Assembly (NCBI GenBank): GCA_965205075.1
Contig: OZ242036.1
Location: forward strand, 1,897,318-1,961,317
Reading direction: 5' to 3'
DNA length: 64,000 nt
Origin: Candidatus Poribacteria bacterium
GTDB taxonomy: Bacteria > Poribacteria > WGA-4E > PCPOR2b
Every line of letters begins with the position of its first letter. Positions within the stretch are counted from its first letter, which is position 1. This document shows positions 1-64,000 of the stretch, piece by piece. Both the position numbers and the translations under genes were made by a program. The notes beneath the pieces were generated by a model. The model was not told where the DNA came from and did not search any database. It worked only from the letters and a program-made list of their open reading frames with translations.

Positions 1-324
1 GGAGCACGGGTTAGGATTGAGTGTACACCGCCTAGTCACTTTCAAGGCTGGGCAAATGTAATCCACGGCGGAATCTTGAGTACCCTCCTTGATGAAGCAA
101 TTACCTATGTAGGTATTGCCAGCTTTGATGGTCCGGCGGTAACAGCGCAGCTTGAGATCCGATTCAAGAAACCAGCGATGGCAGGCGATAAATTAATTGT
201 TATAGCCAATCGAGTTAAAATGGGCAAGCGTCTCATTGAGGTTGAGGCGCACATTGATTCAGAAAATGGCGAACGAATTGTCGAAGGCAACGGAAAGGTG
301 ATGAAAGTTGCCGGGACCTTTTAA
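1..324 (+). CDS. PaaI/hotdog-fold acyl-CoA thioesterase, 5'-truncated at the window edge
   Basis: The frame is open from nt 1. The translation ...NVIHGGILSTLLDEA... carries the HGG motif typical of PaaI-type thioesterases. Ends at stop 324. Confidence 0.55.
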   Translation, partial: GARVRIECTPPSHFQGWANVIHGGILSTLLDEAITYVGIASFDGPAVTAQLEIRFKKPAMAGDKLIVIANRVKMGKRLIEVEAHIDSENGERIVEGNGKVMKVAGTF

Positions 325-396
325 TAGTCGCTTACCGTGCTGTGATCCTATGCTTGGCAATGTCCTTATCTACTGAAAGTAAAACGACTCCCCTCT

Positions 397-2004
397 TTGA
401 ACGAAACAGAGACTTTACCAAAAAACAAGGAGAAGATACGTCAGCCTCCTAGCCGTATCATATCCACAATGACCCGTCGATACATCGTCCAATTTGATTC
501 AGCCAAATTACCAAGGATTGACACCGATTTCCTAGTGATTGGGACTGGGACTGCCGGGCTGAGTGCAGCGATTGAAGCTAGTGAACACGGTGATGTCCTA
601 CTGATTACTAAGGATGCAACAGAAAACAACAGTCGCCTCGACACACCGGATAGAATTGCTGTCGTCGTGAGCGAAGATGATACCATCGTTTCCCACGTTA
701 AAAAGACGCTAAAAATGGGAAGCGGGCTCTGCAATGAAACAGCAGTCGAGATGATGGTTGAAGAAGGTGTTCAACAGATTTCAGAGTTGATTCAGGATGG
801 AACGCATTGTGGCAAAGGGGAGGAGACGATATTAGTCGATCTCTTAAAAAAACAGGAGAATGTGCGGGTCATCGAACAAGCCTTTGCAATAGACTTTATG
901 ACCCAAGGGGATACGTGCTATGGACTAGTTGCCCTCATTGATGGCGCGCTTCACTGCATTTTTGCCAAAGCTACTATTCTCGCTACAGGTGGACTTGGCC
1001 ATATCTATCAATGCACGTCGAACCCGGTGATTGGAACAGCTGATGGTTTTGCGGCAGCGTGGCGAGCAGGCTGTGACATGATGGACATGGAGTTCCTCCA
1101 ATTTCATCCGACAATTTTGTTCCTGATGGAGGCACCGCACTTCTTGGTTAGTGAAGAGGTACGCGAGGCAGGTGGCATCTTAATTAATTCGCGTGGGGAA
1201 CGGTTCATGGAAAAATACCACGAAATGGAGGAACTGGCTCCGTGCGATGTTGTAGGTCTTGCAATTCTGAACGAAATGGAATTGACTGGAAGCCCATGTG
1301 TTTATCTAGACATAACCCATCTGTCATCTGATTTCATACGAGACCGCTTTTCAAGTCTCTACCAGTTCTGCCACCAGTTTGGGATTGAGATTACAACCGA
1401 TGTTATTCCCGTCAGATCCGGTGCCCATTTTATGATAGGCGGTGTTCGCACGAATCTCACCGCAGAGACAACCCGCCGCGGTCTTTATGCCTGTGGGGAG
1501 GTCGCCTGTACTGGTGTTCACGGCGCAAGTCCATTGGCAAACAACTCTTTACTCGAGTGCGTTGTGTTTGGTGCACGCGCTGGGAAAGCGGCTGTCGAAT
1601 ATGCGCGGACGGTTCAATCAGACAGCTATGCGAACCTCCGTATCTCCTCTGACGATGACTTTGTTCCCTCTCAAACAGTGTCTCCAAACCTTGAGATTGA
1701 AGCCGCACAGAAAGTGGTGCAAGAAATGATGTGGAAACACGTTGGATTTGTTAGGCACGGTGAAGATTTAGAGGCGATATTGGATGAATTGAATATGCTA
1801 AACCTTAATTGCAATTGGCACAATGTCGGCGCGTTTCAGCTTCAGAATATGCGGGACGTTGCAGCGTTGATCACGGAAGCAGCAATGCTACGCACCGATA
1901 GTCGTGGCACGCACTATCGGGAAGATTTTCCTGAACAAGACGATGTTAATTGGAAAAAGAATATTATTCTTCAACGGGGAAAAACGGCGAGAATTGTGGG
2001 GTAA
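397..2004 (+). CDS. nadB: L-aspartate oxidase (FAD-dependent, NadB-like)
   Basis: N-terminal FAD dinucleotide-binding fold DFLVIGTGTAGLSAA. Internal HPTILF...ELAPCDVV and C-terminal HGASPLANNSLLECVVFG match NadB and succinate-dehydrogenase flavoprotein motifs. About 535 aa. The start could instead be the Met at 469. Confidence 0.7.
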   Translation: MNETETLPKNKEKIRQPPSRIISTMTRRYIVQFDSAKLPRIDTDFLVIGTGTAGLSAAIEASEHGDVLLITKDATENNSRLDTPDRIAVVVSEDDTIVSHVKKTLKMGSGLCNETAVEMMVEEGVQQISELIQDGTHCGKGEETILVDLLKKQENVRVIEQAFAIDFMTQGDTCYGLVALIDGALHCIFAKATILATGGLGHIYQCTSNPVIGTADGFAAAWRAGCDMMDMEFLQFHPTILFLMEAPHFLVSEEVREAGGILINSRGERFMEKYHEMEELAPCDVVGLAILNEMELTGSPCVYLDITHLSSDFIRDRFSSLYQFCHQFGIEITTDVIPVRSGAHFMIGGVRTNLTAETTRRGLYACGEVACTGVHGASPLANNSLLECVVFGARAGKAAVEYARTVQSDSYANLRISSDDDFVPSQTVSPNLEIEAAQKVVQEMMWKHVGFVRHGEDLEAILDELNMLNLNCNWHNVGAFQLQNMRDVAALITEAAMLRTDSRGTHYREDFPEQDDVNWKKNIILQRGKTARIVG

Positions 2005-2091
2005 CACGCCTAGGTAGGTGATTATTGCCTTCCAAGCCCCAAGAAGCTATTAGCTTGCCCCCAAAAATTACCTCAGAGGAGAAATATAGCG

Positions 2092-3663
2092 ATGCAGAAG
2101 CCCCGACTAATTTATTATAATGACGCCCATCATTTCAACGCAAAGCGGATAGAGCCCCCGGCTTCCATCCATAAGCTCCAATGGCCCGTTGATGAGGTTC
2201 TTGGCACCGGTGTAGATCTCTTGGTGTTGGGGCTCGGATATGCTGATGTATATTTCCATAATAGCAAGGTGGGGCGTGTTGTGGGACAAATGAAAGAGGT
2301 TTGGGAAAATTACATCGACTGGCGAATTATGCGGATGGTAGAGGAAGCCCAAAAGATGGGCACCGACCAAGTACGCGAAGTCATCAAACGAGGTCGTGAA
2401 ATGGGACTGGCCGTATTCCCTTCACTGAAGTTACAAGCAAGCTCGCCGCCGGGCAGCGAGCGATGCGGTTTGCTGAAATGGAACCATGGTGCTGAAGTAT
2501 GTATAGGAGAAGAAGGAAGAGCGGAATGGTGTTATGACTTTGCCCATGAATTAGTGCGACAGGAAAAACTTGCTGTGCTCAGGGAAATTTTGGAGGACTA
2601 CGAAGCGGATGGGATAGAGTTAGACTTCATGTTTGACTCCTATTATTTCAAGCAGGCCGAGATAGAGAAAAACATCCCGTTGATGAATCACTTCGTCGCT
2701 GAGATTCGGGAGATGGCAAATGCTATTGGAAGTGAACAAGCAAGAGAAATTCCCATTATGGCGCGCGTTGATCTTGAGAGAGAGAAAAATCTGTCAATGG
2801 GATTGGATGTGGAAACATGGCTCAAGGAAGGTAGTATCGATTACGTCGTCGGGCAAGATCCGTATGTATTGACCGAGTCGCAGCCAAAACCTCGTTGGAT
2901 GCCCGATGCTGCTAATGCAGCGGGTGCTGCAGCCTACTACCGTCCACCCCGGCGCGTCTATGATGAGCGGGTCGGGCTGCCGAGTATTGAAATGTACAAC
3001 GCATTAGCACAGACACTTCGCTGGGATGGCTGGGCTGGCATGTATGACGGCTACCTATGTTGGCCCTTCAGCGAAAGGGAATACCAGATTCTGCGAGAGG
3101 TGGCTTATCCTGAAGTCCATGCGCGGACTGATAAGCGTTATCTACTCCAACCGCGAGAGGGAGAGCTGGACAAACCGACAACTACACCGGAGCGTCAACT
3201 CCCATTGGAAATTAAGGAGGGGGAAACCGCTGCTGTCAATATCTGGGTTGCCGATGACATCGAAAGTGCCAAGAAAGATGGAGAGGTGCGCAAGCCTATC
3301 CTCACCCTGCGTTTCTCCTTCTTTTGTATTGAGGATGATATTGAATTCCGCTTTAATGGCAGGGTACTGCCTTGGGAAGACGCAGAGATTACTGACGAGC
3401 GTGCCTTGACTATCCCGGTAAGACTCGCGGGTTCAATGCAGATCCAAGCACCACTTGGTATGTCCGCCCACTGGTTTCGGTACAAGCTGGAACTGGATGA
3501 CATCAAAAGGGGAGAGAATACCGTTGAAATTGTAACGAAGCATTTAACAAAGACAGCAGGTTTTACCCGCAGTCTCAACGGTGTCGAGATACAAACACGT
3601 TACAAGGATTTTCTCCGCCCGGAAGGATTGGAATTAGAACGGATTGCACCACCGAGCGGGTAG
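2092..3663 (+). CDS. Hypothetical cytoplasmic protein, possibly a glycoside-hydrolase-like TIM barrel
   Basis: 523-aa ORF with no signal peptide. Only weak resemblance to GH-like TIM-barrel families, so the family is not confidently recognised. Confidence 0.45.
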   Translation: MQKPRLIYYNDAHHFNAKRIEPPASIHKLQWPVDEVLGTGVDLLVLGLGYADVYFHNSKVGRVVGQMKEVWENYIDWRIMRMVEEAQKMGTDQVREVIKRGREMGLAVFPSLKLQASSPPGSERCGLLKWNHGAEVCIGEEGRAEWCYDFAHELVRQEKLAVLREILEDYEADGIELDFMFDSYYFKQAEIEKNIPLMNHFVAEIREMANAIGSEQAREIPIMARVDLEREKNLSMGLDVETWLKEGSIDYVVGQDPYVLTESQPKPRWMPDAANAAGAAAYYRPPRRVYDERVGLPSIEMYNALAQTLRWDGWAGMYDGYLCWPFSEREYQILREVAYPEVHARTDKRYLLQPREGELDKPTTTPERQLPLEIKEGETAAVNIWVADDIESAKKDGEVRKPILTLRFSFFCIEDDIEFRFNGRVLPWEDAEITDERALTIPVRLAGSMQIQAPLGMSAHWFRYKLELDDIKRGENTVEIVTKHLTKTAGFTRSLNGVEIQTRYKDFLRPEGLELERIAPPSG

Positions 3664-3850
3664 CACCAAAAACTATTATCTTTTTAACCTGCTATGACAC
3701 TATGACGCACCGATAAAAGCGCTGAATATCAACCTAAGTCGAAAACTCAATTGAAGAGATTCAATCGGTAGGCACAAAAAACCTTGCATTTCAGCAGGGG
3801 CATATGATATGTTAAATAGGTTGCACTACAGAAGAGAGGAGGTGGTTCAG

Positions 3851-4084
3851 TTGGCTCGAGTTTGCCATGTTTGTGGAAAAAAACCGATGGCTGGCAATAA
3901 AATTGCCCGAACCCGTGGGCAGATTAGTAAGCGTTCAAAACATAGACAACTACCAAACCTACAACGGGTCCGCATTCAAACGGAAAGCGGGAGTGAACGC
4001 GTCCGTGTGTGCGTACGATGTCTCCGTACTGGGAAAGTTATAAAATCGATTTCTGGTGGGGCGCAGGTTGCCTACGGCAATTGA
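3851..4084 (+). CDS. rpmB: 50S ribosomal protein L28
   Basis: ARVCHVCGKKPMAGNKI...HRQLPNLQRVRI matches the L28 family. TTG start at 3851 is preceded by AGAGGAGG. The ORF-track start at 3809 adds a junk N-terminus. Confidence 0.8.
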   Translation: MARVCHVCGKKPMAGNKIARTRGQISKRSKHRQLPNLQRVRIQTESGSERVRVCVRCLRTGKVIKSISGGAQVAYGN

Positions 4085-4126
4085 GAGTATCAGGTGTGGA
4101 TAATTATCGCCAGATTTTGATTCTCT

Positions 4127-6292
4127 TTATAGGCTTCTGCGCTTGTCAGAGGAAAAAGATGTAATACGGGAGACACTTCGCACTCCTTTTAAGTAGCGAA
4201 TCGACTCCATGATAGCTTCTAGCTGTTCAATGCCATTAACTTCTAAAGTGAATTGATCATAGCCAGTTTCCTGATTGACCCTGTGAGAACCGACTGTATC
4301 GATATTAACCTTGTATTGCGCGATTAATGTTGTAATCTCCGCTAACATTCCGGGCCTATTATCACACTCAACAGTGATTGGTGCTGGATAGGTGACATTC
4401 TCTACGGCTGTCCATTCAATATCAAAAATTCGTTCTGGCTCATTGATAATTCGAGGGCAGTCCGCCCTGTGAACGGAAATGCCACGTCCCCGCGTGAGAT
4501 AGCCGATGATTTCGTCTCCGGGAATGGGATGACAACACTTCATTATACGCGCCAGATCTAAATCAATACCTTCCATTTCAATTGATGGTGCGGACTGGGG
4601 CGGACGCGTTGTTTTTTCTTGTTTCTCGGCGATTGGCGGCGGTTCAGGGTTCAATAAGTTGGCAACATGTGTTGCCGACTCCTTGCCATTGCCAATCTGT
4701 CTAAAAAGTTCGTCAATTGGCGGCAGTTGTGCCTTCTTTTTTGATACGAGTTTTTCTGCAATATCAAGAAGGTCTGCCGATTTGATATAGTTTCGCAAAT
4801 TCAGTTGGCGCTGCCGCATCTCAATTTCGAGCAGCCGCTTTCCCAAATCAATCGCCTGTTCCCGGTTTTGTTCATTGAGCCAAGACTGGATTTTATTTCG
4901 TGCCCTCGCTGTTTTAACCCACCTCAGCCAGTCCCGGCTTGGGTGTCCATTCGCCCGAGTCTGAATGTTTACCCGATCCCCATTTTGTAACCTATACTTA
5001 AAGGGAACTATCGCGCCATTCACTTCCGCACCCGAACAGGTCTGGCCGATATCGGTGTGTATCTTGTATGCGAAGTCGATTGGTGTTGACCCTGCTGGCA
5101 AGCTATGGAGATCCCCTTTGGGCGTAAAGACGAATACCTCATCTGGGAACAACTCACCTTTCATAGAACGGATAAACTGAAAGGGATCCTTGAATTCTTG
5201 GATTTCTGCAAGCATTTCTCTGAACCAAGCAAAAATCCTTTCGTTATCAGTTTCCGACGGCATTCCTTCCTTATACCGCCAGTGAGCAGCAATTCCATAT
5301 TCAGCGATTTGGTGCATTTCATGGGTCCGAATCTGAATTTCTACAGGCTGCCCGCGGTCTAAAATTGTTGTGTGCAAAGACCGATAGCCATTCGCCTTCG
5401 GGAGACCGATAAAATCCTTGAATTGCTCGGGAATATGATTCCATTTGTTGTGTAGAATTCCAATCACTGCGTAACAGTCTCCCACACTATTGACCAACAC
5501 ACGAAGTCCGAATAGATCTCGAATCTGCTCAAATGGAACCCCTCTTTGATGAATTTTTTGATAGATACTATAGATATGCTTAGGACGCCCGTAGACCCTC
5601 GCTTTGACCCCCATTAGATCCAACTCCTGTTGGACGACATCGACCATCCACTTCGTATACGCTTCCCGTTCACCTAATTTCGCAGTAAGCAGATCAGCAA
5701 TTTCTCTGTATTCGCTGGCGTACATATATTTGAACGCCAAATCTTCAAGCCTGCTTTTAATCCGTGCAATCCCCAATCGGTGGGCGAGCGGAGCATAAAC
5801 TTCAAAAGTTTGCTTGGCAATGCGTTCCTGCTTATGTGGCGGCAGTGAACCAAGTGTTTGCATATTATGCAGCCGATCTGCCAACTTAATCAGGATGACC
5901 CGTGTATCTTTTGCCGTTGCCAGCAGCAGCCTCAAGTAGTTTTCTGCTGTCCTTTGCTGAATTCCGCCTTTGAACTTATACTTACTGATATTGGTCACAC
6001 CTTCAACCAATTCGGTAATTGTGTCTCCAAACTGATCCACAAGTTCGTCACGGGTGGCTGATGTATCTTCGAGTACGTCATGTAGCAGCCCGGCGCAGAT
6101 GGTATCCGTGTCTAACTTCAATTCAACTAACGTCTTAGCAGTCTCAAGGCAATGGCTAAAATAAGCATCCCCGGATATCCGCTGCTGACCGTGATGATAG
6201 TTTTGGCTAAACTCATAGCTTCTTCGCAAAAGATCGCAATCCGCGTCGGGGTTATATGCTTGAATTTGGCGAACTAGATAGTTGACACTCAT
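4127..6292 (-). CDS. relA: Bifunctional (p)ppGpp synthetase/hydrolase, RelA/SpoT family
   Basis: HD-domain N-terminus (HHGQQRISGDAYFSHCLE...LLHDVLEDT) followed by synthetase, TGS and ACT-like regions. Start ATG at 6292 is preceded by GGGAGAGAG. It overlaps the recJ 3' end by about 41 nt. Confidence 0.85.
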   Translation of the reverse strand: MSVNYLVRQIQAYNPDADCDLLRRSYEFSQNYHHGQQRISGDAYFSHCLETAKTLVELKLDTDTICAGLLHDVLEDTSATRDELVDQFGDTITELVEGVTNISKYKFKGGIQQRTAENYLRLLLATAKDTRVILIKLADRLHNMQTLGSLPPHKQERIAKQTFEVYAPLAHRLGIARIKSRLEDLAFKYMYASEYREIADLLTAKLGEREAYTKWMVDVVQQELDLMGVKARVYGRPKHIYSIYQKIHQRGVPFEQIRDLFGLRVLVNSVGDCYAVIGILHNKWNHIPEQFKDFIGLPKANGYRSLHTTILDRGQPVEIQIRTHEMHQIAEYGIAAHWRYKEGMPSETDNERIFAWFREMLAEIQEFKDPFQFIRSMKGELFPDEVFVFTPKGDLHSLPAGSTPIDFAYKIHTDIGQTCSGAEVNGAIVPFKYRLQNGDRVNIQTRANGHPSRDWLRWVKTARARNKIQSWLNEQNREQAIDLGKRLLEIEMRQRQLNLRNYIKSADLLDIAEKLVSKKKAQLPPIDELFRQIGNGKESATHVANLLNPEPPPIAEKQEKTTRPPQSAPSIEMEGIDLDLARIMKCCHPIPGDEIIGYLTRGRGISVHRADCPRIINEPERIFDIEWTAVENVTYPAPITVECDNRPGMLAEITTLIAQYKVNIDTVGSHRVNQETGYDQFTLEVNGIEQLEAIMESIRYLKGVRSVSRITSFSSDKRRSL

Positions 6293-8840
6293 ACGACACT
6301 CTCTCCCAAATCTGTTTGACATTCTGCCGTAATTGAAATTCCGAAAACCACTGGCTGGTTTGCTTCATCTGCTCACCGTGAAGATAGATTTCGGATTCAT
6401 GGAGTTGACGCTTCTTCGATGGTGGTGGCAAGAGCTTAATTTCTTGTTCTGAAAAGTTTGGATATTGCTCTAGAAGCTGCAATTCTTCAAGGATTGAAAG
6501 ACCATTTTTAACAGCAATCTCCGGGATTGAATCGGTTTGTGCACCCGCTGAGATCGCTTCAAATGTGAGCCGGTTTCCATTGTCCTGACGGAGTGATTGT
6601 AAGCATTTATACAACTTTCGTAGAACTTGGTCATCTGGATATTCCCAAGAAATACATTTCCGCATCCATTCTATATCCTTGGACTGATAAATAAGGTGGA
6701 TATATGTCGTCTCAGGATGTTTGAATGCCGGCTGACATCGATTAAAGAAAGTTAGGTGTTCCGGGGTTGGGTGGCAAAAAACTATGTGGGTGATAGAAGG
6801 CAGATCGGTTAACGCGCAAGCTGAAGCGATTGCAAGTAATTCTCCTCGCGCCAATTTGTCTGTGACTTGCACTGTGTCGGATTCAGACATACTGGCTTCG
6901 CACCGCCCAATCTTGTCCGTTGAACCAAGGATCTCAAAGAGTTGGTCCAACGCTTTTTCGTCCCGTACATACAGCAGTGTCGGTTCTTCCTGTGCGAGGA
7001 GCTTACACAGGTAATCCTGTTTGTTATCCAGAACTCTGTGGTCAACAATTTTAACAGGGCTTTTTTCCTCCTCTGTGGGAAACATCCTCCCAAGGGTGCT
7101 TCGTTCAAGTGTGTGGATGTGCAAATCTTCAATTTTTAGTTGCACACGACGGGTATTATTCCACTCATTAATTTCCGGACCAAAAGCTAAGTCTAATCGA
7201 ATGTTCTTATTCGTCAACGCGATGAAATAATCCGCCATCCCCCACCCAACGGCTTCAAGCGTTTGTTCTCCATCCGTCACGAATAGTTTGAGATGGTTCT
7301 TCTCCTTACCCATCACGGTTGGTGGTTTCTGGAGGCGTAGATTGCGCAGTGCGAGGTGTGGCGGTGAATTCTGCTCGCCAAAGGGTTCAAGCAGCTGCAA
7401 GTCTTCTATGGCTTGCAGCGTCAAGTAAGAAGATTGGACTTCAAGATCCAATTTTAGCTTCGGTTTCAGATCTTCATCAGAAAGGTGCTCACACGCATAT
7501 TGATCAAATCGGGCAGCAAACTCATCAATGTTCTCCGTTTTGATTGTTAGCCCTGCCGCCGCTTGATGTCCACCATGTTTGACTAACAAATCACTACATG
7601 CATTTAAGCTGTCAGCGAGATTCATACCCTCAATGCAGCGTCCCGAACCGTGTGCTTCGTCACCCTTAACTGCCAATACAAACACCGGGCGGTAATACCG
7701 CTCAAGCAGCTGCGAAGCGACAATCCCCACGACTCCCTGATGCCAATCTTCACTAGTTTTATTGTAAACAACCAATCCCGTCTTTTCTATATGATCTCGA
7801 TTTTTTTCAATCGTAGAGGCCGCCTGCTCCCGAATTTTGTTCTGTACTTCCCGTCGTTTTAGGTTATAGTCATCGAGTTCTTTAGCAATTGGTATTATCT
7901 CATCATAAGATTCACTCGTCAGCAATTTGACCACTTTGTCCGCCGTCTTCATCCGTCCCGCGGCGTTGATTCGAGGTCCTAAGACAAACCCCACTGTATA
8001 GCCAACAATCAACTTGTTATCGCTATAGTTTGCGACATCACAGAGTGCTTTTATCCCCGGTCGTTCCCGCTTATTGAGTTCAACTAAACCAAGGCACGAG
8101 AGGGATCGATTTTCCCCCGTTAGCGGCGCCATGTCTGCAACCGTGCCAAGCGCGACCAAATCTAGTTGAGATTGCAGAAAAGGGGCTAAATCCCCACCTC
8201 CCATTAATCCGTGTGCTAACTTGAATGCTAACCCGACTCCCGCCAGTCCGTCGAAGGGGTATTCACTGTCCGGCATCTTGGGCGTGATTACTCCAATTGC
8301 TGGCGGAAGCCCATCGGGCGGCGGTTGATGGTGGTCGGTGATGATGACATCCATGCCGAGTGTGTTGGCAAACTCAACCTCCTCAATCGCTGTAATCCCA
8401 CAGTCAACGGTAATTAACAGGTCACAGCCCTGCTTCTTCAACGCCCCAATAGCTTCTTTGTTGAGGCCATATCCTTCTTCAAAACGGTTGGGAATATAGG
8501 GCTGCACTGGATAGTCAAGGTGTCGGAAAGTGTTTATCAGCAACGAAGCTGCTGTCGTGCCATCTACGTCATAGTCACCGAAGATCCAGATCAGTTCGCC
8601 ACGCTTCATTGCTAACCGGATGCGCTCAACTACCTGCTCCATCCCGTGTAGTAGAAAGGGGGAATGCAGTTGAGCTAGCGTTGGATACAAATACGCACGC
8701 GCTGCGTCTTCCGTTTCAATTCCCCGATTGATAAGAAGCTGCGCCACTAATTGTGAAATCCCAAGTCTCACTGCCAACCGGGAACTTTTATCAATGTCAG
8801 GTGTCCTAGGTTCCCAGATTTTTTGTTGCTGTCTATTCAT
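6252..8840 (-). CDS. recJ: Single-stranded-DNA-specific exonuclease RecJ with a ~280-aa C-terminal extension
   Basis: DHH motifs (IFGDYDVDGTTAA, ITDHH), a DHHA1 region and an OB-like region. An additional C-terminal ~280 aa has unknown function. Confidence 0.8.
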   Translation of the reverse strand: MNRQQQKIWEPRTPDIDKSSRLAVRLGISQLVAQLLINRGIETEDAARAYLYPTLAQLHSPFLLHGMEQVVERIRLAMKRGELIWIFGDYDVDGTTAASLLINTFRHLDYPVQPYIPNRFEEGYGLNKEAIGALKKQGCDLLITVDCGITAIEEVEFANTLGMDVIITDHHQPPPDGLPPAIGVITPKMPDSEYPFDGLAGVGLAFKLAHGLMGGGDLAPFLQSQLDLVALGTVADMAPLTGENRSLSCLGLVELNKRERPGIKALCDVANYSDNKLIVGYTVGFVLGPRINAAGRMKTADKVVKLLTSESYDEIIPIAKELDDYNLKRREVQNKIREQAASTIEKNRDHIEKTGLVVYNKTSEDWHQGVVGIVASQLLERYYRPVFVLAVKGDEAHGSGRCIEGMNLADSLNACSDLLVKHGGHQAAAGLTIKTENIDEFAARFDQYACEHLSDEDLKPKLKLDLEVQSSYLTLQAIEDLQLLEPFGEQNSPPHLALRNLRLQKPPTVMGKEKNHLKLFVTDGEQTLEAVGWGMADYFIALTNKNIRLDLAFGPEINEWNNTRRVQLKIEDLHIHTLERSTLGRMFPTEEEKSPVKIVDHRVLDNKQDYLCKLLAQEEPTLLYVRDEKALDQLFEILGSTDKIGRCEASMSESDTVQVTDKLARGELLAIASACALTDLPSITHIVFCHPTPEHLTFFNRCQPAFKHPETTYIHLIYQSKDIEWMRKCISWEYPDDQVLRKLYKCLQSLRQDNGNRLTFEAISAGAQTDSIPEIAVKNGLSILEELQLLEQYPNFSEQEIKLLPPPSKKRQLHESEIYLHGEQMKQTSQWFSEFQLRQNVKQIWERVSYECQLSSSPNSSI

Positions 8841-9178
8841 GGTAGGTTCTGTTGAAATGTGACAGATTCAACTAATATCCGTTCCGAGAGTCATCGATTT
8901 GATGCCCGTTGAGGCGATTTCAGGCAACCATGGATTGGAGCGTTTGCCAAATTGCATAGCAGAGTGTCAACACACCCTAGTTATGTTATCATGAATCCAG
9001 CTTCTGGTCAAGAGAAGATTGATGCTCAAAATCGACAAGAAAACATACCCCCCTTGGCAAGAATAACCCAAGTTGCCAGCTAATTCATCGAATCTTTGAA
9101 GGGCGATTGCGCTAGCCAACCCAGTTCGCAAAATCCAATACGCCGCACCAAGCGACAATTCCAGCCTTTTTGAATCTA

Positions 9179-11131
9179 TCACACCCAAAATCCGTAGGTT
9201 GACATCTTCGCCATAATGCCAAAGATTGTCCAGAGACTACCAACGGTAAACTCACCCAGAATAAGCCCCAGGAAGAACGGAGCAACGCGACGATGCAGCC
9301 CGATTCCACCATGTCGCAATAACAGCCATTTGATAAGCCAACTTACAAAAAGGCAACTCCATGTCACCCGCATTCCCCAACTCGTCGAGATAGCAAAACC
9401 CGCAGGGTGGAAGGGCCACCATACAAACCGCATGCGGAAAAGCATCAAGAAACTAGCGATGATAAAACCGCATGCCATAAAGCCACTCTCAACGATTAAT
9501 GTGTCTGTCGGCGTACTCAACCAACGGTCAAGCCGTCGATACGGTTCAAGACCAAATGCACTTAACGAGGGCCAGTAGGCACGCCTCTCCATCCCCAGCT
9601 GATAGCCACGATCAATCAGCGCCCAAAACCCGGAAAGTGAGCCGAGAAATGCCGCGAGCATCAGTGCAAGCATGAGATGCCGCAGATTCATGCGGGTCCG
9701 CTCTGCCATTTTGAACCCCTCTAGTTGATGCGGCATTGGGTGGCTGCGGTAGGCGCGATTGATGAACCAAAACATGGAGAACATCACCAGATTCCCGCGT
9801 CCCAGCTTTCGGGTGCCAATTGTTCGTGTGAGGATTTCGTCCGGACCGGAATAGTGCAAATCATGGACGGGCGTTCCTAACTCTGCTCGCATACGGGTTA
9901 TGGCGATGGAAATAGCATAATAGAGGAGGAAGAAGCCTATAGTGATCCCCACTGTTGCCCCACCCCGATAGCAAAAGAAGATAAAGAACACCATTACACC
10001 AATAAGCCCTAACACCGCTGTGTGATACTTCATCGGTTCAACTGAATCGTCGAGATCTTCCGCTCCACCAAATACTTTTCTGGCGATCATTATCAGGTGC
10101 CTTCTGCTCGCCCAAAGTGCGATGACAGCAAGTGCGATGTAGCCCCCCGATGCCTGTTCTCTCATGTAAGGAAAGTTCGGTAGACTTTGTAACCCCATTG
10201 CGGCGCCGGCAACGCGCATCAATCGCCAAAACCAGAAGAAAAACCAGCATGAGAACGATAGGTCAAGCGGAATGAAAAATCCGAGTCCAATGGCAAACGG
10301 GTAAAAGGAGAGCGGAATTCGACCCATAGCGTTCCACGGATCATCGGTGAAAAGGTGAAAACTCTGAATCCGTGTCCGAAGCTCTGGCACAACAGGGAAA
10401 ATGAAGTGTAGCCCGTTCAGCAGTGCTAGCGCGGCTGCGATGGCGAATCCGAGCCACATCACCCGATTCCGAAAGAACGTCTGCCGTTGTGTCTCTGTCA
10501 TCTGGAGTGGGAGTTGAATAATCGGGTAGCTGAGTTTTTCATGCTCAATCCACTGTTTGCGGATAATGACGTTGATGCAAAACATCCCGAAGACAAGCAT
10601 AAAAATAAACGTGGTCCACCAGAGGACGGGTGATGCCCAACCGATTAGCTGTTCAGGTGTATAGAGGTTCACCTCACCCTCGTAATACCCACGAGCAACT
10701 TTGCTATCGCTGACAGTTAGCCACTCCGGCAGGTAGGGCAGAAATAGCTCGCGCCATTCGTTTTCTGGTGTGGCAAAACGGAAGGCGTGCCCCAACATCG
10801 GCACAAGGATTTCGAGCATGTCGTGTCCGGTGATGCCCGATGCGATGGAGAGCATCAGGTAGATAATGATAAGTTCTGCCTGATTCAGCGCAGAACGGGG
10901 CGAAAACCACCTGAATAACTGGTTGACACCGATAACTACAAAAAGGCTGAAAATGACATTGAAGAAGAGGGAGATAGTCACCGGATGACCGGAGTACCGG
11001 ATGACCTCCATCTCAATGACCCAGTAGCAGTTAATTGGGATGAGTAGGCAGGCGATAAGGAGAGATTTGGCCGTAACGCCTTCAATTGGTTGCTGCTCTA
11101 TTTTAGAGAGGGATGGATCTGTTGTCGCCAT
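9179..11131 (-). CDS. Large polytopic integral membrane protein (more than 12 predicted TM segments), function unknown
   Basis: 650-aa ORF dominated by hydrophobic helices. It lies directly downstream of the OMP gene on the same strand. Confidence 0.6.
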   Translation of the reverse strand: MATTDPSLSKIEQQPIEGVTAKSLLIACLLIPINCYWVIEMEVIRYSGHPVTISLFFNVIFSLFVVIGVNQLFRWFSPRSALNQAELIIIYLMLSIASGITGHDMLEILVPMLGHAFRFATPENEWRELFLPYLPEWLTVSDSKVARGYYEGEVNLYTPEQLIGWASPVLWWTTFIFMLVFGMFCINVIIRKQWIEHEKLSYPIIQLPLQMTETQRQTFFRNRVMWLGFAIAAALALLNGLHFIFPVVPELRTRIQSFHLFTDDPWNAMGRIPLSFYPFAIGLGFFIPLDLSFSCWFFFWFWRLMRVAGAAMGLQSLPNFPYMREQASGGYIALAVIALWASRRHLIMIARKVFGGAEDLDDSVEPMKYHTAVLGLIGVMVFFIFFCYRGGATVGITIGFFLLYYAISIAITRMRAELGTPVHDLHYSGPDEILTRTIGTRKLGRGNLVMFSMFWFINRAYRSHPMPHQLEGFKMAERTRMNLRHLMLALMLAAFLGSLSGFWALIDRGYQLGMERRAYWPSLSAFGLEPYRRLDRWLSTPTDTLIVESGFMACGFIIASFLMLFRMRFVWWPFHPAGFAISTSWGMRVTWSCLFVSWLIKWLLLRHGGIGLHRRVAPFFLGLILGEFTVGSLWTIFGIMAKMSTYGFWV

Positions 11132-11196
11132 AGAAAAGATGGATTATATCACGGAGGTTTAGGGATTTCCCGCACCTGCATTCGATTGATGATGTT

Positions 11197-12141
11197 TCAA
11201 AAATCGTAAACGACGCTAAATCGATGGCTGCCCGCTGTATCTCTGATCCCGCCGATTGGGAACAGGAAGCCGTAGTCGATTCGGAGGTTTCCGAACGGAC
11301 GATACCCACCACCAAGTGTTAAATTTGTGCCCCATGCCAGATTTTCCAATCGAAATCCGCCACGCAGGACTAAATTTTCATCATAGAACCGAGACTCAAT
11401 ACCGACTTTGACATCGACCTCGCTCTCTCTGAAGACGAGATCCATTCCCCATGTAGAGTTCCTAGCAACAATACCCATGCCGAGCATTACCTGCAGTGGG
11501 AGATTTTCTGTAGAGATCGAATTAGTCGTGGCAATATTAGGTGTGTTAAGGTTCTGGAGAGATAGTGCTATCGGAATATTTGGGGATGGACGAAAGATCA
11601 TGCCAACATCGAGCCCCAATCGACTGCGTCCCGGCAAGTCCTCCACGACCGCACCATCTGCCCCGATGGTGGGCGCTGTATCCCAGTTTAATAACTTGAC
11701 AGCACCTCCGAGTGAGATGCGACGTTTTTCCTTCCCTCCGAAATCGTAACTCTTGCTCAACCCGACGAGGAGGTAATTTTCCGAATACAGTTCTCCGGCA
11801 TTAAACCGCTTCCACAGCAGCCCCAAAGCTCCCCGCGTTGGTCGGGAATAGGCGTAGCTAATCAGATTTTGTGTGATTGAGGTTTCATCGCTCAATCCGA
11901 CATGCAGCCTTGCCATTGTTGCTGATAACTGTTGCGCGGATTGACTCGATTCGGGTTGATGTTTCAAGTTAGCAATTGATGCCGGATTAACTAACAATCC
12001 ATCTGACTCATCCCCGATTGCTGTAAACGCTCCGCCCATAGCGAAAGCACGTGCACCGATAAAGCCATCTTCAAACGCGGTGTATGTTTGCACAGGGAAT
12101 CCGGCGACGCCAACCGCGACCAGTGTGAGAAAAAGTATCAA
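11197..12141 (-). CDS. FadL/PorV-like outer-membrane beta-barrel protein
   Basis: Signal-peptide-like start (TTG)ILFLTLVAVGVAG. ARAFAMGGAFTAIGDESDGLLVNPASI resembles the N-terminal NPA hatch motif of the FadL/OMPP1/PorV family. Alternating beta-strand pattern and a C-terminal Phe (…VVYDF). The ORF-track version (to 12315) has a junk N-terminus overlapping the regulator gene. Confidence 0.5.
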   Translation of the reverse strand: MILFLTLVAVGVAGFPVQTYTAFEDGFIGARAFAMGGAFTAIGDESDGLLVNPASIANLKHQPESSQSAQQLSATMARLHVGLSDETSITQNLISYAYSRPTRGALGLLWKRFNAGELYSENYLLVGLSKSYDFGGKEKRRISLGGAVKLLNWDTAPTIGADGAVVEDLPGRSRLGLDVGMIFRPSPNIPIALSLQNLNTPNIATTNSISTENLPLQVMLGMGIVARNSTWGMDLVFRESEVDVKVGIESRFYDENLVLRGGFRLENLAWGTNLTLGGGYRPFGNLRIDYGFLFPIGGIRDTAGSHRFSVVYDF

Positions 12142-12289
12142 CCTAAAAAAAAGAGAAGAATGGCAGAAGGAGGGCTGGAAGGTCAAGGTACAAGGACGGG
12201 AAGAATGCAAGAATGGAAGATCGGAACAACAGCAGGCAACAGCAAACCACAACCTGCCCCTACTCTTATTCTCACTTCCAACTGAAAAA

Positions 12290-12988
12290 TCACTCATCGG
12301 TAAATTTGTAGCCAACTCCCCAGACAGTTATAATGTATTCAGGCTGGCTCGCGTTCGTTTCGATCTGTTCCCGCAATCGCCGGATGTGTACATCAACAGT
12401 ACGTGCTCCTACGAAGCTATCCTGCCCCCACACATAATCGAGTAGGTGGTCGCGCGAATAGACATGCCCTGGATTTTGCATCAGAAATAGTAGCAGATCG
12501 AACTCTTTCATCGTGAGTTCTAATTGACTATGCCCGACGGTGGCTGTCCGGCGTTCTGCATCAATCGACAAATCTTTATGTTTCAGCGTTGCCGTCTGGC
12601 TGCGGGGTTGATAATCTTGGCGGTAGGTTCTTCGCAAGATTGCCTTGACCCGTGCTACCAACTCACGTGGATTGAATGGTTTGGGCATATAATCATCCGC
12701 ACCAATTTCCAATCCGACGATTCTATCTACATCGGTATCTTTCGCTGTAAGCATCAAAATTGGAATAGTGGATTCTGTCCGCATCTGCTTACAAACTTCA
12801 AAACCATCCAATCCCGGCAACATAATGTCGAGGACAACGAGGTCGGGGAGGTCTTGTCGCATTTTGTCAAGTGCTTTAACCCCATCGTAAGCTTTGATAA
12901 CCTCATATCCCTCTCCCGTCAGATAATCATCAATAAAATCAACGATGTCTACTTCATCATCAACGACTAGGATTTTATAAATTTTCAT
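12290..12988 (-). CDS. OmpR/PhoB-family response regulator (REC plus winged helix); no adjacent kinase
   Basis: VVDDEVDIVDFI...LVVLDIMLPGLDGFEV...MLTAKDTDVDRIVGLEIGADDYMPKPFNPRELVARV, followed by a trans_reg_C-like C-terminus. Confidence 0.85.
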   Translation of the reverse strand: MKIYKILVVDDEVDIVDFIDDYLTGEGYEVIKAYDGVKALDKMRQDLPDLVVLDIMLPGLDGFEVCKQMRTESTIPILMLTAKDTDVDRIVGLEIGADDYMPKPFNPRELVARVKAILRRTYRQDYQPRSQTATLKHKDLSIDAERRTATVGHSQLELTMKEFDLLLFLMQNPGHVYSRDHLLDYVWGQDSFVGARTVDVHIRRLREQIETNASQPEYIITVWGVGYKFTDE

Positions 12989-13665
12989 TGTTGTTGCCTA
13001 TCGTGGAATGATCTACAGGTCTACATTTTGCAAGTTGATGCTGTCAGCATACGGTATTGGAAATAACTTTTTTCACTCATTCTGAAGAAGATATAGCCGC
13101 GTGCAGGGATAAAAAACCCAGCAGTATGGGAGATGAAGCCTAAAATGCGAAGGCAATTTTCTACATGTTTTGGCTGCGGTTATTATACTTTATGTCCAGA
13201 TCCGTGTCAAACTTCATACGGAAAGGTAATCGGCTAAAATACCCCAAAGTTAGCAGATTGGGTTGTAAAATTCATGAAATTGAGATATAATCATACACTA
13301 TCAGGAAAGTAACGATGTGAGGTTGTCTGATAGAGAATTCAATTTTGTTGCTTGACATGAGTATAAGGGCTTGATCTATGCTTTCTTTTTTGTTATAATA
13401 ATTGTATGATCTCGATTAAAAAAGGCACAGGAACCGGTTCTTCACGGCTAAGCGGAAAGATTGGCAAGGTAATTAGACCCATTGGACCAAAATCTGGAGG
13501 AAAGTGAACAAGAAATCCGGTTTCCCGAATATAGGTAACGATTGGGACTGTGACGACTCACCGAAGTCTTAGAATTAAGAACAGTGTAATAGATTAGAAC
13601 TTCAAACCCCATTAGAAATGGCGTTGTTTATTTGAACCCCAACCCCAATTTGGAAGGAGCCAATA

Positions 13666-16104
13666 ATGGCGACAGAAAGTTTAGCACCTTTTAACGCGGA
13701 TGCAATATCTCCGGAGGAAGCCCGCGCAATCGAAATTTATGAGATGCAGCTGGGTCGCGTTCAAGCGGGTCAGATGCCAGAAGAGATTTTCCTCGAATTT
13801 AGACTCCGTCACGGTGTTTATGGACAGCGCGATGAAGGTTCGCAAATGATTCGCGTAAAAATTCCATTCGGCGGTCTAAACGCGGTACAATTGGAAATGC
13901 TTGCGGATGTTGCCGAAGAATTCTCGGATAATATCATTCACATCACAACTCGCCAAGATGTACAGTATCACTACGTAGACATCAATAATACGCCAGAGTT
14001 AATGCGTCGACTGGGATCGGTTGGCATTACGACCAAAGAAGCATGTGGTAATGTGGTCCGGAACGTCACCGCTTGCCCTCTGTCTGGTGTATGTAACGAC
14101 GAACCTTTTGATGTAACTCCTCACTCCAAGGCGTTGTCAGCCTTCTTGTTAGGACACCAAGATGCACAGGACTTCGGACGTAAATTCAAGATCGCGTTTT
14201 CCGGTTGCGATGAACACGCTTGTGGCTTGGGATATATGCACGACATCGGCGCAGTTGCAGCGATTAAAGAGGTTGATGGGAAACCTAAGCGTGGATTTAA
14301 GTTGCTAGTCGGTGGTGGTCTTGGTGCTGTGCCACATCAGGCAAAGGTCTTTGATGAATTTGTGCCTGAAGAGGAATTGCTACCGATTTCGCAAGCCATT
14401 TCAAGGGTATTCACCCGTCTTGGGGAACGCAAGAATCGCAACAAGGCGCGGATGAAGTTTGTTGTGGCAAAACTTGGCATCGAAGAATTTCGTCGCTTGG
14501 TGTTGGAAGAACGGGAACAGTTGCGCCACGATCCTGCGTGGACTGCCCACCTCGACAATCTTGATGCGTATGATGAAACGCCGCTGAAACCGCCGACGCA
14601 GCTTAACGGTGCATCGAAGCCAGAAGGATTTGATGAGTGGCATGCCACGAACGTGCGTTCGCAGCGACAGCCGGGATACGCAGTTGTTAATATCACGTTG
14701 CCGCTCGGAGACATCACGGCGGATCAGACGCGGGCATTGGCGGATATTTCGCGCAAGTATGTGAAGGACACCATCCGCACGACGGTCGAGCAGAATCTTG
14801 TTTTGCGCTGGGTCAGCCTGAGCGATCTACCTGCCCTCTATCAGGAACTCAAGGCAATCGGCTTAGGCGCATCGGGTGCTGAAAGCACAGTTGATATTAC
14901 AGCATGTCCCGGCACCGATTCCTGCAAACTGGGTATCTCGTCTTCTCGTGGGTTAGCGGCTTACTTGCGGAATTATTTCATCGACACCGGTGTAAAGGAA
15001 GGGATCCAAGATCTGCGGATCAAAATTAGCGGTTGCCCCAATTCATGTGGTCAACACCACATCGCAAACATCGGGTTCTTTGGCTCATCACGACGTATGG
15101 GGAAACATATCGCCCCGTATTATCAGGTTCTGTTGGGCGGTCACGCTATTGAGAATGCAAGTGCTTATGGACTTGCTGCCGGGAAGATCCACGGAAGGAA
15201 CATCCCGCAATTCATTGAGCACTTGACCGGAAAGTACCTTGAGGAACGCGGCAATGATGAGTCTTTCACCGACTATATTGCGAGACTCGGCAAGGTCGAG
15301 ATTAAGGCAATCCTCCGTGAGTATGATAAGATCCCTACCTTCGAGGAAGATCCCAGCTACTATATCGACACCGGCGACACGAAGGAGTTTCAACTCAAGA
15401 CGGGTGTTGGTGAGTGTGCGGGGGCATTGGTAGAATTAGTCTCGTTCATACTTGAGGAAGCGGACCGGCTGATCTATGAGGCGGGTATTGATCTGGAACG
15501 CGATCGATATGTGGATTCTGCTCAACATGCTTACGAAGCGATGATCAAAGCTGCGGACGCACTCCTGACGACCGAGGGACAGCAACACATTGACAATGAG
15601 ACGACGGTCCGAGAGTTCCGGAGTCGGTTCTTTGAGCCGGGAGTTGTCTTCCCCGGTTTTGGAGCGCATATATTTAAGGCGGCCGAGGAGGATGCTAGCA
15701 CCTTTGATAGGGAGCTCACCCATCGCCGGGTCGAGGAAGCCACCCTCTTTGTTGAGGAAGCCCATAACGTCTACGGACGGATGCGGATTCGGCAGGAGGA
15801 GGAATCAAGCACTAAGAAACGGGAAGCCAGACCAGCGCGTATCCCCAAAGCACCGCCAAAAGCGGAGCCGGTCGAGGAGATCGTTGATAGTCTCGACCTC
15901 AAGGGGGTGGCGTGTCCGTTCAATTACGTGCAAGCCAAAATCCGGTTGGAGACAATGAATGTTGATCAGCTGCTGGAAATCACGATTGACGATGGCGAAC
16001 CAATTGAAAACGTTCCCAAGAGTCTCACGAATGATGGGCATGAGATTACCGATACCAAAAAGGTCGGTCAGCACTATCGGCTCGTGATTCGTAAAGGTGA
16101 ATAA
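13666..16104 (+). CDS. Ferredoxin-type nitrite/sulfite reductase (siroheme/4Fe-4S) with a fused C-terminal TusA-like domain
   Basis: C-terminal-half cluster cysteines TACPGTDSC and GCPNSCGQHH. The N-terminal half also keeps CPLSGVC and GCDEHAC. After a charged linker, the C-terminal ~80 aa (LDLKGVACPFNYVQAKIRLE...YRLVIRKGE) resembles TusA/SirA. RBS GGAAGGAG lies before the ATG. Confidence 0.75.
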   Translation: MATESLAPFNADAISPEEARAIEIYEMQLGRVQAGQMPEEIFLEFRLRHGVYGQRDEGSQMIRVKIPFGGLNAVQLEMLADVAEEFSDNIIHITTRQDVQYHYVDINNTPELMRRLGSVGITTKEACGNVVRNVTACPLSGVCNDEPFDVTPHSKALSAFLLGHQDAQDFGRKFKIAFSGCDEHACGLGYMHDIGAVAAIKEVDGKPKRGFKLLVGGGLGAVPHQAKVFDEFVPEEELLPISQAISRVFTRLGERKNRNKARMKFVVAKLGIEEFRRLVLEEREQLRHDPAWTAHLDNLDAYDETPLKPPTQLNGASKPEGFDEWHATNVRSQRQPGYAVVNITLPLGDITADQTRALADISRKYVKDTIRTTVEQNLVLRWVSLSDLPALYQELKAIGLGASGAESTVDITACPGTDSCKLGISSSRGLAAYLRNYFIDTGVKEGIQDLRIKISGCPNSCGQHHIANIGFFGSSRRMGKHIAPYYQVLLGGHAIENASAYGLAAGKIHGRNIPQFIEHLTGKYLEERGNDESFTDYIARLGKVEIKAILREYDKIPTFEEDPSYYIDTGDTKEFQLKTGVGECAGALVELVSFILEEADRLIYEAGIDLERDRYVDSAQHAYEAMIKAADALLTTEGQQHIDNETTVREFRSRFFEPGVVFPGFGAHIFKAAEEDASTFDRELTHRRVEEATLFVEEAHNVYGRMRIRQEEESSTKKREARPARIPKAPPKAEPVEEIVDSLDLKGVACPFNYVQAKIRLETMNVDQLLEITIDDGEPIENVPKSLTNDGHEITDTKKVGQHYRLVIRKGE

Positions 16105-16125
16105 CGGATAAGAGGTTCTCAAAGT

Positions 16126-16171
16126 AAAGCGTGATGGACTGAAGTGGGGGTTCGTCACGCTTTATTTTTTT
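16126..16171 (+). terminator. Rho-independent terminator after the sulfite reductase gene
   Basis: Stem AAAGCGTGA...TCACGCTTT followed by ATTTTTTTG. Confidence 0.6.
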
Positions 16172-16216
16172 GCTAGGCACACGAAAAATTGTCGAATTAC
16201 AGGACAAGGTATACCC

Positions 16217-16438
16217 TTGAGTAAGACAGAAATGGCATACTTTGAACAAGAGGACATATTACATCTGGAGATTTCTGATGAACCAGAGACAGGAAGTATT
16301 GAACTGAGTCCCAATATTACAGCAGAATTGAATGACAATGGAGACCTAATCGGTATTGAAATTCTAAATGCTAGTACCTTCATTAGCAATTCAATTTTGG
16401 AATCTGCACAAGCAAAGATACTTTCGCTTGGTAAATGA
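16217..16438 (+). CDS. DUF2283-family small protein (toxin-antitoxin associated)
   Basis: YFEQEDILHLEISDE...GDLIGIEILNAS matches the DUF2283 signature. No DUF4258 partner is present. Confidence 0.65.
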   Translation: MSKTEMAYFEQEDILHLEISDEPETGSIELSPNITAELNDNGDLIGIEILNASTFISNSILESAQAKILSLGK

Positions 16439-16457
16439 AGCCAATTAGGAGCCTGCT

Positions 16458-16571
16458 ATGCAACAGATAATTGATGATAAAAATCAGCTCAAGGAGGTAT
16501 TCAAACAGGCATTCGCTGAATTGCTGCAGGAACGGAGAGACTTATTGTACGATGTCTTTAGTTATGACACA
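16458..16571 (+). CDS. Small ORF (37 aa) with a strong RBS, overlapping the next gene
   Basis: ATG at 16458 is preceded by AGGAG with 6-nt spacing. Below the ORF-track length cutoff. It overlaps the start of the next ORF by 8 nt. Confidence 0.3.
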
Positions 16572-16782
16572 ACTTCTTGAAAAAGCACTCACCGAGATTT
16601 ATAAGCTATCCCCCGAAAAACAGGACACCATTGCAGCATTGATTCTTGAAGAACTGGACGATGAACGACGATGGGCTGCAGCTTTTGCTGAATCACAAGA
16701 TAAACTTACCCAACTTGTCCTCAAAGTCCGTTCTGACATTAAGGCAGGTCGCATCAAAAAGATGGGGATTGATGAGTTGTGA
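16564..16782 (+). CDS. Orphan antitoxin-like protein (putative addiction-module component, Unstab_antitox-like)
   Basis: MTQLLEKALTEIYKLSPEKQDTIAALILEELDDERRWAAAFAESQ... fits the small-antitoxin pattern that normally precedes a ParE/RelE toxin. No toxin follows. Confidence 0.45.
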   Translation: MTQLLEKALTEIYKLSPEKQDTIAALILEELDDERRWAAAFAESQDKLTQLVLKVRSDIKAGRIKKMGIDEL

Positions 16783-16833
16783 ACTCATATTTGACAGAGG
16801 ATTTTCTTGCTTGTTTTCGCGGAAGGAGACAAA

Positions 16834-17049
16834 ATGCTCATCAATGAAGCGTGGAATGAAACATTGGTTGAGAACAGGGTAACGTATAGCCTTGAAGTCG
16901 ATGGGCAGTTCGTCATTACTAAGGATGTGCCCGCCCGCGTAAATGTTGAAACAGGAGAAAAGCACTTTTCCCCAGAAACCGTTGAACATTTACAACAAAC
17001 CGTATGGGAACGGCAGGTCCCCCGCCACACCCGTCTTGTAATCGGATAA
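16834..17049 (+). CDS. MqsA/YgiT-like N-domain protein lacking the zinc-binding cysteines
   Basis: RVTYSLEVDGQFVITKDVPARVNVETGEKHFSPETVEHLQQ parallels the YgiT zinc-ribbon pattern (TVTYTVEYKG..IENVPALVCSQCGE..) but contains no Cys. Start at 16834 is preceded by GGAAGGAGA. Confidence 0.45.
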   Translation: MLINEAWNETLVENRVTYSLEVDGQFVITKDVPARVNVETGEKHFSPETVEHLQQTVWERQVPRHTRLVIG

Positions 17050-17081
17050 CTGAACTTTTTCGTTTGAGAAGGTATTTAACC

Positions 17082-17900
17082 ATGAATTCTGAATTTAAGA
17101 TAAGCCCAAAATTGGAAAAGTGGTTAAGATGGATGGAAACTATCCAGAGCGAGGTCCAAAGGTTACTGCGGGATACAAACATGTTTTGGGAAGTCCAAGA
17201 TATCATCCGAGAAAATCCGCGTATCCAAAAGCCGAGTGCTTTCTATCGCTATCTCGGAAGGACTTATCTTTCTCATGCGTTAGCAGGGCTGCGTCGGCAA
17301 ATCAAACCGCAGAAGGACAGTATATCTTTTGTGGAATTGCTTGATGAGATTGCGAACAATCCTGAAGAGTTGTCACGCAGTTATTACTGCTCCCTCTGTA
17401 CTTATTCTGATGGACCTGACATTAGCCAAATTGAGATGGAAGTTAGGCGGGAACTTGAAGCGATAGGGATTACCAATAATTCTCAACTGGAAGATTTGAT
17501 ACAGATGGATGGCTTCGCACCCTACGCAGATGCCAGCGGAGAGCATGTTTGTCCCAAGATGGTGAAAGATGATCTAAAGACACTCAAATCAGCAGTAGAA
17601 AAACATGAGGAATTTGCTGATAAACGGATTGCGCACTGGGACAAGGTTGAACCGGAAGTTGTACCGAACTTTGAGGAGTTGGATGATTGCATTAAGTTGC
17701 TTGATAAAACGTATGTGAAGTATCACCTCCTGTTTTATGCTGAGTCTATAGATACGTTGATGCCAACCTATCAATATGAGTGGAAGAAGATTTTTTTGGA
17801 ACCGTGGTTAAAGGCTGTCGCTGGAAGTGCGAAAGGGCTGATTCACATCCGTGAAGATTTTGACGATGAGCTTCCAGATTTCAAAGAGTACATGGAATGA
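17082..17900 (+). CDS. Hypothetical 272-aa protein, no recognisable domain
   Basis: Clean ORF. Its stop overlaps the vapC-fragment start (ATGA). Confidence 0.5.
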   Translation: MNSEFKISPKLEKWLRWMETIQSEVQRLLRDTNMFWEVQDIIRENPRIQKPSAFYRYLGRTYLSHALAGLRRQIKPQKDSISFVELLDEIANNPEELSRSYYCSLCTYSDGPDISQIEMEVRRELEAIGITNNSQLEDLIQMDGFAPYADASGEHVCPKMVKDDLKTLKSAVEKHEEFADKRIAHWDKVEPEVVPNFEELDDCIKLLDKTYVKYHLLFYAESIDTLMPTYQYEWKKIFLEPWLKAVAGSAKGLIHIREDFDDELPDFKEYME

Positions 17901-18103
17901 GATATCTTCTGGATACAAATGCGCTGCTTTGGTTCCTTGCTAACGACAAAAAACTGAGCCAGAGAGCACGACAGTTAATTGAGAGTTCCAGCAACGAGAG
18001 CTGCCTCAGCATTGTCAGCCTATGGGAAATAGCGATTAAAACACAGTCTATAGGGATTTCAGTTTCTCTAATGTTTTTGGTGTTAATAGTGAAAGGTTTT
18101 TGA
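17897..18103 (+). pseudogene. vapC: Truncated PIN-domain toxin (VapC N-terminal fragment)
   Basis: MRYLLDTNALLWFLANDKKLS...SLWEIAIK is the PIN N-terminus. The ORF stops after 68 aa where a full PIN domain is about 130 aa. Confidence 0.6.
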
Positions 18104-18137
18104 TATGCTTTTACACCAACCTGTGAGGAGGTATGAC

Positions 18138-18797
18138 ATGCGAATGCAGGCATTTCACGACGGTCAGATACTGAAGGGGTTGTACACCATAGCAATACTC
18201 GTCACAATCAGTCTATTAGGCTGTGGCGATTCACCCGTTTACGATGAAAGCATAGCTACACCTATAGAACAGTTACGCGATCCGAATGTAGAGGTACGTT
18301 TCCAAGCAGCGGATGTGCTTGTCGATATTGGTGAACCAGCGGTTCCAGCGTTGATTGACGAACTAGATGGAAGTTGGCCCTACGAATTAGCAACCTCTGC
18401 GAGTGGTGTTTTGGCACGGATTGGGGAACCGGCAATACCAGCGTTGGTTAAGGCATTAGATGATAAAGAGGTGCTCACTCGGCACGGTGCGGTTCTCGCG
18501 CTGGGAAACATGCGAGGGGATGCCAGTCCGGCGGTTCCGGCGTTGATAAAGCGGCTAGATGATAAAATCCTTCTAATTCGTTCGGGTGCTGCAATAGCGT
18601 TAGGAAGGACTGGAGTAACGAATGAAGACGCAGTTTTAGCATTACTCGATGTCATGAGCGATGAATTCATGCACGGATACGCGATGACAGCGTTCATGGA
18701 AATGGGCGCACCGGTCGTGCCGGAGTTGACAAAAGCAACGAACCATAAGAATCACCATATTCGCGAAAATGCAGCTGCTGTGCTACGGTGGTTTTAG
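18138..18797 (+). CDS. HEAT-repeat (PBS-lyase-type) lipoprotein
   Basis: Lipobox ISLLGC. Tandem HEAT-like repeats (DPNVEVRFQAADVLVDIGEPAVPALI...KEVLTRHGAVLALGNM...). GAGGAGG lies 6 nt before the ATG at 18138. Confidence 0.7.
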   Translation: MRMQAFHDGQILKGLYTIAILVTISLLGCGDSPVYDESIATPIEQLRDPNVEVRFQAADVLVDIGEPAVPALIDELDGSWPYELATSASGVLARIGEPAIPALVKALDDKEVLTRHGAVLALGNMRGDASPAVPALIKRLDDKILLIRSGAAIALGRTGVTNEDAVLALLDVMSDEFMHGYAMTAFMEMGAPVVPELTKATNHKNHHIRENAAAVLRWF

Positions 18798-18896
18798 TAC
18801 CCGGTTGCAAACCAGCGATAGAGATCTGGCTTCGCCGTTGCAATTGATGGCAGAGCACTATAGTTTTATAATACCAACAAGCAGGAGGAAGGATAT

Positions 18897-19286
18897 ATGT
18901 TTTTTGCCTTATTGTTGGTCACATTCGTCTTAGCGGCTGTTGTCTCATTTTGCGTTATAAAGGTCTTCGATAAGCCAATATCGGCTATCTTCAGGCGCAT
19001 TATTCAGGACGAGATCAGCAGCGCGTGGCATAAATATGTGAAATTTGCTGCTTATGTGGTTGGTATTTCCGGAGGAGTGAGAGTACATCAGCTAGAAAGA
19101 TACATAAGTGCACCTGCTAAAGATTCTCAGATTTTAGAGTTGAATGATAAGCGGTGGATACTAGAAGTATATCGAACTATCATCGAAACCCTTCAAGCGA
19201 TCGCTTGGATGTACTTAGTGGTATTTATATTTGCCTTAATTGCATACGTTATAGTTAGGGCGTTTGAGTTAAGGAGCTCTAAATAA
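18897..19286 (+). CDS. Small two-TM membrane protein
   Basis: 129-aa ORF with hydrophobic N- and C-terminal helices. RBS GGAGGAAGG upstream. Confidence 0.5.
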   Translation: MFFALLLVTFVLAAVVSFCVIKVFDKPISAIFRRIIQDEISSAWHKYVKFAAYVVGISGGVRVHQLERYISAPAKDSQILELNDKRWILEVYRTIIETLQAIAWMYLVVFIFALIAYVIVRAFELRSSK

Positions 19287-19361
19287 AAGTAAATGCCCCC
19301 TAACAAGTGTGGTAGGTAGGGCTAATCTCCTGTAGAAAGGATTTTACGGTTATAATTACCT

Positions 19362-19943
19362 ATGGATCTACAACAGATTAACATCAAGGTCTTCACCACA
19401 GAAGACAGTCATATCAATTATGAAAATTTCATCAGGGTATTCAATAGGTGGATGGCAGAAGGAGAACCAGACGAGTACTTGAACTACGCTGATTACTCGT
19501 TTACCCATGCGGGTCCCGGCGTTCTGCTAATTTCGGCAAGCACCAACTACAGCATAGATGCAGCCAGAAGTCGTCACGGATTTCTTTATAACCGGAAGCA
19601 TAAAGTGGATGGGGATAATCGCGAAAAGATTCATCAGGCATTCACTGAAACGCTTCAAAGGTGCGTCCGTTTAGAAGAAGCTGAAGAGCTAGAGAACGCT
19701 GTACATCTAAATGGAGATGAGATTCTGTTTTTTATTAATAACCGCCATATCGCGCCAAACACCCAAGAGATGTTTGAGGCGATTCAACCGGACTTAACCG
19801 CTGTACTTGAGCAGATGTACGGTGGGGATGACTTTACGGTTGAACTTGCATTTGAAGATATTCGGGAACGGTTTGCGGTTCAAATCTCTGCACGTTCAGG
19901 CAAAGGAATTGCGGATCTGCTAGCGAACTTGGAAAATAACTAG
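19362..19943 (+). CDS. Hypothetical protein (193 aa)
   Basis: Clean ORF between the membrane protein and moeB. No recognisable motifs. Confidence 0.5.
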   Translation: MDLQQINIKVFTTEDSHINYENFIRVFNRWMAEGEPDEYLNYADYSFTHAGPGVLLISASTNYSIDAARSRHGFLYNRKHKVDGDNREKIHQAFTETLQRCVRLEEAEELENAVHLNGDEILFFINNRHIAPNTQEMFEAIQPDLTAVLEQMYGGDDFTVELAFEDIRERFAVQISARSGKGIADLLANLENN

Positions 19944-19980
19944 AATCCACTCTTACGGTTCACAACGAGGGAATTTTTAG

Positions 19981-20787
19981 ATGCACAACTTTAGTAATGA
20001 ACAAATTGAGCGATATAGCCGGCATATCATCCTCAAAGAGGTCGGAGGGATGGGACAAACCAAGCTGCTTGAGTCGAAGGTGCTTCTTATCGGGGCAGGC
20101 GGGCTTGGGTCACCTGCTGGACTGTATCTCGCCGCAGCCGGTGTTGGAACGCTCGGAATCGTGGACGACGACGTTGTGGATGTGAGTAACCTCCAACGAC
20201 AGGTTCTTCACGGGACGAGCGATGTGGGAAAATTGAAAACCGAGTCCGCAAAAGAGACGATTGCGGACATCAATCCCGATGTTAAAGTCATCACGCATAA
20301 CGAGAAAATTGTTTCAGCGAATGCGTTTGAAATACTTGAGGGTTATGACCTGATTGTTGATGGGTGTGATAATTTACCGACCCGCTATCTACTGAATGAC
20401 GCGAGTGTGATGCTTGGCAAACCGATCGTGCACGGCAGCATCTTCCAGTTTGAAGGACAGGTAACTGTCTTTCATCCCGGCAGGGGACCGTGCTATCGTT
20501 GTCTCTATCCATCGCCCCCGCCACCTGATATGGTGCCGAGTTGCCAAGAAGCAGGTGTGATTGGTGTGTTGCCGGGCATTGTAGGGAATGTGCAGGCTGT
20601 CGAAGCGATCAAAGTTCTGCTTGATATTGGCAAGCCATTGATCGGTCAACTTCTTTTGTTCAACGCTTTATCAATGGAGTTTAAGAAACTCACGCTCCGC
20701 CAAGATCCTGAATGTCCCGCTTGTGGTAAGAACCCAACGATTCACGAACTGATTGACTATGAGGAGTTTTGCCAAGTGCGTTGGTAA
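19981..20787 (+). CDS. moeB: Molybdopterin-synthase adenylyltransferase / ThiF-MoeB family E1-like enzyme (no rhodanese domain)
   Basis: YSRHIILKEVGGMGQTKL...VLLIGAGGLGSP...VDDDVVDVSNLQRQ plus two CxxC pairs (CYRC...CPAC). Confidence 0.85.
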   Translation: MHNFSNEQIERYSRHIILKEVGGMGQTKLLESKVLLIGAGGLGSPAGLYLAAAGVGTLGIVDDDVVDVSNLQRQVLHGTSDVGKLKTESAKETIADINPDVKVITHNEKIVSANAFEILEGYDLIVDGCDNLPTRYLLNDASVMLGKPIVHGSIFQFEGQVTVFHPGRGPCYRCLYPSPPPPDMVPSCQEAGVIGVLPGIVGNVQAVEAIKVLLDIGKPLIGQLLLFNALSMEFKKLTLRQDPECPACGKNPTIHELIDYEEFCQVRW

Positions 20788-20809
20788 TCTATCAAGCCCA
20801 CGTAATATC

Positions 20810-20850
20810 AAGCCCCAAGACACAAGTGTGTGGAATCTTGGGGCTTTTTT
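20810..20850 (+). terminator. Rho-independent terminator after moeB
   Basis: 11-bp stem AAGCCCCAAGA...TCTTGGGGCTT followed by TTTTTAAG. Confidence 0.65.
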
Positions 20851-21112
20851 AAGTAACATCCGATTCTTGGTGGAACCCATCAGCAATCCATTTTTGTAGC
20901 AACTGAACAGAACTTATGCCTTTTTCCAAAGCTAATTTTCGCACATCGCGTAAAAGATCCTCGTTCAACGGCATAACGATTAGGTGTTTTCGGGGAACAA
21001 AGCTGACGGTAACTTCATCATCTTCCATGTCTTCCCAATAATCTGCTGAATCGTGTGTTGACCAGAACTCTTGGATTTCTTCTTCGCTGCTGAGTTTTGG
21101 TATCCTTGCCAT
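20849..21112 (-). CDS. brnA: CopG/BrnA-type antitoxin (DUF3680/CopG_antitoxin-like)
   Basis: SSEEEIQEFWSTHDSADYWEDM...HLIVMPLNEDLLRDVRKLALEKGISSVQLLQKWIADG matches the 'EFWxTHDSxDY' CopG-antitoxin family. ATG at 21112. Confidence 0.7.
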   Translation of the reverse strand: MARIPKLSSEEEIQEFWSTHDSADYWEDMEDDEVTVSFVPRKHLIVMPLNEDLLRDVRKLALEKGISSVQLLQKWIADGFHQESDVT

Positions 21113-21117
21113 ACATC

Positions 21118-21380
21118 TCACCTCCGTAAATAAAGCCGTCGCTCGCGCGAGCTCATACCCCGTGCACTAATTACGCGGATTATGCCACCGCCCAAATCGA
21201 GATAGACCACAAATAGATAGCGTCCCGCTTCCGTTTGACCGTATATATATCGGGTGCCCTCCCTACCGCGTCTAAAGTAAGGGTCAGTATAGAAAACCTT
21301 GCTTCTTCAGGAACTACATTGTGTCGTTGCCAAAGATGTTCTTCGTTCCGTTCATCCCATTAAAATCTTTCGATGTGTAT
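21118..21380 (-). pseudogene. brnT: Frameshifted remnant of a BrnT (DUF497) toxin gene
   Basis: Minus-strand translations give ...IYTVKRKRDAIYLW... in one frame and IRVISARGMSSRERRLYLRR* in another. Together they match the BrnT C-terminus (VVYTxRG..IRIISARKAxxxERxxY). The stop lies 5 nt before the brnA ATG. No intact ORF exists. Confidence 0.55.
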
Positions 21381-21665
21381 CATTATCTTCGTCCCTAAAC
21401 CTATTTTCGTTTAGAGAATTATATGTCATCATCTACTGTCGTGTCAAGACCTATAAAAAGACAGCATAGAGATTGGAATCTTCACTAAAAGCATTTTGTA
21501 GAGCAAAATGTTTGTGCTTGACAGCACCTATGATGGGTGCTATACTAAAGCCTATTCTAAAAAAACAGGTTGCACCCGCAATAAAGCCTATCAAATCGTG
21601 AGGTTGTGAAGATTTGAGCCTTGAAGATAAGTCAATATAAAAACTGTGAAAGGAGCTATTGAAGC

Positions 21666-22706
21666 ATGTTGAAAAAAAGAGTGGTCTTATTGGGATTAAT
21701 TCTATTAGCGACTGTGTTGGTAACAATCGTACCGCATGCCAACGGACAATGGAACATTTTGCAACAGATGGACATGGAGGATGTTCGGGACTATAATGGG
21801 GTTGCTTTTATCAGCCCTGACGAAGGATGGGTCGTTGGTATTTCAGCTTTGGATATGGACAGTCCGGGATATATTGGGCACACCCGAGATGGCGGCAAAA
21901 CGTGGCAGAAAGTGGAAGAGCCCATCAATCAGATGCTCAACGACATTTTCTTCTTCGATAAAAAACATGGATGGGCAGTGGGCCAAGAGGGCATGATTGT
22001 TGGAACAACGAACGGCGGCAAACGCTGGGATGTCCAGACGAGCAAGGTTGGCAACTGGCTTAAAGGTGTCTATTTCGTTAGCCCCAAAGTCGGTTTTGCA
22101 GTTGGCATGAATGAGACGATTGTTCAAACCGGTAACGGCGGAAAACAGTGGAGTATACTTCGTGGTGGTGAGGTTGCCGCTGCTGTGGGCGACGAAGAAA
22201 CGGTTGTGTATAATGCAGTCCAATTTATTGATGAATCCACCGGCTGGGTGACAGGGGTTAGAATTAGTCCTGAAACTGGCGGACAAGATGGCTTAGTTCA
22301 GAAAACTACCGATGGTGGAAAAACATGGGTGGATCAACCCACAAATATTCCGGATATTCTTGAGGACATTTGCTTTGTGGATGCCAATAACGGTTGGGCG
22401 GTTGGAGAGAACGGTATCGTCCTACACACTACAAATGGTGGTAATACTTGGGATATCCAAACCAGTGGGACAGAGGAAAAGCTATTGAGCGTTAGCTTTG
22501 CTGATAGTGCTGTCGGCTGGGCAGCCGGTGGAGGGCTAGGTGTCAGTATTATCATTCATACCACTGACGGCGGAGCAACATGGGCAACGCAAACTGTTGA
22601 TGATCCGATCATCAGTAAGGTGCCTGCAAACGGTATTTTTGTGTTGGATGCAAACAACGTTTGGGTTACCGGTAATAATGGTTTCGTTGTGTCATCTTCA
22701 AAGTAG
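21666..22706 (+). CDS. Secreted BNR/Asp-box repeat beta-propeller protein (Ycf48/sortilin-like)
   Basis: Signal peptide. Six S/TxDGGxTW Asp-box repeats (TRDGGKTW, TTNGGKRW, TGNGGKQW, TTDGGKTW, TTNGGNTW, TTDGGATW). Confidence 0.75.
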   Translation: MLKKRVVLLGLILLATVLVTIVPHANGQWNILQQMDMEDVRDYNGVAFISPDEGWVVGISALDMDSPGYIGHTRDGGKTWQKVEEPINQMLNDIFFFDKKHGWAVGQEGMIVGTTNGGKRWDVQTSKVGNWLKGVYFVSPKVGFAVGMNETIVQTGNGGKQWSILRGGEVAAAVGDEETVVYNAVQFIDESTGWVTGVRISPETGGQDGLVQKTTDGGKTWVDQPTNIPDILEDICFVDANNGWAVGENGIVLHTTNGGNTWDIQTSGTEEKLLSVSFADSAVGWAAGGGLGVSIIIHTTDGGATWATQTVDDPIISKVPANGIFVLDANNVWVTGNNGFVVSSSK

Positions 22707-22768
22707 AGCCTATCTATTTGAACACAATCCTAAGTTAGGAGAATCTATTTTTTAAATTGAGGTGATAG

Positions 22769-23935
22769 ATGATTTTTGCAGATCGAATGGACCGTTTGGG
22801 AACGGAATCTGCTTTCGAGGTACTTGCCAAAGCCAAAGGATTAGAAGCTCAGGGAAAAGACATTGTTCATCTCGAAATTGGTCAACCCGATTTCATAACC
22901 CCTGCGAATATTAGTGAGGCGGCGTTCAAGGCGATGAAGGATGGTCATACCGGGTATGGGCCGTCCGCAGGTTTGCTGGAGTTTCGTGAAGTTATTGCTG
23001 AACACATCTCAGAAACACGGGGTGTAGAGATCCATCCTGATGAAGTTACTGTTACGCCCGGTGCCAAGCCTATCATCTTCTTCACCATCTTGGCACTCAT
23101 CAATGAGGGAGATGAAGTTATCTACCCTAACCCCGGATTTCCGATCTATGAGTCCGTGATTGACTTCATTGATGCGAAAGCTGTACCCTTACCGTTGCGT
23201 GAGGAGGTTGGTTTTCGCTTCCGGATTGAGGATCTTGAGGCTTCTATCTCGGATCGGACGAAGCTGTTGATTATCAACTCGCCCCAAAACCCGACGGGCG
23301 GCACGTTGGCGAAAAGTGACTTGGAAGCAATCGCGGAGCTAGCAGTTAAGCACAATTTCTATGTGCTGACAGATGAAGTCTACTCACGAATTCTTTATGA
23401 GGGTATCCATGATAGTCTCATCAGTCTACCGGGCATGAAGGAACGTACGATTCTCCTTGAAGGACACTCGAAAACATACGCCATGACCGGCTGGCGGTTG
23501 GGCTATGGAGTTGCTCCTACCGAGCTAGCGGATAAGATCACCCAGCTAACCATAAACTCCAATTCGTGCACTGCGACTTTCACACAATTTGCAGGGATTG
23601 AAGCACTGAAGGGACCACAAGATTTTGTCCACGATATGGTTACCGAGTTCAGAAAACGGCGTGACGCAATCGTTGACGGTCTCAATGCAATTGAGGGTAT
23701 AAGTTGTATCAAACCCCTTGGTGCATTCTACGTATTCCCAAATGTCTCACAACTTCCACTTTCCTGCCAAGATCTATCGGACTATCTGCTTGAAGACGCA
23801 GGTGTTGCGGTCCTGCCCGGCACCGCCTTTGGTAAATATGGCGATGGCTACTTGAGACTGTCGTATGCAAATTCACTGGAGAATATTCAGGAAGCCTTAG
23901 CCCGGATGGATTCGGCAATTTCAAGGATTCGGTAG
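22769..23935 (+). CDS. Class I/II pyridoxal-phosphate aminotransferase (aspartate-aminotransferase-like)
   Basis: Typical AAT-fold sequence (…IINSPQNPTGG…SKTYAMTGWRLGY…). Confidence 0.8.
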   Translation: MIFADRMDRLGTESAFEVLAKAKGLEAQGKDIVHLEIGQPDFITPANISEAAFKAMKDGHTGYGPSAGLLEFREVIAEHISETRGVEIHPDEVTVTPGAKPIIFFTILALINEGDEVIYPNPGFPIYESVIDFIDAKAVPLPLREEVGFRFRIEDLEASISDRTKLLIINSPQNPTGGTLAKSDLEAIAELAVKHNFYVLTDEVYSRILYEGIHDSLISLPGMKERTILLEGHSKTYAMTGWRLGYGVAPTELADKITQLTINSNSCTATFTQFAGIEALKGPQDFVHDMVTEFRKRRDAIVDGLNAIEGISCIKPLGAFYVFPNVSQLPLSCQDLSDYLLEDAGVAVLPGTAFGKYGDGYLRLSYANSLENIQEALARMDSAISRIR

Positions 23936-23963
23936 TTGCGTTTAATTTTAGCAGGTAGACTCG

Positions 23964-24878
23964 ATGCCCAACAAAGCGATCGCTCGTGTTCCAGCGAGCA
24001 CCACAAACTTAGGTCCGGGTTTTGATGTCCTTGGGCTTGCCCTACAACTCTATAGCACGATTTCGCTTGAAGAGATTGATAAGGGATCGGAGATTGAGGT
24101 CACCGGCGTCGATGTCGATAAACTCTCCAACGACGAGAGCAATATGGCTTACCGAGCCGCAAATCTGGTTTTCGACAAGTGTGGGTATAAGCCGAAAGGG
24201 CTGCGATTGGTCTTAACTAATGGCATACCGGCAATTCGGGGATTGGGTGGCAGCGGAACAGCAATACTCGGTGGACTGTTGACAGCAAATGCCTTATGTG
24301 ATGCCCCTTTTTCCCGTATGGAATTGCTTGATTTTGCCACTGAGTTTGAGGGGCACCCGGATAACGTTGCTGCCTCGCTCCTAGGCGGTTTGGTTGTATC
24401 TATGATGCAGGGCAGTCACGTACATTCAATCCAATTGGATTGCGATGCAGATCTGCGGGTTGTTGTAGCAATCCCTGATTTCTCGTTGTTAACCAAAGCA
24501 GCCCGCGGTGTTCTGCCCGAAACAGTCGATTTTGCTGATGCCATCCACAACGTGAGTTGTTCTTCAATGCTAGTGGCGGCAATTGCAACAGGTAAATTAG
24601 AGATGTTATCACTCGCCATGGCGGATCGGCTCCATCAACCGTACCGAACCTCCCTCATCCCCGGATTTGACGCTGTAGCTGAATCTGCGATGCGTGCAGG
24701 CGCATTGAGCGTGGCGTTGAGCGGCGCAGGTCCCAGCATTGCAGCCTACTGCACGACATCAACTGATGAAGTCGGCTCTCAGATGAGCCAAGCCTTTAGA
24801 CGAAATCAGATTTCTTGCGACATCAAGGTCCTACCCATCGATTCCACAGGTGCTACGGTGCAGCTGAGCGGAAGCTAA
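23964..24878 (+). CDS. thrB: Homoserine kinase (GHMP kinase)
   Basis: TTNLGPGFDVLGLAL...NGIPAIRGLGGSGTAILGGLL GHMP motifs. About 304 aa. Confidence 0.8.
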   Translation: MPNKAIARVPASTTNLGPGFDVLGLALQLYSTISLEEIDKGSEIEVTGVDVDKLSNDESNMAYRAANLVFDKCGYKPKGLRLVLTNGIPAIRGLGGSGTAILGGLLTANALCDAPFSRMELLDFATEFEGHPDNVAASLLGGLVVSMMQGSHVHSIQLDCDADLRVVVAIPDFSLLTKAARGVLPETVDFADAIHNVSCSSMLVAAIATGKLEMLSLAMADRLHQPYRTSLIPGFDAVAESAMRAGALSVALSGAGPSIAAYCTTSTDEVGSQMSQAFRRNQISCDIKVLPIDSTGATVQLSGS

Positions 24879-24999
24879 GCACCTGAAATCTGCTTTCTAT
24901 ATCCCTAACGACTCCGCCGATTTTCCCCTTCCACTCTCTATTTTTCTGTTTCGTTCACTATTTACTATGCGTTGTAAAATGTAAGGGAGCGAACAAACG

Positions 25000-26295
25000 A
25001 TGAACACAGACACCGCAAAAATTTATGCGAGGGGCGGTCTAGGCGGAAACGGCTGCATTAGTTTTCGTCGTGAAAAGTTTGTGCCGCGGGGTGGTCCCAA
25101 TGGCGGTGACGGTGGGCACGGCGGCAGTGTCATTTTGGAAGTTGCCGAGGGGATAAGCACACTCATCGATTTCCAATATAACCCCCATCAGGTTGCGGAG
25201 AACGGTCAACACGGTATGGGGAAATTGCGGCACGGGGCAGACGCCGGAGATCGCGTCGTCAAAGTCCCGCCGGGTACGATTGTACGGGAACCAGAGACAG
25301 GTGAGATTATTGTCGACCTGAAAACGGTGGGGCAGCGTGCAGTCATCGCACGCGGCGGGATTGGCGGGAAAGGAAATGTGCGGTTCAAGAGCAGCACATT
25401 CCAAACCCCGCGCGTCGCTGAGAAGGGAGAGCCGGGGGAGGAACGTACTGTCACGCTAGAAGTCAAGTTGATTGCAGACGTTGGCTTGGTCGGTTATCCA
25501 AACGGAGGCAAATCGACACTACTCGCACGCACCTCTGCCGCAAAACCGAAGATTGCGGATTATCCCTTTACAACACTGACCCCCAATCTAGGTGTCGTCC
25601 GAGTTGACCCTGAACACAACTTTGTGCTCGCAGATATTCCCGGTCTCATTGAGGGTGCACACGAAGGTGCAGGATTGGGGCATGACTTTTTACGGCATAT
25701 TGAACGCACGAAGATGCTTCTTCACATCATCGACACCGCCTCTGTTGATGGACGAGATCCAATCACCGATTACGAACAGATCAACACGGAACTTGAACGG
25801 TATAACCCTCGTTTAATTCGCTTGCCACAGTTAATTGTCCTTAATAAAATTGACCTTCCTGATGCACAGACTAATTTGCAGCGAGTCAAAGACTACTTTG
25901 GGAAACGTCGGGTTTTTCCAATTTCTGCGGTCGCCGGTGAGGGGGTAGACCGGCTCATCAGAGCGACCTACCAACTTCTGCAACGGATCAATGAACGGAT
26001 TCGTGAACGCCAAGAAACGGTGGAATCTCAACCAACCTTTCACATTCCCAAACCTGATGAACGATTTGAACTGATCGCACGGGCAAATCGTTTCATCGTG
26101 CGTGGCGCAGAACCACGTCGTGCTGTTCTCATGACCGATATGGAAAATGATCAGGCACTGGTGCTCCTCCATCGAAAACTAAAAAAAATGGGCGTCCTGA
26201 ACGCGCTCATCAAAGCAGGTATTACGGAAGGCGATACCGTCCAAGTTGATACCTTCGAGTTTACATATAGCACTGATGAAATCAACACAAATTGA
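25000..26295 (+). CDS. obg: GTPase Obg/CgtA
   Basis: Gly-rich Obg fold (GGLGGNGCISFRREKFVPRGGPNGGDGGHGG), a G-domain (GYPNGGKSTLL, DIPGLIEGA, LNKID) and a C-terminal OCT-like domain. Confidence 0.9.
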   Translation: MNTDTAKIYARGGLGGNGCISFRREKFVPRGGPNGGDGGHGGSVILEVAEGISTLIDFQYNPHQVAENGQHGMGKLRHGADAGDRVVKVPPGTIVREPETGEIIVDLKTVGQRAVIARGGIGGKGNVRFKSSTFQTPRVAEKGEPGEERTVTLEVKLIADVGLVGYPNGGKSTLLARTSAAKPKIADYPFTTLTPNLGVVRVDPEHNFVLADIPGLIEGAHEGAGLGHDFLRHIERTKMLLHIIDTASVDGRDPITDYEQINTELERYNPRLIRLPQLIVLNKIDLPDAQTNLQRVKDYFGKRRVFPISAVAGEGVDRLIRATYQLLQRINERIRERQETVESQPTFHIPKPDERFELIARANRFIVRGAEPRRAVLMTDMENDQALVLLHRKLKKMGVLNALIKAGITEGDTVQVDTFEFTYSTDEINTN

Positions 26296-27424
26296 CCCCC
26301 GTCAACTGTTAGCGCGTTCTAGACGCGTCGTCGTGAAGGTTGGCAGCACAACCGTCTCGAAGAATTTCGATCTTAATCCCGAGCGTTTGGATGCACTGGT
26401 GCAGGATCTCGCATCGGTAAAGCAAAAGGGTAAAGAAATTATTCTTGTTACTTCTGGTGCGATCGCTGCGGGTACAGGCAGATTGGGACTCACACAACGT
26501 CCGCAAACACTTCCCGGATTACAGGCGGCAGCGTCAGTAGGACAAACCCGTTTGATGCACGCTTACGAACAGCGGTTTTCGGAATATACTCAGATTACGG
26601 GGACGATGCTTCTGACGCAGGACGATTTCAATTTCCGCGAACGCTATACACATATGAGCAATACGTTACGCGCGCTGCTGCGGCTTGGGGTTCTGCCGAT
26701 CATTAACGAAAATGATACCGTTGCAGTAGAAGAAATCAAGGTAGGCGACAATGACACGCTAGCGGCGTATGTGACGAATCTCGCCGAGGCGGACCTGCTG
26801 ATTATCTTATCAGACCAAGACGGGTTTTATACCGCAGATCCTCGCAAAGATTCGGAGGCGAAATTGATTAGTCTCGTCTATGATGTTACTGATGAACTCA
26901 AACGGTCAGCGGGAAGGGCGGGCAGCCAGAGCGGCACCGGCGGCATGGCGACAAAACTACACGCTGCCGAAATTGTTACAGGATCAGGTGAAATGATGGT
27001 GCTCGCAAATGGTGCCGAGTCGCAAGTGGTGAGCCGCATACTAGCGGGTGAAAAGATCGGGACGTTATTCCTTCCACAGGAGCGGATGTCAGGACGAAAA
27101 CGGTGGATTGCCTATTCACGTCCACCAAAAGGCCGTCTGGTTGTAGACAGTGGCGCGTGTCGGGCGTTGGTCCATCAAGGTAGGAGTCTCCTACCGTCCG
27201 GGATTCAGCAAGTTGAGGGCAGCTTTAATCATGGGGATACCGTCTCCTGTCGAGACGAAGCGGGGATCGAACTTGCTAGAGGACTTGTTAATTATAATAC
27301 GCACGACCTGAAACGGATTATGGGCAAACAGACCAGCGAAATTGAAAAGCTACTCGGCTACTACTCTTATAACGAAGTGATTCACCGGGATAATTTGGTT
27401 GTCATGCACAGGATAGAAGCGTGA
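26276..27424 (+). CDS. proB: Glutamate 5-kinase with a PUA domain
   Basis: RRVVVKVGSTTVS...ILVTSGAIAAG...C-terminal PUA-like region. The start is uncertain. It overlaps the obg 3' end by about 20 nt. Confidence 0.8.
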   Translation: MKSTQIDPRQLLARSRRVVVKVGSTTVSKNFDLNPERLDALVQDLASVKQKGKEIILVTSGAIAAGTGRLGLTQRPQTLPGLQAAASVGQTRLMHAYEQRFSEYTQITGTMLLTQDDFNFRERYTHMSNTLRALLRLGVLPIINENDTVAVEEIKVGDNDTLAAYVTNLAEADLLIILSDQDGFYTADPRKDSEAKLISLVYDVTDELKRSAGRAGSQSGTGGMATKLHAAEIVTGSGEMMVLANGAESQVVSRILAGEKIGTLFLPQERMSGRKRWIAYSRPPKGRLVVDSGACRALVHQGRSLLPSGIQQVEGSFNHGDTVSCRDEAGIELARGLVNYNTHDLKRIMGKQTSEIEKLLGYYSYNEVIHRDNLVVMHRIEA

Positions 27425-27530
27425 GAAGTGTATCACACTCAAGCTAAAATATCCGACATTCAAACACGAATCAGCTGCCGAGACTGTCGCGGATTTCTTT
27501 GCCGTTTTCCCAAAGGTTCAAGCAGCCTCT

Positions 27531-27572
27531 AATAAAAAAACGGGCTTCACAGATTAAATCTCTGAAGCCCGT
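27531..27572 (-). terminator. Rho-independent terminator for the peroxiredoxin gene, shared with the proB 3' end
   Basis: Hairpin CGGGCTTCACAG..CTCTGAAGCCCG flanked by AAAAAAA on the plus strand, which gives a U-run on the minus-strand transcript. Confidence 0.6.
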
Positions 27573-27612
27573 CAATTACTTTAGTGTTTCAGATTGGATT
27601 CGGAATATCAAC

Positions 27613-28080
27613 CTAATTCAATTTATCAAGTTCACTCAACACCTGATTCACGGCGAGGGTGTTGTCCGGCGGTGCATCTTCGACATGCTTGAAAGCGATA
27701 TTGCCTTCCGAATCAATGATGATAACGCCGCGATTCGTGATGCCGACCTCTTCAAGTGCCATCCCAAATTGTTTCGATACCTCGAGATTCATGTCTGCTA
27801 GGAGCGGGAATTTAACGCCACCAAGATGCTCGCTCCACGCTTTATGTGCAAAAGCTGAATCACGGTTGATTGCGATGATGTCAGCATTTTTCGCACGAAT
27901 CTCATCAACTTTTTCATTAAAACCGGGAATCTGTTCGGAGCAAACCGGGGAGAAATCGAGTGGATAGAATATCACCACTAGATTCTTTCCTTTGAAGTTG
28001 TCCAGAGAGACTTCTGTATCCTCGGAACCGAGAGTGCCTGTAAGTGTAAAATCAGGTGCAGTGCTTCCTACATCTGCCAT
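27613..28080 (-). CDS. Peroxiredoxin (AhpC/TSA/Bcp family)
   Basis: FYPLDFSPVCSEQIPGF...thioredoxin fold. 155 aa. Confidence 0.8.
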   Translation of the reverse strand: MADVGSTAPDFTLTGTLGSEDTEVSLDNFKGKNLVVIFYPLDFSPVCSEQIPGFNEKVDEIRAKNADIIAINRDSAFAHKAWSEHLGGVKFPLLADMNLEVSKQFGMALEEVGITNRGVIIIDSEGNIAFKHVEDAPPDNTLAVNQVLSELDKLN

Positions 28081-28247
28081 ATAAATAAACCTCCTCCTAA
28101 AAATTGTGTTGTAATGCGATGGTTGATACAGTTATGTTTGCGGGGCAAAGTCTATCACAAATTTATGGAAGTGTCAAGTGCAGAGTCAGGTGATGACTAC
28201 TTGACACTTCCCCAAGGCATCGGCATGACAGACAGATTGCTTGCGGC

Positions 28248-28538
28248 TTATTTTTGACCTGCCCATCCCTTGTCTAGAAACCACCGCCTCCATCGCTCCC
28301 ACATCAGTTTGCGCTTGAGGACTTTTGGGTGGATTCGATGCACAAACAGTCGTTTCCCTTCCAACTCCAGCACAGGGATCAGTTCTTTATATTTTGTGAA
28401 CAGTCCCAAGTTCGCCGTGATGTCAATTTCTTCAATCTGGATTGCGATCTGCGCTGCGAGTGATTGAAGGGATTCCTTTGCTTCGTCGCAAAGCGGGCAA
28501 TCCGCTTTCGTGTAAAGCTGGAGTTTGATTCTATCCAT
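28248..28538 (-). CDS. Glutaredoxin-like thioredoxin-fold protein (CPLC active site)
   Basis: LYTKADCPLCDEAKESL. About 96 aa. Same strand as the peroxiredoxin gene and upstream of it. Confidence 0.65.
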   Translation of the reverse strand: MDRIKLQLYTKADCPLCDEAKESLQSLAAQIAIQIEEIDITANLGLFTKYKELIPVLELEGKRLFVHRIHPKVLKRKLMWERWRRWFLDKGWAGQK

Positions 28539-28670
28539 TCATTGGGTCTCTCAAGTTTTATGGCTGTACATTGAATTTATCGAGCGATGGTCAGAAAGGG
28601 TGAAATCATACGCATCTCTATTTTCGCAGAAGTATGTGTCAGCGTCAAACCCTTTTTACGTCATTCTGGC

Positions 28671-28699
28671 TTGACATGGGGGTTGCCATGAAGTATAAT
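28671..28699 (+). promoter_or_regulatory. Consensus sigma70-type promoter (TTGACA-17 nt-TATAAT) for the transcarbamylase/thrC operon
   Basis: TTGACA at 28671-28676, an exact 17-nt spacer, and TATAAT at 28694-28699. RBS GGGAGA sits 7 nt before the ATG at 28731. Confidence 0.6.
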
Positions 28700-28730
28700 C
28701 ATGCCTTTCAAACTTTTTGGGAGACCTATC

Positions 28731-29645
28731 ATGGATCTTGTTTCGCTAAAAAATTGGTCAACGGAAGATGTGATTGAGGTTGTTGCGGGCAGCATCGCAA
28801 TTAAAAACAACCCAGAACAGTATGCGAATGCTACGAGCCGGCGCAGTCTTGCCATGCTTTTCCAGAAGACCTCAACCCGAACCCGCTGTGCTGGGGAAGT
28901 CGGTATGACCCAACTGGGTGGTCATGCAGTTTTTCTGGATTGGCGCACCACTAATTTCGCGCTCGCAGACTTACGCGATGAAATTCGTGTGCTATCGGCT
29001 TATTCAGATGTAATTCTCGCACGTTTCCTTAAACATGCCGATGTAGTAAAGGCAGCCGAGAGTGCGACGGTGCCCCTCATCAATGGGTGCTGCGACCGTT
29101 ACCATCCGACGCAAGCACTCGGAGATTTAATGACTATACAGGAAAAATTGGGGCGTATTGACGGGGTCAAACTGACTTACGTCGGGGTACACAATAACGT
29201 ATGCAATTCGTTGATTATCGCCGGGCTAAAGACGGGTATGCAGGTAACTGTTGTTGCGCCGGAGATGAATCCCGCAGCTGTTGATGAGGAGCTTTACGAA
29301 GCAGCACGTAAAGCAGGCACCTATAGAGCATCAGATCAACTCCACGAAGCGATTGCAAACAGTGATGTTGTTTATACGGACACATGGGTCGATATGGAGT
29401 TTTTTACGGATCCAGCGTTTAAGGAGGAGAAGGAGCGCCGCATTAATACACTTTCTCCCTATCAGTTAAACACAGAGTTACTCGCAGGGCAGGATGTTCT
29501 GGTTATGCACTGTCTGCCCGCCCACCGTGGTTACGAGATTTCCGGTGAAATCGTTGAAGACTCGAGATCAATTATGTTTGATCAGTCGGAGAACCGGCTT
29601 CATAGTATGAAGGGGGCGATCCTGAAACTGTTGGGAGTATTATGA
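28731..29645 (+). CDS. OTCase-family carbamoyltransferase with a non-canonical second-substrate motif (DME instead of SMG)
   Basis: STRTR carbamoyl-phosphate motif, HPTQ motif and HCLPAHRG (OTC-like rather than ATC-like HPLP). The ornithine-binding DxxxSMG is TDTWVDME here. Confidence 0.75.
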   Translation: MDLVSLKNWSTEDVIEVVAGSIAIKNNPEQYANATSRRSLAMLFQKTSTRTRCAGEVGMTQLGGHAVFLDWRTTNFALADLRDEIRVLSAYSDVILARFLKHADVVKAAESATVPLINGCCDRYHPTQALGDLMTIQEKLGRIDGVKLTYVGVHNNVCNSLIIAGLKTGMQVTVVAPEMNPAAVDEELYEAARKAGTYRASDQLHEAIANSDVVYTDTWVDMEFFTDPAFKEEKERRINTLSPYQLNTELLAGQDVLVMHCLPAHRGYEISGEIVEDSRSIMFDQSENRLHSMKGAILKLLGVL

Positions 29646-30790
29646 GTTATTTCACTCACCTCGAATGCAGCCGTTGCACCCAAACGTACGACCCCAACCT
29701 CCCGCAGAACTTGTGCACGGAGTGCGGGAAGCCGCTATTTCCACGCTATGCGTTGGATAAGATCGCTCAAACCTGGGACAAATCTTCCCTATCGGGACGT
29801 GAGGCATCAATGTGGCGATATGCCGAACTTCTTCCCGTAATTGACTCGGACCACATTGTTTCTCTCAATGAGTCAATGACGCCGCTGCTTCCAGCACAAC
29901 GGCTCGCTGCCTCGTTAGGACTCGAAGCGTTATGGGTGAAGGATGAGTCCCGTCTGCCGACCGGAAGTTTTAAGGCGCGTGGATTGGCAATGGCGGTTTC
30001 CAAAGCCAAAGAGCTCGGATTGACCAAGCTGGCAATCCCGTCCGCAGGCAACGCAGCGACTGCACTCGCCAGCTACGCAGCCCAAGCGGGGATGGAGGCG
30101 CATATCTTCATGCCCCAAGATGTTCCTCCGTTTAACCGTAACACCTGTCAACTCGCGGGTGCAAATGTTACCCTGATTGATGGACTGATTACGGATGCGG
30201 GAAAAATCGTTGCCGAGCGAAAGGAAAATGAAGGGTGGTTTGATGTTTCAACGCTCAAAGAACCGTACCGCGTGGAAGGAAAAAAGACCATGGGTCTTGA
30301 AATTGCGGAACAGTTTAATTGGGAACTTCCCGATGCCATCGTCTATCCGACGGGAGGAGGTACAGGGATTGTCGGAATGTGGAAGGTATTTCAGGAGTTG
30401 GAAGCCATCGGGTGGATCGATGCGAAACGTCCACGCATGATCTCCGTACAATCGTCCGGCTGTGCCCCAATCGTCAAAGCGTGGCAGGACAGGGCAACCG
30501 AAGCGGAACCGTGGGATAATGCACAGACAACGGCAGCAGGTTTGCGGGTGCCACAGGCTGTCGGTGATTTCTTGATCCTAGACGCTATCTATCAGAGCGA
30601 TGGAGCTGCAGTTGCCGTCACCGATGACGAAATACGAGAGGCGCTGGAGACTCTAGCGACACATGAGGGCATTTTGGCTTGCCCTGAAGGGGCGGCAACT
30701 GTTGCGGGACTCTCTAAACTAGTGGCAGCTGGGGAAATTCAACCCGAAAACAGAGTGGTATTATTTAATACAGGCGGGTATCAGGCGTGA
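29642..30790 (+). CDS. thrC: Threonine synthase-like PLP enzyme with an N-terminal zinc ribbon (archaeal-type ThrC)
   Basis: N-terminal CxxC...CxxCG, PLP lysine motif GSFKARG, and a Trp-synthase-beta-fold Gly-rich loop (TGGGTGIVG). Overlaps the previous gene by 4 nt. Confidence 0.7.
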   Translation: MSYFTHLECSRCTQTYDPNLPQNLCTECGKPLFPRYALDKIAQTWDKSSLSGREASMWRYAELLPVIDSDHIVSLNESMTPLLPAQRLAASLGLEALWVKDESRLPTGSFKARGLAMAVSKAKELGLTKLAIPSAGNAATALASYAAQAGMEAHIFMPQDVPPFNRNTCQLAGANVTLIDGLITDAGKIVAERKENEGWFDVSTLKEPYRVEGKKTMGLEIAEQFNWELPDAIVYPTGGGTGIVGMWKVFQELEAIGWIDAKRPRMISVQSSGCAPIVKAWQDRATEAEPWDNAQTTAAGLRVPQAVGDFLILDAIYQSDGAAVAVTDDEIREALETLATHEGILACPEGAATVAGLSKLVAAGEIQPENRVVLFNTGGYQA

Positions 30791-30830
30791 ATCCGCCTAT
30801 CAACTTTTTATTCCAAAACAGATAAAAACT

Positions 30831-31616
30831 ATGAACGCAACAGCACCAATTCTTGAAATTAGCGATCTCACTAAGCGTTTTGGCGGGGTGACGGCTGTGT
30901 CAGACATTGAGATATCTGTGCAAGAAGGGCAGATTGCCAGCCTCATTGGTCCGAACGGCGCAGGCAAAACGACACTTTTTAACTGTGTCACAGGACTGGA
31001 ACCTCCCTCCGAAGGGAGCGTCAAGTTTCAAGATCAAAACATCGTTGGTCTGCGTCCGGATCAGATTGCGGAGGTTGGAATGGCACGGACATTCCAAAAC
31101 ATTCGCCTATTTTCGCAGCTGACAGTCTTGGATAATGTGAAAATAGGCAGGCATTGCCGGTCAAAAAGCCGCCTCTGGAACTCAATCAGCCGTAACCAAA
31201 AACAGCGTCAAGAAGAATCGCACATCACGTCGCATGCGTTTCAACAGCTCAGCTTCGTTGGGCTGGATGGATTTAGGGATCAACTCGCAGGCAATCTTTC
31301 TTATGGCGACCAGCGGCGGGTTGAGATTGCCAGGGCGTTAGCTATGGGTCCAACGCTGCTGCTCTTAGACGAACCCGCGGCGGGTATGAACCCGCAGGAA
31401 ACGCAACAGTTGATAGAGCTGATCCATTCAATCCGTGAACAAGGCATCACGATTTTACTAATCGAACACGACATGAAATTGGTCATGCAGATTTCAGACT
31501 GGGTCACTGTAATCGCTCAGGGGGAAAAGATTAGTGCAGGCAAACCTGAATCAGTTCAAAACGATGAGCGTGTAATCAAAGCTTACCTTGGGGAATCCTA
31601 CGATGCTCAAACTTAA
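30831..31616 (+). CDS. livG: Branched-chain amino-acid ABC transporter ATP-binding protein (LivG-like)
   Basis: Walker A GPNGAGKTT, signature LSYGDQRRVEIARAL, Walker B LLLLDEPAAG. Confidence 0.8.
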   Translation: MNATAPILEISDLTKRFGGVTAVSDIEISVQEGQIASLIGPNGAGKTTLFNCVTGLEPPSEGSVKFQDQNIVGLRPDQIAEVGMARTFQNIRLFSQLTVLDNVKIGRHCRSKSRLWNSISRNQKQRQEESHITSHAFQQLSFVGLDGFRDQLAGNLSYGDQRRVEIARALAMGPTLLLLDEPAAGMNPQETQQLIELIHSIREQGITILLIEHDMKLVMQISDWVTVIAQGEKISAGKPESVQNDERVIKAYLGESYDAQT

Positions 31617-32307
31617 CGAGATTCACACCTACTATGGCAATATTCGCGCTATCCGGGGTGTCTCCCTGTACGTTGAAGAAGGGGAAATGGTCTGTCTGAT
31701 TGGAGCCAATGGGGCGGGCAAATCAACGACCTTGATGACGATATCGGGCATCCATCGTCCCGCGCAAGGGACAATTACCTTCGAGGGGGAAGAGTTAACC
31801 GAAACCTCAGCAGAAAAGCGTGTTGAATTAGGAATTTCGCAAGTCCCTGAAGGAAGGCTAATCTTTCCTGAAATGACAGTGTTAGAAAATCTTGAACTTG
31901 GAGCATTCCTGCGCAAGGATACCCCCGTCATCAGAGAAGATCTTGATCGCGTTTTTGATCTTTTTCCGGTTTTGCGTGAGCGAAGAGGCCAGCAGGGCGG
32001 CACATTGAGTGGTGGTGAACAGCAAATGCTGGCTATTGGTCGTGCGCTTATGTCACATCCCCGTCTCCTGCTGCTCGATGAGCCTTCGCTTGGACTTGCA
32101 CCGCTTCTGGTTGAGCAGATTTTTGAGATAATCCAAGAAATAAATAACCAAGGAACTACTATTCTTCTGGTTGAGCAGAACGCGTATCTCGCCTTGCAGA
32201 CTACCCACCGTGGCTACGTTATGGAGACAGGGGAGATAGCTATCGAAGGCACATCAGCGGAACTTCTGAACGATACACGAGTACGGGAGGCGTATCTGGG
32301 GGAATAG
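31603..32307 (+). CDS. livF: Branched-chain amino-acid ABC transporter ATP-binding protein (LivF-like)
   Basis: Walker A GANGAGKST, signature LSGGEQQMLAIGRAL, Walker B LLLLDEPSLG. Overlaps the livG end. Confidence 0.8.
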   Translation: MLKLNEIHTYYGNIRAIRGVSLYVEEGEMVCLIGANGAGKSTTLMTISGIHRPAQGTITFEGEELTETSAEKRVELGISQVPEGRLIFPEMTVLENLELGAFLRKDTPVIREDLDRVFDLFPVLRERRGQQGGTLSGGEQQMLAIGRALMSHPRLLLLDEPSLGLAPLLVEQIFEIIQEINNQGTTILLVEQNAYLALQTTHRGYVMETGEIAIEGTSAELLNDTRVREAYLGE

Positions 32308-32393
32308 AGGCGAGGCAGGAAGGCTCATTTGCTTTTCTTTAGTTCGATGGCGGGATTCCATACACATTCCGCCCCGCTGGGGCTTTGATGGTT

Positions 32394-33365
32394 TCAAACC
32401 TCTTTATCTTCAAGCCGTGTCCACCCCCGTCCGGGATGGTATGCTCCCGCTCCCTGATACCGTTCTCGGATTTTACGGAATTCTTCGGGGCTCCGAACTT
32501 CCTGCTCCGGGTGGTCGGGATTACGCAGGACAAAGTCGGCTTCTGGTGGGTAGCACGCCATAGTAACGGTTTCCCGTTCCGGCGTATAGGATTCTGGACC
32601 TTCGTCTGCGTTGTTTGGGGCTTCAGCACTTTGATAGCGTAAGTCTACACTCCAACGGACCTGATCGCTGTGATTTTCAAACGAGGCATGTGGTGTTAGG
32701 TTGGTCATAAACAGCACATCCCCTGCTCTCATCTCCATCGGGATGGGTCCCGTATCTGGAAATTCGTCGGTTGGTATTTCGAGAAAGCCCCCATGCCCAC
32801 CGGTATAATGCCGAAAAACACCCCGCCGATGCACCTTGGGCATCACGTAGAGACAACCGTTATGCTGAGTCACATCAACCAGAGGAATCCAGCAGGTGAC
32901 AAGCAGGTGTTTATCACAGTGGGGGAGGAAATAGCCAGAATCTTGATGCCACGGCACTTCACCACGTTCCCATTCCGGAAGCTTTGGACGAATGCGGTAC
33001 GCCGAAGCCCCGATAATGGTGGGACCGATAAGACTTTCGACGCAAGATAGCAAGGGTGGATGGGTGAGCATACCGAACATTGATGCGCCGCTAAACCCTC
33101 CACCGCCTGACCCCATCACACCCTTGGTAACCTCTATTGCAGCCTCAAGGTTGGATTTTCTGATACGTCCTAGGCGATTGCCGAAAGGTTCGTTGTCAAA
33201 AATGTCTTCTAGCACACCCTCAGATTGCAAGCGTTTCGCTTCCGCATCAACAATTTCGCTAAGTGCATCTCGGATTGGTTGTAAGGCTTCTGTCGAAAAG
33301 ACACCGGGTTTTACTACGTATCCTTCTTCATTAAATTGTTGCAATTCCGTGTTGGTGAGGCTCAT
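32394..33365 (-). CDS. Phytanoyl-CoA dioxygenase (PhyH) family Fe(II)/2-oxoglutarate oxygenase
   Basis: PWHQDSGYF...(HxD)...MTNLTPHAS pattern. Start at 33365 is preceded by GGAGGA. Confidence 0.65.
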   Translation of the reverse strand: MSLTNTELQQFNEEGYVVKPGVFSTEALQPIRDALSEIVDAEAKRLQSEGVLEDIFDNEPFGNRLGRIRKSNLEAAIEVTKGVMGSGGGGFSGASMFGMLTHPPLLSCVESLIGPTIIGASAYRIRPKLPEWERGEVPWHQDSGYFLPHCDKHLLVTCWIPLVDVTQHNGCLYVMPKVHRRGVFRHYTGGHGGFLEIPTDEFPDTGPIPMEMRAGDVLFMTNLTPHASFENHSDQVRWSVDLRYQSAEAPNNADEGPESYTPERETVTMACYPPEADFVLRNPDHPEQEVRSPEEFRKIRERYQGAGAYHPGRGWTRLEDKEV

Positions 33366-33554
33366 CAATATCTCCTCCAAAGTCACCTTATAGTAAAGTT
33401 TAGAATTGATTGGACACTGCCAATCGGCGCAGTTGAAAACAGCGCCTACCAAACATGGGGAGCGAATCTGTGTGATTTTCTATAATTGCTTAAAGATGGT
33501 TATGGATTTTTCTAGTGTACCAAAATCAGAGCAGAAAAGGCAAGTAAGAAAAAT

Positions 33555-35387
33555 ATGAGCAGAAAAAAGACGTGGGATGTCATTGTTGTGCGAGATGTTA
33601 TGGTACCCATGCGGGACGGCGTGAATCTAGTAGCAGATCTTTACTTTCCTGCGGCAGACGGTCGTCCGCTGGAGAGCGAACTCCCCGCTGTTCTACAGCG
33701 AACTCCCTATAAGAAGGAAAGTTATGAGAACATGGGGAGTTTCTTCGCGGAGCATGGTTACCTATCGGTGGTACAGGACTGCCGGGGTCGCTTCAAGTCT
33801 GGTGGCGATTTCTTCCCGTTTCGAGATGAGCCGCAAGATGGCTATGACACGGTGGCATGGCTCGCGGATCACCCGTCTTGCAACGGGAAGGTGGGTATGT
33901 ATGGTTGCTCTCACATGGCTTGGGTACAGTTCCATGCAGCGACGCAGAACCCACCGGGGTTAGCCACAATAATCCCGTATGAGGGTCCCATCAATGCATA
34001 TCATTATAGTATGCGCGTGGGTGGTGCGCTACATTTGGGGCTTTTGAAGTGGATTCTTGAAACGGCAACAACTAGCCAAGAGGCACAACAGAATCCCGCT
34101 ATCGCTGAAGCGGTTCGGACAATGAGCTCAGGTCAGCATTTTCTGAATTGGGCTTCTCGAATCCCGTGGAAACGTGGACAAACACCGCTCAGTATTATCC
34201 CCGAATATGAAGACGCTGCCTTCCAGTTGTACTTTGAAAACTATGACTATACGGACTTTTGGCGTCAACCGGGCTTTGCGATGGACGAGTATTTTGAATG
34301 TTTTCCGAAGATTCCTATCCTATGGGTCGTCGGTTGGTATGATTGGTATCCACGCACCATTATCGACGGTTACCAGAAGATGGTGCAAATGGGCCGAGAA
34401 AACCAATATCTCCTCGTCGGTCCTTGGACGCATAATAACTTCAACTCCCTGTGCGGCGATGTGAATTTTGGCACCGCGGGAACCATTCACAGCTACGACG
34501 ATTTTTTGAACTTAGAGTTGGCGTGGTTTGATCGTTGGCTCAAGGACGATCAGAACGCGGATATTGGAACGCCGGTTAAGGTGTTTACGATGGGAGATGG
34601 GGACGGGAGACGCGATAGTAGCGGGAGACTGAAGCACGGCGGAGAATGGCATTACGGCGACCTTTGGCCCCCCGTAGGTGTTCAGCCGACATCATTCTAC
34701 CTACACCCAGATGGGGTGCTATCACAAGATAAACCGAGTCAGGGGAGCGCACGGACGAGCTACACCTATGATCCACGGAACACGGTTTCGAGCAATGGCC
34801 GCTGTATTATCCCCTACGGTCCAGCCGCCGAGGGAGGGTTCTCCGGGATGGGGCCGCGCGATCAGATTGATTTGGAAACTCTGCCGGGACACGGGATTCC
34901 GGGTATGCCGATCGCTTCTCGACCAGATGTATTGGTCTTCCAGACTCAGCCGCTGTCTGAACAGGTCAGAATCGCTGGAAATATACAGGTCATCTTATGG
35001 GTATCGTCAGATGCGCCCGATACCGACTTTTTCGTGAAGCTGATTGACCTTTATCCTCCAAACCCCGATTACCCAACGGGTTACGCCTTCCCGGTATCCG
35101 AAGGAATCCTCCGCACACGTTATCGGGAGGGGTGGGAGAGATCGAAGCGAATGGATGCAGGAAAGATATATCAGATCGAGATTCCGCTGGAACCCTCCGC
35201 TAACCTGTTTGCAATGAATCACAGGATTCGCATCGACATCTGTAGCAGCAATTTCCCCAACTTTGACATCAACCGCAACACCGGCGATCCAAACGACAGG
35301 CGGTGGCGTATCACTGAAAACACCATCTATCATGAGATGAATCACGCTTCCTACATCGTGCTGCCCATATACCCACTTGGTCCTTAA
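33555..35387 (+). CDS. CocE/NonD-family (S15, X-Pro dipeptidyl-peptidase-like) alpha/beta hydrolase
   Basis: N-terminal VMVPMRDGVNLVADLYFP...QRTPY and nucleophile elbow GMYGCSHMAW. About 610 aa with a C-terminal beta-sandwich region. Confidence 0.7.
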   Translation: MSRKKTWDVIVVRDVMVPMRDGVNLVADLYFPAADGRPLESELPAVLQRTPYKKESYENMGSFFAEHGYLSVVQDCRGRFKSGGDFFPFRDEPQDGYDTVAWLADHPSCNGKVGMYGCSHMAWVQFHAATQNPPGLATIIPYEGPINAYHYSMRVGGALHLGLLKWILETATTSQEAQQNPAIAEAVRTMSSGQHFLNWASRIPWKRGQTPLSIIPEYEDAAFQLYFENYDYTDFWRQPGFAMDEYFECFPKIPILWVVGWYDWYPRTIIDGYQKMVQMGRENQYLLVGPWTHNNFNSLCGDVNFGTAGTIHSYDDFLNLELAWFDRWLKDDQNADIGTPVKVFTMGDGDGRRDSSGRLKHGGEWHYGDLWPPVGVQPTSFYLHPDGVLSQDKPSQGSARTSYTYDPRNTVSSNGRCIIPYGPAAEGGFSGMGPRDQIDLETLPGHGIPGMPIASRPDVLVFQTQPLSEQVRIAGNIQVILWVSSDAPDTDFFVKLIDLYPPNPDYPTGYAFPVSEGILRTRYREGWERSKRMDAGKIYQIEIPLEPSANLFAMNHRIRIDICSSNFPNFDINRNTGDPNDRRWRITENTIYHEMNHASYIVLPIYPLGP

Positions 35388-36559
35388 GTCTCCGAACAGA
35401 GGACAAGTGCACCTGTGTATGCGTGTGCGAAATTACGATTACCGATGGGTGCAAATTCCGCGTTTCCAAAGAAGCCGATAATCGGCAGATCCGGAAATTT
35501 TTCTTTGATTATCTGCATATCATGATTTGGCTCACCGTATAACCCAGCACCCCTGCCCAAGCAATTGAAGTAAAGTCCGAAAGCCGGTGGATGTGCCTCC
35601 GCTCTTTCATGCAGCCGATTCACGATGGCATGGATGTCTTCTGAGGCAGCAAAAGGATTTCGCAGGTGAAACTGCACGATTTGTCCCGTTTCGATTCTTT
35701 CGGCAACTCCAACTGCGGAGTTTTGCGGATCGATACCCGTGATGTTACGAATCAGATAGTCACCCGGCTTGGGCGATCGATTTGACTTATCCATAGCGAT
35801 ACCGATGAAAATCATCCTGCCTGAGCACTGTATATCTTCCTCGGTCAGCAGCGCAAGTGATTCCTGTAAGACTTCTACCGCTTGCTTACCATCCAGTTCA
35901 AGAATCAGGTTGTCCTCTGCGCGAGTAATTTCGACAGGACTTCCAATGGGTTGACACCCTTGAGCAACGCCGATTTCGGTGTGGAAGTCCCCTGTCAGCA
36001 ACACCCCTGCGACACTTGACTCTGTGATTTCCGTCCCGCACCATTGGTGCATTTGACCGCTCATCGGATCTCCGGATGCAGCCCCTCCAACGATGGGGAG
36101 TGCGTCTCCATTCCCTCCGATTTGTTGGACGAGTTCGGCAGGTTGGACACATCGCACATCCGGCAAAACAACTAGGAGTGAATTCTCACGCAGTTCTGTC
36201 TGTATCTGATTGCGTATGGTTGTGCCAACAGGCGACACACCATCTTCAGCAACACAGAAAGAAAGAGCGGATAACTGATCTGAACGCAGCACAAGGACAG
36301 CAACAACAGACTGCCCTTCAAACTCGCCGTCCGAAGTGAGGATACTCATACCGCTACAACCGATTAGGTGTTCACACCCTGAGATTCTCTGTACCTCCTC
36401 ACATAGCTGCGTGTATTCACTCTGATAGTCCCCCGTTGCGAAAACAAATGCAAGGTCTGCTTTCGCCAATTTTGCTTTGCCCATCGCCATTGTAGTTGCT
36501 TGTTCAGCAGCTTCCGATCCAGAAGTATTGAGGCTATGCCCAACACCAGCACGTATCAT
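35384..36559 (-). CDS. FIST-domain sensor protein (FIST_N plus FIST_C), standalone
   Basis: C-terminal IIGFFGNAEFAPIG resembles the FIST_C GFxSxGEIxP motif. About 391 aa. Confidence 0.55.
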   Translation of the reverse strand: MIRAGVGHSLNTSGSEAAEQATTMAMGKAKLAKADLAFVFATGDYQSEYTQLCEEVQRISGCEHLIGCSGMSILTSDGEFEGQSVVAVLVLRSDQLSALSFCVAEDGVSPVGTTIRNQIQTELRENSLLVVLPDVRCVQPAELVQQIGGNGDALPIVGGAASGDPMSGQMHQWCGTEITESSVAGVLLTGDFHTEIGVAQGCQPIGSPVEITRAEDNLILELDGKQAVEVLQESLALLTEEDIQCSGRMIFIGIAMDKSNRSPKPGDYLIRNITGIDPQNSAVGVAERIETGQIVQFHLRNPFAASEDIHAIVNRLHERAEAHPPAFGLYFNCLGRGAGLYGEPNHDMQIIKEKFPDLPIIGFFGNAEFAPIGNRNFAHAYTGALVLCSET

Positions 36560-36660
36560 TGACCTTCACCTAGCCTTTCTGTAACTCAGAACGTTAGCAA
36601 CTCGCTTGTTACGATTATCGCCTGCTATCACGCTCTATAACGTTGCAATTGCGGAGTGGA

Positions 36661-37917
36661 TCACAGTTTCCTGCCTGTGATGACAAATTCCAACCGATGG
36701 TGTGCCTCACGTAGGGCGGCTTCAACACCTTCAGGCGTGCTGCCTCTAGCAAAGATGAACCCAAGGTAGCTTGCACCTTCCGGCAGCGGAAGAACCTCCT
36801 GCCCAATCGGTATACTGATGGTAACATCCTCGATGCCTGCGACCTGTTCCGCGTCTGTTTTGCCTCGCACCTCTCTCAGAATTCCGGCATGAGGAATGGG
36901 AATCATCATCACGCCAGCCGGCTGCCGCTCACGCTGCAACGATTCAACCTCCATCCCGATAGCGTGCCGAATGATGAGTTCTTCTAGCGAAATCCCCGCA
37001 CCAAAGCGCAGGGTCCGTGCACAAAGCCCACCAATTGACCGAGCGGCAATTTCGATTATCCATGCACCATCGTCATTCACTCGCAGCTCAGCGTGGACGG
37101 GCCCCTCTCGTAAGCCGAGCACTTCTGCCGTCCGTGCTGTGCACGATATAATATCGTTTTGCACATCAACAGGCAAACGGGATGGGGTGACGTAGAATGT
37201 CTCCTCGAAGAAAGGTCCATCTAACGGATCAGGTTTATCAAAAATAGCGAGCACCTTGAGTCGCCCTCGAATCAGGATACCTTCAAGAGCAACTTCTATT
37301 CCCGGTATAAAATCTTCAACAAGTATTTGCTCTGTTCTCGCATCTTTGCGCGATTTAACGTCAGACGCCCCTAAAATGCTCACAACCCGCTGAAATGCAC
37401 TCACAAACTCCCTCAGATTGTTCGCACGGATGACACCTCGACTTGCTGAAAGAGAAAGCGGCTTGAGGACACACGGGAAGTTTATACCCCTCGCAATTTC
37501 TGCTGGATCGGCGCTGATTGAGGCAAGCTCAAAATGCGGTGAAGGGATACCTCCCGCTGCAAGCACTCTACGCATCTGATATTTGCTGCGGGTAGTGCGA
37601 GCGGATTCCACGGAATTATACGGTAGGGACAACGCCTTCGCTACCATTGACACCAAAATCGTCGTGTCGTCGTCAACGCCCACAACTGCGTCAATGGGAT
37701 AGGTTTGGGCAAACGCAATAATCTCCTCTGTTGCTTTCTCAGGTTTGCTGAAGTTAAGGACCAAGGATTTTCGAGGTGATAACTCAGACAACGTCTGTGG
37801 CTGATCTGAACCAATCGCAACGGCTACACCTAACTGGGATGCAGCCGAGAGAAATGCCTTTGCACGATATGTTTTCGTGGGCAAGAGTAGGAGAATACGT
37901 TTTTTGTTTGGGTTCAT
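36661..37917 (-). CDS. ATP-grasp-fold ligase (carboxylate-amine ligase-like)
   Basis: Pre-ATP-grasp N-domain (KRILLLLP) and an ATP-grasp core (…EDFIPGIEVALEGILIRGRLKVLAIFDK…). Confidence 0.55.
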   Translation of the reverse strand: MNPNKKRILLLLPTKTYRAKAFLSAASQLGVAVAIGSDQPQTLSELSPRKSLVLNFSKPEKATEEIIAFAQTYPIDAVVGVDDDTTILVSMVAKALSLPYNSVESARTTRSKYQMRRVLAAGGIPSPHFELASISADPAEIARGINFPCVLKPLSLSASRGVIRANNLREFVSAFQRVVSILGASDVKSRKDARTEQILVEDFIPGIEVALEGILIRGRLKVLAIFDKPDPLDGPFFEETFYVTPSRLPVDVQNDIISCTARTAEVLGLREGPVHAELRVNDDGAWIIEIAARSIGGLCARTLRFGAGISLEELIIRHAIGMEVESLQRERQPAGVMMIPIPHAGILREVRGKTDAEQVAGIEDVTISIPIGQEVLPLPEGASYLGFIFARGSTPEGVEAALREAHHRLEFVITGRKL

Positions 37918-38164
37918 AGCATATTTTCTCGCTGGGAGTTCGTTTCATAAATTATACAAAACCCCTGAAGCTAAAGCAATTGGAAAAAGCAGATAGAATC
38001 GAATTGCAATTCCCCACGTTCTATGTTAAACTATAAAAGTTTCGAGAGAAGTTTGGAAAATTCTTGAGAAACCATCGATATTACGTTATCCACCAATGCT
38101 GATAAGTTGATAATGGAGGTTTCAACACCTAAAACCCACATACCCAACTTTAAGGAGTAAAAAA

Positions 38165-38995
38165 ATGATGTACCGAAAGTTTTTGGGCATCTTTGCCCTT
38201 ATCACAACCATCAGCATTTTAGCGGGGTGTGCACCAAAGCCGCAGATTGAAGTCTATATGGAACCTGTTGCGGGTAGAGAACACGCCCAAATCGATGCAG
38301 AAACAGGTTCGATCTCTGTCGAGCGGCGCGACGTTGAGATTACGCTTGAACCACTCGATGAAGTGGACCTGTTTGAACTAACGGAAGATCCAGGGATTAA
38401 TCCGTATCTTGGGATTGATCGTTGGGGTAATGTCGAACCGCTGTATACAGTTTTTGGTATCCACATCGAAAACAAATCCAATTCGCGAGTCATCATTGAT
38501 CCGACAGCAATTTTAGTCGATCTAAACGGTGAGCAGTATGCTGCCCTCCCCTACGATTACTTCAAAGAACTTTATGAGAACCTGAAACCACGAACAGTGG
38601 CGTTCTATGACCCTGGATATCGATACCGTTATCGTTACCCACGTTCTTACTATCGTAGCCCTTACCGACCTTACTACCACCACCCCTACAACTATCGCTT
38701 GGGATACCGGTATGGCCACCGCTACCCTTATTCACCGTATAGGGTGTACGATTACTATCCGGATCCGGCTGCTGCGAATCACGAACGGATGGTTGCGCGA
38801 GAGACGGTGTTCGATGGTGGTCAGCTTTTCTCAGGGGCACAACGTGACGGACTTTTAGTGTTTGAGAGACTGGACATCGGTACGACAGATATAAAGGTTA
38901 TCTTGCCGGAAGTTCAGATTATCAATAAAAGGAAAAAACGTTCAAAATCGGACTTCGTGTTTGATTTTCGGCAAGTTGTCAATGTAAAAGAATGA
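38165..38995 (+). CDS. Lipoprotein with a Tyr/Arg/Pro-rich low-complexity segment
   Basis: Lipobox ISILAGC. Central ~60-aa stretch YDPGYRYRYRYPRSYYRSPYRPYYHHPYNYRLGYRYGHRYPYSPYRVYDYYP. RBS AAGGAG upstream. Confidence 0.65.
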   Translation: MMYRKFLGIFALITTISILAGCAPKPQIEVYMEPVAGREHAQIDAETGSISVERRDVEITLEPLDEVDLFELTEDPGINPYLGIDRWGNVEPLYTVFGIHIENKSNSRVIIDPTAILVDLNGEQYAALPYDYFKELYENLKPRTVAFYDPGYRYRYRYPRSYYRSPYRPYYHHPYNYRLGYRYGHRYPYSPYRVYDYYPDPAAANHERMVARETVFDGGQLFSGAQRDGLLVFERLDIGTTDIKVILPEVQIINKRKKRSKSDFVFDFRQVVNVKE

Positions 38996-39078
38996 AACCT
39001 TTGACAAGGTTAGACGGAATCACTTAGATTGTCAGCAATGAAAAGTTGATTTCGATTTCGTTGCTGGCAATTTTTTGC
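38942..39078 (+). repeat. Copy 1 of a ~125-bp direct repeat (lipoprotein 3' codons + promoter + hairpin/T-tract leader) upstream of livK
   Basis: About 85% identical to 42303-42428. Contains TTGACA(39001)-17 nt-TTAGAT, hairpin CAGCAA...TTGCTG and TTTTTT. Carries a 13-nt internal tandem duplication (GATTTCGATTTCG) relative to copy 2. Confidence 0.8.
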
Positions 39079-39107
39079 CTGAAGATGAATCAATCAAGGA
39101 GACACAT

Positions 39108-40280
39108 ATGAAGAAAAACAGAGCGCGTTCAACCGTTTTGCTCGTCATCTATGCCATGGCATTCGTTATGATTATGGGTTTTGCACTCACCGGCTGTGAA
39201 GCTAAGAATGAGATTAAAGTCGCTGTTGCGGGTCCCTTTACCGGTTCTATTGCTGCTTTCGGGGAGATGATTAAGCGTGGTGCGGAACTCAAGGCGAAAG
39301 AGATTAATGCGGCAGGCGGTGTTAACGGCAAAACACTAACGCTTATCTTTGAGGACGATGCCGGCAAAGATAAAGAAGCGAGTTTAGTTGCAGAGCGAAT
39401 CGCTAGTAATCGGCAAATTCTTGCAGTCGTTGGACACTTTAATAGTTCCTGCTCGTTAGCGGGTAAACCCATCTATCAACGTGCTGGTATTGTTGAACTC
39501 TCGCCTGGTTCAACCAACGTCCGTGTTGCTGCGGGAAGCGAGTGGACATTTAGAAATATCTACCGTGACGATTTTCAAGCTGCATTTGCAGCGAAGTATA
39601 TCAAAAACGTATTAGGGGACATCCAAAAAGTTGCAGTCTTCTTTGATAACGATGACTATGGACGCGGCCTTAAAGACAGCTTCACTGCTGAGGCCAAAGA
39701 ACTTGGACTGGAAATCGTTGGGATGGAAGCGTATGATCGGGATAACACGGACTTTAAAGCACAATTGACAAGCATTAAAGCGAAGCAACCGCATCTGATT
39801 TTTCTCTCAGGGTTGTACAGTCAAGCCGGTTTAATCGTTGCGCAAGCCCGTGAGGCCGGTATCACTGCGCAATTCTTTGGTGCGGATGGTGTTGATTCCC
39901 CGGATTTCCTTCAAATAGCAGGCAACGCGGCCGAAGGTACGTACGTCACAACACCATTTGTCTTTAGAATCGACGACCTCAAAGCTCAAAAAATGGCAAC
40001 AGCATTTGAGGAAATGCATGGGATTGCCCCCGACACTTGGGCGGCACTAACCTATGATGCGGTCGGCATGATTATCGAAGCAATCGAAAAAAGCGGTGAA
40101 AATCGAAAAGCCATTCGCGATCATTTAGCGTCAATTAACAGTCCTGAAAAAGGATATGACGGTATCACAGGCTTAACCTATTTTGATGAAAATGGGGATT
40201 GCACCAAGCCAGCTTACGTTAAAATTGTCAAAGATGGTCAGTTCGTCCCCGCTACGGAGCAGATGCTTGGTATGGAGTAA
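39108..40280 (+). CDS. livK: Branched-chain amino-acid ABC transporter substrate-binding protein (LivK/LivJ-like)
   Basis: Signal/lipoprotein-like N-terminus (FALTGC). Type-I periplasmic-binding fold typical of Leu/Ile/Val-binding proteins. RBS AAGGAGA before the ATG at 39108. Confidence 0.75.
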   Translation: MKKNRARSTVLLVIYAMAFVMIMGFALTGCEAKNEIKVAVAGPFTGSIAAFGEMIKRGAELKAKEINAAGGVNGKTLTLIFEDDAGKDKEASLVAERIASNRQILAVVGHFNSSCSLAGKPIYQRAGIVELSPGSTNVRVAAGSEWTFRNIYRDDFQAAFAAKYIKNVLGDIQKVAVFFDNDDYGRGLKDSFTAEAKELGLEIVGMEAYDRDNTDFKAQLTSIKAKQPHLIFLSGLYSQAGLIVAQAREAGITAQFFGADGVDSPDFLQIAGNAAEGTYVTTPFVFRIDDLKAQKMATAFEEMHGIAPDTWAALTYDAVGMIIEAIEKSGENRKAIRDHLASINSPEKGYDGITGLTYFDENGDCTKPAYVKIVKDGQFVPATEQMLGME

Positions 40281-40394
40281 CGTGCAAGGCAGAGTCTCAC
40301 GTAGCTGCTGTGCAAACTGTTACTGTGTTTCGCGTGCTCGCCTATTGCCATTTTACATTTCACACATAACGTCGTAGGAGCTTTTGATTTTTGT

Positions 40395-41288
40395 ATGGCT
40401 CAATTTCTGGAACAAATTATTAACGGCCTCGTCCTTGGCGGTATCTACGCCCTAATTGCCGTGGGTTACACGATGGTCTACGGCATTATCCAGCTCATCA
40501 ACTTTGCGCACGGCGAGATTTTTATGTTTGGTGCGTATTTTGCCTTCGTATGTGTCACAACCTTCGGTCTTTCATTTTGGGTTGCATTACCACTCAGCAT
40601 GGCTATGTGTGCGGTGATGGGAATGTTGATTGACTTCGTCGCTTACCGCCCCCTCCGTAACGCACCACGTCTCTCCGCACTGATTACCGCCATTGGTATG
40701 TCTTTGGTGCTACAAAATCTTGCGCGGTTAATCTGGGGGGCAAGATGGCAGACATATCCCAAAGAAGTAGAACCTCAGCTCTTGACGGGAAATGCTATCC
40801 CTTTACCCGGTGGCGCACAAGTTTCATTCTTGGATGTCTTTATTATCTTGCTCGCCGTTGGCTTGATGATTGGCTTAAACCGGTTAATTCACTTAACGAA
40901 AATTGGAAAAGCGATGCGGGCTTGCGCTCAAAACAGAACTGCAGCCAGCTTAATGGGCATTGATACCAATCGCGTAATCACAGTAACCTTTGCGATTGGA
41001 TCCGCGCTGGGAGCTGTTGCTGGTGTCATGGTTGGGCTGCGTGAAGTCACAGAGCCGGCGATGGGATACTACAAAGGGGTCGCAGCATTTGCCGCCGCTG
41101 TGCTTGGAGGGATTGGTAACATCACCGGCGCAATGCTTGGCGGTGTGGTCCTCGGTGTTGCTGAAGCCCTCGGTGCTGGCTACATCTCCTCCGAGTATCG
41201 CTTGGCTATTGCTTATATCATTATGATTCTCGTTATTATCTTTCGACCATCTGGGCTACTAGGAAAATCAACAGCAACACGGGCTTAA
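40395..41288 (+). CDS. livH: Branched-chain amino-acid ABC transporter permease (LivH-like)
   Basis: Polytopic membrane protein of the LivH/BPD_transp_2 type. Follows livK. Confidence 0.75.
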   Translation: MAQFLEQIINGLVLGGIYALIAVGYTMVYGIIQLINFAHGEIFMFGAYFAFVCVTTFGLSFWVALPLSMAMCAVMGMLIDFVAYRPLRNAPRLSALITAIGMSLVLQNLARLIWGARWQTYPKEVEPQLLTGNAIPLPGGAQVSFLDVFIILLAVGLMIGLNRLIHLTKIGKAMRACAQNRTAASLMGIDTNRVITVTFAIGSALGAVAGVMVGLREVTEPAMGYYKGVAAFAAAVLGGIGNITGAMLGGVVLGVAEALGAGYISSEYRLAIAYIIMILVIIFRPSGLLGKSTATRA

Positions 41289-41302
41289 TCCAAGAAACCA
41301 AC

Positions 41303-42289
41303 ATGCTGAGAAAACTGTTTACCCCCAAAACCATTATCCTCCTCGTGGCGGTGTGTCTATTTCCGCTGGTAACCTACGGCTCTGACCGCATTGTTGATCT
41401 GTTATATGAACGCGGCCTCGTCTTACCGCTACCAAGTGGCGACTACATCCTCCGAGTCGTTGTACAAGCTTGTCTTTACATGCTGCTAGCTTTAGGACTC
41501 AACATCGTGCCGGGATTCACAGGATTGCTTGACTTGGGATATGTCGGATTTTACCTTGTCGGTGGGTATACGGCAGGGTTGTTGATGGCGAGGCTCGGTT
41601 GGAGTTACTGGATTGCGCTGCCACTTGCTGCAATTCATGGCGCACTCTGGGGTCTATTACGCGGTGCGCCCACCTTGCGTCTGACAGGAGATTATTTTGC
41701 CATCGTAACCTTTGGGTTCTCGGAACTCCTCTTCAGAATTGTGAAAAATGAGGAGTGGCTCATCGGTGGTCCCAACGGATTTGTCAATGATATTCCACCC
41801 CCTAACCTTTTTGGACTTGAACTCTACAAATACTGGCAACAGTATTACCATATCCTGATCTTGTTGGGGCTTACAGTTATCGTTGTGTATCGTCTGCAGA
41901 ATTCGCGCGTTGGGCGAGCGTGGGCAGCGATCCGAGAGGACGAACGCGCAGCAGAGAGCATGGGGATTAACCTCCGTGAATACAAATCCCTTGCTTTTGC
42001 TGTGAGCGCGGCAATCGGAGCCGTTGGCGGTGCATTCTTCGCACAATTTCAGGTCAATATCAGTGCCGGCGCGTTTGAATTCTGGGAATCTATTTTCATC
42101 CTATGTATGGTCGTGCTTGGTGGAATGGGAACCATCAAGGGGTCAGTTATTGGGGCAGGTATCCTAGGCATTTTAGGAGAACTCCTACGGGAATTCGGTG
42201 GATGGCGTTATCTGATCTTCGGGATCATTCTCATCCTTCTGATGCGTTTTCGTCCAGCTGGATTACTATCCATGAGGGAGCAAGACTAA
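41303..42289 (+). CDS. livM: Branched-chain amino-acid ABC transporter permease (LivM-like)
   Basis: Polytopic. GDYFAIVTFGFSELL matches a LivM conserved region. Confidence 0.75.
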   Translation: MLRKLFTPKTIILLVAVCLFPLVTYGSDRIVDLLYERGLVLPLPSGDYILRVVVQACLYMLLALGLNIVPGFTGLLDLGYVGFYLVGGYTAGLLMARLGWSYWIALPLAAIHGALWGLLRGAPTLRLTGDYFAIVTFGFSELLFRIVKNEEWLIGGPNGFVNDIPPPNLFGLELYKYWQQYYHILILLGLTVIVVYRLQNSRVGRAWAAIREDERAAESMGINLREYKSLAFAVSAAIGAVGGAFFAQFQVNISAGAFEFWESIFILCMVVLGGMGTIKGSVIGAGILGILGELLREFGGWRYLIFGIILILLMRFRPAGLLSMREQD

Positions 42290-42302
42290 CCTCAGCAAGC
42301 GG

Positions 42303-42428
42303 TCAAGATCCGATTTCGTTTTTGATTTTCGGCAAGTTATGAACGTAACAGAATGAGACCCTTGACAAGATTAGACGGAATCACCTAGATTGCCAGTAAT
42401 GAAACTTCGTTGCTGGCATTTTTTTTAT
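42303..42428 (+). repeat. Copy 2 of the ~125-bp direct repeat, upstream of the Na+:alanine symporter gene
   Basis: Encodes SRSDFVFDFRQVMNVTE* (compare the lipoprotein C-terminus SKSDFVFDFRQVVNVKE*). Then TTGACA(42362)-17 nt-CTAGAT, hairpin CCAGTAA...TTGCTGG and TTTTTTTT. Confidence 0.8.
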
Positions 42429-42464
42429 GGCAGGACATACAATAGAGATAAAAAAGGAGCAAAT

Positions 42465-44084
42465 ATGCAGCAAAAAGCACCGTGGTTTTATAATAAGGCA
42501 GGAGTGGCTACCCTACTCCTAGCGTTATTGACGATTCTATATATGGTATCTGCTTGGGCACAGGAAAGCGGAGAACCTTCTGCCTTCTACAAAGCTAACG
42601 CGACAATTGGCGCGGTCCTCTTTTTTGACATCGCCTTTGGTTCTATTCAGACTGATGAGGTCGACCGAGATGGAAATCCGGTGCTGGACGCATTCGGCAA
42701 TCCCCAGAAAAAGGTTGTTAGTCTTCCTTTTCTTATTATTGTGCTAATCCTCGGTGCAATCTTTTTTACCTTCTGGTATCGCTGGATCAACGTACGGGGA
42801 TTGAAGCACTCCCTCAACGTCATCCAAGGGAAGTATGATAACCCAGAGGATACCGGGGAAATCTCCCATTTCCGTGCTCTGACAAGCGCGTTGTCTGCAA
42901 CGGTTGGTCTCGGCAACATTGCAGGCGTCGCGATTGCTATTCAGTTAGGCGGTCCGGGCGCTGTTTTTTGGATGCTTATCGCAGCGGTATTCGGGATGAC
43001 TGCAAAGTTCAGTAGTTGTACCTTATCCCAACTGTATCGGCAGACAAATGCAGATGGTAGCATCTCCGGCGGTCCCATGTACTACGTTGATATCGGATTG
43101 AAACAGATGGGAGGCAGTTGGGCACCTTTGGGGAAAGTGCTAGCAATCATGTATGCACTGATGGTCATGGGAGGTTCCATCGGTGTCGGCAATATGTTTC
43201 AGGTAAATCAGACAGCCGAGGCGTTTCGGAGTACTTTCGGACTTTCAGCAGGCGCGAACTGGATTATCGGTATTGTAATAGCAATTTTGGTGGGGGCAGT
43301 GATTATCGGTGGAATTAAACGAATTGGCGCAGCAACCTCTAAAATTGTACCTGCTATGTGTGGTTTATATGTATGTGTTTCGATTCTAATAATTTTGATG
43401 AACTTTACCAAAATCCCTGAAGCCATCGGTCTTATCTTTAGCATGGCTTTCACAGGTAATGCTTTCTACGGTGGATTTTTTGGCGTACTGGTCTGGGGTA
43501 TCAAACGCGCATCTTTTTCAAATGAGGCGGGGATCGGCAGTGCTGCTATTGCTCACGCAGCAGCAAAGACAGAAGAACCTGTTCGAGAAGGTATCGTGGC
43601 GATGGTTGGTCCCTTCATTGATACTATCATCGTATGTTTGATGACGGCGATGGTAGTCATCATTACGGGCGCATGGAATGATCCCAGCCTATCGCAGTCT
43701 GATGGCGTTACGCTAACGACAAAAGCGTTTGAAAGTGCCATAGGTTGGTTCCCGTTGATCCTTACCGTCAGTATCGGGCTGTTTGCCTATTCCACGATGA
43801 TTTCTTGGGCTTACTACGGCGAACGGGGTTGGATCTACCTGCTCGACCATTTCGGTGGCACCGGACTAAAAACTGTTATCGTCTTCAGAATTATTTTTAT
43901 CCTTTTTGTTATCGTTGGTGCAGTCAATAAATTGGATGCTGTCTTAGACTTTTCGGATGCGATGGTTCTCGGTATGGCTTTTCCGAATATCATTGGAAGT
44001 ATTATCCTCGCACCGCGAGTCCTGAAACAAGTCAGGGACTATTGGAACCGTTACCAATCAGGCGAAATGGAAATAGTTCAATAA
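42465..44084 (+). CDS. Alanine/glycine:cation symporter (AGCS family)
   Basis: Polytopic transporter with …LSATVGLGNIAGVAIAIQLGGPGAVFWM… characteristic of AGCS. RBS AAGGAG before the ATG at 42465. Confidence 0.75.
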   Translation: MQQKAPWFYNKAGVATLLLALLTILYMVSAWAQESGEPSAFYKANATIGAVLFFDIAFGSIQTDEVDRDGNPVLDAFGNPQKKVVSLPFLIIVLILGAIFFTFWYRWINVRGLKHSLNVIQGKYDNPEDTGEISHFRALTSALSATVGLGNIAGVAIAIQLGGPGAVFWMLIAAVFGMTAKFSSCTLSQLYRQTNADGSISGGPMYYVDIGLKQMGGSWAPLGKVLAIMYALMVMGGSIGVGNMFQVNQTAEAFRSTFGLSAGANWIIGIVIAILVGAVIIGGIKRIGAATSKIVPAMCGLYVCVSILIILMNFTKIPEAIGLIFSMAFTGNAFYGGFFGVLVWGIKRASFSNEAGIGSAAIAHAAAKTEEPVREGIVAMVGPFIDTIIVCLMTAMVVIITGAWNDPSLSQSDGVTLTTKAFESAIGWFPLILTVSIGLFAYSTMISWAYYGERGWIYLLDHFGGTGLKTVIVFRIIFILFVIVGAVNKLDAVLDFSDAMVLGMAFPNIIGSIILAPRVLKQVRDYWNRYQSGEMEIVQ

Positions 44085-44200
44085 ATGACCTCATTTTGAG
44101 AATACGGCATTTCCTTGTAGTCCAAGATTCTAGCTTCGTTCTTGCGTGAGAGCCACGCTCTCATCTTGGGTTAAAATAGTTTAGATACAATAATCAGAGA

Positions 44201-45298
44201 TCAGCCGGATAGCAGCGGTAATTCTACCGGCTGTCCCGTCTCATAGCACTGCAGCGCAGCAAAAGCAATCTCATGGGTCTTAATAGCGTCCTCCAGATTG
44301 CAGTGCGATTCTCGATCATTCAAGATACAATCAACGAAGTGATTCATCTGCCCTTGGAATGGATGGTGCGTCACATCAGCACTGTCCGGCAGGATGGCAG
44401 GTATCTCGACCCACCCGTTTTGTCCGGGATACTTATGTGACCAGATACGATTATCCTTAATCGATCCGCGATTGCCAAAGATTTCAAGGGGGAAGGTGTA
44501 GGGCATGATGCAGCCGTAATTGACCGAAACCTTTCCCAACACACCATTGGCAAACTTGACAAGACAGATTTCAAAATCATCATATTCGAGCGGCGGTGCC
44601 TCTTGCCAGCGGGAAGTGAAGTAGTCGTACTCCTCCGAAACCCCTTTGCGGTAGCCGCCGGAATACGCAAAGACTTCGACGGGATCGGCAGCTTCATACT
44701 CCCCTTTGGCAGCAAACCAACGCAGTGAATCAGCGGCGTGGCAACCTCCCGTGATCATCGCACTCACACCTGTTGATTTCTTCCGCGCGTCTTCGTAACC
44801 CGTCCACCAACTGGCGATGTCGTGTTGGTAATCTGTTTCGACAAAGTAGGGATCACCAATTGCGTTATCGGCAACCATCGCCTTGAGGGTCTCAAAAAGA
44901 GGGTTCCAGCGTAAGACAAAGCTGACTATTGTCTTCACGCCTGCGGCTCGGACAGCATCACGCATCGCCCTGATTTCCTCTAGACTATTAGCGATCGGCT
45001 TCTCAATAACGATATGCTTGCCGCTTTCTGCTGCAGCAATCGTATTTTCCGCATGTAAGAATTGAGGAGTACAGACGGAAACGATGTCTACACCATCATG
45101 CTTGAGGGCTTGTTCATAGTTATCATAGAGTCCGACATCCTCCAATCCCGCTTCCGCCGCACGGGCTTGGCAACTTGTCAATTTTCGACTTGAGATTGCG
45201 ACCACTTCTGTGTGTGGACTCGTTTCAAATGCTTTAATATGTTGCGTCGAAACCCAGCCTGCTCCGTGTATCAATACCCCTAACTTTTTCTCAGCCAT
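44201..45298 (-). CDS. Gfo/Idh/MocA-family NAD(P)-dependent oxidoreductase
   Basis: Rossmann N-terminus LGVLIHGAGWVSTQHIKAF...EKP. RBS AAAGAGGAG before the ATG at 45298. Confidence 0.75.
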   Translation of the reverse strand: MAEKKLGVLIHGAGWVSTQHIKAFETSPHTEVVAISSRKLTSCQARAAEAGLEDVGLYDNYEQALKHDGVDIVSVCTPQFLHAENTIAAAESGKHIVIEKPIANSLEEIRAMRDAVRAAGVKTIVSFVLRWNPLFETLKAMVADNAIGDPYFVETDYQHDIASWWTGYEDARKKSTGVSAMITGGCHAADSLRWFAAKGEYEAADPVEVFAYSGGYRKGVSEEYDYFTSRWQEAPPLEYDDFEICLVKFANGVLGKVSVNYGCIMPYTFPLEIFGNRGSIKDNRIWSHKYPGQNGWVEIPAILPDSADVTHHPFQGQMNHFVDCILNDRESHCNLEDAIKTHEIAFAALQCYETGQPVELPLLSG

Positions 45299-45540
45299 CT
45301 TAATCTCCTCTTTGTGAATCATAGTGTTGGCAACAGCATAAAACAATCTGTGAGCCAAGTCAACCCTTTTTCTGTACCCCTGTGCTAACCCGCGCCGGAA
45401 GCCCCATCCTGAGACAACGCAAACCGAACTTTCCCATTGACACCGATCTGATAATTTGTATAATCATGCCCACACGGTCCAAGGGATTGACTTCAGAGAG
45501 GTTCGTCAGGAGGCACAATCGAGCACAAGGAGAGAAATGG

Positions 45541-46797
45541 ATGCGTTATCCAACCGAACGACAGATAGAAGAAAGAACAGATCACAGCTTTGATGCCAAT
45601 GTTTATACCCGCCTAGGTGTCAAACCATTCATCAACGCCAACCTCCCTTTTACGTTTTTGAGTGCAACGGTGGTGTGGCCAGAAGTGCGCCGGGCAATTG
45701 ATGAAGCAGCCCACTATATGGTTGATGTTGTCGAACTACAACGGGGGGTAGGCAGGCGTCTTGCGGAGATTTCGGGGGCAGAGTCCGGCATGGTCTCCTC
45801 CGGTGCCGCTGGATCCATGGCACTAGCAACAGCAGCGTGCATCGCGGGCACCGATCCAGAGAAGATTTGGCAGTTACCTGACACCGCTGGTCTCAAGGAT
45901 CAGGTTATCATGTGGGGTGGGCGTAGTATCTTCGACAGCGCGTTGCGACTGGTAGGAGGAAAACCGGTGGTGGTTAGGTCGCTGGACGGCTTGCGTCACT
46001 CGATTAACGATGAGACCGCCATGCTTTGCACTGGATATTCGGCAGATCCAGATCCGGTTGATCCACCACCCCTAGCAGAGATGGTGGAGATTTGTAAGTC
46101 CGCGGGTATACCCATATTTGTGGATGCAGCGGGCGGCATACCACCCATTGACAATATCCGTCGGTATGCGCGCATGGGCGTAGACCTGTATGGCTTTAGT
46201 GGAGGCAAGGGACTACGAGGACCGCAAGCTAGTGGCCTGTTGCTTGGGCGGCGTGATCTGATTGAAGCGGCTCTTGCTAACGCTACGCCTGTGGAGGGGG
46301 CGGTGTGTAGGGCAATGAAGGTCGGAAAGGAAGAGATTATCGGTTGTATGGCAGCTCTTGAAAAGTGGCTGACCATCGACCTTGCTGCGTTGTATCGTGA
46401 ACAGACGGAAACGCTTCAGAGAATCGCAGGATTCGTAAAATCTGTACCCGGTGTTGATACTAAAATTGAGCTCCGCAACGGTAGTAATCGCTTCATGCAA
46501 TTAGTTCTGAATTGGGATGAAGAGATTTTGGGACTTTCTGCAGATGAGTGTGGACGCGAGTTGCGCGAAGGGGATCCCCCTATATCGGTGCTGTGTAATT
46601 ATAATCCTTACGTGACGAGGGTTCGCGAATTCTTTCCGCCGGCTCCTCCTGATGGCAAATCGGTCAAGCGTCAGAGTAGCCCGCTGACTGTGTTCTCTCT
46701 CAGTCTTCAACCCGGCGAAGAACAGATTGTTGGAACTCGGCTGCGCGATATATTGATGGCGGCACTTAATAGGACTTCATTGCCTTCAAATAAGTGA
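45541..46797 (+). CDS. SelA/DgaE-like fold-type-I PLP-dependent enzyme
   Basis: FSGGKGLRGPQASGLL matches the SelA/DgaE PLP-lysine motif (SG-D/G-K-L-L-GGPQAG). RBS AAGGAGA before the ATG at 45541. Confidence 0.55.
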   Translation: MRYPTERQIEERTDHSFDANVYTRLGVKPFINANLPFTFLSATVVWPEVRRAIDEAAHYMVDVVELQRGVGRRLAEISGAESGMVSSGAAGSMALATAACIAGTDPEKIWQLPDTAGLKDQVIMWGGRSIFDSALRLVGGKPVVVRSLDGLRHSINDETAMLCTGYSADPDPVDPPPLAEMVEICKSAGIPIFVDAAGGIPPIDNIRRYARMGVDLYGFSGGKGLRGPQASGLLLGRRDLIEAALANATPVEGAVCRAMKVGKEEIIGCMAALEKWLTIDLAALYREQTETLQRIAGFVKSVPGVDTKIELRNGSNRFMQLVLNWDEEILGLSADECGRELREGDPPISVLCNYNPYVTRVREFFPPAPPDGKSVKRQSSPLTVFSLSLQPGEEQIVGTRLRDILMAALNRTSLPSNK

Positions 46798-46841
46798 ACG
46801 AAGGTACTACTAGAATGAGAAAGTTATTCAGAAAATTAATC

Positions 46842-49595
46842 CTAGCGCCGCCGAGTCGTGAGGTTCAAGGGCAAAAATAACAGAACAGCACAGAAGGCAA
46901 GCATCCATTGCCACTCTTCGACGAGTGGAGCAAAACCAAATATTTGTTGCGTTGTTGGCAGGTAGACTATAGATAGATGCAGCGCAATACAAGCCAAGAT
47001 GGTAAAACATAAGGGAAGATTTGCCCTTATTCTTTGGAAAACAGTTTCCCAAAAGAGGCGATGGCACTGGAAACTTGAAATGAGCAAGCCCAAAATCAAT
47101 GTTGTACATGCTGCGGTTTGTGCAGCGGCATGGGGGTTCTGCTGCATCGGGTCTGAATTTACGGCTGTGAGAATAAAGCTAAAAATAGTCATTGACGCAA
47201 TGACAAGGCTGCGCAGCAACGTATCGTAGAAATCAGCTCGTGATAGGAAGGGTGGAATCTTTTGAGGTCTGCTGTATCTAATGTCACTACGCACACGATC
47301 ATACCCCAGACTCACCAGTGGTATCAAACTTACGAGTAGATGAACCCAGAACAACTGCAGCAGGGTTAAGGGCATGGGTAACTCACGTAGCACAGGAAAA
47401 AAGAAACCGATATACGGTAGCGCGTATCCAATGATAAGCGTGATAACCTGTGCAAGGCTGCAGGAGAGCAGCCAACGCATTGAACTTCTTAAGTTGATAT
47501 AAGACTCCCGCACCTGACGCATGAGATTTGTGATGACACCAAAGCCGTCGTCAAGCACCACACACCCTGCGCGGTGTTGAACAATATGAGATGAGCGAGC
47601 AGCAGAAGCAAAACCAACATCTGCCATCCGCATCGCTCGCAAATCGAGCGGTGATTTACCCCAAAATCCAACAGAATAACCGAGGCGTTTTAGATGTTGT
47701 ACCAAATTCTGTTTCTGTTCGGCGGTAGGACGACAATATACCAGCAAGCGATTTACAATCGATTCATACTGCTCATCACTGAATTCAGCTAAGTCTTCTT
47801 GCGTAACAACCCCGTATTTATCCTGAACAATAGCCAATTCTTTGGCAATATCCAGAGCAGCGTTCCTATCTCTATCCGTTATTGTGACAATTTTAAGTCC
47901 TGCATCAAGACTATATTGGATGATCTCCTTTGAATCAGGGTACTCTAGCTCCATGAAAGTAATGAAGCCTAAAAAGGTCATGTTAGGCTGCGTCTCTTCC
48001 ACTGGAGGCGGGGTGTTTAGGTTTCGATAAGCGACAGCGAAGGCTTGTGTTTTGCTATTTGATAGGTATTCAATTGCTTGATGTATCAACTGCTTCTGAT
48101 CGAAATTCATATAATTAGCATTTCCATCAAGTTGAATACGATGACAAGTCTGTAGTATTGCCTCCGCATCTCCAAACATTAGCTTTATGAACCTTCCATC
48201 TTGGAGTGCAAAAACCACCGTTTTATAGGGGCGTTCTGATGTCTGAATCTGTTCATCAATTTTAGTGAAAGCCTCATTGTAACGGTCCAAGTCAAATCCA
48301 ATTCTTTCGGCAATTTGGTTTAACGCGGTGCTCACGCTTACTTCCGCTACGGTCGAAGTTTCCTCCATACCACTCTTGATCGCATCATCGGCACAGCGAT
48401 TTGCAAGGAGAATCAACAGCGGAAATTCCTGTGGCACCTCTGAATCGGGTAACGCCGTTGAAATTGTCTCTTCGCCAATCTCCTCTGCCAGATGTTGATC
48501 GCGGGACTTCAACCAAGCTTCCCACGTCTCCTGATCGATGAGACTGTCACCGACAAAAACGTGCGAAACGGTCATCTCCTCCGTCATAAAATTGCCGACT
48601 TCATCAACACAGACTGCCGTAAGTTTGCTCAGTCGTTCCAGATTGACAAGATTGCGAATTGCGATCCCTCTCTGTAGAAGTGTATAGGCGTGCTGTGTAA
48701 GGATGGCTCGACTCGTTGAGGCAAGCCCTTCTGGAATTGCAGCGACGACAAAACCGAATCCAAGAAATAGGAGTTCACTCCAATGGGAACTTTTTTCTTG
48801 AAGCAGAAACGCTAGGCCAATCGCTACCACGCCCAATATGCCCCCGACAATGCGGAAATAGTCGTAAAAAATGCCCATCTGGACTTCTGCTTCGGCATCT
48901 AGGTCAACCATCTCGGGCGTACGTTTCTCGGATTTGCTTATTTCCAACTGCTCGCCGATCCCAACAACAATCGCCTGGCCTTCTCCTTCAAGAATATAGG
49001 TCCCAGCAAAGAGCATGTTACTTTGCTTGCCGGGCGGTAAGTTAGGAGTAGAGATATCCTCATCGGTTTTTTGCGTGTAGGTTGCCGTTCCAAACACCGG
49101 CGCTTCATCGACCACCAATGCGTCAGCCTCAACAATGCGGGCATCAGCTGGAACATAGTCACCTTCCCTCAGGAGCAATAGATCTCCGGGGACAATCACC
49201 GTAGGTGGAAGTTTGATAACACGCTCATCGCGAATAACGGACACACTAACTTCTAAATGGGTTTTAATAGACTGTAACTGAGAGCGTGCCCGTCCAGCCT
49301 GAATAAATCGCCAGAGAACATGAAAACAGAGAATGGACGAAAATACTAAGATTTCGTGAATCGCACGTTGGAGGTAGAAAAGGAGGCAGATAACAACGAA
49401 CAGGAGTATGACAGTTAAATTGGCAAATTGTTTCAGTAGGAGGGCAAAAAGTGAACGTTCATGGGGTTGCAGGACTTCGTTGCTTCCATATTTGCTGCGT
49501 TGGGAAGTAGCTTCCTCACTGCTTAATCCACGTTCGAGATCTGTTTTGAATTCATGCAGAAGATGTGGAATTTTTTGGGAGTACCAATTTGACAT
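46842..49595 (-). CDS. P-type ATPase homologue with degenerate catalytic motifs (probable pseudo-ATPase)
   Basis: Cation_ATPase_N-like start (GLSSEEATSQRSKYGSNEV), an actuator domain, about 10 TM segments and a HAD-like domain. TGES is FGTA, DKTGT is DEVGN, TGD is TDR, and GDGVND is GKSPLD. Confidence 0.65.
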   Translation of the reverse strand: MSNWYSQKIPHLLHEFKTDLERGLSSEEATSQRSKYGSNEVLQPHERSLFALLLKQFANLTVILLFVVICLLFYLQRAIHEILVFSSILCFHVLWRFIQAGRARSQLQSIKTHLEVSVSVIRDERVIKLPPTVIVPGDLLLLREGDYVPADARIVEADALVVDEAPVFGTATYTQKTDEDISTPNLPPGKQSNMLFAGTYILEGEGQAIVVGIGEQLEISKSEKRTPEMVDLDAEAEVQMGIFYDYFRIVGGILGVVAIGLAFLLQEKSSHWSELLFLGFGFVVAAIPEGLASTSRAILTQHAYTLLQRGIAIRNLVNLERLSKLTAVCVDEVGNFMTEEMTVSHVFVGDSLIDQETWEAWLKSRDQHLAEEIGEETISTALPDSEVPQEFPLLILLANRCADDAIKSGMEETSTVAEVSVSTALNQIAERIGFDLDRYNEAFTKIDEQIQTSERPYKTVVFALQDGRFIKLMFGDAEAILQTCHRIQLDGNANYMNFDQKQLIHQAIEYLSNSKTQAFAVAYRNLNTPPPVEETQPNMTFLGFITFMELEYPDSKEIIQYSLDAGLKIVTITDRDRNAALDIAKELAIVQDKYGVVTQEDLAEFSDEQYESIVNRLLVYCRPTAEQKQNLVQHLKRLGYSVGFWGKSPLDLRAMRMADVGFASAARSSHIVQHRAGCVVLDDGFGVITNLMRQVRESYINLRSSMRWLLSCSLAQVITLIIGYALPYIGFFFPVLRELPMPLTLLQLFWVHLLVSLIPLVSLGYDRVRSDIRYSRPQKIPPFLSRADFYDTLLRSLVIASMTIFSFILTAVNSDPMQQNPHAAAQTAACTTLILGLLISSFQCHRLFWETVFQRIRANLPLCFTILACIALHLSIVYLPTTQQIFGFAPLVEEWQWMLAFCAVLLFLPLNLTTRRR

Positions 49596-49746
49596 AGTTC
49601 ACAATTCTTGTCTAAAAACTGAAGAAAGTATGAGAGATAAGACAGTTGACTAAGGATTCAACTGAGTCAAATAGGACCTGTCCGCTAAAATCTGCCCTGT
49701 TCTAAAGAGCGGAGTTATATTTTACCACGTAATCATATGTCTGAAA

Positions 49747-49786
49747 ACAAAAAAAGCCTCGCCTAATGACGAGGCTTTAATTTTGA
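49747..49786 (-). terminator. Rho-independent terminator downstream of rpmA (bidirectional-looking)
   Basis: Hairpin AAGCCTCG-CCTAATGA-CGAGGCTT flanked by an A-run upstream and a T-run downstream on the plus strand. Confidence 0.6.
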
Positions 49787-49807
49787 CAGAGCTGATGGAA
49801 TAAGTAG

Positions 49808-50074
49808 TTAAAAATCGGGACGGTCTGGATAAACACTAACTTTCCTACGGAACTTATCCTTGCGCTCAAACCAGACATAGCCATCAATTTTCGAGAACAG
49901 CGTGTAATCGTTTCCAACCCCCACGTTGCTTCCGGGGTGGATGTGTGTGCCGCGTTGTCGAACCAGAATACTCCCTGCGGTCACAGCGCTGCCAGCAAAC
50001 TGCTTGACACCAAGCCGTTTACCGATACTATCTCGTCCATTGCTCGTACTTCCGCCACCTTTTTTATGAGCCAT
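49808..50074 (-). CDS. rpmA: 50S ribosomal protein L27
   Basis: [16 protein letters not shown]...canonical L27 N-terminus. Confidence 0.9.
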
Positions 50075-50417
50075 TTTCGTCCCCTCCTTCAGATGGGTTA
50101 TTTCCGTCTCGGATTTCAGTTATGCGTAGTCGGGTAAATTGCTGACGGTGCCCAAGTTTTCGCTTATACCCTTTACGTCTTTTCGACTTGAAAACGACAA
50201 TTTTTTTATCCTTAGCTTGTTGTACGACTTCACCGACAACAGCGGCATCTTCGAGGTATGGCGTGCCAACCTGCACATTGCCGTTACTGTCGCCTATGGC
50301 CAATATTTCCGATAGGGTCACTTCTTCACCGACAGGGGTATCTAACTTTTCAACATCAATTAGCGTATCCACCTGAACACGATGCTGTTTCCCACCCGAG
50401 GCAAATACAGCATACAT
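50064..50417 (-). CDS. rplU: 50S ribosomal protein L21
   Basis: [15 protein letters not shown]...[21 protein letters not shown] matches the L21 family. Its C-terminal tail overlaps the rpmA start by 11 nt. Confidence 0.85.
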
Positions 50418-50518
50418 CTTTCTTTCTCCTTAAAAAATCTGTGTAGTGTTGACGTCCCCTTCAAAACAGGCGGAGACGCGAGCAGAAATTATAACAGAAA
50501 TTTTCTCAACAGTCAATG

Positions 50519-52066
50519 TTAATTCAAGTAAATCTCACGATTAGAACCTTCTGCAAAGATTTGATAATCCTCAAGATGTACATCCGCATCCCCTTGCAGC
50601 CGAATCTGTAGATTCATTGACTTTTCAAGTTGGCGCAATCGACCAACTTTATCATCAAGGAGATGAGATACAATATGTTCATTTGCAACCACTCTCAAAC
50701 GCCGTTTACGGGATTTCCGATGGGCTTTCTTGACAGATCGGAGTAGATCAATCGTAATGGTATCAGTCGAAAGGACTGAACCGTGTCCATCGCAATAGGG
50801 ACAAGATTCAGTAAGAACAGTTGCCAAGCTGGGCCGCGTCCGCTGCCGTGTCATTTCCACAAGTCCAAGATCGGAGATGTGTAACAGATTGGTTCGAGCA
50901 CGATCCTTGTCTAACGCCTTTTGTAGCAGCTTATAGACCCTTCGTCGATGTTCGGGGTCGTCCATATCAATAAAATCAATGACGATAATCCCCCCAAGGT
51001 CCCTTAGGCGAATCTGCCGCACTACTTCTTCAACAGCCTCTAGGTTTGCACTCAAGATGGTGCTGTCGGGGTCTCCTTTCCCAACAAATTTCCCTGTATT
51101 GACATCAATAGAAACCATTGCTTCGGTCTGTTGAATAACGAGGTGTCCACCACATTTGAGCCAGATTTTTTCACTCAGTGCCTTTTTGAGTTCTTTATCG
51201 ATGCCGTAGGCTTCAAAAATGGGGGTTGATTTGTCATAGAACTTAACCTGTGAGCGTAGTTCAGAGCCAGAAGACGAAAGATAGTCCATCGCATCCTGAT
51301 ACTGCTCTTTGGAATCGATGACAAGCCGTGTGACTTCACTTGTGAACGAATCTCGAATAATTCGAACAATAAAACTGTGCTCCTTATGGACAAGGCTAGG
51401 AGCAGGGACCTTCTCAGCTTGTTGGGTAATACGTTTCCATTGTTCGACCAGGTACTGAATTTCTCCGGCAAAGTCCTCTTCACTCTTTCCTTCAGCAGAG
51501 GTCCGAATAATGAACCCACCTTCGACATCAGCGCGTATTGCTTCGGCTATGTCCCTGAGACGCTGCCTTTCTTCTGTTGATTCAATCCGTCGAGAAACGC
51601 CGATATTCGACGCAGTCGGCAGATAGACGACATAACGCCCGGGCAGCGTGATACAGGTTGTCACCCGGGGCCCCTTTGTGCCGATCGGCTCTTTTCCAAC
51701 CTGTACCAGGATTTCTTGATTTGGGTGAATTAGGTCACTAATAGAATAGGAATACCCTCTGCCGGGTTTTGGCGAATTGGTGGACTTTCTATTTACATCG
51801 AGTTTTGCGGAATCGTCATTGGAGCTATCTTCTTCCAAATCGCGAATAATATCCGAAATATGCAGAAAAGCATGTCGCTCCAGTCCAATGTTCACGAAAG
51901 CAATCTGCATACCGGGAAGGACGTTCTCTACGCGACCTTTATAGGTGTTATTGAGCGTATGCTCGTCATTTTTGCGTTCAATATCAATCTCAGTCAGAAC
52001 GCCATCTTCAAGTATAGCACATCGCGTTTCAAATTCATCGTCAGAAATAATAATCTCTTTTTGCAT
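50519..52066 (-). CDS. rng: Ribonuclease E/G-family endoribonuclease (catalytic domain only)
   Basis: S1 domain plus the RNase E/G catalytic core. About 515 aa. GGAGG 6 nt before the ATG at 52066. Confidence 0.8.
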   Translation of the reverse strand: MQKEIIISDDEFETRCAILEDGVLTEIDIERKNDEHTLNNTYKGRVENVLPGMQIAFVNIGLERHAFLHISDIIRDLEEDSSNDDSAKLDVNRKSTNSPKPGRGYSYSISDLIHPNQEILVQVGKEPIGTKGPRVTTCITLPGRYVVYLPTASNIGVSRRIESTEERQRLRDIAEAIRADVEGGFIIRTSAEGKSEEDFAGEIQYLVEQWKRITQQAEKVPAPSLVHKEHSFIVRIIRDSFTSEVTRLVIDSKEQYQDAMDYLSSSGSELRSQVKFYDKSTPIFEAYGIDKELKKALSEKIWLKCGGHLVIQQTEAMVSIDVNTGKFVGKGDPDSTILSANLEAVEEVVRQIRLRDLGGIIVIDFIDMDDPEHRRRVYKLLQKALDKDRARTNLLHISDLGLVEMTRQRTRPSLATVLTESCPYCDGHGSVLSTDTITIDLLRSVKKAHRKSRKRRLRVVANEHIVSHLLDDKVGRLRQLEKSMNLQIRLQGDADVHLEDYQIFAEGSNREIYLN

Positions 52067-52663
52067 TGTCGCCTCCGTCCTTAAGTTCAAGAACTAGGTC
52101 ACATAACTCACAGCTAGTCTATCTATGGAGGCAACGAACAAAACAATCAAGCTTAGGAAAAAGTAATCTTTTAATCAATAATGGTAGCCCGTATGCGTTT
52201 GCACTGTCAGGGCATAGCGTACGATATCGCCCCGGCGTAAGACCCACGATAGATACAGATTCACGTTTTTCTTCTCCGTTATTACTGTACCATCACTATA
52301 TTCATGATAATCTTCACCGTGACCGCATCCAAAGCTGAAACGCGACACGCTTCTCTCATCACATTTCATGTATTTTATCCAAATCCTTAGACTATTAAGA
52401 ACATCGTAAGAATTTGAAAATTAAAAGATTAAATGAGCATGTGCACTTTCACTAAATACGTGACAAAACCTCATGAGAACAGGATAAACATCAGAAATGC
52501 CAGGCCGTTAGGAGTAGGGAGAAAGTAGAGTGTGAGGAATCGTTCCTGCACCCGTTTACTTTCCGACTGTGTATACTCCCGCAATAGACGGGAAATGCTG
52601 TTCTACGAAATTCTTCACAGGTCATCTGTGAGTACACTCTTTCAACCTGATTTACTTAAAACC

Positions 52664-54238
52664 TTAACTTTGTTCGCGCGGAGTCATTGTGACCACTGGT
52701 ATAATCAATTCTCCCGTTGAGATGCCTCCATGTTGGAAGCCACCTCGAAACTGGCGGGTATATTCGTTGAATTGATTGGGGTAAACAAAATAATAATCTT
52801 CTTTTGCAATAATGTAGTTTTTACTTGAGTTATCGGCAGGTAGTCTATACCGTTTCGGATCATCAATATAAATGGCTTGATCGGCATCGCAGCCTAAATT
52901 TGTACCAACCTTGAAGCGCAGACTTGTAGAAGTTTCACGGTTTCCATACGCTCTTGATGGTCGATTACAGAGCACCGAACCGTGATCTGATGTTAGAACG
53001 ATAACAGCATCCTGCTTCGATATAATTTTTAGGATCTCGAACAGCGCTGAGTGAGCGAACCACGACTTTGTCAGAGATTGAAAGGCGGATTCATCCGGTG
53101 CGATCTGTTGGAGAATATCTGATTGTGAACGCTGATGCGTCAACATATCAATAAAATTTACGACCAAAGCGGATAGGCTGATTCGATCAAATGAAGAAAC
53201 TTGGCGTATAAACTCATTGCCACCTTTAATATCGAAGATCTTAAAGTACTTTAATCCCGGCTTAAGTTTGATTCCTGCACGTTGGAGTTGGAGTTGGAGG
53301 AGTTGCCTTTCATAACGGTTCGTGCTGGTTTCGTCCGCAGCGTCCTCCTGCCAATACTGTGGGAATCTTTCCGCTAGCTCTTGCGGAAACAGACCACTAA
53401 AAATTGCGTTACGTGAGTAGAGCGTTGCGCTCGGTAAAATTGAAAAATAGTAGTCCCTATCAATATAGAAATAGGGTTGGAGTATGGATTCAATTGCTAT
53501 CCAATGATCTAGGCGTAGACAGTCAACGACAATCAGATACAGCTGGCGCTCCTGACGCAGATGGGGGATAACAAATTTATCAACAACATCAACAGACAGA
53601 ATTGGAGAATCTTCGCCCTTTAGCCACCGCAGGTAGTTTTCCTGTACATAATCAGAAAACAGGGCGTTACATTCTTTTTTTTGCTCCAAATGTGTTTCTT
53701 CAAGCCCTGTTTGTGCCAAGTGATTTAGCTCAAGATCCCATTCGAGCAATTTCAGATAGATTTCTATCCATTCCCGCCAGTCTGGATTTGCATCTTTACT
53801 AGCACGGATTTGGTTAAAATCGTGGGTATAGTTGCGTGGCACCTGTGATTCAATGATATTCGTCTGATCCAGTACCCGCTTTAGGGTCGAAGCGATTTGA
53901 GAAACGCCAATGGGCTTCACCAAAAAGTCGCTAACCCGTTTTCCTAGTGCCTCATCAATTAACTGATCTTCGCTGCCTTGCGTGACCATAATCACGGGTA
54001 AGATGGGGTTAATTTCACGGATTCGGTCGAGTGTTGCCATACCATCCTGCCCTGGCATCACCTGATCAAGCAAAACAGCGTCGTAATAGGATTCCTTGAG
54101 TAGTGAAATCGCATCAGTTCCATTGGAAACTGGTGTGACATCGTAAGATTTCTCACGGAGAAGAAGAATATGGGGTTTCAGCGCATCAATCTCATCATCA
54201 ACCCAAAGGATTTTACGCGTTATGTTTTGCGCTAACAC
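52664..54238 (-). CDS. Response regulator with REC plus PglZ (alkaline-phosphatase-like) domains, PorX-like
   Basis: REC N-terminus (ILWVDDEID...VLLDQVMPGQDG...FLVKP) and C-terminal LTSDHGS PglZ/AlkP-core motif. GTG start, AAAGGGG RBS. Overlaps the kinase gene end. Confidence 0.65.
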   Translation of the reverse strand: MLAQNITRKILWVDDEIDALKPHILLLREKSYDVTPVSNGTDAISLLKESYYDAVLLDQVMPGQDGMATLDRIREINPILPVIMVTQGSEDQLIDEALGKRVSDFLVKPIGVSQIASTLKRVLDQTNIIESQVPRNYTHDFNQIRASKDANPDWREWIEIYLKLLEWDLELNHLAQTGLEETHLEQKKECNALFSDYVQENYLRWLKGEDSPILSVDVVDKFVIPHLRQERQLYLIVVDCLRLDHWIAIESILQPYFYIDRDYYFSILPSATLYSRNAIFSGLFPQELAERFPQYWQEDAADETSTNRYERQLLQLQLQRAGIKLKPGLKYFKIFDIKGGNEFIRQVSSFDRISLSALVVNFIDMLTHQRSQSDILQQIAPDESAFQSLTKSWFAHSALFEILKIISKQDAVIVLTSDHGSVLCNRPSRAYGNRETSTSLRFKVGTNLGCDADQAIYIDDPKRYRLPADNSSKNYIIAKEDYYFVYPNQFNEYTRQFRGGFQHGGISTGELIIPVVTMTPREQS

Positions 54239-55811
54239 TTTGTTCCCCTTTCTTTCTCTCCTTAAACTTCAGCCAGAATATTGAAATTTTCGTCAGCAGT
54301 TTGGCTGTTTTCTGATCCCCAGCCGTTTCTACGGGCAATACGATCTCAAAGGTTGTTCCTTGCGAACTGGTATGAATGAGTCGAATCTGTCCATGATGAT
54401 ATGCCTCAATGATTCGTTTAACCAACGTCAAACCAAGTCCCCATCCATGTTTTTTCGTTGTCATCCCCGGCCGAAAGATTTTATTCCTGTTTTGCCGAGG
54501 AATTCCTTGACCATTATCTTTATATAGGACGACAATCTGATGCTCCTTCGGATGGAGCTGCGGATCGATTTCGATGATACCATTTTCTTTATCTATCGCA
54601 TCGAGTGAATTCCGAATTAGATTTTCAAAAACCCATTGTAGTAGATCCGCATTCGCCACAATTTCGGGAAGTTCGCGGTCAACGACGCGCAGTTCAACCT
54701 GCTTGCTGAGATTCGGCAAACGCTTTTGGAAATAAGCAACAGCATCACCGATTACTGAATTGATATCGATCCGGGTTTGTTGTGGGAACGATCCAATCTT
54801 GCCGAAACGTTCTGTAATACGCTGGAGCCGAGTGAGATCACTTTGCATATTTGCATAAATCTCGGCGGTAGTAGTATCGCCTCGCTGCTTGTCCAACTCC
54901 ATTGATAGCTCAACCCAGCCCATCAAGGAAGAGATCGGTGTACCAAGTTGATGTGCGGTCTCCTTGGCAAGGCCTCCCCAAATCGACGCTTGCTCAATGG
55001 TCTTAATCCGTCGATAACTCAAAAAGCCGACAATCAAAACCGTTGAGAACACTACCACTAACACGACAGGCATGACGAAGATAGCGTAGTCAGGGATGAC
55101 TTCATAGTACAGATCGCCCTGAAGGGTGCCGGGGTTAGTTAGCAATGGGACGTATCGCTCCATGGCTTCGGAATTGCGCACGAACATCTCTGCCCGCTTG
55201 TATTGTTCGGGTGTAGCGGTCTCTGGTGTGAGCAGTCGATCCCATATCTTCCACTGGCGTGGGTTGTTTTTTAAGTCCGTGATGACGAAGGGGAGCTGAT
55301 CTATCGCATCTGCGCCCGCCACACCATGATAAAAATAGCCATCAATTAGGAAATAACGGAGCGGTATCGGTTTGTTCCGTTTCATCCGATTGAGAATGTC
55401 AATGAGCTTTGACTTCTCAGCGTCAGAGAGCGGGAGGTCATTATAAATCTTGTTTTCAATAGTCTTGTCGCTGAGATTTTTAGCGATCTTGACCTGACCA
55501 TCCTCGGCATCGGTAATGATGAATGAGAGCCGGCTTTCAGCTAACAGTTCCTTTTTGATAATCTGGCTTAACCGGCTTTGGAGTTGTACATCGTTAATAG
55601 TGGGAAGTAAAGCTTCAAGCTTTGCCAGTGGCTGCACCTGCTTTTCAAAAACGTCATTACGTTGAAGCAGCAATCGGGTGTAATACACAAAGGCTAGCGA
55701 AAGAATTACAAGCCCGACAATAAAGTACGTCAACAAGAAATTAGAGGCAGCGTAGCCGGTGGATACAGTCCTCTGACGTTTGAAAAACATCTGTGTGCCC
55801 CAATCAAGCAC
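54213..55811 (-). CDS. Membrane-bound sensor histidine kinase (PorY-like partner)
   Basis: Two TM segments. H-box ETAHQLGTPISSL, N-box NLIRNSLDAI, and G-boxes DNGQGIP / GWGLGL. Confidence 0.8.
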   Translation of the reverse strand: MLDWGTQMFFKRQRTVSTGYAASNFLLTYFIVGLVILSLAFVYYTRLLLQRNDVFEKQVQPLAKLEALLPTINDVQLQSRLSQIIKKELLAESRLSFIITDAEDGQVKIAKNLSDKTIENKIYNDLPLSDAEKSKLIDILNRMKRNKPIPLRYFLIDGYFYHGVAGADAIDQLPFVITDLKNNPRQWKIWDRLLTPETATPEQYKRAEMFVRNSEAMERYVPLLTNPGTLQGDLYYEVIPDYAIFVMPVVLVVVFSTVLIVGFLSYRRIKTIEQASIWGGLAKETAHQLGTPISSLMGWVELSMELDKQRGDTTTAEIYANMQSDLTRLQRITERFGKIGSFPQQTRIDINSVIGDAVAYFQKRLPNLSKQVELRVVDRELPEIVANADLLQWVFENLIRNSLDAIDKENGIIEIDPQLHPKEHQIVVLYKDNGQGIPRQNRNKIFRPGMTTKKHGWGLGLTLVKRIIEAYHHGQIRLIHTSSQGTTFEIVLPVETAGDQKTAKLLTKISIFWLKFKERKKGEQSVSAKHNA

Positions 55812-55987
55812 GGCAGAATTTTATGCACGCACGAAATATATGTTTGATAGTATTGTATCAGACAACATAGTGTAAAGTCAAGGACTCGTTTGGCGCATTT
55901 CAAAAACAGGCTTGACATCACTCTGTCGATTCTTTTATAATCAACCTTAGTTCCTTCCACGCACGTCATGAGTACATAAAGGGGGTT

Positions 55988-56938
55988 TTGATGCGATCTG
56001 TCGACAATAAAATTCACTCCATCATCTTGATATTATCTCTATCTTTCTGGATTGGCTGCCAAGGCGGTGCTTTCAACGTCGGCGAGATTGGGACTAGCGA
56101 GAATCCGCTCCAAAAATCAGGCGAGTTGACGGAAAATGAGGTTTGGGCGGGGAAGATCCAAATTGTTGGTGATGTCATCGTCCCCGAAGGGAAGACGCTG
56201 ACCATCCGATCCGACTCGGTTGTCGGTCTCGATTCGGAAACTGGCACTCATCAACTGATTATCCGCGGATCGCTGTATGCAGAGGGCGATCCAGACCGTA
56301 TGATTATATTTGGTTTACTCGGATCCGAGACAAAACCGCCCAAAACCGGCGATTGGATCGGTATCCGATTTGAAGGGACTAGTCCCAACGCTCATCTGAG
56401 TTACTGCCGTATTCAGGAGGCTGACATAGCACTATCTTCCCAATCCGATGGTGTGCAAATTGAAAGTTGCCTGTTCCAAAATAACAAGATGGCAATTCTG
56501 TGCGACGATAGCTCCCCAATGATAAGCGACAATCAAATTGACAAAAATGGCACAGCAATTAAATGTCTGAAAAATGCGTCCCCAGAGATAACTCGAAACT
56601 CTATCCTAGCAAATGAGCTAGGGATTGTCTGCGATGATGACTCTCGACCGACGATTCATTACAACGAAATATCCAGTAACTATCAAGATGCAATTAGGTG
56701 TCACGCCTCTGCTTCACCTGAGATTGTGTCAAATAATATCACTACCAATGGAGGTTGGGCGGTATATGACGGTGGTCGCTTACGTGAAAATTATATTCGT
56801 GGGAATAAGGAGATAGGGCCCGACGTCGTTGACCGCAGCACGGGACGCGAGAGCGGGCAATTTTATGGTGTAGATGAAGTTTTAGATCCGCGCGCCGCCC
56901 CGGTGCCTGACGCCGGCACACAACGGGAAGGGTACTAG
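55988..56938 (+). CDS. Right-handed parallel beta-helix repeat lipoprotein (NosD/pectin-lyase-fold-like)
   Basis: Lipobox SFWIGC followed by tandem ~22-aa beta-helix repeats (…ISDNQIDKNGTAIKC…ITRNSILANELGIVC…). Confidence 0.65.
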   Translation: MMRSVDNKIHSIILILSLSFWIGCQGGAFNVGEIGTSENPLQKSGELTENEVWAGKIQIVGDVIVPEGKTLTIRSDSVVGLDSETGTHQLIIRGSLYAEGDPDRMIIFGLLGSETKPPKTGDWIGIRFEGTSPNAHLSYCRIQEADIALSSQSDGVQIESCLFQNNKMAILCDDSSPMISDNQIDKNGTAIKCLKNASPEITRNSILANELGIVCDDDSRPTIHYNEISSNYQDAIRCHASASPEIVSNNITTNGGWAVYDGGRLRENYIRGNKEIGPDVVDRSTGRESGQFYGVDEVLDPRAAPVPDAGTQREGY

Positions 56939-56945
56939 GCATGAT

Positions 56946-57641
56946 ATGGTAAGATCCACTCAAAGCTCAGTAGGTCACCATAACTGGCCCACTTGGGTGG
57001 GCACGGATGAAGCGGGAAAAGGGGATTATTTTGGATCGCTGACGGTAGCCGGTGTATATGTCAATTCCGAAATCCGTGAACTACTACACACACTAGGGGT
57101 CCGTGACGGGAAACAACTCTCCGACTCGCGGGTTAGAAAACTTGCCCAAGAAATGCGGTTGCATTGCGGTGATAATATCTCACAGTTTAGTCTTGAACCA
57201 ACTCGATATAACGAACAGTACGCTGTATTCAGGAAGAGAGGACGAAATCTGAACCACCTCCTTGCATCGTTGCACACTCGGGCGATTCAGGAACTCCTCA
57301 AGCGTGTGGATTGTCGTTACATCCTTGTAGACCGTTTCGCTAAAGAGGAAGTATTAGAAACGGAGTTGCAGGTTGCTTTGAATCCCCACATTAAATTGCT
57401 GCAAATGCCGAAGGCGGAGAGTGATATTGCTGTCGCTGCTGCATCAATTATTGCACGGGACATTTTTCTTCAACAACTAGAACAGCTTTCTAATAAATAT
57501 CACATCCAATTACCCAAAGGTGCGTCGCAAGTAATTGAGGTAGGTAAACAGTTTGTTAAGCGGCACGGGGCTGAATCATTGCGGCATGTCGCTAAGCTGC
57601 ACTTTCGGACAACAACGGACATTTTAGGAAACAAGCAGTAA
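56946..57641 (+). CDS. Type-2 RNase H with an RNase HIII-like catalytic core, lacking the N-terminal substrate-binding domain
   Basis: GTDEAGKGDYFGSLTVAGV (the HIII-type 'GDYFG' variant of the DEAG motif) and DGKQLSDSR. Only about 20 aa precede the catalytic motif. Confidence 0.65.
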   Translation: MVRSTQSSVGHHNWPTWVGTDEAGKGDYFGSLTVAGVYVNSEIRELLHTLGVRDGKQLSDSRVRKLAQEMRLHCGDNISQFSLEPTRYNEQYAVFRKRGRNLNHLLASLHTRAIQELLKRVDCRYILVDRFAKEEVLETELQVALNPHIKLLQMPKAESDIAVAAASIIARDIFLQQLEQLSNKYHIQLPKGASQVIEVGKQFVKRHGAESLRHVAKLHFRTTTDILGNKQ

Positions 57642-57661
57642 ACTAAAAGCACAATAGCACG

Positions 57662-59167
57662 GTGGAGAACGTTATGTTGACTCGCTTAAAAGTTTCTGGC
57701 TTCAAAAACCTTGTTGGTGTTGATGTTCCCTTGGGACCCTTTACTTGTGTTGCCGGTGCGAATGGCACGGGCAAATCGAATCTGTTTGATGCAATTCAGT
57801 TTCTCAGTGCCTTAGCCGATCATACCTTGGTTGATGCAGCCCAATCGGTGCGCAGTGAGGAAGGAAGGACAAGCGACGTACGTAATCTATTTCATCGTAC
57901 TGGCGATACAGATACCAGGGAGATGTCCCTTGAAGCTGAGATGATAATCTCGGAAGAAGGAGTGGATGATTTAGGACAGCAGGCAAAAGCCACAACAACG
58001 CTTCTCCGTTATCGTGTTGTGCTCGCATATCGTGTGGATGACAACCTCCCTTTATTAGGAAACCTCGAGCTTATTGAAGAAAGGCTTGAGCACCTGAAAT
58101 TGAGCGATTGGGGAAAACACCTGAAATTCGCTGACCATAGAATAGACTGGCGCGATTCCGTACTAAAAGGTATGAGAAGGGTGCCTTTCATCTCCACTAG
58201 GATCCAAGGAGGGGATCGAGTAATAAAGGTGCACCAAGACGGGAGCAGGGGTACTAGACCCCAAACCACTCTATCCAAACCCCTTCCACGCACTGTACTT
58301 TCTACTATCAACACCGCAGAGAATCCGACAGCACTGTTAGCGCGCCGTGAAATGCAGTCTTGGCGATTATTGCAACTGGAACCGTCCTCGCTGCGTGAAC
58401 CTGATGAATTCACAACGCCCCCCGTCTTAGGGAGTGATGGCTCTCATCTACCAGCAACTTTGTATCAGCTAGCACGATCTCAAAAAAATACAAACCCAGT
58501 CTCTAAAAAGGAGGGGGACACTTGGATATATGACCAAGTCGCTGCTCGGTTATCAGAACTGATTGACGATGTTGCAACGGTCAGGATAGACAGAGATGAA
58601 CGGCGTGAGCAGCTCACGTTGGAAGTCGTACACCAAAACGGCACAGTTTATCCGGCGCGCACGCTTTCGGACGGAGCGTTACGCTTTTTGGCACTTTCGG
58701 TTTTAGAATCGGACCCAAAAGCAACTGGTCTCATCTGCATGGAGGAACCGGAAAATAGTATTCATCCATCACGCATTCCCCTAATCCTAGGGTTGCTTCA
58801 GAATATCGCTACCGATGTGACTATCCCTGTTGGATTGGATAACCCGCTACGTCAGGTAATCATTAGTACACATTCCGCCTCTGTTATACAAGAAATTTTC
58901 GATGATACGCTGTTGATTGCAGAATTAGCAGAGGAGGAACCGGATAGTCAACACTCCAATAGGGCGCGTTTTAGCTGGCTATCAGACACCTGGCGAGTAA
59001 CAGTCCTGCCGGAGGTTCCCCCTGTATCCAAAGATCAGCTGTTGGCTTATCTTGGACCTATTATCCCCAGAACACCGCCACCGAAATCAAAATTACCAAG
59101 AAACCAACGGGTTATAGACCGATCTGATATACAGCCGCTACTATTTGATTTCAGTGATACCGAATGA
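57662..59167 (+). CDS. AAA_15/ABC-type (OLD/RecF-like) ATPase with a DUF3696-like C-terminal region
   Basis: Walker A GANGTGKSNLFDAI, Walker B/D-loop CMEEPENSIHP and H-loop ISTHS. Start may be 57674. Confidence 0.65.
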   Translation: MENVMLTRLKVSGFKNLVGVDVPLGPFTCVAGANGTGKSNLFDAIQFLSALADHTLVDAAQSVRSEEGRTSDVRNLFHRTGDTDTREMSLEAEMIISEEGVDDLGQQAKATTTLLRYRVVLAYRVDDNLPLLGNLELIEERLEHLKLSDWGKHLKFADHRIDWRDSVLKGMRRVPFISTRIQGGDRVIKVHQDGSRGTRPQTTLSKPLPRTVLSTINTAENPTALLARREMQSWRLLQLEPSSLREPDEFTTPPVLGSDGSHLPATLYQLARSQKNTNPVSKKEGDTWIYDQVAARLSELIDDVATVRIDRDERREQLTLEVVHQNGTVYPARTLSDGALRFLALSVLESDPKATGLICMEEPENSIHPSRIPLILGLLQNIATDVTIPVGLDNPLRQVIISTHSASVIQEIFDDTLLIAELAEEEPDSQHSNRARFSWLSDTWRVTVLPEVPPVSKDQLLAYLGPIIPRTPPPKSKLPRNQRVIDRSDIQPLLFDFSDTE

Positions 59168-59186
59168 CAGGACTTCGACGAGGGTT

Positions 59187-60350
59187 ATGAAAAATCTATT
59201 TCTGGTGCACTACGGTGAGATTGGATTAAAACGCGGAAACCGCTCCTATTTTGAAAAGAAACTCGCTCAAAATATAAAGCTGGCATTGAAGGGCATGGGA
59301 TGTGCAGAGGTGCGGCGCATATATGGACGGATTCTGGTGATGCTGCACCCCGAAGCGGATGTTGCAGCGGTCCAAGAGCGGTTGGGCAAGGTTATGGGGA
59401 TTGCTCATTTTGAACTTGTTCTCGCAGCAGAACTGACCATTGATGCGATTCAGGATGCGGCATTGGAACTGGTCAAGGATCAGCAGTTCAAGACGCTTAA
59501 AGTTGAAACGAAACGGGCAAACAAACGGTTTCCGCTCACTTCGCCTGAGATTAGTGCTGCGGTAGGAGCGCATCTACTCCGCGCAACCGGCACATCAGCA
59601 GATATGCATACGCCTGACTTGCGCTGTAACATTGAAATTGTCGACGAAGCAGCATATATCTATGTGGAAAAACTTCGAGGGGTTGGCGGGCTGCCTGTTG
59701 GTGCGAGCGGGAAGGTCCTCGTTATGCTCTCTGGCGGGATTGATTCGCCGGTCGCCGCTTGGCGGATGATGAAACGTGGTGTCAAGGCACTTTTCATCCA
59801 CTTTTACAGCTATCCCTACACAGACAGAGCATCACTTGAGAAGGTAGAGGAACTCGCAGAGATCTTGGCGACCTGGAACTATCGGACACAGGTTTTCCTT
59901 ATCCCATTCGCAGAAGTCCAGCAGGAAATTGTAACCCAAACCCCCGCTCCGTTTCGGGTCATCCTTTATCGTCGAATGATGGTACGTATTGCGCAGCAGA
60001 TCGCAGCGGCTGCGAGAGCGGAGTGTCTAGTTACTGGTGAGAGTCTTGGGCAGGTCGCCTCACAAACGTTGCGCAATCTTCGCGTGATCGAGGAGGTTGC
60101 GGAGATTCCTATTTTGCGTCCGCTGATTGGCGACGATAAAGCGGAGATTATGGACTTGGCGGAGCAGATCGGGACCTTTGAGATTTCGACGCTGCCTCAT
60201 GATGACTGCTGTTCGCTGTTTGTTCCTCAACATCCAGCGACTAACGCATCGCTTGAAGCGGTTCAAGAGGCGGAGGCAGCTCTAGACATAGACGCGCTTG
60301 TGAAGCTAGCGGTGGAGTCGGTCGAAAAAAAGATAGTCGTCAGTCATTAG
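59187..60350 (+). CDS. thiI: tRNA 4-thiouridine synthase ThiI (THUMP plus PP-loop)
   Basis: PP-loop SGGIDSPVAAW and THUMP N-terminus. About 388 aa. Confidence 0.8.
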   Translation: MKNLFLVHYGEIGLKRGNRSYFEKKLAQNIKLALKGMGCAEVRRIYGRILVMLHPEADVAAVQERLGKVMGIAHFELVLAAELTIDAIQDAALELVKDQQFKTLKVETKRANKRFPLTSPEISAAVGAHLLRATGTSADMHTPDLRCNIEIVDEAAYIYVEKLRGVGGLPVGASGKVLVMLSGGIDSPVAAWRMMKRGVKALFIHFYSYPYTDRASLEKVEELAEILATWNYRTQVFLIPFAEVQQEIVTQTPAPFRVILYRRMMVRIAQQIAAAARAECLVTGESLGQVASQTLRNLRVIEEVAEIPILRPLIGDDKAEIMDLAEQIGTFEISTLPHDDCCSLFVPQHPATNASLEAVQEAEAALDIDALVKLAVESVEKKIVVSH

Positions 60351-60375
60351 TTTTGAGCTCTGGCTTTAATTTCTG

Positions 60376-61101
60376 CTATCCGTCTTCTGTAAGAACCGCT
60401 TTCAGTCGTTCCGGATAGTTCGTCAGAATCCCATCAACGCCAATGTCGATGTAGGCTCGCATATCTTCAGGGGTATCCGCGTAGAAGACGTGCACAATTC
60501 GTCCTGCTGCATGTGCTTTTTGGACAAAATCCCGAGTCGTGATGTCCCGTCCCGGTTGCATCGTCCGAAGTCCCAACTCTACCGATTTTTGGATATATTC
60601 TTCAGGAGTGCGGTTTGCACGAAAGATTCGACACTCGATCCGTGAGTCGATTCCGGCAAAAATTCCAACGCTTGCGTCGCTGCATGTCAGAATAGAATCC
60701 TCTACCATTTGAAAATCGCTCAACGCCTTTGCGACCTTGCGTTCGTAGTGTCCGCTTGGATCGCCGCCTTCCTTGAGGTGGACATTCAGCCCAACCTTCC
60801 CCTGCACAAGTGCTAACGCTTCCTCCCATGTCGGTACACGCTCGCCCCGAAACTGTTCGCCAAACGCTATTCCGGCATCAAGGGCTTTGATCTCAGCCAA
60901 CGTGAGATCTGAAATTGCGCCTGTGCCGTCTGTCGTCCGATCCACGGTTGAGTCGTGCATGATGATTAGGTGGTCATCCTTTGTCATATAGAGGTCGAGT
61001 TCAATCTCATCAACGCCAATTTCTAACGCCTTCTGAAAGGCGAGCAGTGTATTTTCGGGGTAGTTTCCTGACGCCCCCCGATGGGCAACATTAGCAACCA
61101 T
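60376..61101 (-). CDS. Glycerophosphodiester phosphodiesterase
   Basis: HRGASGNYPENTLLAF...EIELDLYMTKDDHLIIMHD GDPD motifs. Confidence 0.8.
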   Translation of the reverse strand: MVANVAHRGASGNYPENTLLAFQKALEIGVDEIELDLYMTKDDHLIIMHDSTVDRTTDGTGAISDLTLAEIKALDAGIAFGEQFRGERVPTWEEALALVQGKVGLNVHLKEGGDPSGHYERKVAKALSDFQMVEDSILTCSDASVGIFAGIDSRIECRIFRANRTPEEYIQKSVELGLRTMQPGRDITTRDFVQKAHAAGRIVHVFYADTPEDMRAYIDIGVDGILTNYPERLKAVLTEDG

Positions 61102-61257
61102 TTGTTATTCCTCTTGAATCAACAGTGAAAATTTGCTAAAGTGATTGACATCTTCCTGTTATCAGAAACAGGTAGAATCGTAACACAAGCAAAAATTCAG
61201 GTCAATCCAAAAATGGTCTGAGACGGCTGGAGACTGATTGTAACGGAAGGAGATTTT

Positions 61258-62283
61258 ATGGATGAAATGTGTCTAAAGACGATTCTAGAAGGGTTTCGAG
61301 AGCGAAAGATTTTGGTTGTCGGGGATTTTTATCTCGACGCATATTGGATAGTTGATAAAACGAAATCAACCTTGTCGCTAGAGACTCCTTGGCATACAAA
61401 TCCTGTCGTCGAGCAACGCTACAGTCCAGGTGCGGCGGGGACTGTTACCAACAACCTTGCCGCGCTAGAGGTCGGGGAAATTTACACGTTGAGTGTGATC
61501 GGTGAAGATGGATTCGGTAGTACCTTGCTGGAACGTTTAGAAGCCAACGGTTGTATCACAGATTTTATGATTACTGCTCCGGATCGGGTTACCCCCACCT
61601 ATCTAAAACCCATCCATCGCGGATATGAAGGGCTTGAAACGGAAGGGCCCCGATTTGATATTGAGAACCAATCTATGATGCGGTCTGAGGTGGAGGATAG
61701 AGTGATTCGCGCGCTTCGTGAATGTGTGCTACAAGTGGAAGGGATCATTGTTGGAGATCAGATGCCCCATGATAATTGGGGAGTGGTAACAGATCAGGTG
61801 CGATCAGAAATCTGCCAACTTGCTGTGGAGTTTCCCGACAAAATCTTTTTTGTGGATTCTCGGACACGGATCGGAAAGTACCATCATGTCATTATCAAAC
61901 CGAACCGATTTGAGGCGAAACGCGCAGTCGATCCGGATTGGACCGAAGAAGAAGTCGATATAGAGGAGGCAAAGCGATGCGGGCAGATTTTAATGGAACG
62001 GACCAAGAAACCGCTTTTTGTAACGGTTGGTCCGAAGGGCATCTTGGTATTTCACAACGGACAGGTCGAACATGTACCGGGCATCCCACTCGAATCGGAA
62101 CTCGATCCGGTGGGAGCGGGGGATAGCGTTTCTGCAGCGGTTATTGCGACACTTTGCGGTGGTTTCAGCCACATTGAAGCGGCACAGGTCGGAAACCTTG
62201 TCGCATCGGTTACCGTTACTAAAATCGGGACAACCGGCACCGCTTCACACACTGAAGTGATCGAGCGATTCGGAGAGATCTGA
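61258..62283 (+). CDS. PfkB-family sugar kinase resembling the HldE/RfaE kinase domain
   Basis: KILVVGDFYLDAYW (compare ILVVGDVMLDRYW of RfaE domain I) and C-terminal GAGDSV. Confidence 0.6.
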   Translation: MDEMCLKTILEGFRERKILVVGDFYLDAYWIVDKTKSTLSLETPWHTNPVVEQRYSPGAAGTVTNNLAALEVGEIYTLSVIGEDGFGSTLLERLEANGCITDFMITAPDRVTPTYLKPIHRGYEGLETEGPRFDIENQSMMRSEVEDRVIRALRECVLQVEGIIVGDQMPHDNWGVVTDQVRSEICQLAVEFPDKIFFVDSRTRIGKYHHVIIKPNRFEAKRAVDPDWTEEEVDIEEAKRCGQILMERTKKPLFVTVGPKGILVFHNGQVEHVPGIPLESELDPVGAGDSVSAAVIATLCGGFSHIEAAQVGNLVASVTVTKIGTTGTASHTEVIERFGEI

Positions 62284-62581
62284 TTTTTGATGGAAGATTT
62301 CCCTTGAACAGTCCATACAGAAATGATATACTTATGCTATGTATAGTATATAGAGCTTACACAAATTTGGCACACGGGGGTAGATTTTTGATTTTTAACC
62401 CCCTAAATTCCCCTTATCAGGGGGACTTACGAACGCGCTGCGTAAGTCCTAGTATATTGAAAAACGACGGTTTTGAGGAGGAAGAATTTAAACATTTTGG
62501 AATTCGTAGCATAAAGCACAAGTAAGTCCACCAACGGGTGAAGAATCGTCAGCTTTCGTACTGCACGCAAAGGAGACATGG

Positions 62582-64000
62582 ATGAGAGAGACAATCAGCA
62601 TAAGAGGTGCAAGGGAGAACAATCTACAAGACATCACCATCGACATACCCCGAAATAAATTGGTGGCTGTCACGGGGCTTAGTGGTTCCGGAAAATCGTC
62701 GCTTGCGTTTGAAACGGTTTATGCCGAAGGGCAGCGTCGTTTCCTAGAGTCGATGTCTACCTATGCCAAACGCTTCGTCGCACAGTTAAAGAAGCCGGAC
62801 GTTGATTTTGTTGATGGATTGTCCCCTGTTGTTTCGATTGAACAGAAGACAATTACCATGAATCCGCGCTCAACCGTGGGAACGATGACTGATCTCTATG
62901 ATTATATGCGGATGCTATTTGCCACGATTGGGATCTCCCACTGCCCCTATTGCAGCACTGAAGTTCCAACCCGAACCCCCTATCAGTTGATGGAGCATCT
63001 ACTCTCATTGCCAGCGGGGACTGAAGTTGAGATTTACACACCGGTCTTTAAGATCTACGGCGAAGATTATCCCTACCTCTTTGATGATGTTCGTCTGAAG
63101 GGATGCCGCAGGGTTCGGATTAATGGTGATTTGCACGACTTGAGTGAAGAGATCGAGCTAGAGGAACAGGTGGAGTACAACATTCAAGCTATCATCGACA
63201 GGTTTGTCATCAAGCCCGATATTGACAAACAGATTCTTGCTGCGCTCGACCACGCTATGCTCGTCGGCGAAGGATTTATGAGTTTCCACATCCTGAGTAC
63301 CGACATAGCTGATAAAGACATCAATGCCTTCTACAAAGATTTTGGCTGTCCTGAACATCGTATCGTTATGGGCGAATTGGGACCGCACCACTTCACCTTC
63401 AACGAACCGACTGGTGCTTGTGTCACCTGCTCTGGATTGGGCACTTACCTCCAAGTTCATCCCGACCTGCTGGTTCCAGACAAAACTCGAAGCATCGTGG
63501 AAGGGGCATTCGTGAAGCAAGCCTTTAATTACGATCCTGACCGTTGGGATGGTCGGATGATGTATAGCCTCGCACAACAGTATAACTTTAGCCTTGACGC
63601 GCCCTTCAAAGATCTTCCCGACGAGGTCATCGATCTCATATTCTACGGAACGAGAGGGGAGAAGATTACGATTGTCATGCCGGAAGGCGCGAAGCAGATG
63701 ACACACCATCATGTTGGCAGAGAGTTTCAGTTTGATGGCATTATCAATCGGATCGATCGGCACTATCGGCACTACCGCAAGCGCGGGGAAGCACATTCGG
63801 GAATGGAGGAGTATCTACGGAAGGTGATGGTCGAACACACCTGCCCTGATTGCGATGGCAGCAAGCTGAAGAGACAGCGACTCCTGGTCACTATCAACGA
63901 TAAACATATTCATGAATTAGGTGATATACACCTTGAAGAATTGAAGGTTTTTCTGGATGGAATCACATCGATCCCAGAGCAGAAAAGAGAAGCGGGAACA
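62582..64000 (+). CDS. uvrA: Excinuclease ABC subunit A (3'-truncated by the window end)
   Basis: [57 protein letters not shown] matches the UvrA N-terminus. AGGAG RBS. The frame is open to nt 64000. Confidence 0.85.

Follow-up and report, generated by a model that had tools for sequence, protein, structure and literature searches.

A conserved duplicated promoter and predicted terminator, carrying the end of a lipoprotein gene, precede two amino acid uptake systems in Candidatus Poribacteria

Leader-peptide attenuators are known for the amino acid operons trp, leu, ilv, and his, and terminator-like leaders were once proposed for livJ and livK of E. coli. Promoters are also known to be duplicated or captured by segmental duplication, and homology-facilitated illegitimate recombination is known from naturally transformable bacteria. 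The locus described here, part of a 64-kb window (the whole 64,000-nucleotide stretch of DNA analyzed) from a Candidatus Poribacteria bacterium, resembles the attenuators and the livJ/livK leaders in having a terminator hairpin upstream of amino acid-related genes. It differs from them in that it has neither a leader open reading frame (ORF) nor a competing antiterminator helix, its predicted transcription start lies inside the hairpin, and the hairpin tracks the upstream gene in evolution. Two direct repeats, R1 and R2 (Table 1), are involved, and they are a real, conserved duplication of ordinary parts and not an amino acid-sensing attenuator. The explanation that we consider probable is that they represent a compact transcription boundary, made of the 3′ end of a Poribacteria-specific lipoprotein gene (lipo), an embedded sigma-70 promoter, and a Rho-independent terminator, which was copied once by a segmental event that joined livKHM and agcS. 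Literature searches on terminators overlapping a promoter and on amino acid transport in Poribacteria returned nothing relevant to the former and nothing specific to the latter.

Table 1. Coordinates of the repeat copies, their parts, and the surrounding genes in the window
Feature	Position	Strand	Basis
Lipoprotein gene lipo (276 aa, Cys22 lipobox, no Pfam family)	38165..38995	+	ORF list, Pfam search
Repeat copy 1 (R1): lipo 3′ end, promoter, terminator	38936..39078	+	Repeat search/blastn; orthologous copies in L001, L002, L004, L008-L011, L043
R1 sigma-70-type promoter: -35 TTGACA 39001-39006, 18-nt spacer, -10 TAGATT 39025-39030	39001..39030	+	Consensus scan, conservation footprint; predicted +1 A39037
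R1 predicted intrinsic terminator of lipo: 5′ arm 39031-39042, 3′ arm 39057-39068, UU/AA extension 39029-30 and 39069-70, U-tract 39071-39076, long loop	39029..39076	+	Fold, pair counts, conservation
livK-type periplasmic binding protein gene	39108..40280	+	Pfam Peripla_BP_6, 1e-58
livH (40395-41288) and livM (41303-42289) permease genes	40395..42289	+	Pfam BPD_transp_2
Repeat copy 2 (R2): non-coding relic of lipo 3′ end (42297-42356), promoter, terminator	42297..42428	+	Repeat search/blastn
R2 sigma-70-type promoter: -35 TTGACA 42362-42367, 18-nt spacer, -10 TAGATT 42386-42391	42362..42391	+	Consensus scan; predicted +1 A42398
R2 predicted intrinsic terminator at livKHM end: 12-bp stem 42391-42418, 4-nt loop (derived, 12-nt deletion), U-tract 42419-42426	42391..42426	+	Hairpin scan, fold
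agcS-type sodium:alanine symporter gene	42465..44084	+	Pfam Na_Ala_symp, 3e-128
livG and livF ATPase genes, same ABC system, separate cluster 6 kb upstream	30831..32307	+	Pfam ABC_tran and BCA_ABC_TP_C

A preliminary description of this DNA had reported two segments of about 125 bp and about 85% identity, each composed of a lipo tail, a promoter, and a hairpin followed by T's. The similarity is indeed 85% in a gap-free comparison of the direct copies (38936-39043 in R1 versus 42297-42404 in R2), and tblastn, the consensus scan, and folding recovered the three parts in each. By blastn, the copies align over 90 nt at 88% identity (E = 2e-21) and again over 20 nt at 95%, in a block that spans the 3′ arm of the hairpin and the T-tract; between the two blocks, the loop has a 12-nt indel. 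The length difference had been explained as a 13-nt tandem duplication in the loop of copy 1, a reading that the relatives contradict: since every outgroup hairpin has a long loop, the comparison indicates that the extra 12-13 nt of R1 are ancestral and that R2 carries a deletion. Both copies occupy the same positions in L002, L004/L012, L008, L009, L010, L011, and L043, that is, in at least eight other Candidatus Poribacteria assemblies. Mis-assembly, which the preliminary description had kept in mind, is excluded because independent assemblies, closed chromosomes among them, have the two copies in identical positions.

R1 and R2 constitute the sole repeat family of at least 40 nt in the window. 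No third copy was found in the window or in the relatives' loci that this search covered, the hairpin pattern had no other occurrence in these loci, and a degenerate 42-nt pattern gave no matches in JGI metagenome contigs. The whole-genome search for further copies, made with a strict pattern only (41 nt, degenerate), covered 185,579 species genomes and matched at this locus alone, in six Poribacteria genomes. That the similarity could be due to chance, to an assembly artefact, or to a dispersed mobile element of the REP, MITE, or attC-like kind, as might be suspected from repeats that flank a block of variable presence in a locus where IS elements are active, is hardly credible against this restriction to one locus, the blastn E-value, the recurrence in independent assemblies, and the absence of any integrase or transposase gene between the copies. 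As with REP/BIME palindromes and integron attC sites, an imperfect intergenic palindrome lies beside variable gene blocks; unlike them, it is not dispersed, is accompanied by no RAYT or integrase gene, and belongs to a repeat whose boundary falls in the lipo coding sequence and not in the hairpin. We rejected attC or REP identity for lack of dispersal and of a recombinase. Poribacteria do have a truly dispersed palindrome (GAAACCGAGTTTT..), which is a different element with no relation to the R1/R2 hairpin.

The left part of R1 corresponds to the last ~19 codons of lipo, which are intact there. Among 113 lipo homologues, those with a taxonomic name belong to Candidatus Poribacteria, and the C-terminal motif DFxFDFRQV is nearly invariant. 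The protein matched no Pfam family, an exact-protein look-up returned no record, and its predicted structure (pLDDT 73.6) had no PDB match below E = 0.001, showing only a vague beta-sandwich resemblance that gives no functional clue. The corresponding part of R2 translates to KRSRSDFVFDFRQVMNVTE and a stop codon, equivalent to lipo residues 258-276 (tblastn, E = 3.5e-5). Its ORF lacks a start codon or ribosome-binding context, and in three of seven species it carries frameshifts (L004 and L011) or a 24-nt deletion (L010). The relic evolves free of protein constraint.

In both copies the promoter fits into the 35-nt interval from the lipo stop codon to the terminator; it can be read as TTGACA followed after 17 nt by T(T/C)AGAT or after 18 nt by TAGATT. 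Mean pairwise distances are 0.00-0.05 for the -35 and 0.00-0.10 for the -10 hexamer, compared with 0.16-0.18 for the spacer, 0.14-0.16 for the relic, 0.24-0.31 for the hairpin loop, and about 0.2-0.35 for third codon positions; the spacer is variable in sequence and fixed in length, with no indels. Across seven species, none of the 12 hexamer columns of R2 varies versus nine of the 23 columns of the gap and spacer (Fisher p = 0.015), and in R1 the corresponding counts, 3/12 versus 11/23, do not differ significantly (p = 0.28). These patterns support purifying selection on the R1/R2 promoter, for which we infer start sites at A39037 and A42398. The assignment of the downstream genes to a livK-type binding protein, two permeases, and a sodium:alanine symporter agrees with Pfam. 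The copies precede two amino acid uptake systems, which therefore have a common promoter type. A full sigma-70 consensus, a perfect TTGACA-16-TATAAT, also occurs elsewhere in the window, upstream of another gene.

The hairpins fold with -18.6 (R1) and -17.8 (R2) kcal/mol (z = -5.2 and -7.6) and are followed by six T's in R1 and, after 12 pairs, by eight in R2. In the alignment, 95.6% of the stem cells are paired, one CG↔UA compensatory pair occurs with UG intermediates, and one-sided changes at five further pairs keep G.U on the + strand. All non-Watson-Crick cells are G.U on that strand and none is of the A.C type, which points to a hairpin acting as + strand RNA, selected as such on one strand. 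The same observation led us to reject a DNA operator, in which a dimeric repressor would bind TTGCCAGCAA/TTGCTGGCAA as an inverted repeat over the -10/+1 region of both promoters. The placement would be typical of repressors, the half-sites are conserved in sequence, and their centres lie ~32 (long form) or ~20 bp (short form) apart, near three or two helical turns; nevertheless, half-site spacing differs by 12 bp between R1 and R2 and the palindrome is present in outgroups devoid of the promoter, and, with the G.U bias, this makes an operator highly improbable.

The hairpin stands 35 nt past the lipo stop codon and follows lipo in at least 14 lineages, whichever gene comes downstream. The stem TTGCCAGCAA..TTGCTGGCAA and its T's lie behind lipo not only where livK is next, as in L013 (76% amino acid identity), L037 (68%), and L022 (47%), but also where the next gene encodes a different binding protein (L020, 63%) or a DNA methyltransferase (L039, 59%), or is agcS (L015, 59%, with an IS inserted in the loop). 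Because this association holds in distant relatives irrespective of the gene that follows, the hairpin is best described as the predicted intrinsic terminator of lipo. As in other Rho-independent terminators, a stem of 12-14 bp directly precedes 5-8 U's, exists on the sense strand only, and lies ~35 nt past a stop codon, with pairing held by G.U and compensatory changes. It differs from them in that a promoter lies between the stop codon and the stem, which overlaps the predicted start, and in that the stem is almost invariant across lineages with saturated synonymous sites.

This near-invariance across deep divergence goes far beyond what pairing alone needs. In the Poribacteria lineages where lipo is only 47-68% identical, the stem UUGCCAGCAA(Y)GA..UCGUUGCUGGCAA is almost unchanged while loop and flanks turn over, neither the loop nor the stop-to-hairpin spacer being conserved across lipo orthologues. 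The conservation of this stem would be accommodated if the hairpin, recognized by a sequence-specific factor, acted within a lipo-transporter co-transcript as a terminator that is partial or under regulation, or as a site of RNA processing or stability, with the promoter as a later addition in the clade. This reading would also suit the outgroups without recognizable promoter between lipo and livK, the lipo and agcS genes of L017, which are 18 nt apart and surely co-transcribed, and the agcS-gfo spacer, where another terminator-like hairpin has already been replaced within the clade (L004). We nonetheless regard it as unlikely: the factor is hypothetical, with no candidate RNA-binding regulator, the hairpin shows every feature of a plain strong terminator, the sample comprises ~14 independent lineages, and the conservation could simply mean that a stem in which changes must be paired turns over slowly. 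The narrower proposal that the stem, which is not in Rfam, is a phylum-specific cis-regulatory RNA motif read by an antiterminator, nuclease, or stabilizer that sets the flow from lipo into the downstream transporter seems to us quite doubtful. Because L013, L037, and L022 keep the hairpin with no recognizable promoter between lipo and livK, the terminator may be leaky and possibly regulated.

The geometry of start site and stem bears directly on attenuation. The hairpin had been placed immediately after the predicted start, inside the 5′ leader. It actually begins at 39031 (R1) and 42392 (R2), 1 nt past the -10 hexamer, with the predicted +1 inside its 5′ arm. RNAs starting at A39037 and A42398 form no hairpin (z = -0.9 and 0.0), and those with a complete 5′ arm do (z = -2.8 and -4.1); given the predicted start, on which this result depends, promoter-born RNA should thus be incapable of folding the terminator because it lacks part of the 5′ arm. 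Attenuation, in which TTGACA/TAGATT transcripts would stop or read through into livK or agcS according to amino acid supply, could be suspected from a hairpin and U-tract that separate a conserved promoter from the start codons of two amino acid uptake systems, with one module ahead of both. It is very unlikely considering the truncated RNAs, the frameshifted or deleted relic in L004, L010, and L011, which means that there is no conserved leader ORF among the seven species with the R2 relic, and the hairpin found behind lipo even when a methyltransferase gene follows (L039). In addition, no competing helix is common to R1 and R2, the RNAalifold consensus of each retaining the terminator, and Rfam searches of the whole window gave no match at gathering score and, in both intergenic regions at E up to 10, only chance-level hits of at most 16 bits, with no riboswitch, T-box, or leader family. 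RNAalifold also suggested 13 bp of pairing between lipo codons and the livK 5′ untranslated region of R1, a helix that we dropped given its weak covariation, its weakening in outgroups, and its absence from R2. Of the shared cis-regulatory leader initially envisaged, the homology of the two copies and the common promoter are supported, and the attenuator is not.

Under the transcription boundary that we favor, RNA arriving from upstream (lipo mRNA at R1, livKHM mRNA at R2) would hold both arms of the hairpin and terminate at the U-tract. RNA from the embedded promoter would begin ~7 nt past the -10 hexamer, inside the 5′ arm, and, lacking the half of that arm that forms the G+C-rich base of the stem, would read on into livK or agcS. 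This escape from termination would fail if transcription started unusually near the -10 hexamer or if a promoter inside lipo supplied most transcripts. In L013, L037, and L022, livK must rely on read-through or on an unrecognized promoter. If the start site is as predicted, the overlap of terminator and promoter could be a compact insulator design.

How the repeats arose can be approached through the three gene-content states of the locus: lipo-livKHM-agcS, lipo-livKHM, and lipo-agcS. One segmental event in the stem lineage of the clade may have duplicated the promoter and the terminator along with 75 nt or more of the lipo tail, joining livKHM and agcS, otherwise alternatives directly behind lipo, and giving both units the same promoter; the repeats have since remained distinct, R1 with the long loop and R2 with a 12-nt loop deletion. 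The preliminary description had seen livKHM as the product of a segmental duplication or insertion. A segmental rearrangement involving livKHM is supported, and livKHM as the insert is one of two equally fitting readings, as L013, the nearest outgroup, has lipo-livKHM-gfo and lacks both agcS and R2, and deeper relatives have lipo-agcS. Outgroups, distances, and junctions fit insertion of livKHM or of agcS equally, so that the identity of the inserted block is ambiguous. As in homology-facilitated illegitimate recombination and promoter capture, one side of the junction would lie in a homologous flank and the other would be an illegitimate join that left a truncated gene, the lipo relic, beside the cargo, creating direct repeats able to recombine later; unlike in those systems, the mechanism is deduced here from end products, and donor and recipient are indistinguishable with these genomes.

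The locus offers a clean natural case of a transporter gene acquiring a ready promoter and terminator by a segmental copy with a tell-tale gene fragment. Among sponge symbionts that are close relatives, the repeats coincide with gain or loss of entire uptake systems, which is relevant to organisms thought to live on host-derived amino acids. These findings leave the general understanding of promoters, terminators, and duplications unchanged.

The lipo-agcS alleles have a mixed junction, which resembles copy 1 on its left side and copy 2 on its right. L007, which is in this state, is the nearest relative of L010, which has the full state (distance 0.06 for lipo and 0.03 for gfo); as far as the promoter spacer, its single repeat agrees with copy 1 at three of the four diagnostic sites, and from the hairpin on it resembles copy 2. 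By eye, L040 has the same left and right sides in the alignment. Third-position distances between the window and L004 are 0.12 for agcS, 0.37 for livK, and 0.39 for gfo, and agcS looks to have been exchanged between lineages within the clade. A protein-based metagenome scan recovered distant relatives only (at most 63% identical), informative on synteny and not on the promoter. The separate livG/livF cluster has the same position in L001, L002, L004, and L043.

Positions 38936-39043 and 42297-42404 are 85% identical without gaps and constitute the sole long direct repeat of the 64-kb window, with the likeness resuming past a 12-nt indel to cover the hairpin 3' arm and T-tract, up to 39076 and 42425, respectively (blastn, E = 2e-21). 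A search of the whole window found no third copy. The two copies reported in the preliminary description are confirmed and well conserved in relatives, and its gene calls match the Pfam results. Named homologues of the lipoprotein whose gene ends within copy 1 (lipo, 113 homologues in all) come exclusively from Candidatus Poribacteria, and Poribacteria MAGs were the only matches in a genome-collection scan. Among the orthologous loci taken from other assemblies (L001-L043), both copies stand where the window has them in L002, L004/L012, L008, L009, L010, L011, and L043, a number of them closed chromosomes. This distribution refutes mis-assembly as the explanation of the repeat and shows that it did not arise recently. 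Across species, copy-1 and copy-2 sequences mostly form two separate groups, and the junction between livM and the lipo relic in copy 2 is the same in all genomes with the full gene set, a sequence pattern that fits one duplication predating the clade radiation with little gene conversion since.

Coordinates of the features discussed, in the window and in orthologous loci (L handles)
Feature	Sequence	Position	Remark
lipo, 276-aa lipoprotein	window	38165-38995	no Pfam family
R1 (copy 1)	window	38936-39078	before livK
livK-type binding protein	window	39108-40280	Pfam
livH	window	40395-41288	Pfam
livM	window	41303-42289	Pfam
R2 (copy 2)	window	42297-42428	before agcS
agcS, Na:Ala symporter	window	42465-44084	Pfam
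livG + livF, matching ATPase genes	window	30831-32307	6 kb upstream
Stem start, copy 1 / copy 2	window	39031 / 42392	one base past -10
Predicted +1, copy 1 / copy 2	window	A39037 / A42398	mid 5' arm
13-bp helix	window	38962-38975 with 39072-39088	
TTGACA-16-TATAAT	window	45437-45464	perfect sigma-70 consensus
Aminotransferase-like ORF	window	45382-46797	GVG start, 471 aa as listed
540-nt non-coding insert	L002	12113-12653	between livK and livH
TnpB (IS605 OrfB), frameshifted	L011	3888-4998	between livK and livH
IS5-family element	L009	4708-5514	splits agcS
DDE_Tnp_1 IS	L015 (also L016)	10838-12440	in hairpin loop
livG, livF absent	L040 (also L041)	1-9000	between PALP and PhyH genes
Palindrome	L004	16023-16053	
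Palindrome	L015	12461-12556	
Palindrome	L018	12952	
Palindrome	L026	5630-5660	
Palindrome	L027	3317-3347	
Palindrome	L033	1561-1591 and 4646	
Palindrome	L043	3729-3760	

Both copies contain the promoter element TTGACA-18-TAGATT, whose hexamers are much more conserved across species than their surroundings. The mean pairwise distance is 0.00-0.10 for the -35 and -10 hexamers, 0.14-0.16 for the relic, 0.16-0.18 for the promoter spacer and likewise for the 5' UTRs, 0.24-0.31 for the hairpin loop, and about 0.2-0.35 for third codon positions; the spacer shows no indels across species. Varying columns in copy 2 number 0/12 in the hexamers versus 9/23 in the gap plus spacer (p = 0.015); in copy 1 they number 3/12 versus 11/23, which is not significant (p = 0.28). 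This is the usual conservation footprint of what we predict to be a working sigma-70 promoter, and the earlier claim of a duplicated, shared promoter holds. A full sigma-70 consensus is also present upstream of another window gene, inside the listed aminotransferase-like ORF; as the orthologues of the latter have only 413-418 aa, its true start is probably downstream of that promoter.

In copy 1, constraint at the protein level acts on the lipo tail, whose DFxFDFRQV motif is nearly invariant in the family. Copy 2 translates as KRSRSDFVFDFRQVMNVTE followed by a stop and matches lipo residues 258-276, bearing out the lipoprotein remnant proposed in the preliminary description. This relic is decaying: residues that are elsewhere invariant have been substituted, the reading frame is shifted in L004 and L011, and L010 has a 24-nt deletion, changes that mark it as a pseudogene fragment and rule it out as a leader peptide. 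The lipoprotein itself has a predicted beta-sandwich core and a disordered Tyr/Arg/Pro-rich insert (residues 144-198), with no solved structural relative found. Among the closer Poribacteria relatives that were sampled, most have its gene directly 5' of an amino-acid transporter gene, agcS or livK (L039 being an exception), and the protein may be an accessory of uptake.

The hairpin folds strongly in both copies, and 95.6% of its stem cells are paired among 22 sequences. One stem pair is compensatory (CG<->UA via UG), and five further pairs have changed on one side only, always to G.U on the + strand and never to the A.C type, which implies selection on the + strand RNA. More distant relatives lack the promoter but keep this stem (TTGCCAGCAA..TTGCTGGCAA plus Ts) behind the lipo stop codon, where it is followed by livK in L013, L037, and L022 (lipo identity 76%, 68%, and 47%, respectively), by a different binding-protein gene in L020 (63%), by a DNA methyltransferase gene in L039 (59%), and by agcS in L015 (59%). 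Since the stem follows lipo whatever gene comes next, the hairpin belongs to lipo and is its predicted terminator. All these outgroup hairpins have a long loop, so that the short loop of copy 2 reflects a 12-nt deletion and not, as had been thought, a tandem duplication in copy 1. The IS of L015 sits exactly in this loop, flanked by the duplicated target GCGTTGATTGC, with the hairpin arms 1.6 kb apart. The stem sequence is conserved far beyond pairing needs; by contrast, the terminator-like hairpin of the spacer between agcS and the convergent gfo (GFO-family oxidoreductase) has already been replaced within the clade. In the outgroups devoid of the promoter, livK expression must depend on read-through or on a promoter that escaped recognition. 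Together with the over-conserved stem, this would allow the hairpin a sequence-specific role, for example its reading by a factor regulating passage from lipo into the transporter genes.

The preliminary description had placed an attenuator in the 5' leader, a reading that does not hold: the predicted +1 lies inside the 5' arm of a stem that begins one base past the -10. RNAs starting at this +1 do not fold into a terminator (z = -0.9 and 0.0); those with the whole 5' arm do (z = -2.8 and -4.1). We found no conserved leader ORF (the copy 2 relic being compared across species), no antiterminator helix common to both copies, and no Rfam match. Each copy would act as a compact transcription boundary, where transcripts from upstream would end at the hairpin and promoter-born RNA, devoid of half of the 5' arm if it starts where predicted, would continue into the transporter gene. 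RNAalifold on copy-1 orthologues also proposed a 13-bp helix around promoter and terminator, pairing lipo codons (UUGAUUUUCGRCAA) with the livK 5' UTR (UUGYCUGAAGAUGAA); it shows weak covariation, is weakened in outgroups, and has no copy 2 counterpart.

Between lipo and gfo, lineages only about 12-20% apart at the DNA level show three gene-content states: lipo-R1-livKHM-R2-agcS (the window and eight others), lipo-R1-livKHM without R2 or agcS (L001 and the outgroup L013), and lipo-R-agcS without livKHM (L007 and L040-L042, the last three also without livGF). The whole LIV system is thus missing at the locus in L040 and L041. The full-state L010 has L007 as its nearest relative (distance 0.06 for lipo and 0.03 for gfo). 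The single R of L007 resembles copy 1 at 3/4 diagnostic sites as far as the promoter spacer, and copy 2 from the hairpin on, a left-right pattern also seen by eye in the L040 alignment. Homologous recombination between R1 and R2, deleting livKHM, would generate lipo-agcS alleles with such a mixed junction; an ancestral lipo-agcS allele acting as donor of copy 2 would likewise yield it. Deeper relatives have lipo followed directly by agcS (L015-L019, L023, and L024) or by livK (L013, L020-L022, and L037), so both pairings are old. The relic beside copy 2 fits an illegitimate join on one side, of the kind made by homology-facilitated illegitimate recombination. Divergence of the window agcS from those of L004 and L011 is two to three times lower than that of the flanking livK, livM, and gfo (third-position distances to L004 of 0.12 for agcS, 0.37 for livK, and 0.39 for gfo), which is suggestive of a recent exchange, by recombination between Poribacteria species, of the segment with the symporter gene. 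The components of the repeat module are ordinary; its value is as a neat case of a promoter and terminator being duplicated, and of gene flux flanked by repeats, in sponge symbionts.

Several relatives carry insertions at this locus, with the non-coding insert of L002 in the same place as the L011 TnpB. A palindrome, GAAACCGAGTTTT..AAAACTCGGTTTC, absent from the window, is found repeatedly in unrelated intergenic sequences at many Poribacteria loci and resembles a dispersed repeat of the REP or bidirectional-terminator type.

Follow-up and report, generated by a model that had tools for sequence, protein, structure and literature searches.

The locus

Within the window (the whole 64,000-nucleotide stretch analysed), one gene encodes a homologue of P2-type ATPases that lacks the catalytic groups of the pumps; this gene and its orthologues are referred to below as dead. 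The gene, the signals preceding it and its ancestral neighbours are as follows.

46842-49595, minus strand: coding sequence of the 917-aa catalytically dead P2-type ATPase homologue, with an ATG start and the stop codon TAG at 46842-46844
49719-49747, minus strand: sigma-70-like promoter match TTTTCA-17-TAAAAT with an upstream TG, a match to the consensus only
49753-49778, minus strand: intrinsic-terminator-like hairpin, an 11-bp stem followed by TTTTTGTTTTC, 3' of rpmA and upstream of the dead gene
21666-22706, plus strand: Ycf48-like BNR propeller with a signal peptide, an ancestral neighbour
22769-23935, plus strand: aspartate aminotransferase (AspAT), an ancestral neighbour
23964-24878, plus strand: thrB, an ancestral neighbour

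The promoter-like site is located 124 nt upstream of the ATG and adjoins the hairpin, which divides the dead gene from the rplU-rpmA unit. An earlier note, made by a model from the letters of this DNA, had described the locus as flanked by terminators. This holds upstream, where a strong hairpin with its T-run follows rpmA, but not downstream, where the 44-nt convergent spacer contains no significant hairpin (z = 0.78).

In other members of the family, the genes for the Ycf48-like BNR protein, AspAT and thrB lie upstream and a convergent gene for a DUF6785/6784 membrane protein lies downstream. In this genome the Ycf48-like/AspAT/thrB block (21666-24878) sits 22 kb from the dead gene. Because this ancestral arrangement has been lost from the window's own clade and from the L090 lineage, and in part from P0153, no role in the threonine pathway is claimed from these neighbours. 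The neighbours are housekeeping genes, and the functional clues from gene context are mostly negative.

Overall architecture of the 917-aa protein

The protein has the complete P2-type architecture, composed of the N-terminal, A, P and N domains and ten transmembrane helices. Four of its regions are referred to repeatedly.

49383-49586, minus strand: Cation_ATPase_N domain (Pfam), residues 4-71
48891-49265, minus strand: actuator (A) domain, residues 111-235, with 17 invariant columns in alignment A1
47961-48560, minus strand: N-domain homologue, residues 346-545, with the ATP-contact residues replaced
46845-47300, minus strand: M7-M10, residues 766-917, with unusually high conservation compared with canonical pumps

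The N-terminus MSNWY.. is kept in orthologues, which backs the start codon of the open reading frame (ORF). Pfam matches were found for E1-E2_ATPase (PF00122, 5.5e-25), Cation_ATPase_C (PF00689, 2e-21) and Cation_ATPase_N (PF00690, 1.4e-16), each passing its own cutoff. The HAD 'Hydrolase' model PF00702 stays under threshold (14.5 bits, cutoff 26.4), and PF13246 falls narrowly short (21.0 against 21.7 bits). Among the NCBIfam models, TIGR01494 ('HAD-IC family P-type ATPase') passes with 100.4 bits against a cutoff of 62.3, whereas the PMR1-type model TIGR01522 remains far under its own, with 258 against 798 bits. Among proteins of solved structure, the best relatives are LMCA1, a Ca-ATPase from Listeria (5.7e-59), and human SPCA1.

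The AlphaFold2 (AF2) model contains ten transmembrane helices and three cytoplasmic domains, with moderate confidence (pLDDT 75.9) that is low around the dead phosphorylation loop. Its top Foldseek matches are all P2 pumps (E about 1e-47), with TM scores of 0.65-0.70 to E1 states. The model is closer to E1 than to E2 states; no weight is placed on it as to conformational state. The Pfam matches, the LMCA1 alignment, the AF2 model and Foldseek thus agree with the earlier observation of a full-length type-II P-type ATPase alignment with about ten transmembrane segments. By homology and fold the protein belongs to the P-type ATPase superfamily, and it descends, with catalysis lost, from a pump of the P2A (Ca-ATPase-like) type.

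Catalytic, nucleotide and Mg motifs are replaced

Motif positions were set by residue-by-residue alignment of the 917-aa protein to LMCA1, and residue counts refer to 77 orthologues.

49083-49094, minus strand: FGTA in place of TGES, residues 168-171
48591-48605, minus strand: DEVGN in place of DKTGT, residues 331-335
48168-48176, minus strand: FGD in place of KGA, an ATP-contact site of the N domain
47871-47879, minus strand: TDR in place of TGD, residues 573-575
47643-47660, minus strand: GKSPLD in place of GDGVND, residues 646-651

The four degenerate motifs FGTA, DEVGN, TDR and GKSPLD had been recognized earlier, and the LMCA1 alignment places each of them at the homologous position. The FGTA site carries Phe in 76 and Gly in 72 of the 77 orthologues, and the dephosphorylation Glu of TGES is lost from its homologous position. 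In the phosphorylation motif, Lys is replaced by Glu332 in all 77, Gly334 is kept in 76 and both Thr are lost. At the TDR site Thr/Ser is found in 72/77 and Gly has become Asp/Glu in 75/77. The Mg-ligand Asp of GDGVND is replaced by Gln (51), Lys (12), Arg (8) or Glu (5), whereas the last Asp of the motif is invariant (77/77) and followed by a near-invariant RAM. With the D703 equivalent changed to Gln, Lys or Arg, the dead family has no Mg ligand at this site.

The earlier note had also stated that the phospho-Asp is retained while the catalytic Lys and Thr are gone. This is correct for the 917-aa protein but does not extend to the family, where position 331 is Asn in 38, Asp in 37, Ser in one and His in one. 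Since half of the family has Asn there under equally strong selection (median dN/dS 0.109 for Asp/Asp pairs and 0.130 for Asn/Asn pairs), the retained Asp331 carries no evidential weight.

The losses go beyond those listed earlier, and include the N-domain ATP residues, DPPR and the cation ligands of M5, M6 and M8. In the N domain, the KGAPE Lys is replaced by Phe (Phe in 70/77), and substitutions have also removed the Phe that stacks on adenine, the PFxSERK Lys (Lys492 equivalent) and the LRVLA Arg (Arg560 equivalent). Canonical motifs elsewhere in the protein, which the earlier note had named as grounds for abandoning its reading, were ruled out: a regex search and the alignment of every orthologue found DKTG, TGE[SN], TGD and GDG.ND in no dead member, and about 75 canonical proteins in the same scans carried all four motifs. 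The family therefore lacks the hallmarks of a functional P-type ATPase, namely the DKTGT Asp, the TGES Glu, the Mg site and the N-domain nucleotide residues.

An energy-coupled enzyme or transporter with unconventional chemistry, using Glu332 or Asp331 as nucleophile or binding nucleotide in a remodelled N domain, would account for the invariant Glu332, for the HAD residues still present (motif II Thr/Ser in 72/77, motif III Lys/Arg in 77/77, last Asp of motif IV in 77/77) and for the TIGR01494 match. However, half of the family has Asn, Ser or His where the nucleophile should be, under the same strength of selection, motif IV keeps one of its two Asp, with Gln, Lys or Arg at the other, every known ATP contact in the N domain has been substituted, and the Pfam HAD model is under threshold. 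We know of no enzyme in the HAD superfamily with Glu or Asn as phosphoryl acceptor, and this explanation is very improbable.

The dead gene is ancient and under purifying selection

Intact orthologues with 32-89% identity are present in 76 of 76 Poribacteria species genomes with a full-length gene. Their ORFs are 907-959 aa long with none disrupted, in line with the long, intact ORF described earlier. The identical protein is encoded on a 6.66-Mb chromosome, and near-identical ones occur in many independent assemblies, which excludes sequencing error, the other ground on which the earlier reading would have fallen. The dN/dS of the dead gene is 0.09-0.18 overall and stays within 0.07-0.29, far from 1; for separate domains it spans 0.04-0.28, with values of about 0.11-0.13 in each. 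Particularly, the N-domain homologue gives 0.11-0.20, and purifying selection thus persists in it. For the same genome pairs, the values are 0.046 for AspAT, 0.072 for thrB and 0.124 for the Ycf48-like gene, and purifying selection on the dead gene is similar to that on these housekeeping genes.

The simultaneous loss of four signature motifs is what would naively be expected of a broken gene. A decaying pseudogene or an assembly artefact nevertheless has a negligible probability, because the protein recurs in independent assemblies, the ORFs are intact at every full-length locus with dN/dS about 0.1, and the replacement residues of the degenerate motifs are themselves conserved across the family. 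Neither frameshifts or stop codons, nor neutral dN/dS, nor patchy retention was found. The gene encodes a pseudoenzyme whose catalytic residues are absent and which is conserved across species under purifying selection. This agrees with the earlier reading, in which the gene is not decaying but codes for a pseudoenzyme that does not pump, and the three comparisons suggested there (orthologues, conservation of the degenerate motifs, dN/dS) all favour that reading.

In a neighbour-joining tree, the dead sequences group together as a single clade within the canonical P2 pumps (100/100 bootstraps), although the monophyly of such fast-evolving sequences may be inflated by long-branch attraction. 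This grouping makes the loss of catalysis a single, ancient event. A single origin is also supported by the ancestral synteny with Ycf48-like, AspAT and thrB, which extends to the most divergent members. The ancestor in which catalysis was lost gave rise to a clade found almost exclusively in Candidatus Poribacteria, apart from a few relatives with sparse sampling. A dedicated homology search found P0123, one of the second-tier lineages (P0123 to P0126, L090), to be a singleton.

The ion site is neutralised while the membrane core is conserved

Three membrane segments contain the remnants of the old ion site.

48723-48734, minus strand: M4 PEGL, with Pro kept in 74/77 orthologues
47445-47480, minus strand: M5 segment MRWLLSCSLAQV, with R707 and W708 in 77/77
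47316-47348, minus strand: M6 segment WVHLLVSLIPL, with the Ca ligands replaced

The Ca-site carboxylates of M5, M6 and M8 are neutralised, Glu being changed to Gln/Leu and Asp to Leu/Met/Val. In M5, the N768 equivalent is Thr/Ser and the E771 equivalent is Gln (45) or Leu (32). In M6, the N796 equivalent is Gln (57) or His (20), whereas the D800 equivalent is always hydrophobic (Leu/Met/Val). The E908 equivalent in M8 is Gln (66) or Leu (11), within a nearly invariant segment A(R/Q)TAACTTLI, and Q843, R846, W849, R855 and N859 are invariant in M7-M10. Among the ligands that mark a P2A Ca2+-ATPase (E309, N768/E771, N796/T799/D800 and E908), only the M4 carboxylate persists, at residue 289 or 290 in 62/77, the remaining orthologues having Asn or another polar residue there. 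His and Cys residues occur in M2, M6 and M8 of the 917-aa protein, and those conserved family-wide are only C712, C830, H670 and H873. A His/Cys metal site in the membrane was considered and set aside, H92, H752, C90 and C869 not being conserved across the family.

Constraint was compared at equal overall divergence (mean identity 0.41 in the dead family and 0.43 in canonical pumps). The P domain has a mean identity of 0.44/0.43 in the dead family versus 0.70/0.58 in canonical pumps, whereas M7-M10 reach 0.42 versus 0.30 and the A domain 0.49 versus 0.46. As read from these alignments, constraint in the dead family has shifted away from the P domain and towards M7-M10 and the A domain. Among the cytoplasmic parts, the A domain varies least across the family (alignment A1), and the M5-M6 transmembrane core is the most conserved block of the protein (mean identity 0.52).

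The main rival to a scaffold is a passive or gated conduit, in which a small solute (proton, monovalent cation or other) would cross along the old M4-M5-M6-M8 pathway and the cytoplasmic headpiece would serve as gate or ligand sensor. The conserved M5-M6 block, the low dN/dS of M5-M10 (0.06-0.13), the M4 proline kink with its carboxylate and the polar Thr, Gln and His lining the old ion site suit such a conduit, as does the continued selection on the headpiece, expected of a gate. In contrast, the carboxylate cluster of the cation site is gone, the path is narrowed and dehydrated by Leu at the E771 equivalent and the hydrophobic D800 equivalent, nothing points to a continuous pore, and the biggest gain in constraint lies in M7-M10, outside the canonical pathway. 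We regard the conduit as a doubtful explanation. Among the roles suggested earlier (channel, sensor or scaffold), the loss of charge at the ion site and the redistribution of constraint lean towards a scaffold or adaptor over a cation channel, and the M4 carboxylate, the proline kink and the polar residues of M5, M6 and M8 are equally compatible with residual transport or conductance.

A proposed ATP-independent scaffold or adaptor

It is very likely that the protein is a dead pump with full architecture but without the Post-Albers groups, lost to catalysis once and kept under purifying selection. The loss of catalytic residues combined with strong phylum-wide selection indicates that the pump architecture is reused for an ATP-independent job, and the conservation patterns suggest that this job is most likely that of a scaffold or adaptor. 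For the dead pump and this mechanism taken together, we put the chances at about even.

In the mechanism that we propose, the protein needs no ATP and serves as a membrane scaffold or adaptor of fixed conformation, whose own side chains fill or neutralise the old ligand pockets, so that the fold would be stable without ligands. Lys/Arg at the Mg position may pair with Asp331 beside the invariant Glu332, and Gln/Glu there appears to accompany Asn331; the alignment covaries in this sense, Lys/Arg647 occurring with Asp331 in 19/20 cases and Asn331 going with Gln/Glu647. Phe would take the place of the ATP-binding Lys and of the TGES Thr, and Gln for the Ca-site Glu would resemble the protonated, ion-free state. 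The surfaces of M7-M10 and the A domain, where constraint is gained or kept, may bind one or more partner proteins; in canonical pumps, beta, FXYD and CDC50-type subunits dock on M7-M10. In addition, the surviving M4 carboxylate might retain the ability to sense a proton or cation, or to bind one.

As a special case of this scaffold or adaptor, the protein could be a regulatory paralogue without catalysis that partners an active P-type ATPase, or some other transporter, whose gene lies elsewhere; the probability of this case is therefore contained in that of the scaffold or adaptor, and on its own it is unlikely. The conserved fold with its M7-M10 and A-domain surfaces would allow such a pairing, and pseudoenzymes commonly regulate active homologues, but neither the window nor the flanks that were examined contain a canonical P-type ATPase.

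Significance for the P-type ATPase superfamily

P-type ATPases are defined by aspartyl-phosphate chemistry, and the dead family is a new, non-catalytic variant of this known superfamily. A monophyletic, phylum-wide and strongly selected branch without catalysis means that the P-type scaffold is useful beyond pumping. A 2023 review presents every characterised P-type ATPase as a strictly coupled pump and does not mention dead members. In the literature on dead or degenerate members, FUPA families and Poribacteria P-type ATPases, we found no stand-alone dead P-type ATPase (the 2010 prokaryotic census by Chan et al. lies outside this scope).

More tentatively, the fold may have been turned phylum-wide into an ATP-independent device with a new activity, such as a gated channel, facilitator or membrane receptor, possibly acting with the exported Ycf48-like beta-propeller encoded beside it in the ancestral arrangement. 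If so, the superfamily would have its first non-catalytic branch that is both prokaryotic and stand-alone, a counterpart to CFTR in the ABC transporters. Moreover, the dead family provides a natural 'ligand-free' fold that can be used to probe which parts serve stability, partner binding or residual conductance. Annotation pipelines label the dead proteins 'Ca2+-transporting ATPase' or 'cation-transporting P-type ATPase', and metabolic reconstructions of Poribacteria therefore over-count calcium pumps. Poribacteria are prominent uncultured sponge symbionts.

Comparison with known systems

The best full-length sequence and fold matches are the P2A Ca2+/Mn2+-ATPases (LMCA1, PDB 9euq/6zhf; SPCA1, 8iww; PMR1-type, TIGR01522). 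They share with the dead protein the domain order, the ten transmembrane helices, the M4 proline kink, the Arg-aromatic pair of M5 and the A-domain core motifs PGD, GD.VPAD.R and NM.F.GT. The two differ in that the dead protein has about 20-25% identity to the pumps, scores 258 bits against their family cutoff of 798, and has all catalytic, nucleotide, Mg and Ca-site residues replaced; in its family M7-M10 are much more conserved and the P domain much less.

The dead P domain shares the Rossmannoid fold, the motif II Thr/Ser, the motif III Lys/Arg and the second motif IV Asp with HAD phosphatases and phosphotransferases. It departs from these enzymes in its variable motif I nucleophile and in the loss of the first Asp of motif IV (the Mg ligand), and PF00702 is under threshold. 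Transporter-derived non-transporters (the pseudoenzyme or 'transceptor' concept) offer an analogy, not a homology: the likeness would be a transport ATPase scaffold that stays under selection after the energy-coupling chemistry is lost.

The only published case we found of a P-type ATPase module retained with an altered DKTGT Asp and A-domain Glu across whole lineages is P4GC, the P4-ATPase-like module of alveolate and stramenopile guanylate cyclases (PMC13466520). The affected lineages are Cryptosporidium, P4GC-beta, gregarines and Tetrahymena, and a supporting, non-pumping role is proposed there for the module (PMC13466520). P4GC is eukaryotic, belongs to the P4 (flippase) class and is joined in one protein to a cyclase, which provides the output; its degeneration is partial and lineage-specific, with some members needing the Asp. 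In contrast, the dead protein of Poribacteria is bacterial, of the P2 type, stand-alone and dead in every member.

Fold and catalytic residues of the dead ATPase

The dead ATPase, a P2-type ATPase homologue with degenerate catalytic motifs, is encoded at 46842-49595 on the minus strand of the window, where an ORF of 917 residues with an ATG start occupies the position reported in the earlier note. Pfam matches cover the cation-ATPase N-terminus (1.4e-16), the A/M region of E1-E2 ATPases (5.5e-25), and the membrane domain at the cation-ATPase C-terminus (2e-21). The catalytic site belongs to the HAD 'Hydrolase' domain, which reaches just 14.5 bits where 26.4 are required, and the match to the N-domain model ends slightly under its cutoff. 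The nearest NCBIfam family is that of the PMR1-type Ca-ATPases (258 bits, cutoff 798), and the closest relatives with solved structures are Listeria LMCA1 (5.7e-59) and human SPCA1. The AlphaFold2 model, obtained from a 25-sequence family alignment (pLDDT 75.9, pTM 0.66), shows ten TM helices along with the A, N, and P domains, and its Foldseek matches are P2-type pumps only (E about 1e-47). By homology, the protein is a P2A-type ATPase descendant.

Alignment with LMCA1, with window coordinates verified, places four substitutions at homologous positions: TGES to FGTA, DKTGT to DEVGN, TGD to TDR, and GDGVND to GKSPLD. All four had been listed earlier, but that list was incomplete, as the N domain, the DPPR motif, and the Ca site are affected besides. 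In the N domain, Phe has taken the place of the KGAPE lysine, PFxSERK has lost both its Lys and the adenine-stacking Phe, the Arg of LRVLA is substituted as well, and the window protein lacks DPPR. The Ca-coordinating membrane residues are neutralized in the dead family, with Gln or Leu at the E771 equivalent, Gln or His at N796, Leu, Met, or Val at D800, and Gln or Leu at E908. Only the M4 kink retains a carboxylate (Glu/Asp289 or Asp290 in 62 of 77 orthologues), and the others have Asn or another polar residue there. Together with polar residues in M5, M6, and M8, this conserved carboxylate-bearing kink would suit our main alternative, a passive or gated conduit through the old pathway. However, the D800 replacements are hydrophobic, and so is that of E771 in 32/77 orthologues; we consider a conduit possible but improbable.

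On the residue evidence, the window protein cannot run a Post-Albers cycle. The dead ATPase, so judged, fails all tested defining features of both a P-type ATPase and a HAD hydrolase, which makes Ca2+ pump the wrong label for it; that it is instead an unconventional enzyme appears very unlikely.

Conservation of the degenerate motifs under purifying selection

A search of 5.8 billion proteins returned about 105 clusters forming a continuum from 100% down to 30% identity, followed by a score gap (431 to 303 bits) and then canonical pumps with PF00702; members carrying names are Candidatus Poribacteria. Scanning one genome per GTDB species yielded 80 loci (32-89% identity), all from Poribacteria or MAGs, and the ORF is intact (907-959 aa) at every locus uncut by a contig end. 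By the Nei-Gojobori method, pairs with unsaturated dS all give dN/dS of 0.09-0.18, indicating purifying selection, and each of seven regions, the N and P domains among them, gives 0.04-0.28. Over the same 25 genome pairs, dN/dS is 0.124 for the dead ATPase, 0.124 for its Ycf48-like neighbour, 0.072 for thrB, and 0.046 for the aspartate aminotransferase (AspAT), so that constraint equals that on the Ycf48-like gene and lies somewhat under that on the other two. A pseudogene or artefact is excluded by the intact ORFs, the low dN/dS, and the many clusters 100-30% identical.

The replacement residues are themselves kept across 77 orthologues. Where canonical pumps have TGES, the family has (L/V)-F-G (Phe in 76/77), and KGA is FG. 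The DKTGT Lys is Glu in all 77, while the motif Gly is retained in 76. The TGD Gly is Asp or Glu in 75, and the K684 equivalent is Lys or Arg throughout (77/77). The first Asp of GDGVND becomes Gln (51), Lys (12), Arg (8), or Glu (5); its last Asp and the subsequent RAM are essentially invariant. Conserved dead motifs, intact orthologues, and low dN/dS bear out the proposal of the earlier note that this is a pseudoenzyme and not a decaying gene. The phospho-Asp that it described as retained is not a family feature, since the position holds Asn in 38 orthologues, Asp in 37, and Ser and His in one each. Selection is equally strong in Asp-type (median dN/dS 0.109, 58 pairs) and Asn-type lineages (0.130, 94 pairs), so aspartyl phosphorylation cannot be the conserved function. 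In addition, residues 331 and 647 covary: Lys or Arg647 is paired with Asp331 in 19/20 cases, and Asn331 with Gln or Glu. This pattern would be expected of a side chain sitting in the Mg2+ place between two ex-ligands.

Gene neighbourhood

In 66-67 of the 80 loci, a same-strand trio precedes the gene, namely a Ycf48-like BNR propeller, AspAT, and the homoserine kinase thrB. The relevant features are listed below.

9179-11131 (-) in the window, 8721-10673 in orthologue locus L021: DUF6785+DUF6784 membrane protein, 650 aa, convergent downstream of the gene in 55/80 Poribacteria loci
21666-22706 (+): Ycf48/HCF136-like BNR beta-propeller; the window copy has a clear signal peptide
23964-27424: thrB-obg-proB, proposed inversion junction from gene order
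46842-50417: rplU-rpmA-dead ATPase, proposed inversion junction from gene order

The DUF6785/6784 protein is 72% identical between distant clades, and its window copy is displaced about 36 kb from the gene. The Ycf48-like propeller, here in a non-photosynthetic phylum, is the most persistent neighbour and directly adjoins the gene in the lineage of the divergent dead homologue P0153 (L083-L086).

The clade of the window itself (about 11 loci) has RNase G-rplU-rpmA ahead of the gene instead of the trio, the rplU-rpmA arrangement being common to L001-L010 and L080. The trio also lies within the window (21666-24878), followed by obg-proB. Given that bacteria usually order these genes rplU-rpmA-obg, and that elsewhere in the phylum the dead ATPase comes after thrB, a single ~25-kb inversion with breakpoints between thrB and the gene and between rpmA and obg accounts for both junctions. 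It follows that thrB linkage is ancestral yet dispensable, and we draw no functional inference from it.

The locus had been called terminator-flanked. This holds upstream, where rpmA is followed by a strong terminator hairpin and a promoter-like site lies ahead of the dead-ATPase ATG, but downstream the 44-nt spacer to the convergent gene showed no terminator. Within the window, the gene seems to form a transcription unit of its own.

Other genes nearby include a convergent 471-aa protein (45382-46797, +) of divergent PLP fold, which the close clade conserves and which matches Aminotran_5 and SelA only weakly and in part (E about 1e-6). Upstream of RNase G, an overlapping pair (52664-55811, -) encodes a response regulator-PglZ fusion and a HATPase_c histidine kinase; PglZ (alkaline-phosphatase-like) is unusual as a response-regulator output domain.

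A single, ancient loss of catalysis

A profile search against 1.84 billion representatives recovered four from the core (1140-1440 bits) and a very divergent but equally dead second tier, P0123-P0126 (600-690 bits) and P0153 (431 bits), with deviating motifs such as CVEHTGG, CVEQESS, and FTEARGY; motif-intact canonical pumps start at about 473 bits. In an NJ tree of 49 sequences, the dead proteins form a single clade (100/100 bootstraps, subject to long-branch attraction), whose long stem arises from within the canonical P2A-like pumps. Second-tier members share the neighbourhood: P0123 lies behind Ycf48-like/AspAT/thrB with a gap of 8 bp, P0125 behind thrB, P0126 behind thrC, a PGM-like protein, and what is left of thrB (30 aa), and P0153 immediately behind the Ycf48-like gene. 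Tree and synteny agree, with the same long-branch caveat, that catalytic loss is single and ancient as read from sequence.

Seeding a metagenome scan with second-tier members gave 80 loci with only 3 further dead members, the others being canonical, and P0123 is a singleton lineage. On these results, the family is essentially Poribacteria plus a few rare relatives; NCBI labels P0153 itself as Poribacteria.

At locus L082, a 73-aa ORF immediately upstream of the dead ATPase (7673-7894) is a remnant of the thrB N-terminus, matching a Poribacteria thrB over 30 aa (7688-7777, 87% identity) and adjoining thrC and a PGM-like PF10143/PF01676 protein. Homoserine kinase may have been displaced here, perhaps with the PGM-like protein as a putative kinase. 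On the P0123 contig (L081, GCA_024278235.1), 11974-15699 holds a Porin_5 gene, then a protein of 817 aa that faintly matches multihaem cytochromes (MtrC/MtrF-like), which hints at a free-living metal respirer or extracellular electron transferrer, not a sponge symbiont.

Redistributed constraint and a possible role

Regional mean pairwise identity was compared at equal overall divergence (dead clade 0.41, canonical pumps 0.43).

Mean pairwise identity by region, dead clade versus canonical pumps
P domain, first part (residues 321-345): 0.44 versus 0.70
P domain, second part (residues 546-695): 0.43 versus 0.58
M3-M4: 0.38 versus 0.47
A domain: 0.49 versus 0.46
M7-M10: 0.42 versus 0.30

The P domain and M3-M4 are thus less conserved in the dead clade, the A domain slightly more, and M7-M10 much more. 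M8 reads A(R/Q)TAACTTLI almost without exception, and the M8-M9 loop contains the invariants Q843, R846, W849, R855, and N859. In canonical pumps, M7-M10 is a variable 'support' bundle where beta, FXYD, and CDC50-type subunits dock.

We propose that every ex-ligand pocket would be filled or neutralized by side chains. Lys, Arg, or Gln would take the Mg place, Phe stands where the ATP-binding Lys and the TGES Thr were, and Gln in place of the Ca-site Glu residues would resemble a protonated, ion-free site, so that the fold could be stable without ligands. M7-M10 and the A domain, as surfaces of new or retained constraint, probably bind partners. A scaffold or adaptor, counting in the narrower case of a paralogue that regulates an active transporter, is given an even chance on this evidence.

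Annotation and comparison with known systems

Databases name P0001-P0105 and P0153 'Ca2+-transporting ATPase' (JGI), and 'cation-transporting P-type ATPase' or 'cation transporting ATPase C-terminal domain-containing protein' (NCBI). TIGR01494, 'HAD-IC family P-type ATPase', passes its cutoff despite the dead motifs (100.4 versus 62.3 bits). Automated annotation therefore systematically mislabels the family as pumps.

We rate the dead ATPase, from its sequence features, as a new non-catalytic branch of a known superfamily, of interest to specialists and directly testable. A 2023 superfamily review describes all characterized P-type ATPases as strictly coupled and does not mention dead members. 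Our literature search for a similar dead P-type ATPase found none besides the nearest precedent, the P4-ATPase module fused to alveolate guanylate cyclases (PMC13466520). There, the DKTGT Asp and the DGET Glu are altered in some lineages; the alveolate module differs in that it is eukaryotic and of P4 type, carries a fused output domain, and has degenerated only in part.
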